This document shows, in pieces, positions 1-64,000 of a stretch of 64,000 nucleotides of DNA. Source of the DNA: Macrostomum lignano (taxonomy: Eukaryota); contig NIVC01003343.1 in assembly GCA_002269645.1 (NCBI GenBank), positions 1 through 64,000 of the forward strand. The letters are read 5' to 3'. Every line of letters begins with the position of its first letter. Position 1 is the first letter of the stretch. The position numbers and the translations under genes were made by a program. Under the pieces are notes generated by a model. It was not told the origin of the DNA. It searched no databases and worked only from the letters and a program-made list of their open reading frames with translations.

Positions 1-48
1 GATTAAATTAATCTCATACATACTATATATTTCTAACAATCACTCCAG

Positions 49-1251
49 AGTCTACACTCAGAACATTGACGGCCTGGAGAGACTGGCCGGCATCCCCCCG
101 GAGAAGCTGGTGGAAGCTCACGGCACCTTTGCCACCGCCACCTGCACTCACTGCTGCCGTCAGCTCCCTGCCGTGTACGTTAGACCGATGATACTGCAAG
201 GTCAGGTGCCCATCTGCAGCAAGCTGCGCGGCAAGGCGTCTGCCCAGGCGTTCTCAAACCCGACATTGTATTCTTTGGCGAAGATTTACCAACCAGGTTC
301 TGGCACTATTTGAGAGATTTTGCCCACTGCGATTTGTTGATTGTGCTGGGGACCAGTTTGCAGGTGAGTGCATCTAAGGCATTGCTATTGCAACTGACCC
401 TTATTGCCTAATTGCCTAATTATCTTAATGATATCCCCCTAATTACCCTCTCTCCTAATAACATTTTCCCCTAATTGCACTTTCCTTAATTACCCCTAAT
501 TAACATCCGCCCTAATTACCCTTTAATTACCTCTAATTAACCCCCCTAATTACCCTCCTCCCTAATTACCTCTGCCCAAATTACTCACCCTCATAATTTA
601 ATTGCCCTCTTCCCTAATTACCCCCCTTAATTGCCTCACCCTAATTATCTACCCTCAGGTGGAGCATTCGCAGGCATAGTAGACTCAACTCGCCTAACGG
701 TGCCCCGCCATATAATAAACCGGGACGCAGTCGGCCCATTCCGCGGCGCCAAGCCTCGCCGACCAAACGATCTAGCGGCTACTGGTGATCTTGTTGAACG
801 AGTGCTTGAGTTGGCTAATCTGGCTGGCTGGTCAGATGAACTCGTGACCTTGTCTGATCGGATTAATCTTGATATTGACGCCTGTCCCGATCCGTTCGAG
901 TCTAATAATAATAATAGTAATAATAGTCCGACTCCCGCTCAGACTCGTCCGCAGCATCATCTGCCACCGCTGCCTCATGCCAAGCAGCAACCGTCAGCGA
1001 AGCCGGCAACTGAATCAACAACTTCGGTTGCCAATAGCAACAACAATGCCAGACGAGCTTTAGAAGCTGGTAATAATAAATCTGTCATAGCTGCCGCTGT
1101 TCGAGTGAAACCCGGCATACCATTGGTTCAACGGCACAAGCGTTCACAGAGTCAGCAAAGAAGACAGCCGCCTCGCCAACTGTCGACTTCCAGCAGCAGC
1201 AGTAGTTCGTGCAGTAGTCCAGATTCCGATTCGACATCTTCGGGCGATTGA
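49..1251 (+). CDS. SIRT3: NAD-dependent deacetylase, SIRT3-like (3' part; exons 49-363 and 659-1251; 5' exons lie outside the window)
   Basis: Exon 49-363 reads [35 protein letters not shown]...[12 protein letters not shown]...[11 protein letters not shown] then GT at 364; AG at 657-658 then VE(P)FAG...[14 protein letters not shown]. These are class I sirtuin motifs, closer to SIRT3 than SIRT2 as I recall them. Needs two single-base corrections (about 235 and 665). Confidence 0.85.
375..655. repeat. Degenerate intronic repeat rich in CCCTAATTA units
   Basis: More than a dozen CTAAT-containing units fill sirtuin intron 364-658. Confidence 0.75.
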
Positions 1252-1956
1252 ATTTTTTTTAATTGAAGTGCGATTTTTTTAATATCGGGAATTATTTAGC
1301 TAGTTAGATGCTGATCGCACTACTTATCTATCAGTAGTTAGTAGTATTTAAGTGGCAAAATATTTCATTCAAGTTAAATTTGTTAGATAGCTTCCTAGAT
1401 TTACTACTTAATGCCGAATTTTGAGTATAGTAGTTAAAGAGTATTGTAACAAGCAAATAATTTTAAAGAACACAACAACACTGGTAAATGAAAAATCCTG
1501 TTTAAGATTTAAAATTTAATATCGTTGCCTTTAAATAGTAAATAATAACTTCTTTTGTTTGCTCCTTCTTCCATTTATGCATTTTTCGTGCGCACGTTTT
1601 TCTAAATTTATACTACTGTTGAATAAGTGTACAGTAGTATAAAAAGAATTCAATTTTAGTAGACGTTTGCCTATCTTAAAATAAGATTTAACAATTAACA
1701 CTTGAGAAATTATATATAGAGCTTCGTGTTGAACTTTCATTCACCCATCTGACCAAAATTGGTCATATTTGAGTAAGATAACACTGATATTGACAATCTG
1801 ACTGTTTTCTTCAGTTTAAACTTGTGTGTCTAACGCGTGCTTTTCACAAAATATTTATGTTTATTTAATAGATACTAGAATAACTAGCTAGATATGTTAC
1901 TCGCAAGGGTGCTACTCGTTTATCTTCTCTTTTAGTAACGCAATTTGCCCTTCTTT

Positions 1957-2222
1957 CCTTACTGCTCTCTCATTGGCTGAGCTAAATTGGGCCTGTCCCC
2001 TAAGCTGAGTTTCGTCCGTCTGACTTTGACCCTCTCTCCTTACTGCTCTCTCATTGGCTGAGCTAAATTGGGCCTGTCCCCTAGGCTGAGTTTCGTCCGT
2101 CTGACTTTGACCCTCTCTCCTTACTGCTCTCTCATTGGCTGAGCTAAATTGGGCCTGTCCCCTAGGCTGAGTTTTGTCCGTCTGACTTTGACCCTCTCTC
2201 CTTACTGCTCTCTCATTGGCTA
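1957..2222. repeat. 81-bp minisatellite, about 3.3 copies
   Basis: Unit starting CCTTACTGCTCTCTCATTGGCTGAGC recurs at 1957, 2038, 2119 and 2200; it explains the 27-aa repeat in ORF 1912..2271. Confidence 0.95.
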
Positions 2223-2640
2223 GGCCAGATTGGTCGCTCAGCATTGTTACAACTTTAATTGCGAATGACATATCTAAAGTTCGTCTAGTATGTGATATTT
2301 ATTTTTAACAAAATGATTTCTAATCAGAGCACGGTTGTTATTTATTAAATTTATAGTCACATGGATTAGTAAATAATTAATAAACGAATGGTTCGACTCT
2401 CTCTCGGCCTGTTTTTCGACTTTTATTTTCTTTGTTGAACTGCATTCGCAGTTCTTGTTTTGTGTAGAATTTTACATTTATTTTTTATATATAAAATCTA
2501 CTTGAAATGCATGTACAAGTACACGGAAATCCTTCCTGGCAGAGCCTTACTTACTTTCTTTGTCCTATCTATAAGGACCAGTTATTTTTTCTGGCGATTA
2601 CCAGAAATGTACATACCCAAAGAACATCATCTACATATTT

Positions 2641-2825
2641 GAGAGATACCCAATCAGACATCCACTCTTACTGGATAGATAGATACCCAATCAGACACAC
2701 CACTCTTATCAGATAGATACCCAATCAGACACCAACTCTTATCAGAGAGATACCCAATCAGACACCAACTATTATCAGATAGATACCCAATCAGACACCC
2801 ATAGCCATCAGAAAGATACCCAATT
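2641..2825. repeat. About 33-bp degenerate minisatellite, 6 copies
   Basis: AGATACCCAAT core (CCC at 2649, 2686, 2720, 2753, 2786, 2819). Confidence 0.85.
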
Positions 2826-2936
2826 ATAAAAAACCAAATAAAAGTCTCACAATAGTTTTGTCAATCGGATTCATGCCAATATCAGCCAATAAAAATTCCG
2901 CCACTGCTGTTCCGGTGCTGCCAGCTTCTCATCGCG

Positions 2937-4988
2937 ATGAACCTCCTACAGATGGTCACATCGCAACAGTCGGAGAAGCTCGAACGTTTAGCTAAGAAAA
3001 GTCCGCCAGTTTGCGTTGCTTCTCGACTGCGTCAGCTGTTGTTGGAGCTTCGTCTCCGACGACGCCGTCAGCTAACGGCGGTCAGCAATGCGCGGCGGAA
3101 TTCAGCGACCCAGATTTGCGAAACCGGCTGACGCCAGTGCAGTACGAGGTCACTCAGCTGAGGGGAACAGAGAAGTAAGTATAAGTGGTTTTGATTGGCT
3201 GGTATGATTCTGATTGGTTAGAAGCTCATATCAGTGATTCTGATTGGCTGCGACCTCATTGAAGAGATTTTGATTGGCTCACACCTCAATACAGAGATTA
3301 TGTTCGGCTGGGATCTCAATACAGAGATTCTAATTGGCTGAGATATCAATAGAGAGATTCTAATTGGTTGCGGCCTCATTGCAGAGATTTTGATTGGCTC
3401 AGACCTCAATACAGAGATTCTGATTGGCTGAGATCTCAATACAGAGATTTTGATTGGCTGAGATCTCAAAAAGGTGATTTTGATTGGTTGAGACCTCAAT
3501 ACAGAGATTCTGATTGGCTGAGGTCTCAATAGAGTAATTCTGATTGGCTGGGATGTCAATAGAGCAGTTCTGATTGGCTGGGATCTCAGTGGAGCAATTC
3601 TGATTGGCTGGGATCTCAGTGGAGCAATTCTGATTGGCTGGGATCTCAGTGGAGCAATTCTGATTGGCTGGGATCTCAGTGGAGCAATTCTGGTTGGCTG
3701 GGATGTCAGTGGAGCAATTCTGATTGGCTGGTATGTCAATAGAGCAATTCTGATTGGCTCGAAAAGACCTGTAATTATGTAGTAGTTTCGAACTGACGGA
3801 GTTTGATTTCAGTGGTCTAAAATTCCGATTCACCCTAATATTATAATATTTGTTTCAAATCCCCGTTTCTACCCCGCGTTGCTAGGCGCTTCTCCGGTCA
3901 GTATCTGCGCGAAAAATCACCCGGCGTTTACGAGTGCGTTGTCTGCGGCACTGAACTGTTCTCCTCCGGGCACAAATTCGACTCCGGCTGCGGCTGGCCA
4001 GCCTTCTATGACGTCATGCACGATGGCCGCATCGCCATGGTTAAGGACACCTCGCATGGTTGGTTCTAAATGTGCTTCATGCGTGCAATTTAACATCCAT
4101 CTCACTCCACATCCACTCGACCACTCCACATCCACCCACTCTCCACATCCACCACTCCACATCCACCCCATTCCACATCCACCTCACTCCACATCTACCA
4201 CATTCCACATCCACCCTATTCGACATCCACCCCACTTCACATCCACCCCACTCCACATCCACCCCACTCCACATCCACCCCACTCCACATCCACTCCAAT
4301 CCACATCCACTTCACTCCATATCCACCCCACTCCACATCCACCCCACTCCACATCCACTCCAATCCACATCCACTTCACTCCATATCCACCCCACTCTAC
4401 ATCCACCCCACTTTACATCTACCACATTCCACATCCACTCCATTCCACATCCACCCCATTTGACATCCACCTCACTCCACATCCTCTCCATTCCACATTC
4501 ACTCCACATCCACCTCACTCCACATCCTCTCCATTCCACATTCACTCCACATCCACCTCACTCCACATCCACCTCACTCCACATCCACCTCACTCCACAT
4601 CCACCTCACTCCACATCTACCTCACTCCACATCCACCTCACTCCACATCCACCTCACTCCACATCCACCTCACTCCTCACTCCACATCCACCTCACTCCA
4701 CATCCACCTCACTCCACATCCACCTCACTCCACATCCACCTCACTCCACATCCACCTCACTCCACATCCACCTCACTCCACATCCACCCACCAACATCCA
4801 ACAGGCATGATGCGCTACGAGGTTCGCTGCGCCAAATGCGGCGCCCACCTCGGTCACGTGTTCGACGACGGGCCAGGCCGACGCGGTCTGCGCTATTGCG
4901 TCAACTCGGCTGCGTTAAATTTTTCCCAACAACTCCGACTGAGGCTCAGGTGGACGAGCAGTCGAAAGCGGAACGTCAGGATCTGTAA
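2937..4988 (+). CDS. msrB: Methionine-R-sulfoxide reductase B (MsrB2/B3-like); exons about 2937-3174, 3886-4058, 4805-4988
   Basis: Spliced frame gives [19 protein letters not shown]|RFSGQY...[28 protein letters not shown]...DTSH|[38 protein letters not shown], with both Zn CxxC motifs and catalytic RYCxNS. GT-AG junctions are phase-compatible. The start and stop positions are uncertain (single-base indels; the uncorrected frame stops at 5004). Confidence 0.9.
3196..3760. repeat. 30-bp minisatellite in MsrB intron 1, about 18 copies
   Basis: Unit CTGATTGGCTGGGATCTCAGTGGAGCAATT and variants. Confidence 0.95.
4095..4800. repeat. C/A-rich repeat (CCACATCCACCTCACT-like, about 16 bp) filling MsrB intron 2
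   Basis: Direct reading; source of the PHPPHSTST-type ORFs. Confidence 0.95.
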
Positions 4989-5189
4989 TGCTTGGAACTT
5001 TTAATATATAATTGCCGTAGTGCGTTTGTAATTGACAAGCGGTGTTTTCCTGTTGTTTTATTACCCTGCTCTCTACCTGATTATAATTTTGCATCGTGTT
5101 TGTCAGCGCTAATTAATATCACACGCTTTCATGGATCACCAAATCTGCTGATATCTGGACTGTGAACTGGACCCACGAACCCTCCTCCA

Positions 5190-5990
5190 ACTGTGCGTCT
5201 CTCTCCCCCTAAACACCCACCCCACCCCTTTAACTGTTCGCCTCTCTGCCCCTGTACACCCACCACATCCCCTTTAACTGTTCGCCTCTCTGCCCTGTAC
5301 ACCCACCACACCCCTTTAACTGTTCGCCTCTCTGCCCCTGTACACCCACCACACCCCCTTTAACTGTTCGCCTCTCTGCCCCTGTACACCCACCACACCC
5401 CCTTTAACTGTTCGCCTCTCTGCCCCTGTACACCCACCACACCCCCTTTAACTGTTCGCCTCTCTGCCCCTGTACACCCACCCCACCCCTTTAACTGTTC
5501 GCCTCTGCCCCTGTACACCCACCACACCCCCTTTAACTGTTCGCCTCTGCCCCTGTACACCCACCACACCCCCTTTAACTGTTCGCCTCTCTGCCCCTGT
5601 ACACCCACCACACCCCCTTTAACTGTTCGCCTCTCTGCCCCTGTACACCCACCACATCCCCTTTAACTGTTCGCCTCTCTGCCCCTGTACACCCACCCCA
5701 CCCCTTTAACTGTTCGCCTCTCTGCCCCTGTACACCCACCACACCCCCTTTAACTGTTCGCCTCTCTGCCCCTGAACACCCACCCCACCCCTTTAACTGT
5801 TCGCCTCTCTGCCCCTGTACACCCACCACACCCCTTTAACTGTTCGCCTCTCTGCCCCTGTACACCCACCCCACCCCTTTAACTGTTCGCCTCTCTGCCC
5901 CTGTACACCCACCACCCCCTTTAACTGTTCGCCTCTCTGCCCCTGAACACCCACCCACCCTCCTCCAACTGTGCATCTCTCTCCCTTCAT
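5190..5990. repeat. 43-44-bp minisatellite, about 17 copies
   Basis: Unit CCCCTTTAACTGTTCGCCTCTCTGCCCCTGTACACCCACCACA, no unique spacers. Confidence 0.95.
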
Positions 5991-6859
5991 ACCCAACCAC
6001 CCTCCTCCGACTTTCAATAATTATTCATAACAGCTGATAATCAGTGTTTTTCTCTTTACTTTTTGTTGTACTGTTTGACATTATCACTATATTTCTATAT
6101 TTATTAACTTTTTGCCCCGCGTTCTTTAATCGTTTTTTACATAGAATTCTACAATCTGCGATATCAGAAATAAAATGTTTATATAATTTTTATTTCTCTT
6201 TCCTATTTTGTTGTTGTCGCTTTTTCCCTCAGATAATTTTAATACGCTTTCTTCATTTCAGTAGTATCTATAGATTTTTTGTTATTAGTATAAAATATGT
6301 AAATTCTCATTGAGTTGTGCTTTTGATTTTTACATGTAATACCCCAAAAAATGAATACTTTACGTTGAGTTTAGACTAGCAATCCTTTAGTGTTAAAATA
6401 CCGGAAAGTATTAATATTGAATTTCAATTAGAAGTTATATCAATATTTAATTCTTGATGTTCGCATCATTTTATAAACTATTGTAAATTGTAAGCACCAA
6501 GTTTATAACGCGTTATGTTTATTCTGCATGTGCGTAATATACTACTAGCTTGTACTAATAATGATGCTATATAAACCAGTATTTATTTAAGGAAGTTTAA
6601 AAATTTATTTAAAATCACCTCTCAGTGCCTGTTGGTTTCTGTGCGTTGAATAATTTAACCAAACTTATTGTTTAAGTGAAACTGTTTAATTTTTTCTAAT
6701 AATCACTCACTCACTTTCATCTTTTTCGCTTTTTTGAACCAATAAAATTACAGCCTGATACTTGATGCTTGTTTGTTTCTCCGCTGCGCTGACTATTCAA
6801 ATTATTAAAGAAAGTTTTTTGTCTTCTTCTGGTTCTTCTTTTTTAATCTCCATTATCAA

Positions 6860-7490
6860 AATCGCCCCAATAATCTTCACTCTCAAAATCGCCCCCAAGA
6901 ATCTCCATTCTCAAAATCGCCCCAATAATCTTCACTCTCAAAATCGCCCCAAGAATCTCCATTCTCAAAATCGCCCCAATAATCTTCACTCTCAAAATCC
7001 CCCCAAGAATCTCCATTCTCGAAATCGCCCCAATAATCTTCACTCTCAAAATCGCCCCCAATAATCTCCACTCTCAAAATCGCCCCAATAATCTCCACTC
7101 TCAAAATCGCCCGCAAGAATCTCCATTCTCAAAATCGCCCCAATAATCTTCACTCTCAAAATCGCCCCCAAGAATCTCCATTCTCGAAATCGCCCCAATA
7201 ATCTTCACTCTCACAATCGCCCCCAAGAATCTCAGACCTCAAAAATCGCTTAAGAATCTAGGACCTCAAAAATCGCTCAAGAATCTCCACGCTAAAAATC
7301 GCCTAAGAATATCCATCCTCAAAATCGCCCCAAGAATCTCAAGCCTTAAAAATCGACCCCAAGAATCTCCACCGTCAATATCACCCCCAAGAATGTCCAC
7401 CGTCAAAATCTCCCTCAAAAACCTCCACCGTCAAAATCGCTCCCAAGAATCTCCACCGTCAAAATCGCCCCCAAGAATCTCCATCCTCAA
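6860..7490. repeat. 27-bp minisatellite with two alternating variants (54-bp dimer), degenerating towards the right
   Basis: TCTCAAAATCGCCCCAATAATCTTCAC alternating with TCTCAAAATCGCCCCAAGAATCTCCAT. Confidence 0.92.
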
Positions 7491-7961
7491 AAAGTCGTTA
7501 ATAAGTCTTTAAGACCCCATTGGCGGTACTGTTACAGAATGCAAGCGAGCAGAGTATCAGATCGTGGTAAATGACTTATGTAATGCAGCAAATTTTGAGT
7601 AGCAATCCCATCCTCGTCGCCACTGTAACAAAGTCTGTGTGGCTTGCAGAGAGGAAAATCATAGAGCCGGCCAAGCCTAGCTCTCTCAATAAATACCAGT
7701 TTATTTTCCAGCCTGACTAGGCTGACCAATCAGCCGCTACCTCTGTCGTGTTCGCGCTCCTGAGTACGCAACTGTGCGAGTACAATTCGAGAGAGAGAGA
7801 GAGAGACAGCCCCCATCCCCCACTCTGCACAGAAAGCTAAACGCAGTCACCACAATATTAGCCTTCAAAAATGTTCTGTTATATTATCTCTTCGATCTAA
7901 AAGCAAAGGTAGTTCAACAGTTCAACAGAGTTTCAGTATCATCTCCATCTGTACGTCAATC

Positions 7962-9062
7962 TTATTGTCGCATGATGTCAAACAGCAGTTGCAGTTGGGC
8001 CGAAGTGAGACTGGCATTGGCCAGTGCGAAACCGGACACTGTTCCCATCAGTGAGCTGGTATATCCGATGTGTGTACGGCCGAGACTCAGGCAGTACCTG
8101 TTTGGCTCAACTATAAGTCCCACCGGTGAAATGGACAATATGTCAGTCAGAACCGTCTGATCCACCGAGATGTTCACCTGACTTCCGGGAATGGACGCAG
8201 TCAGAGCGATGTTGTGCCAAACAGACGAGTTATTCGACAGAGGAGAATTAAGCGTATTGATTTGAGCATTAGGCCTGCTGCCTAGCAACGAGTTGTAGGT
8301 CAGCTGCCTTGATGAAGGACTCTCCCAGAGCAGGCCTGTTCGTATAGACAGCATATTGCAGTCCATGGTTTCAACCAGGGCTTGAACTCCCGGCTTCCGT
8401 TTAAGTCTCAGCAGCCAGGAGAAGCCTTGAAGCAGACTGCTGGCATAGCCCCGACTGTTGGTTAGCAGCAGTTCGGAATTCACTCCATCGAATTTCGCTC
8501 CTTCTTTGCCCAGCTGGACTCCACCAGTGATAGTCAACCTGTTGACATTGTCAGCCTGTTGACAGATCAAGTTCTCCATTCCGGATTTTCTACTGGAGAA
8601 CAGCCAAAAGCCTATCAGAGAGCTGCCAATAGCTGCGATATCTTTCACTTGTTTCGCCGATATTGGCCATCGTACAAAAGCTAGACAATCGCCCTTAGCA
8701 ACTGTGGAACCGGCTATTGGTGTTAGAAATTGCCGACAGACCGACTGATAGGCGAACAGGCTGCACACCCTGGTGAGAGAGTTGAACTGGGCCACTGCTG
8801 GCATCTGGGCCGGATGCTCAGTCGCTTCTCCGACTCTTAGCCAAGCTGTAGCTTCAGCCAGGCAATCCAGGATACTCGAGCTGCGACCGATCGAACTTGT
8901 TAGAATGTCATCAGCGTTATCTGGAGCCAGGCACTGGCTGCCAGTGTCGGCTCGAAGCCAATTCTGCTGATTGTTGCCGATGAGTGAAGAACTGCTTGTT
9001 TCCAGTTGTCCGAACGAGATTATTAGCAGGGCTAACAATTGCCAACAAGCATTGGTCGCCAT
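7962..9062 (-). CDS. Secreted 366-aa protein: signal peptide, PAN/apple-like Cys module, LamG/concanavalin-A-like domain; single exon
   Basis: Hydrophobic N-terminus (WQLLALLIISFG); SSILDCLAEA...FNSLTRVCSLF resembles PAN; GAKFDGVNSEL, WHNIALT and GTVSGFALANASLTSAQLQLLF match the LamG_3 pattern. Long stop-free ORF with coding-like composition. Confidence 0.7.
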   Translation of the reverse strand: MATNACWQLLALLIISFGQLETSSSSLIGNNQQNWLRADTGSQCLAPDNADDILTSSIGRSSSILDCLAEATAWLRVGEATEHPAQMPAVAQFNSLTRVCSLFAYQSVCRQFLTPIAGSTVAKGDCLAFVRWPISAKQVKDIAAIGSSLIGFWLFSSRKSGMENLICQQADNVNRLTITGGVQLGKEGAKFDGVNSELLLTNSRGYASSLLQGFSWLLRLKRKPGVQALVETMDCNMLSIRTGLLWESPSSRQLTYNSLLGSRPNAQINTLNSPLSNNSSVWHNIALTASIPGSQVNISVDQTVLTDILSISPVGLIVEPNRYCLSLGRTHIGYTSSLMGTVSGFALANASLTSAQLQLLFDIMRQ

Positions 9063-9233
9063 CCTGTGGTTTGTGGAATTGGAGTTAGAGATCTATATCA
9101 AGCTAGGTTCGTCGATTCGGTTGCTAATATCATCAACTCAGTTTTTGCTTTCTGGTGCCCACCGCTTAACTGCCAAACTATAATTCTTGTTAAGGTGTCA
9201 CGTGACTTACTTTTAGTCTCCGTTTAAGATTAA

Positions 9234-9482
9234 GGGGTTGCAGCCTAGTGGTCAGAGCGTCGGACTCACGACTCGAAGGTCGGGGGTTCGATTCCCGACC
9301 CACTCGGAACAATTTATTTCCTTGAGCAAAACACTTAACTCTGCATTGCTTCAGTTCACCCAGCTGTAAAATGGGTGCCAGCATTAGCTGGGGTAATTGA
9401 GGGTGGGTATGATGACACCCCCAGTCGTTGGACTGAACAGTCGTACGCGTACGCAGCCTTCAGATGCACCGCGCAATAGCCC
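9234..9482 (+). mobile_element. tRNA-derived SINE with CORE-like segment, copy 1
   Basis: A-box-like TAGTGGTCAGAGCG, B-box GGTTCGATTCC, then CCTTGAGCAAAACACTTAACTCTGCATTGCTTCAGTTCACCCAGCTGTAAAATGGG; three further copies in the window. Confidence 0.85.
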
Positions 9483-11417
9483 ATTAATACGCTCGTAGGG
9501 CAGGTGTACGCTCTTAATCAATGGCTTTTATTATTATCAAGATTTACCAAGTTTACTCTCTCTGCTTTTTACGTACACAGTGTACTTGGGATTTGAAATC
9601 CTTCAACTTATTCTGGGCTTTTCGTTGAAGCTTGAAAAGAACAGTGTTAATTACTTGTAGAAATGAACGAAAGGCTCAGATAAGAAGACTGCTTACCAAC
9701 TTAAACACTTGGGAGTCAAATCCGTCGCAATGAACTGAATGGCACCTGGTTTATCGGCTGAGACATTGGACTAAGAATTTTCCCAAAACGTCGATAATTT
9801 TATAGACGGGGAAGAAAAAAATACGAAAATGAGTTCCGGAAAAAAACATTAGTGACAAAGGATTGCAGGCCCACAAAGCTGAATTAATCTCATTGTCTGA
9901 TTGTTTGCTAACGGTTGGCAATCGGTAATTAAATTAAACCTCTTTCGTGCTGGCGTGAACATACGAGTAATGCTCCCAAAAGTTCCCATGGCTTTGGGGC
10001 TGAAAAATCCAGCAATTTTTTTAGTCCCAAAACTGTTCAGCTATGCAAACGTCATATTTTTTGTTTAAATCGACTTTTAATTTATTGTTTCTGTCGTTAT
10101 CACGAAATCAACTATAAATTAAACAAAAAAGACGTTTCCGATTTCTACAGGAAAAATTCAATCAAAACGGGGGAAATTAGAGAATTGGCGGACACAAATA
10201 AAATTAACTGAATCGAGGCACATTGTGTAGAAAATAAATCTTATTAATTTGGCAATCTATAATTACAAAAATATGTCATCAATTATTCAGGCTCATACTC
10301 TTGGAATAAAAACTTGGCTGTACATATGGCTCGAATTATCGATAGAAAGATAACAGAAATAGTCAATCAGATTGCTAGAACAATTGCTAGTAAAACAGAA
10401 GAGAAGCACAGGTTTATGTCATGGTACATGTGCCCATAGTTGCACTGGGAGGTTAAAAATTATTAACACAGCGCGAAAGAAAGTGCACTGAACTTGCGTT
10501 ACTTTTCAATATATCTATTGTTCTAATGATCCCAATAAGATCATTTTGCACAACTTTATAGCGGCAACTCTCTTCTTCATATTAACTTTAACATCGTTAA
10601 AAACAGACAATGGAAACAAAAGTTGTGAACAAAAATATGGCAGGATTTCGACCATAGACTTCAGTAAGTCAACAGAATCTTAGCCGCATTGTGCCCTGTC
10701 CTCCGAAAGGTGTAAATCACACTCCTCTGAGCAACAATTGAATGCTCACCCATAATTTTTGGCGCAGCAAAAGGAGGAAAAAAAGCTATCAAGCTGACGT
10801 CCACAGGGAAATATTCTGCTGCTTTAAAAGTTTTATGTTTCTCCAATTTTTTCCATGTCTCTTTATCACAACAGCTTAATAAAGAACTCTGAGTGCATTC
10901 AATCAAAAGTACTTTCGCTACTTTCCGCTAGAGTGTTGACTTACTGTAAACTATGGCCGAGTTCGTGCTAGATTTTTGCTCGTAACTTTTGTTTCCATTG
11001 TTAAGGCAATGTCATTCAAGCAATGACCGGTCATTGTTTGAAATTGATAATAAATTAAAGCCAGGGATATCATTTTAGAAAACGAACGAGTCTATGAGCG
11101 TGAAATAAAATAGTCTATGGTCGCCACAAGTGTCAATTTGGCCACTATTATGTTTTCTCACATGATTAATTGGATCATCAGAATGAGAGTTTTAATGAAA
11201 GATAACACTACTTTTGGGACAGCCCTCGTACATGTAGCTTGAGATTGCCCACAAAGCTTCGCTTCTTATTGTCAAACTACAATTACTGTATAAATCTTCT
11301 TACGAGCGTTTTCTACGTAAGGAAGCTCAGAATGTCGTTGAACACCGTAGCGGGCATTCTGCATGAATCAGACAAAGCTGTACAGTTAAACAAATTGATC
11401 AGCTCACAGCGGCAAAC

Positions 11418-12892
11418 TCAAAGCACCGTGCAAGTTTTCAAATAATTCGCGGTGGAAGGCGGTCGCTGATCCTCCAGCACGTCCATCTCGCGCATCAGCC
11501 GCCATTCCTCCTGCACATCGTCGCTGTGAAACTTCAGCTTGGACTCCTCCATCAGCTGCTGGATGGAGCCGTTCCGTCCACCGAGCTCTTCTGGCAGCAA
11601 AGCCTCGGCTTCTTCTTCACCAATCAATCGGCGCAGTTTATCGAGATCTTTGCCAACCCGATGCAGCCGGTCTTTCAGCTTCTGCTTGAGCAGCGGGGCG
11701 CTTTTGATGAACGCGTAGATAACGTCAAAGTACAGCGGCTCGTTCAAGTAGATGACGGACTTCACCCTGACGGGAAACGCATCCTGCCAGTTTCTTATCA
11801 AGCTGAACAAAGTTTTCCTGTTCTCAAACAGTTTCAGTTGCTTTTTACTAATCTGGTTCATGTCCACTATGACCGTGACTCCGCTCGTCTGGCTGTGCGG
11901 GTCCACCAGCGCTACGTCAGCTGTCATGTAGAGTGTGGTGACCAGCTGGTCGAATGGCATCAGGTCCGGGTCCCAATACTGCAGAGCCGACAGGTAGACA
12001 GCCTCGCCACTGGCTTTATAGCCCAGGTGCAAATGAACGAACGGCTGTTCAAGGTAGCGAAGCACTCGCTCGTCATCCAATGCCGGATAGTCGAACCAGT
12101 GAGGCGAGCCGCGACTGGACTTGCGGATTGTCACATAGTTGTCCAGCATCATCTGCGCCCGCTCCAGGTCCATCTTTGCCACGCGAAGGAAGCGTAGAAG
12201 GAAGTCGTCGTCTTGAGAGAAAATTGAGGAATATCAGTCAATCAGAGAAACTTCGTATTTACTAAGAACTGGAGCCAAAGCTACTGCAATGAGGTGCCAA
12301 AGCTACTGCAATGAGGTGCCAAAGCTACTGCAATGGGGTGCCAAAGCTACTGCAATGAGGTGCCAAAGCTACTGCAATGAGGTGCCAAAGCTACTGCAAT
12401 GAGGTGCCAAAGCTACTGCAATGAGGTGCCAAAGCTACTGCAATGAGGTGCCAAAGCTACTGCAATGAGGTGCCAAAGCTACTGCAATGAGGTGCCAAAG
12501 CTACTGCAATGAGGTGCCAAAGCTACTGCAATGAGGTGCCAAAGCTACTGCAATGAGGTGCCAAAGCTACTGCAATGAGGTGCCAAAGCTACTGCAATGA
12601 GGTGCCAAAGCTACTGCAATGAGGTGCCAAAGCTACTGCAATGAGGCGCCAAACGCTAAACGATGAAATGACAATGGGGCGCCAAAGCGAACCGAATCCA
12701 ATTATTAAAGTACGATAACTAGAAGATCATCTCACCATCGCGGCAGATGAGATGCGGCATGCTATCCAGCCACATTCGCAGACTGGCAATACTCTCCCTG
12801 TAGCGCTGGACATCATCCTGATGATGATCTTCGCGGGCAGCAGAGGACGCGCCGTCAGCGTGTAGCTCCGACGTCGGACACCTCTCCGCCAT
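11418..12892 (-). CDS. CRAL-TRIO lipid-transfer protein (alpha-TTP/clavesin-like); exons 12892-12736 and 12211-11418
   Basis: Exon 1 MAERC...MWLDSMPHLICRD joins in phase to DDDFLLRFLRVAKMDLERA; later GVTVIVDMNQIS, WQDAFPVRVKSVIYLNEP and LPEELGG are typical CRAL-TRIO motifs. Confidence 0.9.
12272..12660. repeat. 22-bp minisatellite in the CRAL-TRIO intron, about 17 copies
   Basis: Unit GCCAAAGCTACTGCAATGAGGT, nearly homogeneous. Confidence 0.97.
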
Positions 12893-14322
12893 TAAAAAGT
12901 CGATCTCGAGTTCAATAAAGTTTTCAGAAATTTTTTTCCAACCTTAATTCGTAACCTTACTTATCACAGGTTTTGAAATATTTATCACACGACTAGACTT
13001 TGATTCAACTTGTTTTTAACTCAACTTAATCACCATTTTTGTCAGACAGCTTGTTCTGTTTTAAATAAGCCAACTGCTTTTCTAGTTTCCAGTTTGTTAG
13101 ATAAACGAAGACAGTCTTGACTGCCCCTAAATGTAGGTTTTCTTGTGCGTGCTACAGTCCCAGACCTGTGTGAGGTATGAAAAGTTCTACACTCAGCGTG
13201 TACAGCTGTGCAGAGCGAGACCCGTGTGCAGTGAGTGTGCATTGAACGGCTGTAAGGACAAGCAACCAACCCTAGCTGTGTAGATTGTGCAAAACCCCTC
13301 TCGCTCGTATTAACAGTGCAACTCGTGCACCACGCTTTACTGGCATGCGTGCGTCCTCTTATTGAACTTTAATGTTAACAAAACTCGTTCTGCATTTAGT
13401 GCATTCTAGCTTGATTTCTGACTTTAGTTGCTGACTGACTTCGTCTGCTTCTATAGTCAATCTCTTACATGTCTACTATCAGTGACTCATTTATTGGCGT
13501 GTGTCACTAATGGAAACGTTTCGGATAGCTCCATAAACTTTAAATAAACTTATAGACAAAAAGGCGACGCTCAGAAGTACAACGTGTACGCGAAAAAAAA
13601 CTTTGTGTCAAACCTGATCAATCTGTAGAAATTGGTTTATAGGCAGCCAAACTTGCAAATACTTGTAGACGATATTTGTACTCGTAGTTGCGGTAGAGAC
13701 AACAGTTCTTTAATACATCGATATTACTGTTCGTACATTCGTACAGCTAACTTCAAAATTTGAGTGCCTCACTTCTGAAGCCTCCGGACTCCGGACTGTC
13801 GAGATATTCGACGATTCTGCCAGAAGGTCGGATTTTTCCCGTAAGCGCCAATGTATTCAGTACACGCCTGTGCGTCAATCAGCACTGCGCCTCAGTGCAG
13901 CCTTGCCAAGCCTCCAAATTTCATCAGCACGTCGATCACATGTGTCTTCATCAGCTCTGACTTCGTTGGTCACTGGCCTTCACCCAGGCGGAGCTTCTGG
14001 ACCTTCAACAGGTGGCACCAGGTGACTATGGACAACCTGATGCCACTTTCTCTAGTTTTGCTGGTCAAGCCTCGACAGTGGGCAAACCTCAACTCCCGGA
14101 CATCCTCAGCTAGTCTCTCAAGCATTCAGTCATATTCAGCCGTATTCAGTCAAAGAATACTACAATAATTTCATTCAAAAGTTTATTAATTTTAGGTTTT
14201 CGTTAATCATAATCCAAATGAAAGCACAAAAATAGAGCTCAGTAATTGATACCTAAAACTACATGCGAGCTAAAGAGAAAGAGAGCTTAAGCAACAGATA
14301 GCAGATCCAGATTCTACAAGAT

Positions 14323-15353
<1,031 letters not shown>

Positions 15354-15666
15354 TATTAGATAGTACAGAGCAAAATCCGTAGTATTCTAAAATACATTGA
15401 ATTAATTATTAAGCGAAATCAATAGAAAGCATTAAACTGGAACAATGAGCCGTGGTACTGATAGTAGTAAAATTATCAAATCATATTAACATATACTAAA
15501 TGATATTTTAATACCTAGTGTCAAGTAAGAAATGAACCTTAAATGACAGTTAATTATTTATCCTTCATTTTAACCCTTGCTACTATACTACACTATTTCC
15601 TCTTAAAAGTAAATTTTATAGAAATTTCGAAAGAATCAACAAGAAAGCAAAAACATTTTTATTCTT

Positions 15667-18600
15667 TCAAAACTTTAGTAGCAAATTCTGCAGCTCTTCG
15701 GTGCTCTTCTTCAAGTTTTCAATCTTCTCCTCAACTTCAGCCTTCAACTGCTTCTTGGTCTCCTCGTCAATATCATCGTCATCGACGCAGTCCCAGATGT
15801 CCTCAGCCATCTGGTTCAGCATGAACGTGATTATGGCTTTGGGAATGCTATTGGCCAGTCTGTTCTCCACGAACCTGATGTAACTGCGGCACTCTCTGCG
15901 CAGAGTTTTCTGCAGAAAATCCGCAGGATCATCGGTAATTGCTTTTAACAACTGCTTGCCCTTATCAAACGCAGGCTTCACAAAAGGCTTCATAGCTGGA
16001 GAAGCGAAAAACTCGGCACCTTCCCGGACTACTGACTCCACGAGTCCCGTCTCTTCTTGTTCTTCCTGTTCCCCTCCTTGAGCTCTGCGGTTAATAATTG
16101 TAACAAAACGTTACGGATTAAAGTAAAAGAAGATGATTAATAATAATGTTATTCAAATATGCAGGAGGGTTGTGATACCCCGAGGTAAACGCTTGTGGCG
16201 ACATCGGCCACAACCAACGCCTGAGGCAATTCTGCCCATTCCGTTGACCCCTGAGCACAGACAAGCGGGTCAATAGGGCACGCAGGCATGCCCTCATACA
16301 CACGCTCACACAGGGTGCTACAGGGTGCCCCCTTGACTGTCAGGTGGTATGTACACTCTCCGTGTAGAGTGTTCTACTTCCCACAAAAAAATCATAAAAA
16401 TTGTTAAATGTTGTCTATTCATAGAATGCTACTATAAGTAGACTAATGCAAACATGCGCAGCAAAACTTAAACCGTGAGTCAAGTTGCTATTTTAACGGA
16501 AACTATGAAAAATGTTACTATGTATAACGAACAATGAATCACCTTACCATTTATAACGCAAAAAATAATCATGTCGTCGAGGTATTTCCTTCAGACCAAG
16601 TCAACCGAGACTCGGCTGAGTTCTTGCGGTAAGCCTAACTCATTTGCGCCAGGTCTTAGAGTCGACTCGATATTATTGTTGTGCTTGAATCTATTTGAGA
16701 CTCCATTAGTTGTAGCTTCCAGAAGGACTACCCTGATGGCCATTAGAAGACTATCAGTGATTACCGGAGCTATACCTAGAGTGCATTGAGTCACTGCTAC
16801 AAGGAGAAGGCTTATTTGAAACCGCAGCGCGGCGCAGGGATCCCCATTGTTGATTCAAAGCTTCTGATTGGTCCGAACTACAGATACCGGCCGGAAACGA
16901 CTTCGTTGAAAGTAAAAAGGAACTTGGACCAGAACAACTAAATCAAGACGTCTAAATTGATTGAGATCGAGAACGCACCGAAAGAGCTCTACTGATCAAG
17001 ACTCAAGGTAATAGATACCTTCATTTGATTTCTGGGTTGCCTAGCAGTAGCTAGAAGTGATTGTTCCTTGATTACTAAGAAAGTCTTGGTAGTAAGGAAC
17101 ACATCATCCGTGCCTTAGTCCCCTGATTGTTGTGAATCCTACGACAACCCACAGGCCAATACACACAAGACTCAAATGAAAAACCGATCCAGATGCTTTT
17201 ACCACTGATCTGCTCTGCCCCTCCATATGTAAAACCTCTTATATATCCACGTAGCTATAAGCTAGAGACTTACCCTTCCTGCTGTTTTTGAGCTTCGTCT
17301 CTGGGGCTCTTGTACTCGTAAACGATCGTCTCCATGCTGACAATCATTTCAATCTTTTTAGACACGTCTCGCCTAAGATTGGGAAGATACTCCCTGACCT
17401 TGTCGTTAACAAAATTTTCTAACGGTTCGCGATTCTTCAGCTGCTCTTTGACGATGTCTTGAATATGGCTCTGGATGACGCATTCAATCTCTCCGATCAG
17501 TTGATCAATTATTGGTTTAACAGCATCAATGATGTGCTTCTTGACGATTCGAATTTTAACTGGAAAATAGTTTGGAAGTTTAGTGGTTTCCCGGCCGAGT
17601 TGGTCTTCGCATTCATCCTTGACGATTTTCTTCACTGAAATTTAATAAGTATGGGGACGGATGTTTGCTTATTACAAATAGTATTAAGAATAGAAAGATT
17701 ATTAGAGAGGTTTCAGCAGAATGTCTGGCAACATTAGTTAAGTTAGCTTTGTGCATTCACTTCAACAAACTTCAACAAAATTTTTGTTCACGAGCCTCAA
17801 TTTTAGTGGCCACGACGAACACAATTGAAGCAGGGCTTCTGTAAAATTATGGTTTCGCTATGGCTGCCATGAGGAAACTGCAATGAGCTTGATTAAAAGC
17901 TCCATCCATACAGCGATATGATCATTGTTCAACTCAATAACTTACGGTCATTTATGACGCTTTCAGCAACTTTATTGATCTTCTCGCCAAAGTTTTGCCA
18001 CTGCCTTCGGCATGCAGAGTAGAGCTCATTCTTCTCAGAGCGATGAGACCCAGTCAGCTGCTCTTCAATCTCCTTGTTCACGTTGCGAATGAAGCGCTTG
18101 AACTCGCGCCCTGCATACTCTTGTTCGGCTGTCAGCTTTTTCAACTCGGTGTCTTCAGCTGTCCACAGTTTCTGAAAAGTAATACAAGTGTCTTACCCAG
18201 TCACTAATTTTACACTTTGGGATCGGCTCTCTATCTTTTGAAACTTCACAATTGCATCATCTCTTCTCTCATCTCTTATCTCCTCCTTTTTCTTCCATTC
18301 CCTCTTCTTTCGTCTCTCACCTGGTCATCCATGAACTATATTCTTTATCTGGCCCTTGAGGTAAAAAAGTTTTCCAATCTCTGTTTTGTTCGGTAACAGA
18401 AAAAGCCTCACCAAAACTCTCGAATGAATTTCTTCTTTTCGTGGCTCCAAAATTCGGAACATATGCTCAGCCAGATAACTTATGAGGGCATCGACACCGA
18501 GGTTGAACTGCGGTTGGCTTCTCCAGAACAGCTGCTCATTGAAGAACTTCTTCTCCTTCTCTGAAGAATATGCGCTGTTCTCAGAGTAGCAGTTAACGGC

Positions 18601-20536
18601 GAAAGCGTGTCTCTCGTTGAGCATATCGGTCACCATCTTCTGCTTGTTGTCTGTTAGATTGTCGCAGTGAGTCAGCACGAAAACGGTCCGCTTAAACTCG
18701 GGGTCCAGCCGGCTTGCAAAGCCAAAACCACGAGAAGCCTCGATGTCGTTGATGGCCTTCAGAACGACAACCATCACCACGTTCGGGTTGTCCAACTTCT
18801 CTCTCAGGGCCGTCATGTTTTCATCATTTTCGTTCATGTCACTGTGATGCAGTTATATTTCAGGGAAGCTCAAATTGAAGATATTAGGCGAATTCATCAA
18901 TAGGTACTACAATCTAACGAAAATCGTAGTAATATCAGGAATTCCTAACTATAGCAACTACGGTCTAATTGGTAAATAAAAAGAGGACGTCGCCTTAAGG
19001 ATTTAAATAAAACCCGAAGTAAAACTGCGGGCCAACCTGACCGCCATTGATATTTTACTTGTTACCCCAATCAACTAGAATCGTCGAGACATCACGTTCA
19101 GGTAAAACCAAAAGTTTGTGTAGAATCCTAGGATCATTTTAAATCGGACGGAATAGCAATGATTACTTTACATTTTCCTGTTTCATGTTCATGTCCTTTG
19201 TAGTTATCAGAAAATAGTCAGAGAAATCCCATCGCTGTCTAATCTCAAATGATTTGAACTTTGACCATTGTTGGTTTGTATGCGTCCAGTTACTTCTTTC
19301 TGTGTCTACGTGTATATGCCTTCCATGTAACAACTAAGTGATACGAGCTAACCGACGTTCAGCCGTCTTTGTACACAGTTTCTCCGGTTGGGTCGGAAAC
19401 TTAGGAATGTTGCTCAAGATTTCAATGCCTAACCTGACGATTCCCTTTACCAATACAACTTTTGCTGCTGTGAATCTCAAGCCAACAGAATTCATGGGCC
19501 CTAATCAAAGATTAGCAGACTTTTGAATTACTTCGGGCGACTCCGAATTTCTATCACAGATCGGGGCGCTTAATATTACTAACTATTGAGTCAATTCTAC
19601 TTGACTCTGCTTCAACCCAATGGGCTGATGACCGTTCACAAAGACATGCGGATTATAATTCAACCACTAAGTTTTCTTAGCTGTCTATTTTGTCTCTATC
19701 AGCAGCAGACGCTTTCATCGCTACATTCTACTGTTAATCAAAAAGGTCAATACCTCTTGAATCCAGGAGCGTCCATCACGGTCAGGTTCGGACGGGCTGG
19801 CCCACTGATCTTGATGTCGATGACCGCTCTCATTGACACCTGCTGGTCAGGAAAGTGTTCGTCCATGATCTTCTTCAAAGTTGTCGAAAAGTCCGCTTGG
19901 TCGTGCACGTCAGTTGAAGTGCCATCGAATCTGGATTAGTGCGGCACGAGAATGCTTCATTTTCTGTGAATTCTTGGCAGAAATTGAAATTGTCGAATGC
20001 TTTAATTTTTTGAAAATTAATAATACATGTACACGTAATAGTCCCTGGCATTCAAAAGTCTACCAACCCTATTTTGGAGCATTTTTCGGCTCAGCAAAGA
20101 AGCAAGAAATACAAATTTTAATCTCTTACTCAATTGTGGCTTGCACCTCAGGCTTTTTTCGAATACGCAGCCTAACCAGACATTTCGTACAAGTCCGATC
20201 ACCCTTTGGAAGCTTCACTCCCGCAATTGCCTCGAGTACGGTCGACTTTCCCTCGGATTGGTCGCCGAGCACGACAATCTCCGGCAGGTCGATCTCGCTG
20301 CCCAGCTTCAGCTTGTCGATGGCATCTAGCAGCAGGACGTACCGTTCGTCGACGCTTTTGAAACTGAATTTGTGCAAATTCTGGGGTGGATCTGAGCCTC
20401 TAAGGCTACCGCGAGTTGGCGGTGTCTGCTGTTGCTGCTCCTGTTGCTGCTGCTGCTGTCCCTGGCTCTGAGAAGACCTGCGTCGCAGAAGCAGATCATC
20501 CACATCGAGCAAACCTGAATTTCCTACAGAATTCAT
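15667..20536 (-). CDS. Mx-like dynamin-superfamily GTPase 1, 672 aa; exons 20536-20130, 19930-19754, 18841-18412, 18171-17946, 17634-17274, 16084-15667
   Basis: All six exons have GT-AG borders, compatible phases and sum to 2019 nt. G1 LPEIVVLGDQSEGKSTVLE, G2 TCTKC, G3 DAPG, G4-position THCD, and a GED-like YIRFVENRLANSIPKAIITFML. No PH domain or PRD is visible. Confidence 0.9.
16130..16325 (-). mobile_element. 5'-truncated copy of a second SINE-like repeat (Mx-like gene 1 intron 5)
   Basis: Shares CTGCCCATTCC...CCCCTGAGCA...CAAGCG...ACGCAGGCA...CACACAGG with 21830-21920; (ATT)-rich tail. Confidence 0.45.
16572..17146. mobile_element. Possible old solo LTR in Mx-like gene 1 intron 5
   Basis: Terminal TGTCGT...ACGACA inverted ends; flanks AATCA/ACCCA are not a clean TSD. 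Confidence 0.3.
18205..18385. mobile_element. Decayed relative of the 14323-15353 MITE, without the microsatellite (Mx-like gene 1 intron 3)
   Basis: Shares TTTGAAACTTCACAAT, CTCTTATCTCCTC and TCTGGCCCTT(G/A)A(G/A)GTAA blocks in the same order. Confidence 0.5.
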
Positions 20537-21001
20537 TCTGACAACAGCTGAAAATTGCAATGTCTGCCGGAAAATTACATTCCAGCTCTTTTTTATCTAC
20601 TATTATTTTGATGCAGTAGTTTTCGGTTTCAACTAGGCTTTAGATAAACTCGGGTTTAAATAAGCGAACGTCTGCAGTAATGTCTGCCCGAGGCTATAAA
20701 TAAGTACTTACTCATGACAGCATGGAAAACTCAATGGTAATCTGACCCTAAAATAAAACGGTACTTACTTGTCTACTCAGTATTTTCTTTACTTGCCGCG
20801 CAGATGTGCAGACTTATAGCATTTGCAATAGACTTTTCTCTAACTGTGTGCTTTCAGCTCATCATTAATACAATCATTGTCTCTGGATCTACGAAACTGC
20901 GTGTCTACGTAAGAGACACGTACGTAGAAACAGTCTGCGCCCGCATCTAGTGTAATTGTGAACTTTGTGCACACACAAAAAATGACTCATAGACAAATCT
21001 A

Positions 21002-21196
21002 CAGGGACTACTAAATACTAAAGTCGGATAAAAACTGAGTACGGGACGTTAAAGAAAGATAAATTTTGCGTCAAAGGATAAAAAATCGATCTTCTTAGAG
21101 CGAAAACTAACCCAGCGAAGAACTTTGAAAATCCGACTCATAAACTTTTTGCATGATTCGGCCGTAACCCGTCCCGATTATTTATAGTAGTCCCTG
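21002..21196. mobile_element. hAT-like MITE (CAGGGACTACT family)
   Basis: TIRs CAGGGACTACTA ... TAGTAGTCCCTG, same termini as 53339-53519; no intact TSD. Confidence 0.65.
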
Positions 21197-21749
21197 CACA
21201 TTCAGTAGCCTTTTTTCTCTATCTTTTCTTGACAAATTAAGCAAGCAAGCATCCAAGCAAATTGCAAGAGTCTGACTTTAACTTCATCTAGCTTAATCAA
21301 TAAATAAGATTCCTTTGTCGGCAGAAAATAAGTTTCCTCGACTGTCAACAAAAAGTCTGTTTAAAATTTGTGATACTGAGACGGAATGTATCTCGTGTTG
21401 CCAGACTTCGCCTAGAATTCTACGAACCATAGGTCAGATTTTTTCTGTATTGCTACCAGCTGCTTTTCTGGACTGCACTATACATTATCATGCAATCAAT
21501 AGGCCAACTCAAATGACCCGCTAAGGAGGGATATGCGAGGACTGAAAGAATTCGTAGTATATTCGGTAACAAACCCCCGAGCAAGGTTGCGTTGAAACGT
21601 CAAGTCGAACGCGTCAATTGTGAGCAGCCGGGCGTTTAGTCGTTTGGAATTCTACGCGACTAAATTTCTTAAATACTTTGGCAAGCAGTGCTTTTAGCAA
21701 ACATTTTGGCGCCCCAGAATACGCTATATCTTGGCACCCTGAAGCAAAA

Positions 21750-22095
21750 TTGTTGCATCATACGTGTGATTGTGCGTGTGCAGCCTGGCGCACTTTAAGC
21801 CACATTGTCACACAACCGGCAAGAGGCATTACTGCCCATTCCACCGACTCCCCTGAGCAGGCACACAAGCGCGCGGATACGTACGCAGGCACACACTCAC
21901 ACAGGAGTGTACAGCAGCTATAACTTTATTTATCGTTAGGCATGTACACTTCACTGTGCCTTAGGGGTTGGCCTTTATTGCACGAGCAGAGACAAGCCGA
22001 GATTCAAATTTAGCCCCAAATTAATGTAGTCACTTGGAATCGAGCCTGGGCCGCTGGCACATCAGAGCGCTAGACCACTGGGCTCATGGTCTCCA
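21750..22095 (-). mobile_element. Second tRNA-headed SINE-like family
   Basis: Minus strand begins with A-box-like AGTGGTCTAGCG and B-box-like GGCTCGATTCC; the 3' part is similar to 16130-16325. Confidence 0.45.
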
Positions 22096-22139
22096 GAACT
22101 GCTGATGGTAATGATCCATCCATCCATGGTTTGTTGAAA

Positions 22140-22412
22140 CCTGCGCTAATGGCCAGATGTACAACCGACAGCTCAGCCGCAGCTATTGCGCGGCGCATCT
22201 GAAGGCTGCGTACGGCTGTTCAGTCCAAGGACTGGGGGGGGGGTCGCTGCACACCCTCAATTACCCCAGCTAATGCTGGCACCCATTTTGCAGCTGGTTC
22301 AACTGAAGCAATGCAGTGTTGTGTCTTGCTCAAGGAAAAATTAGTTCAAGATGGTCGAGAATCGAACCCCGACCTTTCGGTGGTCCGCTCTGAACACTGG
22401 ACTACAACCCCC
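22140..22412 (-). mobile_element. tRNA-derived CORE-like SINE, copy 2
   Basis: Reverse complement of copy 1, including CCCTCAATTACCCCAGCTAATGCTGGCACCCATTTTGCAGCTGG. Confidence 0.85.
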
Positions 22413-22716
22413 TATGCTTATTTCACAATAGTGTAGCCAATGCATTCATGAACGCCGTCAGTGGGCCATTGCAGATGCTTGTAGTCATCCAATCAAGTGT
22501 GGACCCGTCGCGTTTTTTGGTTTTGAAAAGATTTTTCCGGATCCTTTCTGCAACGCAATTTTGGTTGGTTAACCCCGCAGCCAATCCATCCGCTTTTTCA
22601 TGAAAGAATTTTCAAAAGTCAATAAATAATGAAGATTGCTTCTGGGCCCTAGGTTTCCACAGCTACAGCTAGCTAGAGCGCGAGACAGAAGCCATTGCCC
22701 AAATCCAACCTCCAGA

Positions 22717-23513
22717 ATGTATTGCCAAACAGCTGCGCACTTTCTAGCCCTTCTGCTGCTACTGACTGCCAGTTCACCAGCGGCTTCAGACTTCACCTTC
22801 GAAATCGTGAGTTCCGTAAGCTCATCGATGCCTGCCAGCATGAAGTCTGTGACTGGCAGCAGCACCGTGGACTGCTCGGTGAAGTGTGCTCAAACAGCCG
22901 GCTGCATCGGTTTCTCCTGGCTGCAGAGTCTGTGCCAGCTGTTCGACTTGAGCGCCTTCTCTGGCACCTGGCTGAGCTCGCCACCCTGTGAGGTCTTCAA
23001 GAAGATAGAAGAGCCGGCAGCTGCTACCAGTAAGGAACAAAACGTCACATACGCGTACTGTTTTATTTTAGTCTGATAAACCTTGAAGCTCATTCAAAAC
23101 TCTGGCTACTCGTTCCCGCAGGTTCTCCGCCCACGAACATAACAAAGTTGAACATTTCCAGCTGCCAGCACAGCAATACCTACCTGAGCTACCACTGCAC
23201 AATCTCTATGGATGGCAACAGGGATCAGACCGTCTACAGCGCCACTGTCCAAGGCATCGGCGAATGGTGGGAGGCTCGGCTGGCCGCTCCAGCTTTCATG
23301 GCCTACCTCACCATCTACAACCGGCTCTCTAGTGCTAATTGGCTCAACAAGTTTAACCTGCTGGTTGATGGCGTCCTGTGCAACCGAGTGGACCTGACAG
23401 AGTCGTTCTCCATCGCCAACTTCACCTGCAACGCTTTCGGCAGCACTGTTCGAGTTGTCAATCAGCTTAGCAATCATCTCGTTATCTGCGAAGTTGAGAT
23501 CTACGGTTACTGA
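22717..23513 (+). CDS. Secreted PAN/apple + F-type lectin-fold (galactose-binding-like) protein; exons 22717-23029 and 23122-23513
   Basis: Signal peptide (HFLALLLLLTASSPA); PAN pattern DCSVKCAQTAGCIGFSWLQSLCQLF; phase-1 GT-AG join; second domain DGN...WWEARL...LTIYNR...LVICEVEIYG matches the FTLD/F5-8C fold. Confidence 0.75.
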
Positions 23514-26500
23514 GACGTCAAGGTCGTGTCAAATGATAACGGATCAACTTTATCCCGAAGCAGCAAAGTCTTACTTATTTCTAACAAACTATAAAACTGA
23601 TAATAATTATACTATTACTCGTAAAAAACTCTGCAGATGAATTTGAAATTTTAGACATGTAGAAACTCTTAATTAAATAAGAACTCCAGGCTACTCAGGG
23701 AAAAAATGAAATGCTGGAAGTACCATTTTCGTCATCACGCTTCAAATCAAACAGTTTTGAATAATTAATGCTGCGTCCCGGACCCACCGCTGAGCCAAAA
23801 AGACTCAACGGCTACTCAAGCCCAGCACTGGCGGCTCTCCAGCTTCCAGTAAGAAGTAAAACTCTATTAACGACAACAAAAACGTTTCCAGGGTTCGGGA
23901 AAATTCAAGCTAAGGAGGACAGTGTGGAGAGAATTAGAGAGTTTTCAGCCTCTTTCCTGTATGCTTTGGAAGAAAGCAGCACAATGGAGGGCAGGAAAAA
24001 TGGATTGAAATACTTGCAGAGGTCCTCAAACCTGTCAGAAATTTTCTATAGGCCTGAATTAAAACTGAAGATTTTTGGGGCGTGCTTTGGTTTTAATCCA
24101 GAGAAGCTTAGTTGTTTTTAGAGGTATTAGCTCAGCGTTGTGTACTGAGGCTCTTGGGTAGCCTTCCCCTAACCCCCCCTTCAGTTCTGAACCACAGCTC
24201 TCCATCCTTTGGTTGCCTGGTGACTTTTGTCTCCGTCTCCCATATTGCCGCTCCGTCTGCCCCTTATTTTCGACATTCATTTGTCTTTTTTCCTTGAATG
24301 TCCTCTTTGAAAGTTAAATAAACAGTTTCTCCACACTTCTTTTGGTGGTGGGTATTTTGTCACATGTTTAAGCTAAGAACTTAACTTAAGTATCGTTTCT
24401 TCAGTGGTTCTTGGTTCCAGCATGTTTACTCTTATTAGCTTGAGTTTGAATTAACGTCAGTTACTAAAAATAGAACAACGACTTTATTGCTTTAAATTAT
24501 GAGCGTAGTCTGGCCAAGAGATTCTAAATCTAGCAACTGGAATGACAACTAAGTAGCGCTGAGGACATTTTTATACAAGATGAGGCTTACTGCGATTGCC
24601 AGACATAGGATTTGTTTGCCGCATCAAATTGGATTGCCACTAACAAAAATCAGCTTCCTTCGCCTTATTTTGTCTTAGCCTGTAAGCACTAATATGCCAG
24701 AGTGACTTTCCTGAAGCCAAGTCTCTGCGTCCTCTGCAGAAGTTTTGCAAGATACAATATTTTTATCCCCCACTTGGGCCGGGCCAAATAAATGGCTCCA
24801 CCAATAGGAAAGCAAGATTCATTTGTCTTGCCCGGCCAAATAAATGGCTAAACCAATAGAAAAGAGCCATTCATTTATTTGGCCGGGCCAGGTAAATGAC
24901 GCAACTTTTGACATAGACATGTATTTTGAGTTACAAATGAACGAGCATCAAACGATGGAACGAGCAATGTTTTGAACAAAAACGGAGATTAAGTCTAATT
25001 AGATGTCATTGAAATGTATATAAACGCTTATTGTTGTTAATCGAAGTTAATTAAATTAATTAATTAATTATCAATTAAAGTGGATGCTGATTCTGTTAGT
25101 CTAACCGCATATTTCTAGTCGCATCTTCTTTTTGGGGGTCGCAGTGTCAACGGCAGACGTTGAGACAGCATCAGGCGGAGCTGTAGGCCAGGTGTTGTTG
25201 TCGCTACTCCAGACGTCATCCTGAGCGTCTTGCTGATCATTCTCTGTTGGTCTACACGGACGGACACTCCAATGTACTTCTCCACGGCGGTGCTGCTATG
25301 CCCCGTTACACGGCATCTATCGGCGCGCTGCATGCCGGATTAGTGCAGCCGGGTGGCGCATGTTGTAAGCACGCCTATAGATAACACACGTTGTATGCAT
25401 TAGTCAGCGCCCCATTAGTTTCACTTCAGGCAAAAATTAGTACAGAAAGTTGTCACTTGTGCCATAGACTACGATTTAATACGCTAGCTGAGTGAGTGTT
25501 GGACATTTAGAATTACTTGGTCTGGCTCACTGCAGATCGAGAAAAACGCTAGATGTGTCCGCTCTAGAATGTCGGTTTCGCCCATAGATATACACGAGCG
25601 TAATAAAAACACTAGGTAGGTCACTCGCCTATTTCATGATTTAGCCACTTAATTTCAATCGAGCGTTTGTATAGAGTTTTTTTAGATAATATTTGTGCAC
25701 CAATTAAAGTGTTATTTTTTATTTTAGATTATATTGTACATTGAAAAGTTGAAAAGTCTGATATGCCTAGAAGAAAGTAGGCTATTCAGAAATCGAGCGA
25801 AATTGCATTAAGTGACCCAAATAGTGTTTTTAGTATTTGTGGTTTTGCTTCAAGATTGTTCCACTACACTAAAAAAAGTTTTGTCTCTGCTCTGGCTCTG
25901 ATGGACCTCTCTCATCACTGAATACCTAGCCGCGAGCTTCTTCATGTTAAGCACAGCACCTTAATTCTCCAACTGGACTGTTCAGAGACTAACAGTGTTC
26001 TCTTCAACCACCCCGAGCCGATAAGGATCTTCTGATTACATGTAGCTACATATGTGGATTAGTAAGTCGACATGAATCTATCAGTGCAACAAAATTCATT
26101 CAACTATTTACCATTGGCTAAATCAGTTTGACAATACCTTCCATAAACAAATGTTGTGCAAACACCATTAAAGAGTATGTTGCCATTGGATGTCAGTAAT
26201 AAACATCTGAATGTTGATGTATTTTAGGCTTCCTGTTTACACGTCCTGCGTGAATGTGTATTATCAAGTCTTCTAACACTACTAGCAGTAAATAAATTTG
26301 ATTATAGTAATCCTTCGTTTATCTGCTTACATCTCTTTGGCATTGGCTAATGAAAAACGCGAGCCTTTCCAAGGTATAAATACACTCATCAAAGGAAACT
26401 CCACTCCACCGCGACAACTCCATACTGGCTGAGCTTCGAAATTTTTAACTCGTCTAAAAATCGAACCAAAAATGCTCGGAAATCAACTAGTTCTACAGGT

Positions 26501-26887
26501 GTTGCTCATAGCAGCTGCAGTCTCGGCTACCACAGCGGATCGGCCTGTGAAGTTCGAGTCAATCAGCAAGCGGGGCGTGGCAACTCCTCCAGCGATGGAG
26601 TCCTGCTCAGGCTGACCGAGGCTGAAATGCGCCGAGCTTTGCTCGCTGAGGTCGGCCTGTTTCGGATTCAGCTGGCTGCGGGCTCTGTGCCGGCTGTTCA
26701 ACTTAACGGCTTTCTACAAATATGACGACTGGGAGAGCGTGGAGCCGGGAGATGTTTACACACGACAGCTTGGTAAGGTTGCCAAGGGACCGTACGATAA
26801 TACGTATTTTCTATAAGCATGAAAGATGTCAATAACTATCAGTTGGTAGCGAAAAAGTCGATCCTATCGATCAATGCACAGATCCTG

Positions 26888-27345
26888 CTCACCAAGAGAC
26901 AGGGGCACCCACCAAGAGACACAGGCGCCCACCAAGAGACAGGGGCACCCACCAAGAGACAGGGGCACCCACCAAGAGACAGGGGCACCCACCAAGAGAC
27001 AGGGGCGCCCAACAAGAGACAGAGGCGCCCACCAAGAGACAGGGGCGCCCATCAAGAGACAGGCGCCCACCAAGAGACAGGCGCCCACCAAGAGACAGGG
27101 GCAACCACCAAGAGACAGGGGCAACCACCAAGAGACAGGGGCGCCCACCAAGAGACAGGTGCCCACCAAGAGACATGGGCGCCCACCAAGAGACAAACGC
27201 CCACCAAGAGACAGGCGCCCACCAAGAGACAGGCGCCCACCAAGAGACAGGGGCACCCCCCAAGAGACAGGGGCACCCACCAAGAGACAGGGGCGCCCAC
27301 CAAAAGACAGGGGCGCCCACCAAGAGACAGGGGCGCCTACCAAGA
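26888..27345. repeat. 20/18-bp GC-rich minisatellite
   Basis: ACCAAGAGACAGGGGCACCC and ACCAAGAGACAGGCGCCC units. Confidence 0.95.
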
Positions 27346-27539
27346 TGTGCCGTTTCTTGTGTATCTGATTAATATATTTTATTGAATTTGGCATGGTAAA
27401 CTTGGTTTACATGTAACTTTGCCATCTCTCCATTGACCAATTGAATTCCTTTCCCGCTGCATTGCAGATGATCCAACAAAGCTCAAGACCGACAGTTGCA
27501 TTCCAAGTTCCAACTAGGGGTGTTTGGGTCGGCCATTTT

Positions 27540-27680
27540 TTCGGGGTTCGGGGTTTACAACCGAACCCGGTACCCCTACCCCGAACCCTGAACCCCGTCC
27601 CGAACATTTCTTCCAACCCCGAACCCCGAACCCGGTACCAAAACCCGACCCGACCCCGAACGTAACCCCGAACATTTTCA
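27540..27680. repeat. Short CCCGAAC-type repeat with inverted copies, probably a DNA-transposon fragment
   Basis: CGGGGTTCGGGGT followed by multiple ACCCCGAACCC. Confidence 0.5.
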
Positions 27681-30422
27681 CGCTTATTTTGGTCAATCAT
27701 TTTAATAAATTCAGTTTTCAGTTTTCAATTTTTCAGTTTTTAGTTTTGAATTTCAGTTTTAAAATCAGTTTTATACATTGAGATGTGCCTTAACAGCTTC
27801 AACCACTTAGCCTTGTGGTTTTATTTCCCTTAGCTACTCTACAACTAGGAAAAGAAATATGAAACACTTCTTGCAATGGGATTGGGATTGAGATGGAAGG
27901 AATACCAAGACCCAAGATCTAATAGTAAGATACATGAAAGTTCACAACTAAAATCGGGACCATTTCGTACCTATACTTACAACGAAATTGCTTTCATAGT
28001 AATATTACATCTGAGTTTATTTAAGCTGCAAAAATAGAGTACAATAAAATTAGATTATACCCTGTAGTGTAGATATCAGTAGAGATAGAACTAGAGCGAT
28101 AAAGAGATAGCACAGATAAAACAATGATACAATGAAACAGGAGAGTTAATCACAAATATATATTTATTTTTACTTTTGACTACAGTTAAAACTTTTACAG
28201 CTTGGTTTTCAAAATGATATCACATGAGTTGCGAGTCTAGCGGAGCATTTGAGCATTTTACAAGCAAATAAAAGTAACAAAAAGCTGCATACGAGCGTAA
28301 TGTGGCTTGCTTGCAGTTTAACTGAATGAGTAGTCGCAGAAATGCAGCGCACGTACATGTACTTCAGTTTCACTCTAGATCTTTCAGCCTTTAATTCTTT
28401 TTTATATAAGTACGAACCAAAGTAACTACATGTATTGGAACTCGTAATCCGGCCCTGTGTACTCATATTATTAAGTTCAACGAACCTACGACAAGTACTT
28501 TTAGTAGAATTCAGACTCATTATTTACATCAAAATCATATAATTGATGAAGCCGATCTCTTAGCCTTTGACTATAGGTCCTCAGACTATAGAAATCGATC
28601 ACTTAAGCTCTGACCTCCCACTCCTGTCAGCCCCAAAGGTAGCAAAGATGCAGCGAGCAGCTGGGTTTTTTAGCTGATAGAGAACAGAAATCGGGTTTCC
28701 GACTATGTAGAAGTTGCACTGAACTGACCAGCTAACCAGTGTCTTTTTCCTGTCCATGTCAAAGTCCTAGTCGATTAAAGGGACACTGGATCGCATTTAC
28801 CATGTGAAGACTGGGACGTGTCTTTTAGGAGGGGGGGGTTCTACATGTAGCTAAGTGCACAAAAAGTAAGCTAAAAGGAGTTGGGAGTCCGGAATTCATT
28901 CGAAATACTTAAAATGTGTGTACAGTGTACATTACATCTGTCATTACCGTAATTCCGTCGAGCTCTGTCTGTAATTAAGTTGCTTGATTTCTGCAGTCGA
29001 TGAGAGAACGAAATGACAACAAAAAATAACCTTTAGGGGAAATGAATTCTATCATTGAATAGAACAGTCTTGAGTACAAATCTCAAGCAAATGCGATCTA
29101 GATTGATCGCAATTAATTTCGAACCTAGAAAACTTGTCTTCATCAGCAGCAGTGGAACTCTCAATTCTGAATCAGGCTTATATAATATGTGACAGTGTGA
29201 TTCGTAGAAGCGTGTATCGTATTTCTTTATTTTCATATGCATACTGTATTCTTTCATTTATTTTAACAATATTCGTACGTATTATTATCGCGCTATTTTT
29301 ACTGTTAATTGCTTTTGTTTTGTAGCCTCGTATGTATTTATTCTATTATTTGTATTATATTCATATCGTTATTATTTCTCGTAAAGTAGTTCTACCTATG
29401 TACTTGTACTGACATATGTTATTCTTGCTTGATATATTTATCGATTAATTTGTACATGTACATTGCGCGCCGCGTGGGGGGTTGTTTGTCTGGGTTTTGG
29501 ATTAAGGGTGTTGTTGTTATCTGTTTACCTTTAAATATATGCTTACACTGCAGTCAGCAGCCGCTCTCGCCCTTCCCCTTGCTTCGCTTTTCGACCTAGG
29601 CTCGCTAACCCTTAGCTGTGACGCTGTCTGGCCTCCTTACACCAACTCTTCCGCCGTCTACCTTGGCATACCAATTAGTTAATTAACTGATCCAGCAATT
29701 TTAAGTAGCACTAGCAAAAGTCTAAGGGTTGAAGCGGCTTGCCGATCTGCTAATTAATCGTGAACTATCTAAATTAACCGCTACACAAATCCGTCTTATT
29801 CGCCTTATTCATCACAAATAATTATCCCAAAGCTAGACAAACAAGACTTTTTTTCTGGAGCATTCCAAGCAGCGAAAAGGACTGCTGTCCGAAAAGAAGA
29901 TTGAAGAGTTCCCCTCTCCAGACAATTGAAAATAAGCGTAGCTACACAAAATAGGTGCTTTACCAACTAATCAATTTTAGTAATTTTAGTCATAATAAGC
30001 TAAACATAACCCCAGTGAGAGGCCAGAGCGAACTTCAGCTTCTCTCGAAGCAAATATAAGGTGAAGTTCTTTAAACATGGCTGTACAAGTGTACTTGAAA
30101 TAAAAATGATGAACACTAAAACGGCGTACAACGGTGTGCATATGCGAGCAGTAAAAGAAGTGGTTTTCTAAGGCCAGAGTACGAAGTAGCTTGTACATGT
30201 AGAGAAAGAAAAGACTAAACAAACTAAAAACAAAACGTTAAATAAGCTGTTGCTAGGTTACTAAAACTATTTAATGTTGTATATAGCCAGGCTGCTGCTG
30301 CATCTGCGCTTGTAATAGCAAATAAGAAACAACTTATACACTACTCTTTGTTACTGAGCTACTGAGCTACTGAGCTACTGAGCTACTGAGCTAGTTGTGC
30401 CTATTGCAACGAATGAAGAAAA

Positions 30423-33400
30423 ATGGCAGGCGATTCTAACAAAGAAAAAATGGAAGAATTGCTTAAAACTTTAACACGCTCAGGCAACAGCGATCCAGCA
30501 GATTTTCCTTCGCGAAATTCATCCACCGGCTTACATGGATCCCAAGCCGATGCCAGCTATGGTAAGAAAATCTAAAAAATGCTTGGTAAAAATTAAAGTT
30601 CAAATTAAATTATAGGCTTGCGGTTCGAAAAGTACACAAAGCGGTATAAACAGCTATCCGTGTCCATAGCTACGCGATGTACGCAAAAGTATTGTCGTAA
30701 AAGCCTACTCATTCTAGTTAATATCACTAGTTTTTTTGTTTGACTGCAATATCAAACTGTAATGATTGCTTCTTCCATACATTTCAAGTTTTACTTATCA
30801 CTCTATCGATGGATTTGTGTGCCAGTCTGTGTACAAATACAGAAAATTATTGTACACATAATGGAAAATTGTGTAAAAGAATATGTAAAAGAAATGTTTC
30901 AGATACGATTTAAATATAAGTAGTTAATAGTTGCAATTCAAACTTTGCACTTGCAAAATATTAAAAATATTGCATACTTTTTTGACACAACAGAACTCTC
31001 AGCGCCGCCCAGTCCATCTCCGAAGCAACTGGTTCAAACTTCAAGTCAAATGAGGACAACTAGCCAAAATACTCGCATCCCTCGGGGCTCCGGGAGACAG
31101 AAACTTAGTTTGAATGACGTGGGCGAACAGTACGTCCTGCTGCTCGATGCCATCGACAAGCTGAAGCTGGGCAGCGAGATCGACCTACCCGAGATTGTAG
31201 TGCTCGGCGACCAGTCCGAGGGAAAGTCGACCGTACTCGAGGCGATCGCAAAAGTGAAGCTTCCTAAAGGGGAAGGCACCTGTACGAAATGTCTCATCAG
31301 GCTAAGTATTCGATGCAAGGATAAAGAACACGCCACGATTGAGACGTGAGTGATTTTGTTTCACGACAATTTTGCTGCAATTGCGTGATATTACGTGATA
31401 AAATTTACAAAAATTGGAAGTCAATCACGTATTTACTTAAACTTTACAACAACAACAAGGCATGAAACCGCCAAGGAACAAAATACACTTCATAAACGGG
31501 GGGGGGTATCAGATCAGTTTTTCAGTAGCCCCGGCGCCAGGGGCCATGCATCGTGAGCAGCAGGACTTTCTTCACCGGTCCGAGTCTCCCGTTCGGTCGA
31601 AAACTATTTTATTCACTTTGTGTTGGATTGCTGAAAGTTTCAGATAGGCAGCTTTCTAATTTGAATGGTGAAAGACTGCAGCGGAGCAAATTACAGACGT
31701 TGGTAAAGAGATGCTAGATTGCGATAAAAACGGAGAGCGGGAATCGTTCGAGAAGTGAAGCCTCTGTCTTGCTTGTAGTTAAATCGTCCTTGGTTTTAAT
31801 GTTGGATTTCCCAAAGGATTTTATCATGAAATCAATTCTTTGTAGATTAAATTTCGTTCATTGGTTGAGGCAGGGCGCTCGTAAGAAAAGCTCTAACAGT
31901 TTGTTAAATCGGGATGGAAAACGCTGCAGCACAGTTACTGTTACTGACTTATTGTAAAAAAAGTTTTTTATAAGCATCTTCAGTGTAAACAACGATTTGG
32001 TCGAGCTTATATGTGCATCCATCAAATATTTTTCAGCTTCGACGGAAAATCAATCAACGTGGAATCTCAAGAGGACTTTTCATCGAAGTTGAAAGATATC
32101 ATGAACGAAAAGTTCCCAGGACAGAATATTTCTATGAACTCAGTCATCAATATAAGAGTAAGCGGGCCAGATCGTCCTAACCTGACTGTGGTAGACGCTC
32201 CTGGCTTTAAGACGTACTAAGTATTTAATTTTCTGACAATTGTGCTGCACAGATTTCATCAGTATAATTACACATCCTGTTTGTAATCTGACTCAATCAC
32301 AGTGACATGAAAGAGGACGACGAAAATACGGTTGCCCTGAGAGAAAAACTAAACAAACCTAACATACTGATGGTTGTCGTTTTGAAGGCAGTCAACGACA
32401 TTGATACTTCAAAGGGTTATGACTTTGCAAAGAGGCTTGACCCGGAGTTTAAACGGACCGTGTTCGTGCTGACTCACTGTGATAACCTTGCGGAGAACAA
32501 GCAGCAGAAGGTGCCGGATATGCTAAGAGATAGAGATGCGTTTGCTGTCCATTGCTACTCAAAAACGGGCAGGTACTCTTCTGACGAGGAAACGGATTTC
32601 TTCAAGCGGCAATCTTTTTGGCAAAACCAACCGCAATCAAAACTTGGCCTCGATGCGCTCATCAGTCACCTAGCGGAAAACATGTATCGAATTTTAAGGC
32701 CAAGGAAAGAGGAATTTCGTTCAAAACTTTTGGTAAATTATTTTCTTGCTGAATAAAAAATATGTTAATTTATATTATCACAGTCCTTTTTTTACTCCAG
32801 AACTTGTGGAGAGACGAGGCCAAAGAGTTGGAAAAGCTTAAAGACGAGAATGATGGTGCTAATTCCGAGTTGAAGAATCTCTTCATTAAACTTAATAAGA
32901 AGCTTGAGGAACAACTTACCGGCACTTGTCGCAAAAAGAAGAATGAACTCTTCAGTGAGTGCAAGATGAAGTGGAACAAGTTCGAGCAGGATTTAAAGAC
33001 GATTGCCGAGGAAGTTCTAGAGCCAAATCATTGTAAGACCTGAAGTTTTATAAGTTGAAACCGTTGCATTCTTAGCTCGCTTTATTTATACATATTCCGG
33101 CCCTGAATCTTTGTCAAACTTTCAGTGAAGTCTATTCTCGATGAGGAGTGCGAGGATCAAGTTGGCGAAGAGTTCAAAGGCCTGCCACACTATTTCCCTG
33201 TCCTAAAAAGAGTCGTCAAAAAGCACATACTAAAGGCTTTGAAACCGACTATTGAGCGACTTATTAGTGATATCGAATGTATTATTCAAGATCGAATTCA
33301 AACTGAAGTGAAAAGGTGCATGGCAAGCCATGAGCCACTTGAGAAGTCTATCAATACGATGATTTGCGAATACCTTCCGGTGCTCCGACGGGATGTAGCT

Positions 33401-34749
33401 AGCAAAATCGATGTCATTATGAGCATGGAGGCAGCTTTCTATCAAAGCAGCTTGGACGTCGATGAGGAAACAAATCAACAGTAAGTTCCTCGTGCAGTAC
33501 GAATAGGTATTTAGAAAATCTGACCAACCTGCTAAACTATCCGAAAACATGCAGTACAAGCGCTTCACAAAATGGGCCCAGAATAACTTTCGAAATGCAA
33601 ATACGCTCGCATTATAAGCAAGCCTATATGGTTGCGCTGCTACACTACGCTGTATACTATAGCTAGCATAAGCGTGTTGAAATGGGTGAAATCATGGATG
33701 AAGGAATAGAAAGGATCGCTCATCTAAAAGCGAGTCAATGGCCAAGGCTTCCTAAAAATTGGGATATTCCCCCCCCATGAATTTCAGTGACTAATGGAAT
33801 TTAATAATAGTCCCCCTAAGCTCTTACTGGCTGAAGCTTGTACGCGAGGGAAATTCCAAAGTCACGATTAACGTTAGACATCTATGTATCAGATTAAACA
33901 TGCCTTTTGAGGGAGTTATTTGTATAAATCACGAGGGCCTGAGGCCCTTGTGGCTGAGGCCCGAGGCCCGAGGGATTTATGAAAATAACTCCCGAAAAAG
34001 GCATGTGTAATCTCGTATAAACCATAGACATTAAGACTTTGCGGGATATTATTGAATTATTGAATATTATTACCAAATAAAATCCCGGAGAACGCAAATA
34101 TTGTCACGGAAAGTCTTTATTTCTATGGATTATAGTCTCGTAACTGATTTCTTCCTCTGGGCCACGACCATGGATGAATAATATAACTGGATCGCCAGAA
34201 GCTCGATTTTTTTGGTCCTAGCCATAGACAAGCACCAGCATCACAAGAAGCTCAGAATGCCGTACTTTCTACGTATTTTCACTTATCCTACTAAGTATAC
34301 TTATAAATAAATGTGTATGGTAAATTTTTTGCAGAGCTCAGGAAGATGGCAAAAAATTGTTGAATAAACTGATCGAAAAGGGAGCAACCGCCAGGCTTCC
34401 AGATGAGTTTCGGCCCTTCCTTGAACCTTTGATAAAAGAAATTGTTCCGCTAGTTACTGGAGCAACCAGCAGTGACTCCACTGAAGTCTTGCAGCAAACC
34501 CTAAGCGTGGTATGTCACAGATACATCGGATTTGTTGTAACTAGAATCGCCACTAGCATTCCAAAAGCGATAATACGCTTCATGCTTAAGCGAATGTCTG
34601 TGGACGTATGGAAATACATCAGTGAAGACAAACTGGGCGAAGAAACAAAGAAAAAACTAAAGGAGGATGTTGAACATAAAATCGAAAAATTGGAACAAAG
34701 TATAAAGGAGCTTCAAGACTTGCTGGCAAAGTTTGGATTAAATTCATAA
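30423..34749 (+). CDS. Mx-like dynamin-superfamily GTPase 2, 699 aa; exons 30423-30561, 30994-31345, 32037-32213, 32303-32732, 32801-33032, 33126-33480, 34335-34749
   Basis: GT-AG exons in compatible phase summing to 2100 nt. Same motifs as gene 1 (GDQSEGKST, TCTKC, DAPG, THCD, YIGFVVTRIATSIPKAIIRFML). The 177- and 430-nt exons have identical sizes in both paralogues. Exon 1 is the least certain. Confidence 0.88.
33891..34013. repeat. Imperfect inverted repeat (about 55-bp arms) in Mx-like gene 2 intron 6; MITE-like
   Basis: AGATTAAACATGCCTTTTGAGGGAGTTATTT...AAATAACTCCCGAAAAAGGCATGTGTAATCT. Confidence 0.7.
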
Positions 34750-36552
34750 TTCGTAAACGAGCTATTCTAGTACAACTGTTAACATTTTTTAAAAAGATCA
34801 AAACTTTGCTAAGAATCTAGGTCTGTCTGTTTTTCTAGCGATTTGTTTCTTTTTCGTAGCTCTTATTAGTAAAATTCTCTTAGCTTTTTTGTTTTACTAT
34901 CTACTACTATCTAGTATACTATAGAAGTTTTTTCATTGCAACTGTCAGAGAACTTATGGGTGAAAGAAAACCAAGTTTTGCTAATCTGCAAGATTTTCTA
35001 GCTGATTATTTGTCTGAATATCAATATATTTATTCCACATTCCTAGCATCAAATAATTCTTTAAATTGTTAAATAAGTGAGTAGCTTTTTAGGTGTGTCA
35101 AATAGTGTCTTTTTTTATTTATATTCAAAATGGGAGACAACAATCGTAATTAGGGCAAAAATTTGGTCACAAGTCTCGCAGATAAGCAATCTATTTTTCT
35201 GAATTCACGATCAGCCAATAGCATGGCTTATCGATCCCTGAATGCAGTTTAAAAAATATATTCTCGTACAAGAGGCTTTCAAAAATTAGCCGTGATCTTG
35301 GAAAGTTATGTAGACTCATCTGAAATATAGTAGTTAATAAGCCCAGAATTTCACTCTGTATTCACCCATATTTATTTTTTCTCCATATTCATTTACATTA
35401 TGCATTACTGGCAGTATAACGCCTGCGTATTTTGCTAATTTCTCTCTTAATTTGAGAATTATTTCTATGAATATTATAATTAGTGTATATTAGTATTGTA
35501 TCATTGTTTTTACTTCCCTTAGCATAGTCTTTAGGACTTTATTCTTAGCTATTTTTGTGTCTGTTAATTATTAATTTCGATCACGACAACTTTGACAGCT
35601 CTGCTTTATTACTGTTGTGTCGTGTAACCTGACAGACCAACTTAATGATAGATAATATTTTACGAATGTTTCTACTATAACGTAAATGCTACCTATATTA
35701 TTATTATTATTGCCTATTACTTATACTGCCACTTTAAGTAGAGTAGTTGATAAATTATCTGTATAATGTATTATTAATCACGTGATATCTCTAGCTCTTG
35801 AATTTATCGATCGTGCAGTTTTTCTACTGTAGTTAAAATATCGATCATGTAGTTTTTCTTAAATAACGAAAATATAAATAAAGCAACTGTGCGCACCTAG
35901 CACTCTATTTTTCAACTCAACTGGAAAACTTCAAGCCTTGGCTACACAACAATTACCCCAGAAGTTATTTGAAGTTATCCCAAATCTTCAATTGCATCGT
36001 GTTTTAAATGGTGTATCAGAATGGTTCTAAGCTTAATTTATTCATTTATATATATCTTAGCAGCGATGTGAGTGGGTCTGAGCGAGAATTACCCAGCGAT
36101 TTACGAATTTGTTATTTAGTAGAAGCTCAATGTATAAAATTCGTTGAAGAGAGATACAGCTGGTGCCTTTAGTGATGCCTGGAAAGCTCGCTAAGAACCC
36201 CTGGCAATAAGGCTGTCCCTGTCCCTCCATGGTCAATGCGATCCAGTCTCAGCAGTGTCCCTTTTACATCGACTTCTAAATTAAATCCAACTTCAAGAGA
36301 TTGATAACAATAAGAAACTAGTTCGCAGACTAACCAAGAGTGTATTCTAGTCGGAAATCTGATTTTCGTGATTGTTGTGACATCACCTAATGATCTAGAA
36401 TCTTACAATACATTGTCTGACTGACAGATATACATCAGTGCAGATTCTTCAGAGCCTAAATTCAAATAAAAATGCTTGTCTTCGGAATTCGTTTAATCTT
36501 ATTACTAGTACATATATCTTGAGGTTAGGGTCCAGGGTTCCGGGTTTAGGGT

Positions 36553-36810
36553 CCACGCCGAGACCTAGACCCTGACGGATGCCTTGGAGAGGCAGCTGGA
36601 CGCTGCGCGTGAGCGGCCATGCTGCGTGTGGCGGTGGGAGTGCGCAGCAGTCCAGGCAGCGAGACCAACGCCGCGCTCTACACGAGGGCACGCCCGATGC
36701 GGCCTTCTGGCCTGCTGCGCGGGCGGCGACTTCGACTGGCTGGCCACGTCATCCGGTCGGAGGGCCGCTGCCCTGAGCCGCTGCACGAAGTGCTCTCTCT
36801 TTCTTGCGGC
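36553..36810 (+). mobile_element. Decayed 3' fragment of a non-LTR retrotransposon ORF2 (RTE/L2-like)
   Basis: AET*TLTDALERQLDAA...MLRVAVGV...TNAALY...LLRGRRLRLAGHVIR matches the post-RT C-terminal motif of LINEs; contains a stop and a frameshift. Confidence 0.7.
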
Positions 36811-37617
36811 ACCCCACAACGCTGCCCTAGCAGTCTGTTAGGGGAAAAACGATCGAAGTGCTGCTGCTCAAGCTGCAAGGACCGCGCAGGCGAGGCCAAG
36901 GGCGAACCGCGAGATATCCGGACAGGCTTTTGACCGATGCTAGCGCCCCGGACCAAGCCGGGGGTGTGTGACTTTCTGAGGCCATGGCCCAGAGACGCGC
37001 TCTCTGACTTCCCCCTTTCTGGCCACTGCTGTGGCTGGCGGGTGAAGTACTTTGTGTTGTTGTGTTGCTTGAAGTTGAGTCTTTTAGTATTTACGCTGTT
37101 TCGTCTTTATATGATATGAAAAACTGAAAAGCTGAAAGATCTAGAATGAAACGCGAGTACTTGTGCACTGAATTTTTGCGATTACTCATCCAGTTAAATT
37201 GCAAGCAAGTCACATGAGGCATTTGCTGCTTCTCACTTCTCTGCAGACAGATTTCAGCTAAGTGGCTATAAAAATTCCAAACAATAGCAGAGTATTTTTT
37301 CTCTGGTTCTTCTTTCAAAGGAGGGATGCTAGAAAATACGGGTCTTGCCGGGTACCTACGCGCTTGTATGCTACTCTCAATGCTCAGCTATACTCATAAC
37401 TCGTGTAAAATTATATACGAGTAGTTTATTTAAAAAACCTAGGCCATAAAGTCTCTTTTATTCCGATGACAATTGAGCAAACTTATTATTAAAAGAAAAG
37501 CAACTGACTGTGAAGTGAAGTAACACACTTACAAAAAGCCTACCCACCCAACTATAAAGCACAAAAATCTGAGAACAGTTCCTATAAGAGCAGCCGCCCT
37601 GCTTGATCCTTGTTTCT

Positions 37618-40617
37618 ATGAAAATGTCGACGTCATCTGAAGCAATGGTAAGCGTTAAAACAACTGAGAGATACTTGTTAGTTAAATCAACAAGTTAACT
37701 TTTAAAGCATCAAAGTTAATTTCACATGGGCAAATTAATAGTATGGCAAATATTGTTCTTCAGATATACATGTATATACATTGCATGTGCATGTGCATGT
37801 ACATTTAATGTATTTTTTTATAACATCATGATCTACTTGAATGGATTTCGGTAAAGTGAATGTATTGGTATCTCTATTATTTAGCTATAATTATTTCCCG
37901 ATAAACGCAGGTTCGAGTTCGATTGCAGCACAGTCTGTCTAGCGAGTCAACGCAGACCTGCAACACAGAGGAATCTGGCACGTGCATAGACACGAACTGT
38001 CTGAACTTCAACGATGCCGAGAATCTGTACAAAACGAGCCGAATCCATGTGTGCAAAGTGAAGCTGTGCAGCGATTGGACTGAAGTAGGCCAATCATTAC
38101 CTACACTTCGCATTAATGAAACTCCTTACGTTGCAGTTAAGAAATTCTTAATTTCCTAGGAACGCTGCCAAAGCCTGTTTGAATGAGTACAGACTTCTCA
38201 AAGCGTGCAACCACGCTAACATAGTTTCAGCCTTTGGCATGCACTCCAGTCAGTGCTTGTACATCATGGAGGCCGGCGAGTTGAGCTTGTACAAATTGCT
38301 GCACTTCGAAACTGAGAAGCGCCAATTTCCAACGGACATTGAGGGCACTGGCAGAGAGGAACACTACAGCTTGGCTCACTGCCTGCGCTGGATGGTACAG
38401 CTGTCGGACGCTCTCAGCTACGTACATGCACGGCATCAAGCTGCTGCACCGGGACGTGAAGAGTGAAAACATTCTGATGTTCAACGGCAGCCTGGACTGC
38501 AAACTGTGCGACTTTGACTGCAGTAGGTACCTGCCTGACGACTGCAGCGGCCATGAATTAACGCCTGGAGTTGGTACCGAGCTGTGGAGGGCGCCAGAGG
38601 CTGTCAGCAGGTGCTACGAGTACAACAATAAATCCGACTGTTTCTCCCTTGGCGTGGTGATGTGCGAGGCTGTATTCCGTCTGACACCGCAGGAGCTGCG
38701 AAGTATGACGCCGTTTAGCTCACAGGAAGACTCAAAAGGACAGATTTGTGTAGATAAACACTGCATTGACATCGGTAAAACTCCGTTCAAATACGATGCT
38801 CACAAGCCTGTGTTGGACTCGATTCTTCTGATCTTGAACAACTTACTGACCTGCGACGCGACGAAGCGTACATCGGCGACGATGCTCAACTCCAAGCTAA
38901 CAGCTCTGATGAAGGAGAAACAGGTGTACCAGCCTAAACAACGAAGTGTTCATGCCAATAAAAGTGCCGTTCCGCTGCATCCGCATCAAGCTAGCGACGG
39001 TGCCAGCACCAGTCACAGCGGCAGCGCTATCGTAAGCAGCGTCTCCTTGAAAAGTCGCTGCGTATTCTACGAGTTCAGATTCAACTGCGATGACTCTGAC
39101 AGGTTGGACGAAGTGAAGGAACTATGCGACCATGTAGAGAAAGTGCTGAATGCTATTGACGATCGAACCAACAAGAGAGCCGATCCGAATGCCAAGTGTG
39201 ATAAAAAAGCAATTAGATAAATAGCATGCACGGTGAGCAATTATTTAGGCCCTAGACAAACCTACTTGGAGCGTCAGAGATTTTAAAGCTATTGATCCTA
39301 ATCGCCTATCGCCGGTCGGCGAGTTCTACCAGTCTTCTCCAATAGCCGCAGGTACAGTACAAGAAAAGAAAGAACACGAGGGAACGCGAACCGAAAGATT
39401 TAGAGAGTGATAATCCTATAAGAATAGCTAATAAACAATTGACTTGACGGTTTAATAACTAGTTAACTAGATAACTAGAGTTGACAAAACGACGATAACG
39501 GTTAATAATAATAATTAGATTACGCAACTGGCAAGCAGATCTCAGCTGAGAAGAAGAGGAAGAGGAACCGAACACGACCACGGAGAAGACTCCTAACCCC
39601 TGGCCTAAACCAGAACCTACTCTCAAACGAGAGCACTGCCGAATTGACCGTTCAACGGAGCACTGACTAAATTCTATCAGCGCTGCCCTTCAGTGTAACA
39701 CTGAGGCCCTCGGGGTCGAGGCCGCGTACTTGATCAGATCCGACAGTCTCTATCTAAACCGCGCTTGATAGCGACGACGTCAGACAAGGATGCCGAATCG
39801 TTACGCTACAAGACTAAAGCGGTTGGGCGGGGACAAAGTATGGACCGGGGATGACGAAATCAAAACGCCTCAAAGCGCGAACCAAAGGGAAACAGGCCAC
39901 CGGCCGGGAAGCTGGAACACAAACCAAAACCGGGGACGGAGCAGGAAAGAGAAGGCGAGATCCGATTGCCAAATACACTTTCATATACAGTCAGAGTCAA
40001 ACCCTCACAACCCCCCTCAAGCCGGGTGGTGGTCGTCTGGCCGGTCGCCCGTTAAGCTGATTTGCACTGTGCCCGCGGCGCCGGGTAGAACTGAAACTTG
40101 CCGCGTGCCATGGTCCAGGCCGGTTCTGATTGGCTGGCCGCGCAAAGCTGGGGTTCGCAGAAAAAAACTCAACCCTCCGCTGAGTCACAATTGGCGTCTG
40201 ACTTCTAACCTGTTTACAATTAGATTTTAACTAACAAGAAAAGTACACCAAAACGCATGACTAAACTAAAGCAAAATAATAATTCAATAACAATATAGAA
40301 ACTAATGCAGTCAATTTACAAACAAAATACACGCAAAGATGCTCACACTACACAAGTACAGCGCCAAGCACGCTTTTGAAGTTCTCGACGTTGGACGTGC
40401 GCCGACTAAAAGCAACAAAAACCGACTGGCGATGTGGATAGAGCACGAAATCGGTGACGAGGACTCGGAGATTTCGGAGAAGCTACGCCAGTACTGCCAG
40501 GACCGGAAAGAGCACGTCGATTGGCTGAGGAATCAGTTTAGTGAGGACAATAACGACCTACTGTCAATGAGGCTCAGTGTGGCGACGTGTGAGGTTAAAG
40601 TTGAAACTGAAAACTAG
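37618..40617 (+). pseudogene. Disrupted TAK1/TKL-like protein kinase (about 523 aa reconstructed); exon 37618-37647, then 37911-39196 + 40357-40617 split by a solo LTR
   Basis: VAVK, NHANIV, YSLAHCLRWMVQL (TAK1-like), HRDVKSENIL, KLCDFD, GTELWRAPE, KSDCFSLG. Two +1 frameshifts (about 38153 and 38422). Removing the LTR plus one CAAG TSD joins ...DPNAK to YSAKHAF... in frame. Confidence 0.8.
39197..40352 (-). mobile_element. Solo LTR (1156 bp), probably Gypsy-type, inserted in the kinase CDS
   Basis: Minus strand TGTAGTGTGAG...TTATCACA; exact 4-bp TSD CAAG at 39193-39196 and 40353-40356. Confidence 0.9.
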
Positions 40618-40959
40618 GACAGCATGTACTGTACATCGTATTACCAGAATGAAATTGGACTAGCCACTGAAAATTATCTGCACTAACACACTACTTAGAC
40701 TGAAAGTTCTTAAAAATGTACACGATGGCTTTGAAACTGCAGTAGCCTAAATATAAAGTTAAATTCATTCTGACTTCACTCACTCTGACTAGACTCGAAC
40801 TGATTCTTGGTTAAATTATTTTAAGACGCATTTCCTACTACTGCAGCTCGGTAAAACCTAAAAATAAGTCATTTTCAAAGTTGTCGGTTTTAAAGTTCAA
40901 TCAAATTTGCGTTTAGATCTACCAACCAGAGTGTCGGGCTTACTGACTGACTTACTGAA

Positions 40960-43020
40960 TTTAGCTGGGATATTAAACACACTGGTATCCAAAGCAGCTT
41001 AGATTAAAGAAACTGTGGTTACAGCTGAGAGTACTGGGATTACAGCATTAAACAACTGGTGTAGTGTGAGCATCTTTTGCGATAGCCTTGTATTCTATTA
41101 GTTAGGTTTTGCATTATTGTTATTGAATTGTTATTTTGCTTTAGTTTAGTCATGCGTTTTGGTGTACTTTTTTCTTGTTAGTTAGAATCTATTTTGCGTA
41201 AACAGGTTAGAAGTCAGACGCCATTTGTGACTCAGCGGAGGGTTGAGCTTTTGTCTGCGAACCCCAGCTTTGCGCGGCCAGCCAATCAGAACCGGCCTGG
41301 ACCCTGGCACGCGGCAAGTTCCAGTTCTACCCGGCGCCGCGGGCACAGTGCAAGTCGGCTTAGCGGGCGGCCGGCCAGACGACCACCACCCGGCTTGAGG
41401 GGGGTTTTGAGGGGTTGTGACTCTGACTATAAATGAAAGTGTGTTTGGCAATCGGATCTCACTTTTCCCCCTTCTTTCCCCGGTTCTTGGTTTTGTCCAG
41501 CTTCCCGGCCGGTGGCCTGTTTCCCTTTGATTCGCGCTTTGAGGCGTTCTGAATTCGTCATCCCCGGTCCATAGTTTTGTTCCCCGCCCGACCGCTTCAG
41601 TCTTGTAGCGTAACGATTCGGCATCCTTGTCTGACGTCGTCGCTATCAAGCGCGGTTTAGATAGAGACTGTCGGATCTGATCAAGTACGCGGCCTCGACC
41701 CCGAGGGCCTCAGTGTCACACTGAAAGGCAGTGCCGATAGAATTTAGTCAGTGCTCCGTTGAACGGTCGATTCGGCAGTGCTCTCGTTTGAGAGTAGGTT
41801 CTGGTTTAGGCCAGGGGTTAGGAGTCTTCTCCGTGGTCGTGTCCGGTTTTCTTCCTCTTCTTCTCAGCTGAGATCTGCTTGCCAGTTGCGTAATCTAATT
41901 ATTATTATTAACCGTTATCGTCGTTTTGTCAACTCTAGTTATCTAGTTAACTAGTTATTAAACCGTCAAGTCAATTGTTTATTAGCTATTCTTATAGGAT
42001 TATCACTCTCTAAATCTTTCGGTTCGCGTTCCCTCGTGTTCTTTCTTTTCTTGTACTGTACCTGCGGCTATTGGAGAAAGACTGGTAGAACTCGCCGACC
42101 GGCGATAGGCGATTAGGATTAATAGCTTTAAAATCTCTGACGCTCCAAGTAGGTTTGTCTAGGGCCTAAATAATTGCTCACCGTGCATGCTATTTATCTA
42201 ATTGCTTTTTTATCACACTGGGATTAAAACAACTGATATAAAAGCATCAAAACAACTAAGATTAAAGCATTAAAACAACTGGGATTAAAGCCACTGGGAT
42301 TAAAGCAACTGGGATTCAAGAAATCGGGATTAAAGCAACTGGGATTAAAGCAACTGGGATTAAAGAAACCGGGATTAAATCAACTGGTATTAAAGCAGCT
42401 GGGATTAAAGCAACTGGTATTAAAGCAGCTGGGAATAAAGCAACTGGGAATAAAGAAACTGGGATTAAAGCAACTGGGATTAAAGCAACTGGGATTAAAG
42501 CAACTGGGATTAAAGAAACCGGGATTAAAGCAACTGGGATTAAAGCAACTGGGATTAAAGCAACTGGTATTAAAGCAGCTGGGATTAAAGCAACTGATAT
42601 TAAAGCAGCTGGGATTAAAGCAACTGGGATTAAAGCATCTGGGATTAAAGCAACTGGGATTAAAACAGCTGGGATTAAAGCAAATGGGATTAAAGCATCT
42701 GGGATTAAAGCAACTGGGATTAAAGCAACTGGGATTAAAGCAGCTGGGATTAAAGCAACTGGGATTAAAGCAGCTGGGATTAAAGCAACTGGGATTAAAG
42801 CAGCTGGGATTAAAGCAACTGGGATTAAAACAGCTGGGATTAAAGCAAATGGGATTAAAGCATCTGGGATTAAAGCAACTGGGATTAAAGCAACTGGGAT
42901 TAAAGCAGCTGGGATTAAAGCAACTGGGATTAAAACAGCTGGGATTAAAGCAAATGGGATTAAAGCAGCTGAGATTAAATCACTAAAACAACTGGGATTA
43001 AAGCAATTAGATTAAAGCAT
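40960..43020. repeat. 15-bp satellite (GGGATTAAAGCAACT)n, interrupted by the solo LTR; main block 42218-43020
   Basis: Degenerate units at 40960-41059 continue after the LTR as a long regular array. Confidence 0.93.
41060..42217 (+). mobile_element. Solo LTR (1158 bp) of the same family, opposite orientation, inserted in a 15-bp satellite
   Basis: TGTAGTGTGAG...TTATCACA; exact 4-bp TSD CTGG at 41056-41059 and 42218-42221. Confidence 0.9.
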
Positions 43021-43095
43021 GATGGGGTTAGAGCAATGGGATTTAATCTATAGCCTTCATAGTTCAGAGTCGGTTCATCCAGTTTCACCAGCAGT

Positions 43096-43945
43096 TCAGC
43101 GCACCAGACCGAAGAAGTTGCGGATCTCAGCCTCGGTCATTGTGTCATTCATGACTGCCACCGCCTTTCAGCATTCGCAAGTCGCCATGTTGAAATCCGA
43201 GGGTGACAGACAGGTGCAGTTGGGATTGCTTGCTTCAGAATATGGCCCTGACACAGCTTCACCTGCTCTGGCGGCACGAAGCCTCCGTTGGAGAAAAATG
43301 TTTGGCTTGAAAGAGACGCCGACGTTACGCTGACTTCCACGAGCCGACGAAGCTGTTTCTTAGCCACGAGCCGACGAATTCGGGTCAAACGAGTTCGTTT
43401 CCGGTGCAGTTTTGTAAGTATAATAACTCAAAGCGACTCTGTGGAGGTACAGGCCTTGGATAGTCGGTGTGCCGTCCCAGAAGGTGTCTCCATCGATCTT
43501 GGTGGTGCAGTCGTGGCTGTCAAGAATTGCTGCTTGCTTGATCTCCCGCTTGAGCCTGACCAGCCACGATAATGGCAGCTGGTAGTTCGCGAACTCCACG
43601 TTCTCCAGCCACATCTTGGACGACACTCCGTCGAGCTTGCCTCCCTCGCTGCTCCACTCCACATTCTCCGACATCCACTGATGTGTCTGGCCACCTGCAG
43701 GCCGCTCGAGCCAGCCTCGTAGAGGCACTCGATGATTCCTCTCGAATTTTGAGCCGCCTGAACTGTCAGATTCTCAGGCAGGCACTGCGGGCTGCTCGAG
43801 CGGTGCCAGGAGCTCGGTCGGCAGGCTCTCGCAGTAGACCAGCTGGGCCAAACAGGCCGCTGCAAGCAGAACGGAGACTGGAGTAGCGATGAAGCTGAAT
43901 GATGAGAAGGATGAATAACAAAATTTGCCAAATGGGGAGGGCGCG
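43096..43945 (-). pseudogene. Frameshifted paralogue of the 7962-9062 PAN/LamG gene
   Basis: Across frames: WQILLFILLIIQL (vs WQLLALLIISFGQL), GIIECLYEA (vs SILDCLAEA), VEWSSEGGKLDGVSSKMWLEN...LSWLVRLKREIKQAAILDSHDC (vs VQLGKEGAKFDGVNSELLLTN...FSWLLRLKRKPGVQALVETMDC), ending AVMNDTMTEAEIRNFFGLVR*. Confidence 0.7.
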
Positions 43946-46145
43946 GCCGCGCCGCTCCGCGTATGCTCTGGTGGCGCAGAGCTGCGAAACTGACAGCGCA
44001 TTGTGCCGCTTTTTGAGTCCCCCCAGCAGAGCTGCCTCAAACACTGTCGCATATTTTTTTGATTCAAGCATCATCGAGCTTCAAGCTGCTTTTGTTTTTC
44101 CTTTCGTGCAATTGTTTTTTTATGTAAAATTTTCTGCTTCTATCGAAAAGAAGCGCTTGAATGAACCATCTGCTGTCATTCTAGACATTTTGAGACGGGG
44201 ACTGCTCAATATCAGGCACCGGAAACAAGCTTTTTTAGGCGCGAAAAAATCTACACTCTACTTCTCACCAAGGACCACTAGTAGATAACTACTTAAGTAG
44301 TCCGTGCTTCTCACCTTCAACCGCAAGCGACGTACGTGTCGCCTCTTTTCGGTAGGGTGTCGGTTTTAAATGTCGCTGAGTGTAGTGTACGCTTTATAAG
44401 TCTGATAATTTTAATTTAAACATTTTTCACAACTGCTTTGAGGAAGTGCATGTATTCTAAATTTAAGTATCCAGATGAAAACATTTGCAGTTTGTAGACT
44501 GCTCAGATGAAGTAGAAAAGACAGGAGAGGTGAGAGGGGAGAGGAGAGAAGAAAAAGAGACACAAACTTTGATTTTTATTGTAAAGTATCAAAAGACCCT
44601 AGGACCGGAGTTTGCTGAGCCTTAAGGTAAAACAATTGCTTTCGTGTTTATCTTTAATCATTTCTAAGACCTTTCTAAGAAAGAGCTGGTCGTATCAGTT
44701 TAAAGGTACATGCGCCGTAGGGCCGAACTAACTTATATAAATCACTCTCATAACTAAATAACTGATATCTACGAGTATTGCGCTGGTCCAGACTTTAACT
44801 GTAAGAGCACAAATAAATCCGCCAGCTTAAAGAAAAAAAAATTAATTAAGTCAATAAAAATGCCGCCTGCTTTTTGATCTCACTGAGAATTTTTTCGCAC
44901 TTACAATATAAGACTAATTGAATGCTAAATTAATTATTTTAGTTATTTTTTGCTGTTGTAAATAAAAAGCTTGATTTATGTACAACTGGATGGATATAAT
45001 TAACAAACTTCTAATAGTAATTAAAAATGAATTAATTAAATTTAGTAACAGTAAGTGGCCTATATTTTCCGCAAAGTTGAAAAAAAACACACACAATTAA
45101 CAGAGTTGAATAGATGGGAAACTACAAAGCGAATTACAATTTATAAAAAATGGTTTATATATATATGTGCGGATGCTTTCACCTTTGTTATAATAAAAGT
45201 TACTAATATCAAAACAAATAGAAACGAATTAAACATTTAAAACTGTACAAAACTACGGATATTATTTTAGGGCTACGATAAATTTATACGTTTAAGAGTA
45301 ATAGATATGATGCTGGTTGTTATGCACAAGCTACAATATTACTATAAGTAGGTCATTAATTAGCTAAAACAAATTAATGCATATATACAAGTTCAGTGAC
45401 TTAGTCAGAGACAGTGATAAGTGAATTATAGGTTAACAATTATACAATAAATATTAAAGTATGATATAATAAATTTAATGAACAAACTCATTTAAAAAAT
45501 ACAAAAAAAAACTTCAAGGCAGACGGGGATTTGGGATTTAGTCAGTGAGTACACTTGGTAGGTTAAAATGGCCAATAAGATAAAAAAGAATTGGTTAGAA
45601 AAAATAACAGAGAAAAAATTAAATTAAAAAAAACAAACAATGGGACTTAGCTGCCAAATCAAACATTTCAAGTCGAATAAAAAAGGACTAAAATAAAAAA
45701 TAAGTTAATGCCTGCACCTTGCTTACTTATAAGTAGCAGATCAATATATATAGTAATTAATTAAAAACAATATCAAAGGACGCAAGCACGCGTAAATTTA
45801 ATGAATCAGCTATTATTGACAACAATAACAATTGTTTATATATAGATAATTTATTATACACAAATGACTGCCTTTTGCGCAAAAGCTGCATATGCTCGCA
45901 CACACATGGATTTAGTGATAAGAAGAGATTAACAAGATAAATAATTTAGACAAAACAATGTATTTTTGATTTTTTTAATTAAAAAACGACCCAAACTTTG
46001 CTACTAAGAGTAGCATGCTTAAAAAAGAAGCATTAAAATTCCAAAAATTGGAAAATTAAGCGACAAAAAAGTTGCTAACAAAACTCGTGTCTTTCAGTTG
46101 GTTTTTAAAAAAAAATCAATCCGATGAATGAACCAATTTATTAGG

Positions 46146-48764
46146 CTAAGCCCGCTGATAGAATCTTGGCAGGAACCGGTTGGGCACCAGTTCGCAATAG
46201 CGAGTCCAGGCTAGGCCGTACTTAGCCGAGCAGTAAATCTCGTCACGCCTGGCTCGGTGCACCAGCAGCACAAGCAGGTAGGCTGGGTACAGCCAAGCCA
46301 ACGGCGCGTGAAACCCGGCAGCCAGGGACCAGGCAAACGCCATCACTAAGTCGCCAACAAAATTGGGATGACGGCACAGCGCCCAGCTGCCAGCGGCCAG
46401 TAGGTGACGGCCGCGAACACCGGTTGGCACGGTGCGACAGTTGGCAAACCGAGGCTGGTGCGGGTCGCGGCGGAATTCGTCTTTCATGTAGTTGGAGGCG
46501 CGGAAGATGAAGTAGCCTGCGGATAGGTGCAAAAGGTTGAGCAGTAAGTTTATCTATATATCTGAATTGACTTGCCTGGCTGCAGAAATGAAACGTTTAT
46601 AAAACCCTACAATTACAACAGGTGAAACCCTCAATTACAACAGTTGAAAACCTACAAGTACATCAGTTGAAGTCCCTACAGTTACAATAGGTGAAATTCC
46701 TACAACTACAACAGGTAAAACCCAACAACTACAACAGGTGAAAGCCTTCAATAACAGGTGAAACCCTTCAATAACAGGTGAAAACCTTCAATAACAGGTG
46801 AAGCCCTTTCAGTAACTGGTGAAACCTTTTAATAACAGGTGAAAACCTTCAATAACAGATAAAAACCTTCAATTCTACAGGTAAGTCTCAAAAAAGTGCA
46901 AAAACACAATGAACTCACCAAATAGGTTGATGAACAGGACACCAACAACGCAGTAAGCAGGCATGGTAGGCTGATTAGTAATCAGCTGCCTAGCGCTCAG
47001 ACTATAGAAGAAAGGCACCCAAGCCAGATTGCCGAACACCAGCATATAACCCAGTCCTTCGCGTTTAATATCGGTAGTAGTCAGAATCGATCGCTCAAAG
47101 AACAGCGCATCAGCTACGTAGATCAGATGCATAAAGGTCAGGGTAGCGAATGGCAATCCGATAATGCCGCCGTTAGCCTTGACCTGGAACATGAAAGCTA
47201 TATCCAGCAGCACCCAGCCAATCAGTCCTGGCCGCATCTCCAGAAAGAATTTCAAATCAATCCGACCGCCAAACAGACGCGGGTGCAGCTCCCGGCCCAT
47301 GAAGAATTCGTAGATGAAGTTGCACCGACCGCTAGCAGCCGAAGCTTTCATCGAGGAGGCAGCCTCGGCAGTCAGAGCCGAGTTCGGCACGCGCCTCGAA
47401 CGAGCATAGAGACCGATGGATAGCAGCAGGGAGAACAGGCTGGCACACACGGCTAGCCGAGTCAACTCAGAGCAGATGATGCTGCCAACTTTGATGCCAT
47501 ACCAATTAGCGCCAACTAAGGCTAGCATGGATACGATCAAGGCGAACAGGCCGTTGCAATGGTACAGGCCGCCCTCGTGTTGCACCCACCTAGAGAGGCG
47601 ATGGTTAAATATAATACCTGTTGAAAATAATACAATAACCAAGAAGCGCTAAAGACTCTTGCGACTTTTTTAACGATTGAGTTGTCGTCTGGAATCACTT
47701 CATAATAAATTTTGTATATTTTGCTTATTAGTAGTTAGAGCGTCGGGCTTTAAGGTTGGGGGTTCGATTCCCGATCTCACTGAAACAATTTGTGTCCTTG
47801 AGCAAGACTTAATACTTCAGTTTTACCCAGCTGTAAAATGGGTGCCAGAATTAGCTGGGGTAATTGAGGGTGTGTGTGGCGACCCTCCAGTCCTTGGACT
47901 GAACAGCCGTACGCAGCCTTCAGCAGCTGAGCTGTCGGTTGCACATCTGGCCTAACTGATACAGGTGTAATTAATAATTATTATTATCAATATGATAATA
48001 TATTTCCCATTATTGACTTACTTTCCACCAATAGGCAGGCTATACAGCACCAGCTGAGCCAGCACCCAGCCTCCATAGATCAGAGCCGAACGAACGCTAA
48101 ACAAATCGGCCAGCGCCAGACTACCAGTGCTGCCAAATAAAAATCGATTCGACCGGCTAAAGGTAAGCTTGCCATCGGACAGCAGACTCAGCCACACCAG
48201 CGACACTGGCAGGCCGACAGTCATCAGAGCCGAGCCAATCGCGCCGCCAAATTCTCGGCCACGCCGTCCAGATCGGGTGGCGGTCGTTGAAGAAGTCGGA
48301 GTCGATACTCCACCGCTTCTAGTAGCAGTTGAAGTGCCGGCCGCAGCAGACTTTGTTGGAGACGATGAAGGCGAGCCGGGGCTGTGATTCACAGCTCTAG
48401 CGGATGAGCGGCGTTGCCTAGCAACAGTTGGCGTAGGCGGACGAGCCGCAGTCTTTTTAGGCTGTTTAGCAGCTGACTGCGGTGTGGACGTGTTCGAAGC
48501 TGGAGAAGCGGCCGGCTTTCTAGATCGCGATGAGCTCCGGGAGCGCGGCTTCGGCTGTTGCTGCTTCTGCTGCTTCTGCTGCGGAGTCCTCTTTTTCTCT
48601 GGAGCAGCTCGAGTCTTCGAACTGCTACGCTGGCGAGGTTTAGCAGTCGGGCTGGCAGATTTCGATCGGGATTTGCTGGAACTGCGCGATCGCTGAGCAG
48701 CCTGCTTGCCAGCTGCTGGGCTGGACTTACGGCTGGCCCGTTTCGATGTAGCAGTTGCTGGCAT
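46146..48764 (-). CDS. LBR: Lamin B receptor / delta14-sterol reductase (ERG4/ERG24 family), 594 aa; exons 48764-48022, 47589-46919, 46516-46146
   Basis: Basic RS-rich N-terminus, then REFGGAIG, FFMGRELHPRL, DLKFFLEMRPGLIGW, GLGYMLVFGNLAWVPFFY, LLAAGSWALCRHPNFVGD, HRARRDE..C..KYG..W..YC..VP. Phases are compatible, total 1785 nt. The start codon is uncertain because the frame is open to 48866. Confidence 0.9.
46600..46872. repeat. 20-21-bp minisatellite in LBR intron 2
   Basis: AACAGGTGAAAACCTTCAAT-like units. Confidence 0.85.
47733..47955 (+). mobile_element. tRNA-derived CORE-like SINE, copy 3 (LBR intron 1)
   Basis: GGTTCGATTCCCG...TGTGTCCTTGAGCAAG...CCCAGCTGTAAAATGGGTGCCAG. Confidence 0.85.
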
Positions 48765-51700
48765 TGTTGTTGCAGATGCTTTTTGTTGAATCTTCTGGTT
48801 TATAATGACAATGGCAGACGTTTTTTTTGCTTTGGTAGTTTGTGTGCAACTTTCAATAGTTAGCAAGCAAGCCTTGGATAAATGACATGCAATAATTAAT
48901 TAATAATTATTTAATGTAAAAAAATTATGGGAACCTTGATCTACAGTTACTTATAAAAAAGCAAGCAAAACATTACCATAACTTTGGGTGAATGGCAAAA
49001 GTAACTATGACTCTATTATCAGGACAAAATCCCTTGTCATATAATGTGAGCTTTTTTGCAACTTACCTTGGCTAGGCCCCATCCTAGGCCCTAGGCCCAG
49101 CTGGATTGGCTGGGTGTATGATGTATATTAAGGACTATTTTAGTATATTAAAATTTATCTAAGAATCAAAATTTAATTTATGGTATCTTATTATTTGGAG
49201 AATGACAATAAAACTATAAATTGCATTTTGCAAAGCAGTAATGCAAAATAATCTAAAAGAAATTTAAAAAATGACATATGAAGTAAAAAAATCCACTACA
49301 CAATTCAAACATTATGTTATCTAAAACTTGGAAAATTGGACTTTTTGAGGAAGAATGGCTAATAATAACACTAAAGACAATGTGTACAAAATTTCAACAA
49401 AAACTTCTCTTACTTGACCAAAAAAATTATGATATCATTATGTCATACAACAAAATTCTATGACATAGCATCTAAAACAGCACAAATATTTTTTAAAATC
49501 TGTCTGAATTTCTTAGCTAGACTAGATTGTTAGCAAATTTGTCCATAGATTATGCATAACATATCTCTGTCACAAAATTTATTTGCTGCTAAATTAGACA
49601 GCTTTTATATAGTTTAGAAAAATTTAAAGGCAATGCTAATCCCCGTGGTACTAATTTTTTATTTATCTACTTAGCACATACAAAAAAGCTATCTTATCTA
49701 TATGCTATGAGAATGATTAACTTTTTATCCCCATGGCATACTGACGAGATAGAGCTCTATCTTATAGTATGATGATAAATAATTATATTATATTGAAATA
49801 AAAAACTTGCTACAAATTTAAATTATAAACACTTGAAATTATTCCTAGGCCTACAATACTATAGGGATAAGCACTGCTAAAATAAAGATTTTTAATAAAA
49901 AAAACAATTATTATTGTTGCGGCATTGCAACAATAAAAGACCTTTTTTGCATTGCAACTATATAGCTTAGCTTTTTGCATTTTGAATTTTATATGACATT
50001 GCAGATAAACAATGCTTATAAAAATGCTCTTTTGTTTGCAACCTAAATATATTGTTTGCTTTTTAGTTATTACAGTATTTATGTCTCTCAAAATTTGCAT
50101 ATAACACTCACTTCAAAAATGACAAGTAACACATCATGTTTTTAAATGACTAAAACTTTTTAATATAGTATAGCTATTACATAGCTTTGACTATGCAATC
50201 TATCCATAGTCTGGATCATGTTGGTTGCATGCCCGAACAAAAATTGATAGTTATAAATGCATGTCAAAAAATTAAATGCAAGCCCATTCTTAAAACTCTG
50301 CTGGTGTTCCAACAATAAATGACATTTTTTCATTGCACAATAGACCCTTCTTGACAGATAATTTGGTTATTTTTTCTGCTTTTTTGGCAATACTATTTAC
50401 AGTAGAAAATTGAAACCATACATACACAACCTTGGGAATCATTCAGCCATTTCTATTGGCAACATACACATGTAAGTTGCTATTGGCTAAGAGCAATCAC
50501 GTGACTACTATTCTGTCCAATAATGATTTACATGTGTGTGTTGCCAATAGAAATAGCCAGGTAAATCCATAGGTTGTGCCAAAGCATGATTGATAAATGC
50601 AAAAAATTGTTTAAATGCCTTATAATGAGCTTAAAAACCCGGAAAATGAGAATTTTATGCTTAAAAATGAACTTTTTATATTTTTTTCTATTTCACAATA
50701 ACTCTTCTGCATGATTCTATAAAGTACACACAAGATGTATTTTCTTAGGATTGATACACGCCAACAGTACAAGCCTTTTTTGGCATGCAAGGCCAATGCA
50801 TGCCTGAATTTTTGGGCGCATAATACATGATCTAGAGTGTGACAGTCTATAGTGTCATGCATTTTTACCTTTTTTATACATTGTGCTATTGCACAAAGCA
50901 TGCCAAAAAACTTTGCCAACTCCTTGATACATGCCATATATGTGGTAGTACATTGCTTGGGACCTTTTAGCATAGAGTTTTTCCCTGAAAACTGCATCCT
51001 TAGGAGTATAGGCCTAACATAGAATGCCTTTAAAGCATTTTGTACAAAATTTAAATTTCCAAATACAAGTCTATCTCTACATATCTCTACATATAAAAAT
51101 CAAAACTGTTTGTCTATGTGTGTATACAATTTTGATCACTATGGACTCCCAAACCGCTCAACCAAATTACATCAAACTTTACACCCACCCTAAACTCACT
51201 ATGGAGAATGTCTTAGGCTACTTTTAAATTTCCTAGACTCAAGTCTTCCTACCTAAAAGTACAAAAAACTGCTCAAAATGCACGATTTTTGCACTAAATC
51301 CTCCATAGCAAAGCTCTACTTCTACTGATTCTCTTCAAATTTGACACAGACAATCTTCAACTATTTTGGCACAATCATGTAAAATTTTGAGTCTCTAAGT
51401 TAATCCTGAGCATTGCTGTGCACTTTTAAAGTTAGGCTGTTTTTTCAGCATAGCAACCACCCCAACCTCTGCCCGCCTGCCTCTCTTTCCTGATCCTGAT
51501 CTGGGCCCAGATGTGTAAAAGGGTTTCAAAATTGACTAACTTTCAGCTGCCATAAGTTTGTTCCACATAAAGCGATTGACTTTAAACTGACACAATTCTT
51601 CATTGACTCATTCCTTATCTAAATGTAAAGTTTCAACTTTCTAACTTAATAAGAACAGAAACTGTAAGCATGTGAAATTTGTCTGCTTTTTTTATTGTTT

Positions 51701-52289
51701 GTGCCATTCACTCACTCATTTCTCCAGAGCCAGACGAAAGGTCAGGCGATAGGACTAAATGTACATGGCAATGTATAGTATTTTGGAATAGCTTTGTATA
51801 TGGCCTTTTCTGCATCCCTGTGGAGAGGCTACGTTTAGCCATCCATAACAGTTTAGTGAGAAATTCTAACCACTGTCTTCTGTATAGGCAAACTCTGCAA
51901 TAGTTTAACAGTGGATGGCAATAGGCAAATCAAGGCAAAAGATTTACGAAAAGGCGATACAATGCAATACAACCCTACTAAATTAGGCACACCATGGAAA
52001 TTTTCTTTTAAAGGTACTTTAAAATTTAAATGGCCTCCTAAGAAATGCATATTTCCTTGGTTGTTAGACTGATGCAGACTGCAGTGGAGCTGAAAATACA
52101 CAAATTCTTTTCAGGGCTTGCAAATTGGCAAGAAAGATAATATGATCAAGGGATGAGAACAGCCATGAGAGTACTATGTCCTACAAACTGGCTTTCTAAG
52201 CAGGAATGAGCAGACTTTTACCTCAAAGGCCAGAAAAGAATCCAGCTAATGGCTGAGGGGGCAGTTGAGAGTGGAGAAAAGGAATAGAC

Positions 52290-53265
52290 TATTTGAAAAG
52301 AGAGGAGAGGTGAGAGAGGGAATAAGAGAAAAGATAAAAGATAATAGGAAAGATGAGAGAGTGAGGACAATGAGAGGAGAGAGTATAAGAGCGAGTAGAG
52401 AGGAGAGAGTAGAGAGTTGCAGATGAGAGAGTAGAGAGAAGAGCAGAGAGGAGTTAGTAAAGAGGAGAAAGTAAAGATGAGAGAGTAAATGGAAGAGAGA
52501 AGAGATAGGTAGGTTGTATAGATGAGAGAGGTATAAGGAGAGATAAGAAATGAGAGATGAGAGATAAAGGAGGGGAGTGGAGAGAGAAGAGACAAGACAA
52601 GAGAGAGAGAGTATATAGAAGAGGGAAGAGAAGAGAAAAAAGGAGAAAAGGAAAGTGAGGAGACAAAAGAGGGGAAAGAAAAGAGCACAGAGGACAGAAT
52701 GAGAGAACATATAACACAGTAAAGATGACAGATGAAAGAGGGGGATGAGCTGAGAGCAGAGACGAAAATGAACAGAAGACAGATGGGAAAGTAGATAGAA
52801 CAGAGGAGAGATAAGAGACAAGAGATTACAGAGACAAGAGGAAAGACAAAGGGAGAGAGAAGTGAATGAGGCAAGAGGAGAGAAAAGAGGAGAATGGAAG
52901 GGAAAGAGTAGAGAAAAGAAAGATGGGAGAGGAGAGATAAGAGAGAGGGGAAAGCAGAGAGAAATGAAGAGATAGAAAAGAAGAGAGAGAAAAGAAAGGA
53001 GAGATCAGAGAGCAAACAAAGACAAGAGAGAAGAGAGGTGAAGGAAAAGACAAGAGAAGAGTGGGAGGAGAGGAAAGAGAAAAGAAGATAAAAGAAGATA
53101 AAAGAGATGAGATAAGAGATCAAAAAGAAGAGAAATGAGGGTAGATACAATAGAAGAAAGGAGAGAGGAAAGAGGAAAAAGAGAAGAGAGGAGAGGAGAG
53201 AGAGCAGAGAGAAGAGACAAGAGACAAGAGAGAAGAGAGGAAATAGAAGAGAAGATAGAAGTTTC
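52290..53265. repeat. Purine-rich (GA) low-complexity tract of about 1 kb
   Basis: Almost exclusively A/G on the + strand. Confidence 0.95.
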
Positions 53266-53338
53266 AAAGGATCCAAGGGACGTAGGGAGAGTCAGAGGCA
53301 GAGGCCAGAGTTTGCCAATACATGTTTTAGGGTCAAAT

Positions 53339-53519
53339 CAGGGACTACTCAAACACTGGGACAGAAAACTAAAATTTTTTTACGAGGCTGGCTAGCAATT
53401 ATTTTCATTAAAGAGATGCTATGCTACTTTGTTGTGTATGGTTATTTTCTACTGCTGATGATAGACCAGCCTTGTAAAAAAAATTCTAGTTTCCCATCCC
53501 GGTGTTTGAGTAGTCCCTG
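53339..53519. mobile_element. hAT MITE, 181 bp
   Basis: About 55-bp imperfect TIRs beginning CAGGGACTACTCAAACAC; exact 8-bp TSD GGTCAAAT at 53331-53338 and 53520-53527. Confidence 0.92.
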
Positions 53520-54564
53520 GGTCAAATAGACATTAATTGCCTATTTAAACTAAAAAGCACCCTAGCCAACAAACAATAGGCCTATCATTGATAGTATCAA
53601 TGTTTGCCTCAAATTCTAATTGTACACAAATGTACTCTATTTTGTTTACCTTTATCTTACTAACTAACTATTAACAAGTTTTTGTTTCAGTATGACAGTA
53701 TGGGCTGATTTCCAAGAATACATCCAAAAATAGTTCCGGGGATTGAATTTCCCCGGGTTCAAATTCTACGGGTTTTAACAGCTTGTTGCTATATATATAT
53801 ATTAGGAGGTAAGGAAGCAAATTTCATTTAGGTGTATACCAGTACAAAATCCTGACATAGGGGATATGCCTTTGATAAGCCTAGGCCTATAATAATGAAT
53901 TGACATTTTAAATTAGGCAAAAAACTATTTTTTGCTACCTTGCCTTTATTGACAGTGCTGTCTAGTAAATAATAATGAAGGCAATAAAAAAAATAGCAAT
54001 GCAAAGCTAGGAGCTAAATATTTTGATGCTTTAATCTGTAAGAGAAATAAAAAATAAAGATGCCTGTAAAAAGGAACAAAAATAGAAGCCAGTTAATGTC
54101 ACTAAAAAACAATAACCTCTGCATTGACAGCGGACAAGGACCAGAAATAAAACTTAAACACGGCATTTCTTGATAAAAAAAGGTGAACTGTTGCTTTTAT
54201 AGAGGTGAATTAATCATTAATCAACGTCGAGCCGCAAAAAGACAAGATTGGTTAAGATGACTGTTTTGTGAGCAACGCAAATTCAATAATTTACCGTGCT
54301 TAAAAAACACGGTCAGCCATTTTGTTTTTAAAGGTTATAACAAAACAAAACTTTTTAATCAAGAAGTTTATTGTTTCTTTTATTGTATTTCTAATTAGCT
54401 AAAAGAAGAAAAGAAATTAGGTTTTTTTTCAAAGTATGAGTCATACATAAAATATTTGTGTTTTTATTACAGGTTTAACTTTCGTAATCAAAATCTTTTT
54501 TAGATTGTATCGTCATTGTTTGTCCTTAATAAACTTGTGGTGTTATCGTTAATAAGTTCTGTTC

Positions 54565-57500
54565 ATGGTTTCCATGGTCGCTTTTAACCCTAAAGGTAAT
54601 TTTTTTTGCATTTCAGTTGTTATATGCATATTTTTTCGTACCTGTGTATTGTTATGTTAAACAGTTATAGGCCTAGTCCAGAAAGCATACTATACAAGTT
54701 TATATTTAAAAATTAAATGAAAGAAAACAACTAAAATATAATTTTGCAACAAAGAATTGGCGGTATATTTAATATAAGAGATGATTTTGGCATGCTTTGA
54801 ACATAAAATTAGTATGAATTTTCTCGAGTTTATGTGGTTTTAAAAAACTTAAAAATCCTTCAAAATCCATCTTTTTGAATAAAATAAAAAGTAGAGCACA
54901 TAATACATTTGATATTTGTAAGTAGTGAAAAATAGCCTTCTCTAAGGTCCATAAGTCCTCAAATTAATTGTTTATTAACAAAAAATAGAAACAAGAAATT
55001 GCAAATTGGTCAACTTGGATTTTTAAAAGGAAGTGCTATGCTTATCCCCACAGTCCCATGCTGATAATTCCAATTTTATCCACACAGATCTGTGTCAATA
55101 ATTTTCAGCTTATCTCCACGGCTAAGATTGTGCAGTTTTTTGTGTTTAGTTTTGTGTATTGACATTAAATCGATATTGTCATTATTATTAGTAATATTAT
55201 ATCATTATTATTATATAGGCCTATTGAAATTTGAATTTTGCAAGTCTCATTCGCCTCAATCTTTGGGTCATTTGGTAATTCTAAGCAAATTTAAAATTAA
55301 CCCTTTTACAATGATGAAAGTTTTAACAAAGTACTCAATATTGTTCTGTATTCAATACATGTAGTTTATTTGGAAGATTTGTAAAACAGTGAAAACAAAA
55401 AGACATCTTAAAAGATTAATTTTAAGGTTCTTTATTCCAATAAGCTGCTGTGGGGATAAGCTAGAAATTTTTGACATGGATCTGTGTGGATAAAATTGGA
55501 ATTATCAGGATGAGACCATGGAGATAAGCACTTCCTTTTTAAAATGCTGTTTTGTTGTTTTTTACCTATTTATTCAATGATATAAAACATGAAAACAATA
55601 TTTTTATCCAGAACCATTTTTAAAGACTTTTTAGACTTTCTAAAAAAAAGCTTTTTTTAGATAAACCTACATTACCTTTCATTGAATGTCTACAGATTTG
55701 TTTTACCATTTACCATTTTGCCATATATTATAGTATCCACTAGAATGAAAATTGCTTCCCTAACTCATGTATGCTTATGTATTGTAGTAGTGCTTCAATA
55801 CTGTACGAATTTTGAGCAATAAAGGTATGTTTTCTTAGAAACTAAACTCGTGCAAAATACTAGATAAATATTTTGTTTTACTGTACCGAATATTTTTGTT
55901 TTACTGCGCGAAATAAATTGGGGAATTATTTTTTTGTTTTAATTGTATGGGGGGGAAACCACTATATATAGGAGCGATTTTATAGCAAATAAACCAACTG
56001 TCTGATACCTGTGAGCTATATTGCGAACAAAACAAGCAGTTCGATCTAAACCTTTCAAAGTCTTTGAGTTGAATAGCGACTTATTCATTTGCAAAACCTG
56101 TGAAACGATTCTAAGAAATTTGCTAAGAGAAGGGAAATTGGGACTAATTCTTGGAGATATACTAAGAGAGGCGCCGTGACCCTCTAGTCTCGGTAACGCC
56201 CGATTAGGACTATTCACTAATACATATACCAGTACTAGACCGCTCAGGCCATAAGCTACCAGAACGCTACCAGAAAGCAAGCCATACGCTACCAGAGACG
56301 CTACTAAGAACGCTACCCAGAAATATTTAAATGAAATTCTAAGAAATAGTTAGGGAGTAGAAACAAGTATAATCAGGATAACTGTAGGAATAATACCTGT
56401 CACAGCTGGTGGCAATAGTGGGATATTTAATAAACGCTAATAGTTAGAAGTTTAGAAAGACAGAGCCAGAAGGCCTGTCACAGTATGCTAGTAGACTTTT
56501 ATTGCACATGAAAATATGCCAAAACTAAAATGAAAAATTATGAGTAATATTTTAAGATATTAAAGAAATGATTAGCAAAAACTAATTAGTTTCTTGTAAA
56601 GAACCTATTTTAAGTTAACTATCTTTGTTTTACTTTTAGCTTTTCTCAACTATAATTTTTTATTAATTTTTAGAAGGGCAAACTATTCTTTTTGATCTAA
56701 ATGTAGCTACTTTAATATGTGCATAGAGATTGTGCCAAACTTAAACTTAATCATTTTTTGTATGCTATTTGTATGCTAATTGTATACATTGATTGGGACT
56801 TAGAACTTGGAACTTGGTACTTGGTACAGTTAAGCTGAGATTCATGCTCAACTTTCATCAGCTTATAGGTCTTAGCAATCATTTACCTATAGTCATTTTG
56901 CAGCATTCACTGCAGCTAGTTACCCATTTATCAGCTACTTTTTCAATATTTTGTTAATGTGTTGACATGCTATAGGTTTATAGTTAGGCTCTTGCTACAT
57001 TTTAGTTTATAACTTTTGCTTCCATTGTGTGTTCTTAATGATTCCAAACTTACTATGAAGAAAAGAGTTGTTGCTATAAATCTGTGAAAAATGAGGTCAT
57101 TTTGGGTCAACAGAATGAGAGATATAATCAAAAGTAATACTACTTTTGGGATAGCCCTTGTAATATCTAAATGAGTCAGCAATGTAAAAGTATACTATTT
57201 GACTATTTTGACTATATAACTATAACTATTTTTGACTATATAACTATAGCATAGTTGCAATACTATTAGAGCAAAAATAAATTTAAACATTGAGAAAGAC
57301 CCCCCAGTGACATGAACCAGCTGCAGCTGCTTTATCTCTTAAAGTACATCTTAAATTACTTATATAAACATCTTATATAAAAGTAAAATAATTGTTTTCT
57401 TTGTCATTGTCTAATACAGTAAGAAGCAAAATGTATTGTTGTACCTGTGTTTGTCCTGCTGTACAGCGCAGTGACTTAGGCTTCATCCTCTCACTTAGAA

Positions 57501-60500
57501 GCCTTCTTAACTTTAGTAGCATAGGTAGTGCTACCACCAGTTCCTTCAGGTCTCGGCCTTCGGTGAGGTGAGCTTCCCGTCGGAACGAAATAATGAAGTC
57601 AACGAACACAGCACGACGTGCAGATTTGCAGCTCAACGTATAAGGCGTCTCGTCAGCAGTACCTGCCGGGCTAGGATGGTAGAGGGAGGGCTGAGTTAGC
57701 CTCTCGTAGACTTGGGTTGACTTGTTCGGGTTTCAGTCGGAGCAATAGGAATAGAGTCAATATGCGCAAAGGCTCGGACACTTGGGGATTTGGTCACACG
57801 CAGACGTAGAACTCGAGGTTGAACAGAAAGAAGACTCCTTGACGGAAACAAGGGGGAGAGAGCTCCTATTTATAGCCGGGAAACACCCACGCAGAAGACC
57901 TCGTGACTTGTTCTATTTTTAGAACTGACGTCACTCGAGAGTCTTGGGCAGGGTACAAGCGTGCGGAAGACCTCGTGACTTGTTCTATTTTTAGAACTGA
58001 CGTCACTTGAGGTCCCCGGCCAGAGTACACGCGGCTGTGACTCAGTTGCTATTTTTAGCAACATGAGTCACTCCTCTCCTTAGAGAAGGGGAGGGTCCGA
58101 AAGCACGTGACTCACCTGGTAAACAGGGCCAACGAGTGCAGTAAACATGTTTACTGCACTTTAAGACTCAAAGAACGCAAGAACTGTCATGTGACTTGCT
58201 CACAAGACAGGGAAAACGGGACGGGAGCAAAACAGAGACAGCCCACAGCTGAGAGGCTGGGGGCTGAGAACAGAGACGCAGAAGGCCAGAACAGGCCACG
58301 GGCAGCAACAGACAAACGAAAGGGAGGGGCGGGAAGCTGACCAGCGGCAGACAGCAACCCAGGGCGGAGGCGAGGGAACAGCTGACAAGGGCGACGCCTA
58401 ACCATAAACTAGCGGCTCACTACAGTATATTTGTATAGTCATAGGAAGAAATTTCATTTACATTAATAGTTACATTAAGTAAGCTAAATGTTAATGACAA
58501 GAACCACTAGAAGTTACTATTGTATCAATATACTAATAGAATGTTTATTTATTTTTAGAGTTTATAAAATATCTTATTAATTGCATTGCATTGCATATAT
58601 AAGCAATATAAATCAATAGAAGAGTAATATAGATCTATATTATTTATAACATAGCCCCTATTAGCAGATCTGCTAAACAAAGTCTTATTACTTTATATTG
58701 TATATTAAACTATGCATTTCTTTGATTAGGCTAGCATTTTGTCTTGCTTAGAATCTAGTGCAAATACACTCTTTTGATTTTTGCTATTATAGATTCATCC
58801 TTCAAGCTATCCTGAAATTAAACGATTGCATAGTCACTGATATAATAAATAGCCTTGCATTATTGTGGTAAAGAAGATAGGTCTCTATTCTTTGTACCCT
58901 TTCTTGTAAATAGTGGACTTAAATAATAAAGGTTTTTTCTTTGAATTCTTCATAAAAAAGAAAAAGAAAAACATTACTTCATTTATAATACTGGTTGCCA
59001 TGATTAAATAGTAAAAAATAATTTCCATTGACTAATTCCCAACTAACCTCTTGCCATCTGTAATACGAAACAGGTCGCACAGCGCTGGGACTGTGCTGCA
59101 TTTTGACCATCATTGGTGCATCGTTGGGTAACAAAATTCAACTGCAAGCACCCAACGGTGATCCTGTAGCCAGCTACAAGGCCGCTCTGTATTGGAACAC
59201 TGGGCGAGTTGTGATTGATCCGCCTATTCGAGCTGTGTTCCATCATCAAGACCATGGTCACAGCTCAACTGATTTTATCTGTGGCTTCAAGTTGCACCAG
59301 CGAGATAGCGTTGCACCGCCTGTGGAAATCCATTTGAGCAATCCGGTGCTTGGTACTGGGCGTCTGTTTGCTAAGGATGGCGTGAATCTGTCTGTGTACG
59401 ATGGCAAAGGTAAATTCTTCTCAATAATAAGTTCGCTTTGTGTACTTCAAGGCTTGCTGTATACTTGAGAGAAAATGTTACATTAGGAGGTTGTAAAGCG
59501 TCGACTCACGACTTGAAGGTCGGGGGTTCGATTCCCGACGATCCCACTCGAAACAATTTGTGTCCTTGAGCAAGACACTCAACTCCGCATTGCTTCAGTT
59601 CACCCAGCTGTAAAATGGGTGCCAGCATTAGCTGGGGTAATTGAGGCTGTGTGTGGCGAGCCCCCAGTCCTTGGACTAAACAGCTGTTATTATTATATGT
59701 ACTTTAAGAGATAGAGCAGCTGGTTCACGTCACTGGGGGGGGGCTATTTTTAGACAAGTCTTTCTTAATGCTTAATCCTAATCACTAGATAAACAATCCC
59801 CAATGAAAAAATATACATTTCTAATTTTCTAGACAAAGCTAGTGCCAATGAAACTTCGAGTCCAACCGGCGTGTATTTTGACTTCGACATCTCGGCATTC
59901 GATTGCAATGGGCCTAAACTGCAGCGCCAGTCAGCTCGGGTGCCTGTGATGCTGCGCCTGACTGAGTGGGAGACACCAAAGTTCAGTCATCCCTCCTACG
60001 CCGCCATTGTGGCCCAGAACTCGCCTATCGGCACTGAAGTGTTGCGAGTTGCAGCTTCTGAACAGCACGCATCGGCCAGTGTTTGCCGATACGAGATTGA
60101 GAACGACCCCCTGGCAGTTGCTTCTTCTGGAGCTGATGGTGGTCCGCCTGCGGCTGTGCCGTTTGATATCGATGGCCATGGTGCGTTTGCAGTTGCTAAT
60201 GGCTCACGACTGCAAGGGTCTCAAGAACTGAGCTGAAGTGCTAGTTGTCTTTAGATAGACGTCTGTTGCCTCCAGATGGAGTTGAGGTTGTATAGATGAA
60301 TATCGTTGTATCTAGATAGATTTTATTGTCTCTAGATACATTTTAGTGCCTCTAGATGTGTCAGGGTCTTTAGATGGGAGTCAGTGTCTCTAGATGTGTC
60401 AGTGTCTTTAGATGGGAGTCAGTGTCTCTAGATGGGAGTCAGTGTCTTTAGATATGCGTCAGTGTCTCTAAATGGATATCAGTGTCTCTAGATAGAAGTC

Positions 60501-62509
60501 AATGTCTATAGATAAAAGTCAGTGTCTCTAGATGGGATTAAGTGTCTCTACATGGGAGTTAGTGTCTCTAGATGGGAGTCAGTGTCTCTAGATGGGAGTC
60601 AGTGTCTCTAGATGGGAGTTAGTGTCTCTAGATGGGAGTCAGTGTCTCTAGATGGGAGTCAGTGTCTCTAGATGGGAGTCAGTGTCTCTAGATGGGAGTC
60701 TGTCTTTAGATGGGAGTCAATGTCTCTAGATGAGTGTCAGTGTCTCTAGATGGGTGTCAGTGTCTCTAGATGGGAGTCAGTGTCTCTAGATGGGAGTCAG
60801 TGTCTCTAGATGGGAGTCAGTGTCTCTAGATGGAAGTCAGTGTCTCTAGATAGCGGTCAGTGTCTCTAGATGGGAGTCAGTGTCTCTAGATGGGAGTCAG
60901 TGTCTCTAGATGGAAGTCAGTGTCTTTAGATAGGCGTCAGTGTCTCTAAATGGGAGTCAGTGTCTCTAGATGAGTGTCAGTGTCTCTAGATGAGTGTCAG
61001 TGTCTCTAGATGGATGTCAGTGTCTCTAGATGAAAGTCAGTGTCTCTAGATGGATGTCAGTGTCTCTAGATGAAAGTCAGTGTCTCTAGATGGATGTCAG
61101 TGTCTAGATGAAAGTCAGTGTCTCTAGATAGGGAGTCAAAGTCTCTGGATAAATTTCAGGTTTTTTACGTGAATCTAGTCTGTAGTGAATTTAAAAAATA
61201 AATTTTTATAATTTGCCTATTTGAAAGTCATTTTTGGGTCACTTCGGGTAAGAAGAGTGATGATTATGTCTTTAGATGTATGATGATATGCTGGCTAATC
61301 TGTATCTCTAGACTAGATAGAGATCATTATCTAAAAGTGTAGACCCGCCATGTGATGAAAAGCCTAACTAGCTCTTCTCGACTAACTCTTACAAAGAATG
61401 TTAATTAGTAAACTAGGGGTTGGAGTGGCGCTAAATCTTATTTATAAAGCTAATGTGCCTGAGTAGTGCTATTGTAAAACTTTTCGGAAGAGCAGTTTCT
61501 AAGGAAACGAACCTTTGCTGTTAATTAGAAGTGACTCAAGCTTAATTAGCTAAATGAGTCTGAGACTACAGCATGCATAGTAATGGATTTTCGCTGCCTT
61601 TTTTCAGCAAGACTTTTTTGAAAATATAAGCTAAAAAGCAGATGCCATACCCTCTGAGTGCTCAATCCTTGATTAGCAGATGCCATACCCTCTGAGTGCT
61701 CAATCCTTGATTAGCAGATGCCATACCCTCTGAGTGCTCAATCCTTGATGAGCAGATACCATTCCCTCTGAGTGCTCAATCCTTGATTAGCAGATGCCAT
61801 ACCCTCTGAGTGCTCAATCCTTGATTAGCAGATGCCATACCCTCTGAGTGCTCAATCCTTGATGAGCAGATGCCATACCCTCTGAGTGCTCAATCCTTGA
61901 TGAGCAGATGCCATACCCTCTGAGTGCTCAATCCTTGATGAGCAGATGCCATACCCTCTGAGTGCTCAATCCTTGATTAGCAGATGCCATACCCTCTGAG
62001 TGCTCAATCCTTGATGAGCAGATGCCATTCCCTCTGAGTGCTCAATCCTTGATGAGCAGATACCATTCCCTCTGAGTGCTCAATCCTTGATGAGCAAATG
62101 CCATACCCTCTCCTGAGTGCTGAATCCTTGATGAGCAGATGCCATACCCTCTGAGTGCTCAATCCTTGATTAGCAGATGCCATACCCTCTGAGTGCTCAA
62201 TCCTTGATGAGCAGATGCCATACCCTCTGAGTGCTCAATCCTTGATGAGCAGATGCCATACCCTCTCCTGAGTGCTCAACCACCGTTGCCAATTTTCAGG
62301 TTCAATCTATCTGAAAACGCCACTGGTTGCCAAGACAACCAAGCAACGCTTTCACCTGCGAGTAACCGCCAGCGATTGCAGCGTACCGGAGTCGCGGAAA
62401 TCTTCAGTTAGTGTTATTATTGTTGTCCAACCTGCTTCTGGAGTTGCGGCTAACAACACTGAACATCGTGACACTGCAAAACCGACTACCCTGTCTGCTA
62501 AATGGTTGA
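54565..62509 (+). CDS. CLSTN: Calsyntenin-like cadherin (5' part); putative exons 54565-54595, 59074-59409, 59833-60180, 62300-62509; continues beyond the window
   Basis: VVIDPPIRA, ICGFKLH, FDISAFDC, PKFSHPSYAAIV, VCRYEI, VPFDIDGHG|SI and LRVTASDC follow the calsyntenin two-cadherin pattern as I recall it. All junctions are phase 1 GT-AG. The first mini-exon (MVSMVAFNPKG) is a guess that completes a signal peptide. Confidence 0.7.
55021..55544. mobile_element. MITE-like element with about 100-bp imperfect terminal inverted repeats
   Basis: TTTTAAAAGGAAGTGCT...CTGATAATTCCAATTTTATCCACACAGATC mirrored at 55441-55544. Confidence 0.75.
57437..58424 (-). mobile_element. Solo LTR (988 bp) of a second family
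   Basis: Minus strand TGTAGTGAG...GTACAACA; exact 4-bp TSD GTAT at 57433-57436 and 58425-58428; minus-strand TATAAATA near 57870; internal about 67-bp direct duplication at about 57894-58006. Confidence 0.7.
59488..59690 (+). mobile_element. tRNA-derived CORE-like SINE, copy 4 (calsyntenin intron)
   Basis: Same head, B box and CORE-like segment as copy 1. Confidence 0.85.
60330..61140. repeat. 20-bp minisatellite in a calsyntenin intron, about 40 copies
   Basis: Unit GTCAGTGTCTCTAGATGGGA with a variable 4-5-nt patch. Confidence 0.95.
61637..62278. repeat. 38-bp minisatellite ending about 20 bp before a splice acceptor, about 17 copies
   Basis: Unit AGCAGATGCCATACCCTCTGAGTGCTCAATCCTTGAT(T/G). 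Confidence 0.96.
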
Positions 62510-62889
62510 GTAAGTCGCTAATATCGATTCTTATTATTATTATTAGGGTTAGATGAGAGAAGATTATAGGGGAGAGAGAAGAGGTGAGAGATGAGAAAAT
62601 ACCCTATTTAAAGGACCCAAGTCAACAATAAAATCAATTTAGGCTTGCGCAGTAGAAGAGAGCTCTGAATATATATAATAGAGCGCCTGAGATGAGAGTT
62701 TGGAAATTTGATTTTTATTCTGTGACTGTCTCCAGAGACTGCAAGATATCCGACAGCAAAGTGGATTAGAGAATTGAGCTGCCACTGACTGTGGCCTCGA
62801 ATTGATGCACTCGAACAGTTTATTGAACTTTTATATAGGTTTTTGTCTGCTGGTTGCTGACAGTAAACTGTCTAGTGCTTTATTTTAGT

Positions 62890-63170
62890 GAGGATTCCAG
62901 GGTGTTTATTCGGGAGGGTACCAGGGTGTTTATTCGGGAGGGTACCAGGGTGTTTATTCGGGAGGATTCCAGGGTGTTTATTCGAGAGGGTTCCAGGGTT
63001 TTTATTTGGGAGGGTTCCAGAGTGTTTATTCGAGAGGGTTCCAGGGTTTTTATTTGGGAGGGTTCCAGGGTGTTTATTCGAGAGGGTTCCAGGGTGTTTA
63101 TTTAGGATGGTTCCAGGGTGTTTAATCAGGATGGTTCCGGGTGTTTATCAAGAAGGTTCCTGGGTATCTT
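62890..63170. repeat. 21-bp minisatellite
   Basis: GGTTCCAGGGTGTTTATTCGG-like units (7-aa periodicity in spurious ORFs). Confidence 0.92.
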
Positions 63171-63834
63171 AGCAGGTAGATTGCGGGGTATCTAGTCTGA
63201 AATTAATCAAGCAATTAAGCATTGCGTATAAATCATATGATAATACTTTATTTCCAGTGCAGACTAGCATATTCTACTGCAACATAGGCTGTGTATATTT
63301 TAAACGTATTCAATTAATAAACTAGCTGGAACCTACCGCATGCTGAATTATATATACTTTTGAGTACGACGGCGCGTGTGCCTGAGTGTCACGGCCTGCT
63401 AGCTTATGTGCTCTGCTCTGCTCTCAATTCTTATCTCTGCCTCTGCATCGCAGCGCCTGTCCTGGGCTGCATCTCCCCCAGATCCTAGGGGTGGGGGGTG
63501 GGGTTTGAGCTTATAGACAGCTCTCTGAGTCGCTTTGGGGATTAACTCAATTTATTTATTGCTATAAGCTGGGTAGGCAAGTAGAAGCGGCTCTGTTCTG
63601 CTCTGCTTGTATAGTTAAACTGGCTCTGCAGATAGATATTTAGGCTTGTCTAGAGCTATACATACGTATTTTATTTGGCCTTTGACGTTTTCCTTTATGT
63701 CAGCTCAGTTTCTTATTATATCTCTCTTTGTCTCATATTTTTCTCTAGCCAATCTCAGCCTTCTCACCGATCTCATCCCTCGTTCAACCTCACCTCCCAA
63801 TTTCACTCTCTCACCAATCTCACCCATTAATCTA

Positions 63835-64000
63835 ATCCTCTTCAATATTACTTTCTCTCAATCTCACCATCTCTCAATCTCACCCTCCCTCAATCTCACC
63901 CTCTCTCAATCTCACCCTCCCTCAATCTCACCCTCCCTCAATCTCACCCTCTCTCAATCTCACCCTCCCTCAATCTCACCCTCCCTCAATCTCACCCTCT
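63835..64000. repeat. 16-bp pyrimidine-rich minisatellite running off the window end
   Basis: CTCAATCTCACCCTCC units. Confidence 0.9.

Follow-up and report, generated by a model that had tools for sequence, protein, structure and literature searches.

Two intact, highly divergent Mx-like dynamin-family GTPase genes with a noncanonical G4 motif in Macrostomum lignano

Two paralogous genes at one locus

The window analyzed here, a 64,000-nucleotide stretch of Macrostomum lignano DNA, carries two paralogous genes for dynamin-family GTPases, termed A and B (Table 1). They are transcribed divergently from start codons approximately 9.9 kb apart, and their products are 55% identical. A tblastn search of the window with gene A as the query found no further dynamin-like pieces. 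The spliced models of both genes were rebuilt; every intron has GT and AG at its ends, and the reading frames are unbroken. An earlier sequence-only reading had described two complete multi-exon genes, and its protein lengths and end coordinates match the rebuilt models exactly. Gene A is 99% identical to M. lignano BOX15_Mlig010126g3. Existing public models of gene B, P0002 (444 aa) and P0004 (274 aa), are mis-spliced or truncated. The database protein P0001, which is 99% identical to the gene A product and has 34 additional N-terminal residues, was used as a stand-in for gene A.

Table 1. Positions in the window of genes A and B, their exons, and the motifs discussed in the text
Feature	Positions	Strand	Description
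Gene A	15667..20536	-	Mx-like dynamin-family GTPase; 672 aa, 6 coding exons
Gene A exons, including stop codon	20536-20130, 19930-19754, 18841-18412, 18171-17946, 17634-17274, 16084-15667	-	
Gene A G1/P-loop	20243..20266	-	GDQSEGKS, residues 91-98; aligns with Mx GDQSSGKS
Gene A G4	18661..18672	-	T252-H253-C254-D255, THCD replacing TKxD
Gene A G5 region	18580..18597	-	VNCYSE, Tyr280 at the Mx/dynamin Arg position
Gene A disordered acidic loop	16018..16077	-	Residues 537-556; lies between stalk helices where Mx has loop L4
Gene B	30423..34749	+	Paralogue of gene A; 699 aa, 7 coding exons
Gene B exons	30423-30561, 30994-31345, 32037-32213, 32303-32732, 32801-33032, 33126-33480, 34335-34749	+	
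Gene B G1/P-loop	31206..31229	+	GDQSEGKS, residues 118-125
Gene B G4	32472..32483	+	T280-H281-C282-D283, THCD
Gene B G5 region	32547..32564	+	VHCYSK, Tyr308 at the Mx Arg position

Are these genes maintained by selection? Two further genomic copies of gene A exist that are 98.9% identical. The copies differ at 10 synonymous and 5 nonsynonymous codons, with all 5 of the latter in residues 17-65, and residues 66-672 hold 9 synonymous changes and no nonsynonymous ones. Between A and B, dN/dS is about 0.17 for the genes as a whole and 0.18 for the G domain, where conservation is highest. The purifying selection that the earlier reading had proposed is thus borne out, and, given its strength and the intact frames, a reading as pseudogenes was rejected.

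The same reading regarded A and B as otherwise diverged genes that share a double change in the nucleotide pocket. They are diverged over most of their length, but not around G1 (gene A residues ~55-110), where third-codon-position identity is about 0.8 versus 0.25-0.5 elsewhere, so part of exon 1 has probably been homogenized between A and B by gene conversion. With inheritance from a single ancestor, plus gene conversion in part of the gene, the shared double change does not represent two independent events.

The motifs previously noted in both genes, namely G1 GDQSEGKS, a G2 Thr (within TCTKC), G3 DAPG, THCD, and V(N/H)CYS(E/K), were all found again in the spliced models. A HMMER alignment places THCD opposite Mx TKPD and VHCYSK opposite Mx VKCRGQ. 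Relative to the canonical G4 T-K-x-D, both proteins retain the Asp and have lost the Lys, and the residue that follows THCD is Asn in each. Pfam identifies Dynamin_N in both (1.5e-26 for A, 1.7e-27 for B); the GED scores 25.1 bits (2e-5) in A against a curated cut-off of 21.4, and 14.1 bits, under that cut-off, in B. The PH domain and PRD of classical dynamins had been reported missing, and Pfam found neither in A or B, in agreement with the structure model described below.

Placement in the Mx-like branch

To which branch of the dynamin superfamily do A and B belong? A phmmer search of gene B against PDB ranks Mx2 first (84 bits, 8e-23), followed by Mx1 (80), dynamin-1 (67), Vps1 (64), Drp1 (61), and OPA1 (59). 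The separation widens with a profile of the A/B subclade, which matches Mx2 (MxB) with 235 bits over positions 15-604 of 609 and Mx1 with 222 bits; the non-Mx scores are 163 (CmDnm1), 144 (Drp1), 140 (dynamin), 135 (Vps1), and 109 (OPA1). Structural modeling points the same way. An AlphaFold2 model of P0001 (pLDDT 83, pTM 0.65) has the MxB entries 4whj and 5uot as its top Foldseek matches. From approximately residue 345 to the C terminus it is helical, interrupted by one short disordered loop of ~20-40 residues between stalk helices, with pLDDT of <50 at P0001 residues 571-590. This L4-like loop is also the segment of the structured region in which A and B diverge most (pN 0.55, with an 8-residue indel).

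A and B thus resemble the vertebrate Mx proteins (MxA/Mx1 and MxB/Mx2) in several ways. Both groups combine a G domain, bundle signaling element (BSE), and stalk with a disordered stalk loop, lack a PH domain and PRD, have ~660 to 700 residues, and share the P-loop GDQSxGKS and a Cys in the G5 region (V-x-C). Vertebrate Mx proteins are the best sequence and fold matches of A and B, yet identity is only ~18-23%, and their TKPD, G5 Arg, DLPG, and acidic residue at D+3 of the G4 loop correspond to THCD, Tyr, DAPG, and D+4 in A and B. The hosts differ as well, M. lignano being without an interferon system.

Closer to home, Mx proteins predate interferon and have expanded in M. lignano, for which six have been published: PAA92268, PAA69582, PAA74204, PAA76532, PAA83069, and PAA94353 (Langley et al., PNAS 2025, PMC11789081). 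A and B are absent from this six-gene set and from the data sets of that study. Like A and B, the six have lost the G4 Lys and belong to a multicopy family with local duplications (locus L004 carries the start of a second copy). Each of the four coding-region introns mapped in PAA69582 corresponds to one in A and B; two occupy the identical alignment column and phase (one in B is off by one column, at a gap), and the other two have equal phase and lie no more than 14 columns apart. The six are only ~20% identical to A and B, however, and retain DLPG and the G5 Arg (VRCR, VKCR), and in trees they group with animal Mx, whereas A and B occupy a separate long branch.

A bootstrapped neighbor-joining tree (200 replicates) unites A and B in 100% of replicates, with P0005 joining in 78% and P0006 in 48%. 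Distances in this tree are saturated; the subclade sits on a long branch adjoining the animal Mx clade but outside the clade itself, and its union with the TCPD genes of M. lignano has ~0% support. In a neighbor-joining tree of all 128 long matches, the subclade fell with protist and metagenome sequences. This placement was rejected as long-branch attraction, because pairwise distances are ~2.0 and the named neighbors are haptophyte and metagenomic proteins.

Could A and B instead be housekeeping, membrane-remodeling dynamins of the Drp1, Vps1, or dynamin type that have been misread as Mx-like? Both are dynamin-family proteins, and Foldseek pairs the model with dynamin-1 and Drp1 as well, at a probability of 1.0. 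With the subclade profile, however, all non-Mx families score 70-125 bits lower, and the absence of a PH domain and PRD argues against this assignment, too. The worm also has a dynamin gene and a Drp1 gene apart from these two (PMC11789081), both of which retain the canonical motifs TKLD and VVNRSQ; its Drp1, PAA85687, is a different gene from A and B, which are therefore not Drp1/Vps1 orthologues. In addition, orthologues of A and B appear confined to the genus, unlike those of essential housekeeping genes. We regard the housekeeping explanation as highly improbable. Judged by sequence and predicted fold, A and B are members of the Mx or Mx-like branch of the dynamin superfamily, as the sequence-only reading had it, and form a very divergent subclade within it.

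That subclade is narrow. Among 1.84 billion cluster representatives, close relatives of A and B come only from M. lignano or from a single transcript-like contig, which fits the earlier description of a lineage-specific subfamily. The contig (L001, from run SRR30276804) encodes P0006, a distant relative of A and B.

The nucleotide pocket

The loss of the G4 Lys, noted earlier in both genes, is not special to the pair. All six published M. lignano Mx proteins lack the G4 Lys, having TCPD (four) or TFPD (two), and it is likewise missing from P0005 (TNCD), P0008 (SHCD), P0066 (TFPD), and P0006 (THCD). More broadly, the Lys is missing from 26 of 146 related protein clusters (18%), while the G4 Asp is invariant in all 146, as in A and B. 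A canonical TKxD is thus not a strict criterion for the Mx family. His replaces the Lys in 7 of the 26 clusters, fungal ones included, so that TH.D is not peculiar to the worm. Fungal and protist Mx-like dynamins with this G4 include those of Aspergillus melleus (KAK1148777), Actinomortierella (KAF9157780), and Geranomyces (KAJ3144218). The G5 Arg is absent from the latter two (Lys and Pro, respectively), as in A and B, but is retained in A. melleus. These are independent lineages, in which the change is convergent and the third G4 residue is P, A, or V rather than C. The G5 Arg had likewise been taken as a conserved feature, but across dynamin families G5 shows little conservation (PMC5084822), and this position reads Y, Y, F, V, and R across the A/B subclade. 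Within M. lignano, every Mx-type paralogue examined lacks the G4 Lys, whereas the dynamin and Drp1 of the worm retain it, a difference not discussed in the literature searched. We read the pocket of A and B as one result of a release of the G4 Lys across the Mx-type genes of M. lignano, the variants being C, F, N, and H.

What do the substitutions mean for the nucleotide that is bound? The G4 Asp confers guanine specificity, and in dynamin the Ser at the third variable position of the P-loop holds the catalytic cation (PMC5084822); both residues are retained in A and B. Because the guanine-specifying Asp and the catalytic residues (P-loop Ser, G2 Thr, and G3) are all in place, the change of nucleotide specificity suggested earlier is unlikely, and GTP is most likely still the substrate. 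Other known solutions do not fit. EHD ATPases, dynamin-superfamily members like the GBP/atlastin proteins, keep NKxD and exclude guanine through a following Met that blocks its amino group (PMC5084822); A and B have Asn there, and EHD-type ATP use was rejected. XTP specificity was rejected as well, since the G4 Asp has not turned into Asn. So was the RD-type G4 of the GBP/atlastin proteins, which departs from N/TKxD (PMC5084822); A and B lack RD and differ from these proteins in overall architecture. His and Tyr have taken the places of the G4 Lys and the G5-region Arg, the two residues that ordinarily pack against base and ribose; this probably affects nucleotide affinity or the rate of exchange, and not specificity.

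A further difference concerns the G4 loop. Dynamin Asp211, an acidic residue at D+3, touches the base bound by the partner molecule in trans. In A and B the acidic residue appears to have moved to D+4 (THCDNLTD and THCDNLAE), a shift that could affect G-domain dimerization.

Why would both flanking residues change? One explanation is adaptive retooling, in which the His/Tyr pocket supports new nucleotide use (ATP, XTP/ITP, or broad purine) or a qualitatively new regulation, making this a new Mx subfamily in the biochemical sense. Several observations are in keeping with it: the two residues changed jointly, to aromatics able to stack on a purine; [T/S]HCD is shared with P0006 and P0008, each just 20-32% identical to gene A; the exon that encodes G4 and G5 is 100% identical in the three genomic copies of gene A; and the housekeeping dynamins of the same genome keep canonical motifs. 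Against this, the specificity-determining Asp is intact and is followed by Asn and not an EHD-like Met. G4 position 2 is H, N, C, or F depending on the paralogue, and at G5 the subclade has Y, F, V, or R, a spread more suggestive of tolerance than of one new solution. A G4 without Lys is also found repeatedly, in 18% of related clusters. Retooling of this kind seems quite unlikely.

Alternatively, the pocket may be relaxed or degenerating, with nucleotide binding weak or dispensable and the proteins acting mainly as assembling scaffolds. The whole M. lignano Mx expansion lacks the G4 Lys, with several different replacements, G5 varies in the A/B subclade, and the acidic residue that makes the trans contact is one position off. 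Some activities of MxB do not require its GTPase function. A GTPase-deficient MxA chimera with the N-terminal region of MxB retains anti-HIV activity (PMC7592211). On the other hand, G1, the G2 Thr, G3, and the G4 Asp are strictly retained. When a pocket decays, the P-loop Lys/Ser or the G4 Asp is usually the first to go, and these are still present. The conservation of the G domain, with its low dN/dS, and the lack of any nonsynonymous change among the three copies beyond residue 65 are also hard to square with decay. A relaxed pocket is a possible but doubtful explanation.

A proposed mode of action

Our preferred interpretation, held with moderate confidence, is that A and B are intact M. 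lignano paralogues of a very divergent Mx or Mx-like subclade that work in an Mx-like manner, with GTP as the likely substrate. Both proteins combine a dynamin-type G domain and a bundle signaling element with a disordered N-terminal tail and a four-helix stalk, which an L4-like disordered loop interrupts. The stalk would mediate self-assembly, as in Mx proteins, and GTP would be hydrolyzed upon G-domain dimerization; we infer both GTP use and hydrolysis stimulated by assembly. The variable loop and tail may bind a target, which in this interferon-free animal would most plausibly be a structure of viral or other foreign origin. A defensive, antiviral role is suggested by analogy with known Mx proteins.

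No transcripts of A or B were seen among Logan-derived proteins in a word-indexed homologue search that returned 3, 6, and 2 matches and did not retrieve sequences from the very alignment used as its query, a weak yield that probably stems from G-domain words being of low complexity or very common.

A more speculative, and on present grounds unlikely, proposal is that the Macrostomum Mx-type family dropped the G4 Lys and that the His and Tyr of A and B create a distinct pocket (one that, e.g., exchanges nucleotide faster, binds it in a pH-sensitive way, or accepts a wider range of purines) that tunes an interferon-independent, Mx-based defense of >10 paralogues.

Overall, A and B are new, divergent members of a known family, and the finding alone is no sign of a new enzymatic activity. 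Along with P0005, P0008, and P0006, they add a far more divergent branch to the M. lignano Mx expansion, one that lies outside the published survey. M. lignano is amenable to RNA interference (RNAi) and transgenesis, and it could serve to ask what role Mx proteins play where there is no interferon and how important the G4 Lys is to them.

The two genes and their neighborhood

Spliced eukaryotic genes are present in the window, and two complete ones, gene A and gene B, were rebuilt from splice sites and open frames, with GT/AG at all 11 introns. The sequence-only reading had also described two complete multi-exon genes, and its protein lengths and outer coordinates are reproduced exactly. The genes are divergently oriented with start codons ~9.9 kb apart, their proteins are 55% identical, and no further dynamin-like sequence was found within the window.

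Features located in the window
Feature	Coordinates	Strand	Remarks
Gene A	exons 20536-20130, 19930-19754, 18841-18412, 18171-17946, 17634-17274, 16084-15667	-	672 aa
Gene B	exons 30423-30561, 30994-31345, 32037-32213, 32303-32732, 32801-33032, 33126-33480, 34335-34749	+	699 aa
ORF downstream of gene A	11418-12182	-	CRAL_TRIO-domain gene annotated there in two other genomic copies of the locus (L002, L003); by position only
(ATCT)n microsatellite	14508-15295		~199 copies; ~370 bp past gene A 3' end
Two adjoining ORFs	22636-23513	+	between genes A and B
20-bp tandem repeat	26890-27345		23 copies; intergenic
Protein kinase	38179-39220	+	Pkinase, 2.7e-23
ORF pair	39790-40230; 41182-41649	+; -	near-identical protein
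ERG4/ERG24-type sterol reductase	46146-47642	-	4.8e-43

What surrounds these genes? One of the two adjoining ORFs gives a PAN/Apple-domain match too weak to pass the Pfam cut-off (E 7e-4); the second has no Pfam match but terminates in ...HLVICEVEIYGY, reminiscent of lectin-type domains. Neither NCBI copy of the locus has a gene called at this position. The ORF pair, in opposite orientation, encodes …WTGDDE.KTPQSANQRETGHRPGSW…PPQAGWWSSGR… and may mark either an inverted duplication or the termini of a mobile element. The kinase, the sterol reductase, and the ORF downstream of gene A are none of them obviously immune-related.

The Macrostomum lignano "hypothetical protein BOX15_Mlig010126g3" is 99% identical to gene A, while the UniProt counterparts of gene B are truncated or mis-spliced (P0002, 444 aa; P0004, 274 aa) and named only "Dynamin-type G domain-containing protein." The gene A locus is copied on two further contigs of GCA_002269645.1, with 98.9% identity over the gene and 95-97% in the flanks, so the window holds a third copy or haplotype.

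Family and relatives

Both proteins match Pfam Dynamin_N (1e-26 to 1e-27) and neither has a Pfam PH domain; GED scores 25.1 bits in gene A, above the curated cut-off of 21.4, and 14.1 bits in gene B, below it. To which branch of the dynamins do they belong? Against all PDB sequences, gene B scores highest with Mx2 (84 bits) and Mx1 (80), followed by dynamin-1 (67), Vps1 (64), Drp1 (61), and OPA1 (59), and only the Mx2 alignment reaches the stalk. A profile built from A, B, and three relatives (P0005, P0006, and P0008) widens the gap, giving 235 bits with Mx2 (profile positions 15-604 of 609 aligned) and 222 with Mx1, versus 163 with CmDnm1, 144 with Drp1, 140 with dynamin, 135 with Vps1, and 109 with OPA1. 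The AlphaFold2 model of P0001, a near-identical database version of gene A (pLDDT 83, pTM 0.65), has a G domain leading into long helices, and its disorder is confined to the N-terminal tail and a short loop within the stalk; its top Foldseek matches are the MxB entries 4whj and 5uot. The Mx-like assignment made in the sequence-only reading was thus right, as was its claim of lineage specificity: when 1.84 billion cluster representatives were searched exhaustively with HMMER, only 10 proteins fell below 1e-30, and the nearest relatives are M. lignano P0008 (32% identity to gene A) and P0005 (28%), P0006 from an SRR30276804 contig (20%), the published M. lignano Mx proteins P0007/PAA74204 and P0011/PAA69582, and a chiton "Mx3-like" protein.

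Neither Mlig010126 in the accession lists nor any THCD sequence in the alignments was found in Langley et al. (PMC11789081), so A and B are additional, more divergent M. lignano paralogues. A bootstrapped neighbor-joining tree, with saturated distances, groups A with B (100%), then P0005 (78%), then P0006 (48%); this subclade forms a long branch that the tree does not place relative to the animal Mx clade, and we take introns and profile scores as better guides. Each of the four coding-region introns that could be mapped in the published Mx gene PAA69582 corresponds to an intron in both A and B: two match in alignment column and phase (except that an alignment gap shifts gene B by one column at one of these), and two share phase and lie ≤14 columns apart. 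Both A and B have an extra intron directly after G3, and gene B alone has another in its 5' coding region. In the PAA69582 locus (L004), a second copy of the first exon (9907-10271; 90-98% amino-acid identity) starts ~2.4 kb downstream, so the published Mx genes are also locally duplicated.

The SRR30276804 contig (2374 nt) is intron-less and transcript-like, and encodes the complete 635-aa P0006, whose G4 reads ITHCDA. The contig presumably represents an mRNA of M. lignano or a related species and, if so, is the sole transcript-level evidence for a THCD-type protein.

The nucleotide pocket

The pocket motifs reported earlier, G1 GDQSEGKS, G2 Thr, G3 DAPG, G4 THCD, and V(N/H)CYS, are confirmed, with THCD aligning opposite Mx TKPD and V(N/H)CYS opposite VKCRGQ. 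How unusual are they? Among 146 related cluster representatives, G4 Asp is kept in all and G5 Arg in 111, and the second G4 position is K in 120, H in 7, R in 5, C in 4, Q, F, and M in 3 each, and N in 1. Aspergillus melleus, Actinomortierella, and Geranomyces also have Mx-like proteins with TH.D. Among the published M. lignano Mx proteins, TCPD is found in four and TFPD in two, and other paralogues have TFPD (P0066), TNCD (P0005), or SHCD (P0008). Since every M. lignano Mx-type paralogue examined is without the Lys, its loss belongs to the whole flatworm Mx expansion, with various replacements, and the uniqueness first ascribed to the THCD/CYS pair was overstated. M. lignano dynamins (PAA65118, PAA78248) and Drp1 (PAA85687) retain canonical TKLD and VVNRSQ. 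Within the A/B subclade, [T/S]HCD persists at identities to gene A as low as 20-32%, a pattern in favor of some constraint on this His. At the G5 Arg position the residues are Y, Y, F, V, and R.

Does the change alter the substrate? Guanine specificity is conferred by the G4 Asp, the catalytic cation is held by switch I together with the third variable P-loop residue, a Ser, and the catalytic water is positioned by the switch I Thr (Daumke and Praefcke, PMC5084822); all of these are kept in A and B. In EHD proteins a Met right after G4 excludes guanine; A and B lack this device, since an Asn follows their G4 Asp. A substrate change is therefore not indicated, and the functional implication originally drawn from the motifs went too far. 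In dynamin, the acidic Asp211 of the G4 loop, three residues after the G4 Asp, touches the partner's base in trans; its equivalent in A and B appears to lie one position later (THCDNLTD, THCDNLAE).

Selection and putative role

Gene A in the window differs from the two other genomic copies by 10 synonymous and 5 non-synonymous codons. The five replacements are all confined to residues 17-65, within the disordered tail; from residue 66 to residue 672 there are 9 synonymous and no non-synonymous differences, and the exon with G4 and G5 is 100% identical. Between A and B, dN/dS is ~0.17, with synonymous sites near saturation. These values bear out the purifying selection proposed from sequence, and both genes clearly appear functional and free of decay. 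That they are otherwise diverged holds only in part: third-position identity is ~80% around the P-loop (A 20207-20374, B 31098-31265), where nucleotide identity is 88-94%, and 25-50% elsewhere. Gene conversion between the two paralogues has probably left a tract around G1 in exon 1, which makes the argument from two independently diverged genes weaker than it appears.

The best-supported reading is that A and B are Mx-like proteins that would assemble and hydrolyze GTP. With the base-flanking Lys replaced by His and Arg by Tyr, affinity or exchange kinetics, not specificity, would probably be altered. The fastest-evolving parts between A and B are the N-terminal tail and the L4-like loop, and target recognition probably occurs via this divergent loop and tail. 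Judging by family, copy-number expansion, and the fast-evolving loop and tail, these proteins may serve in defense.
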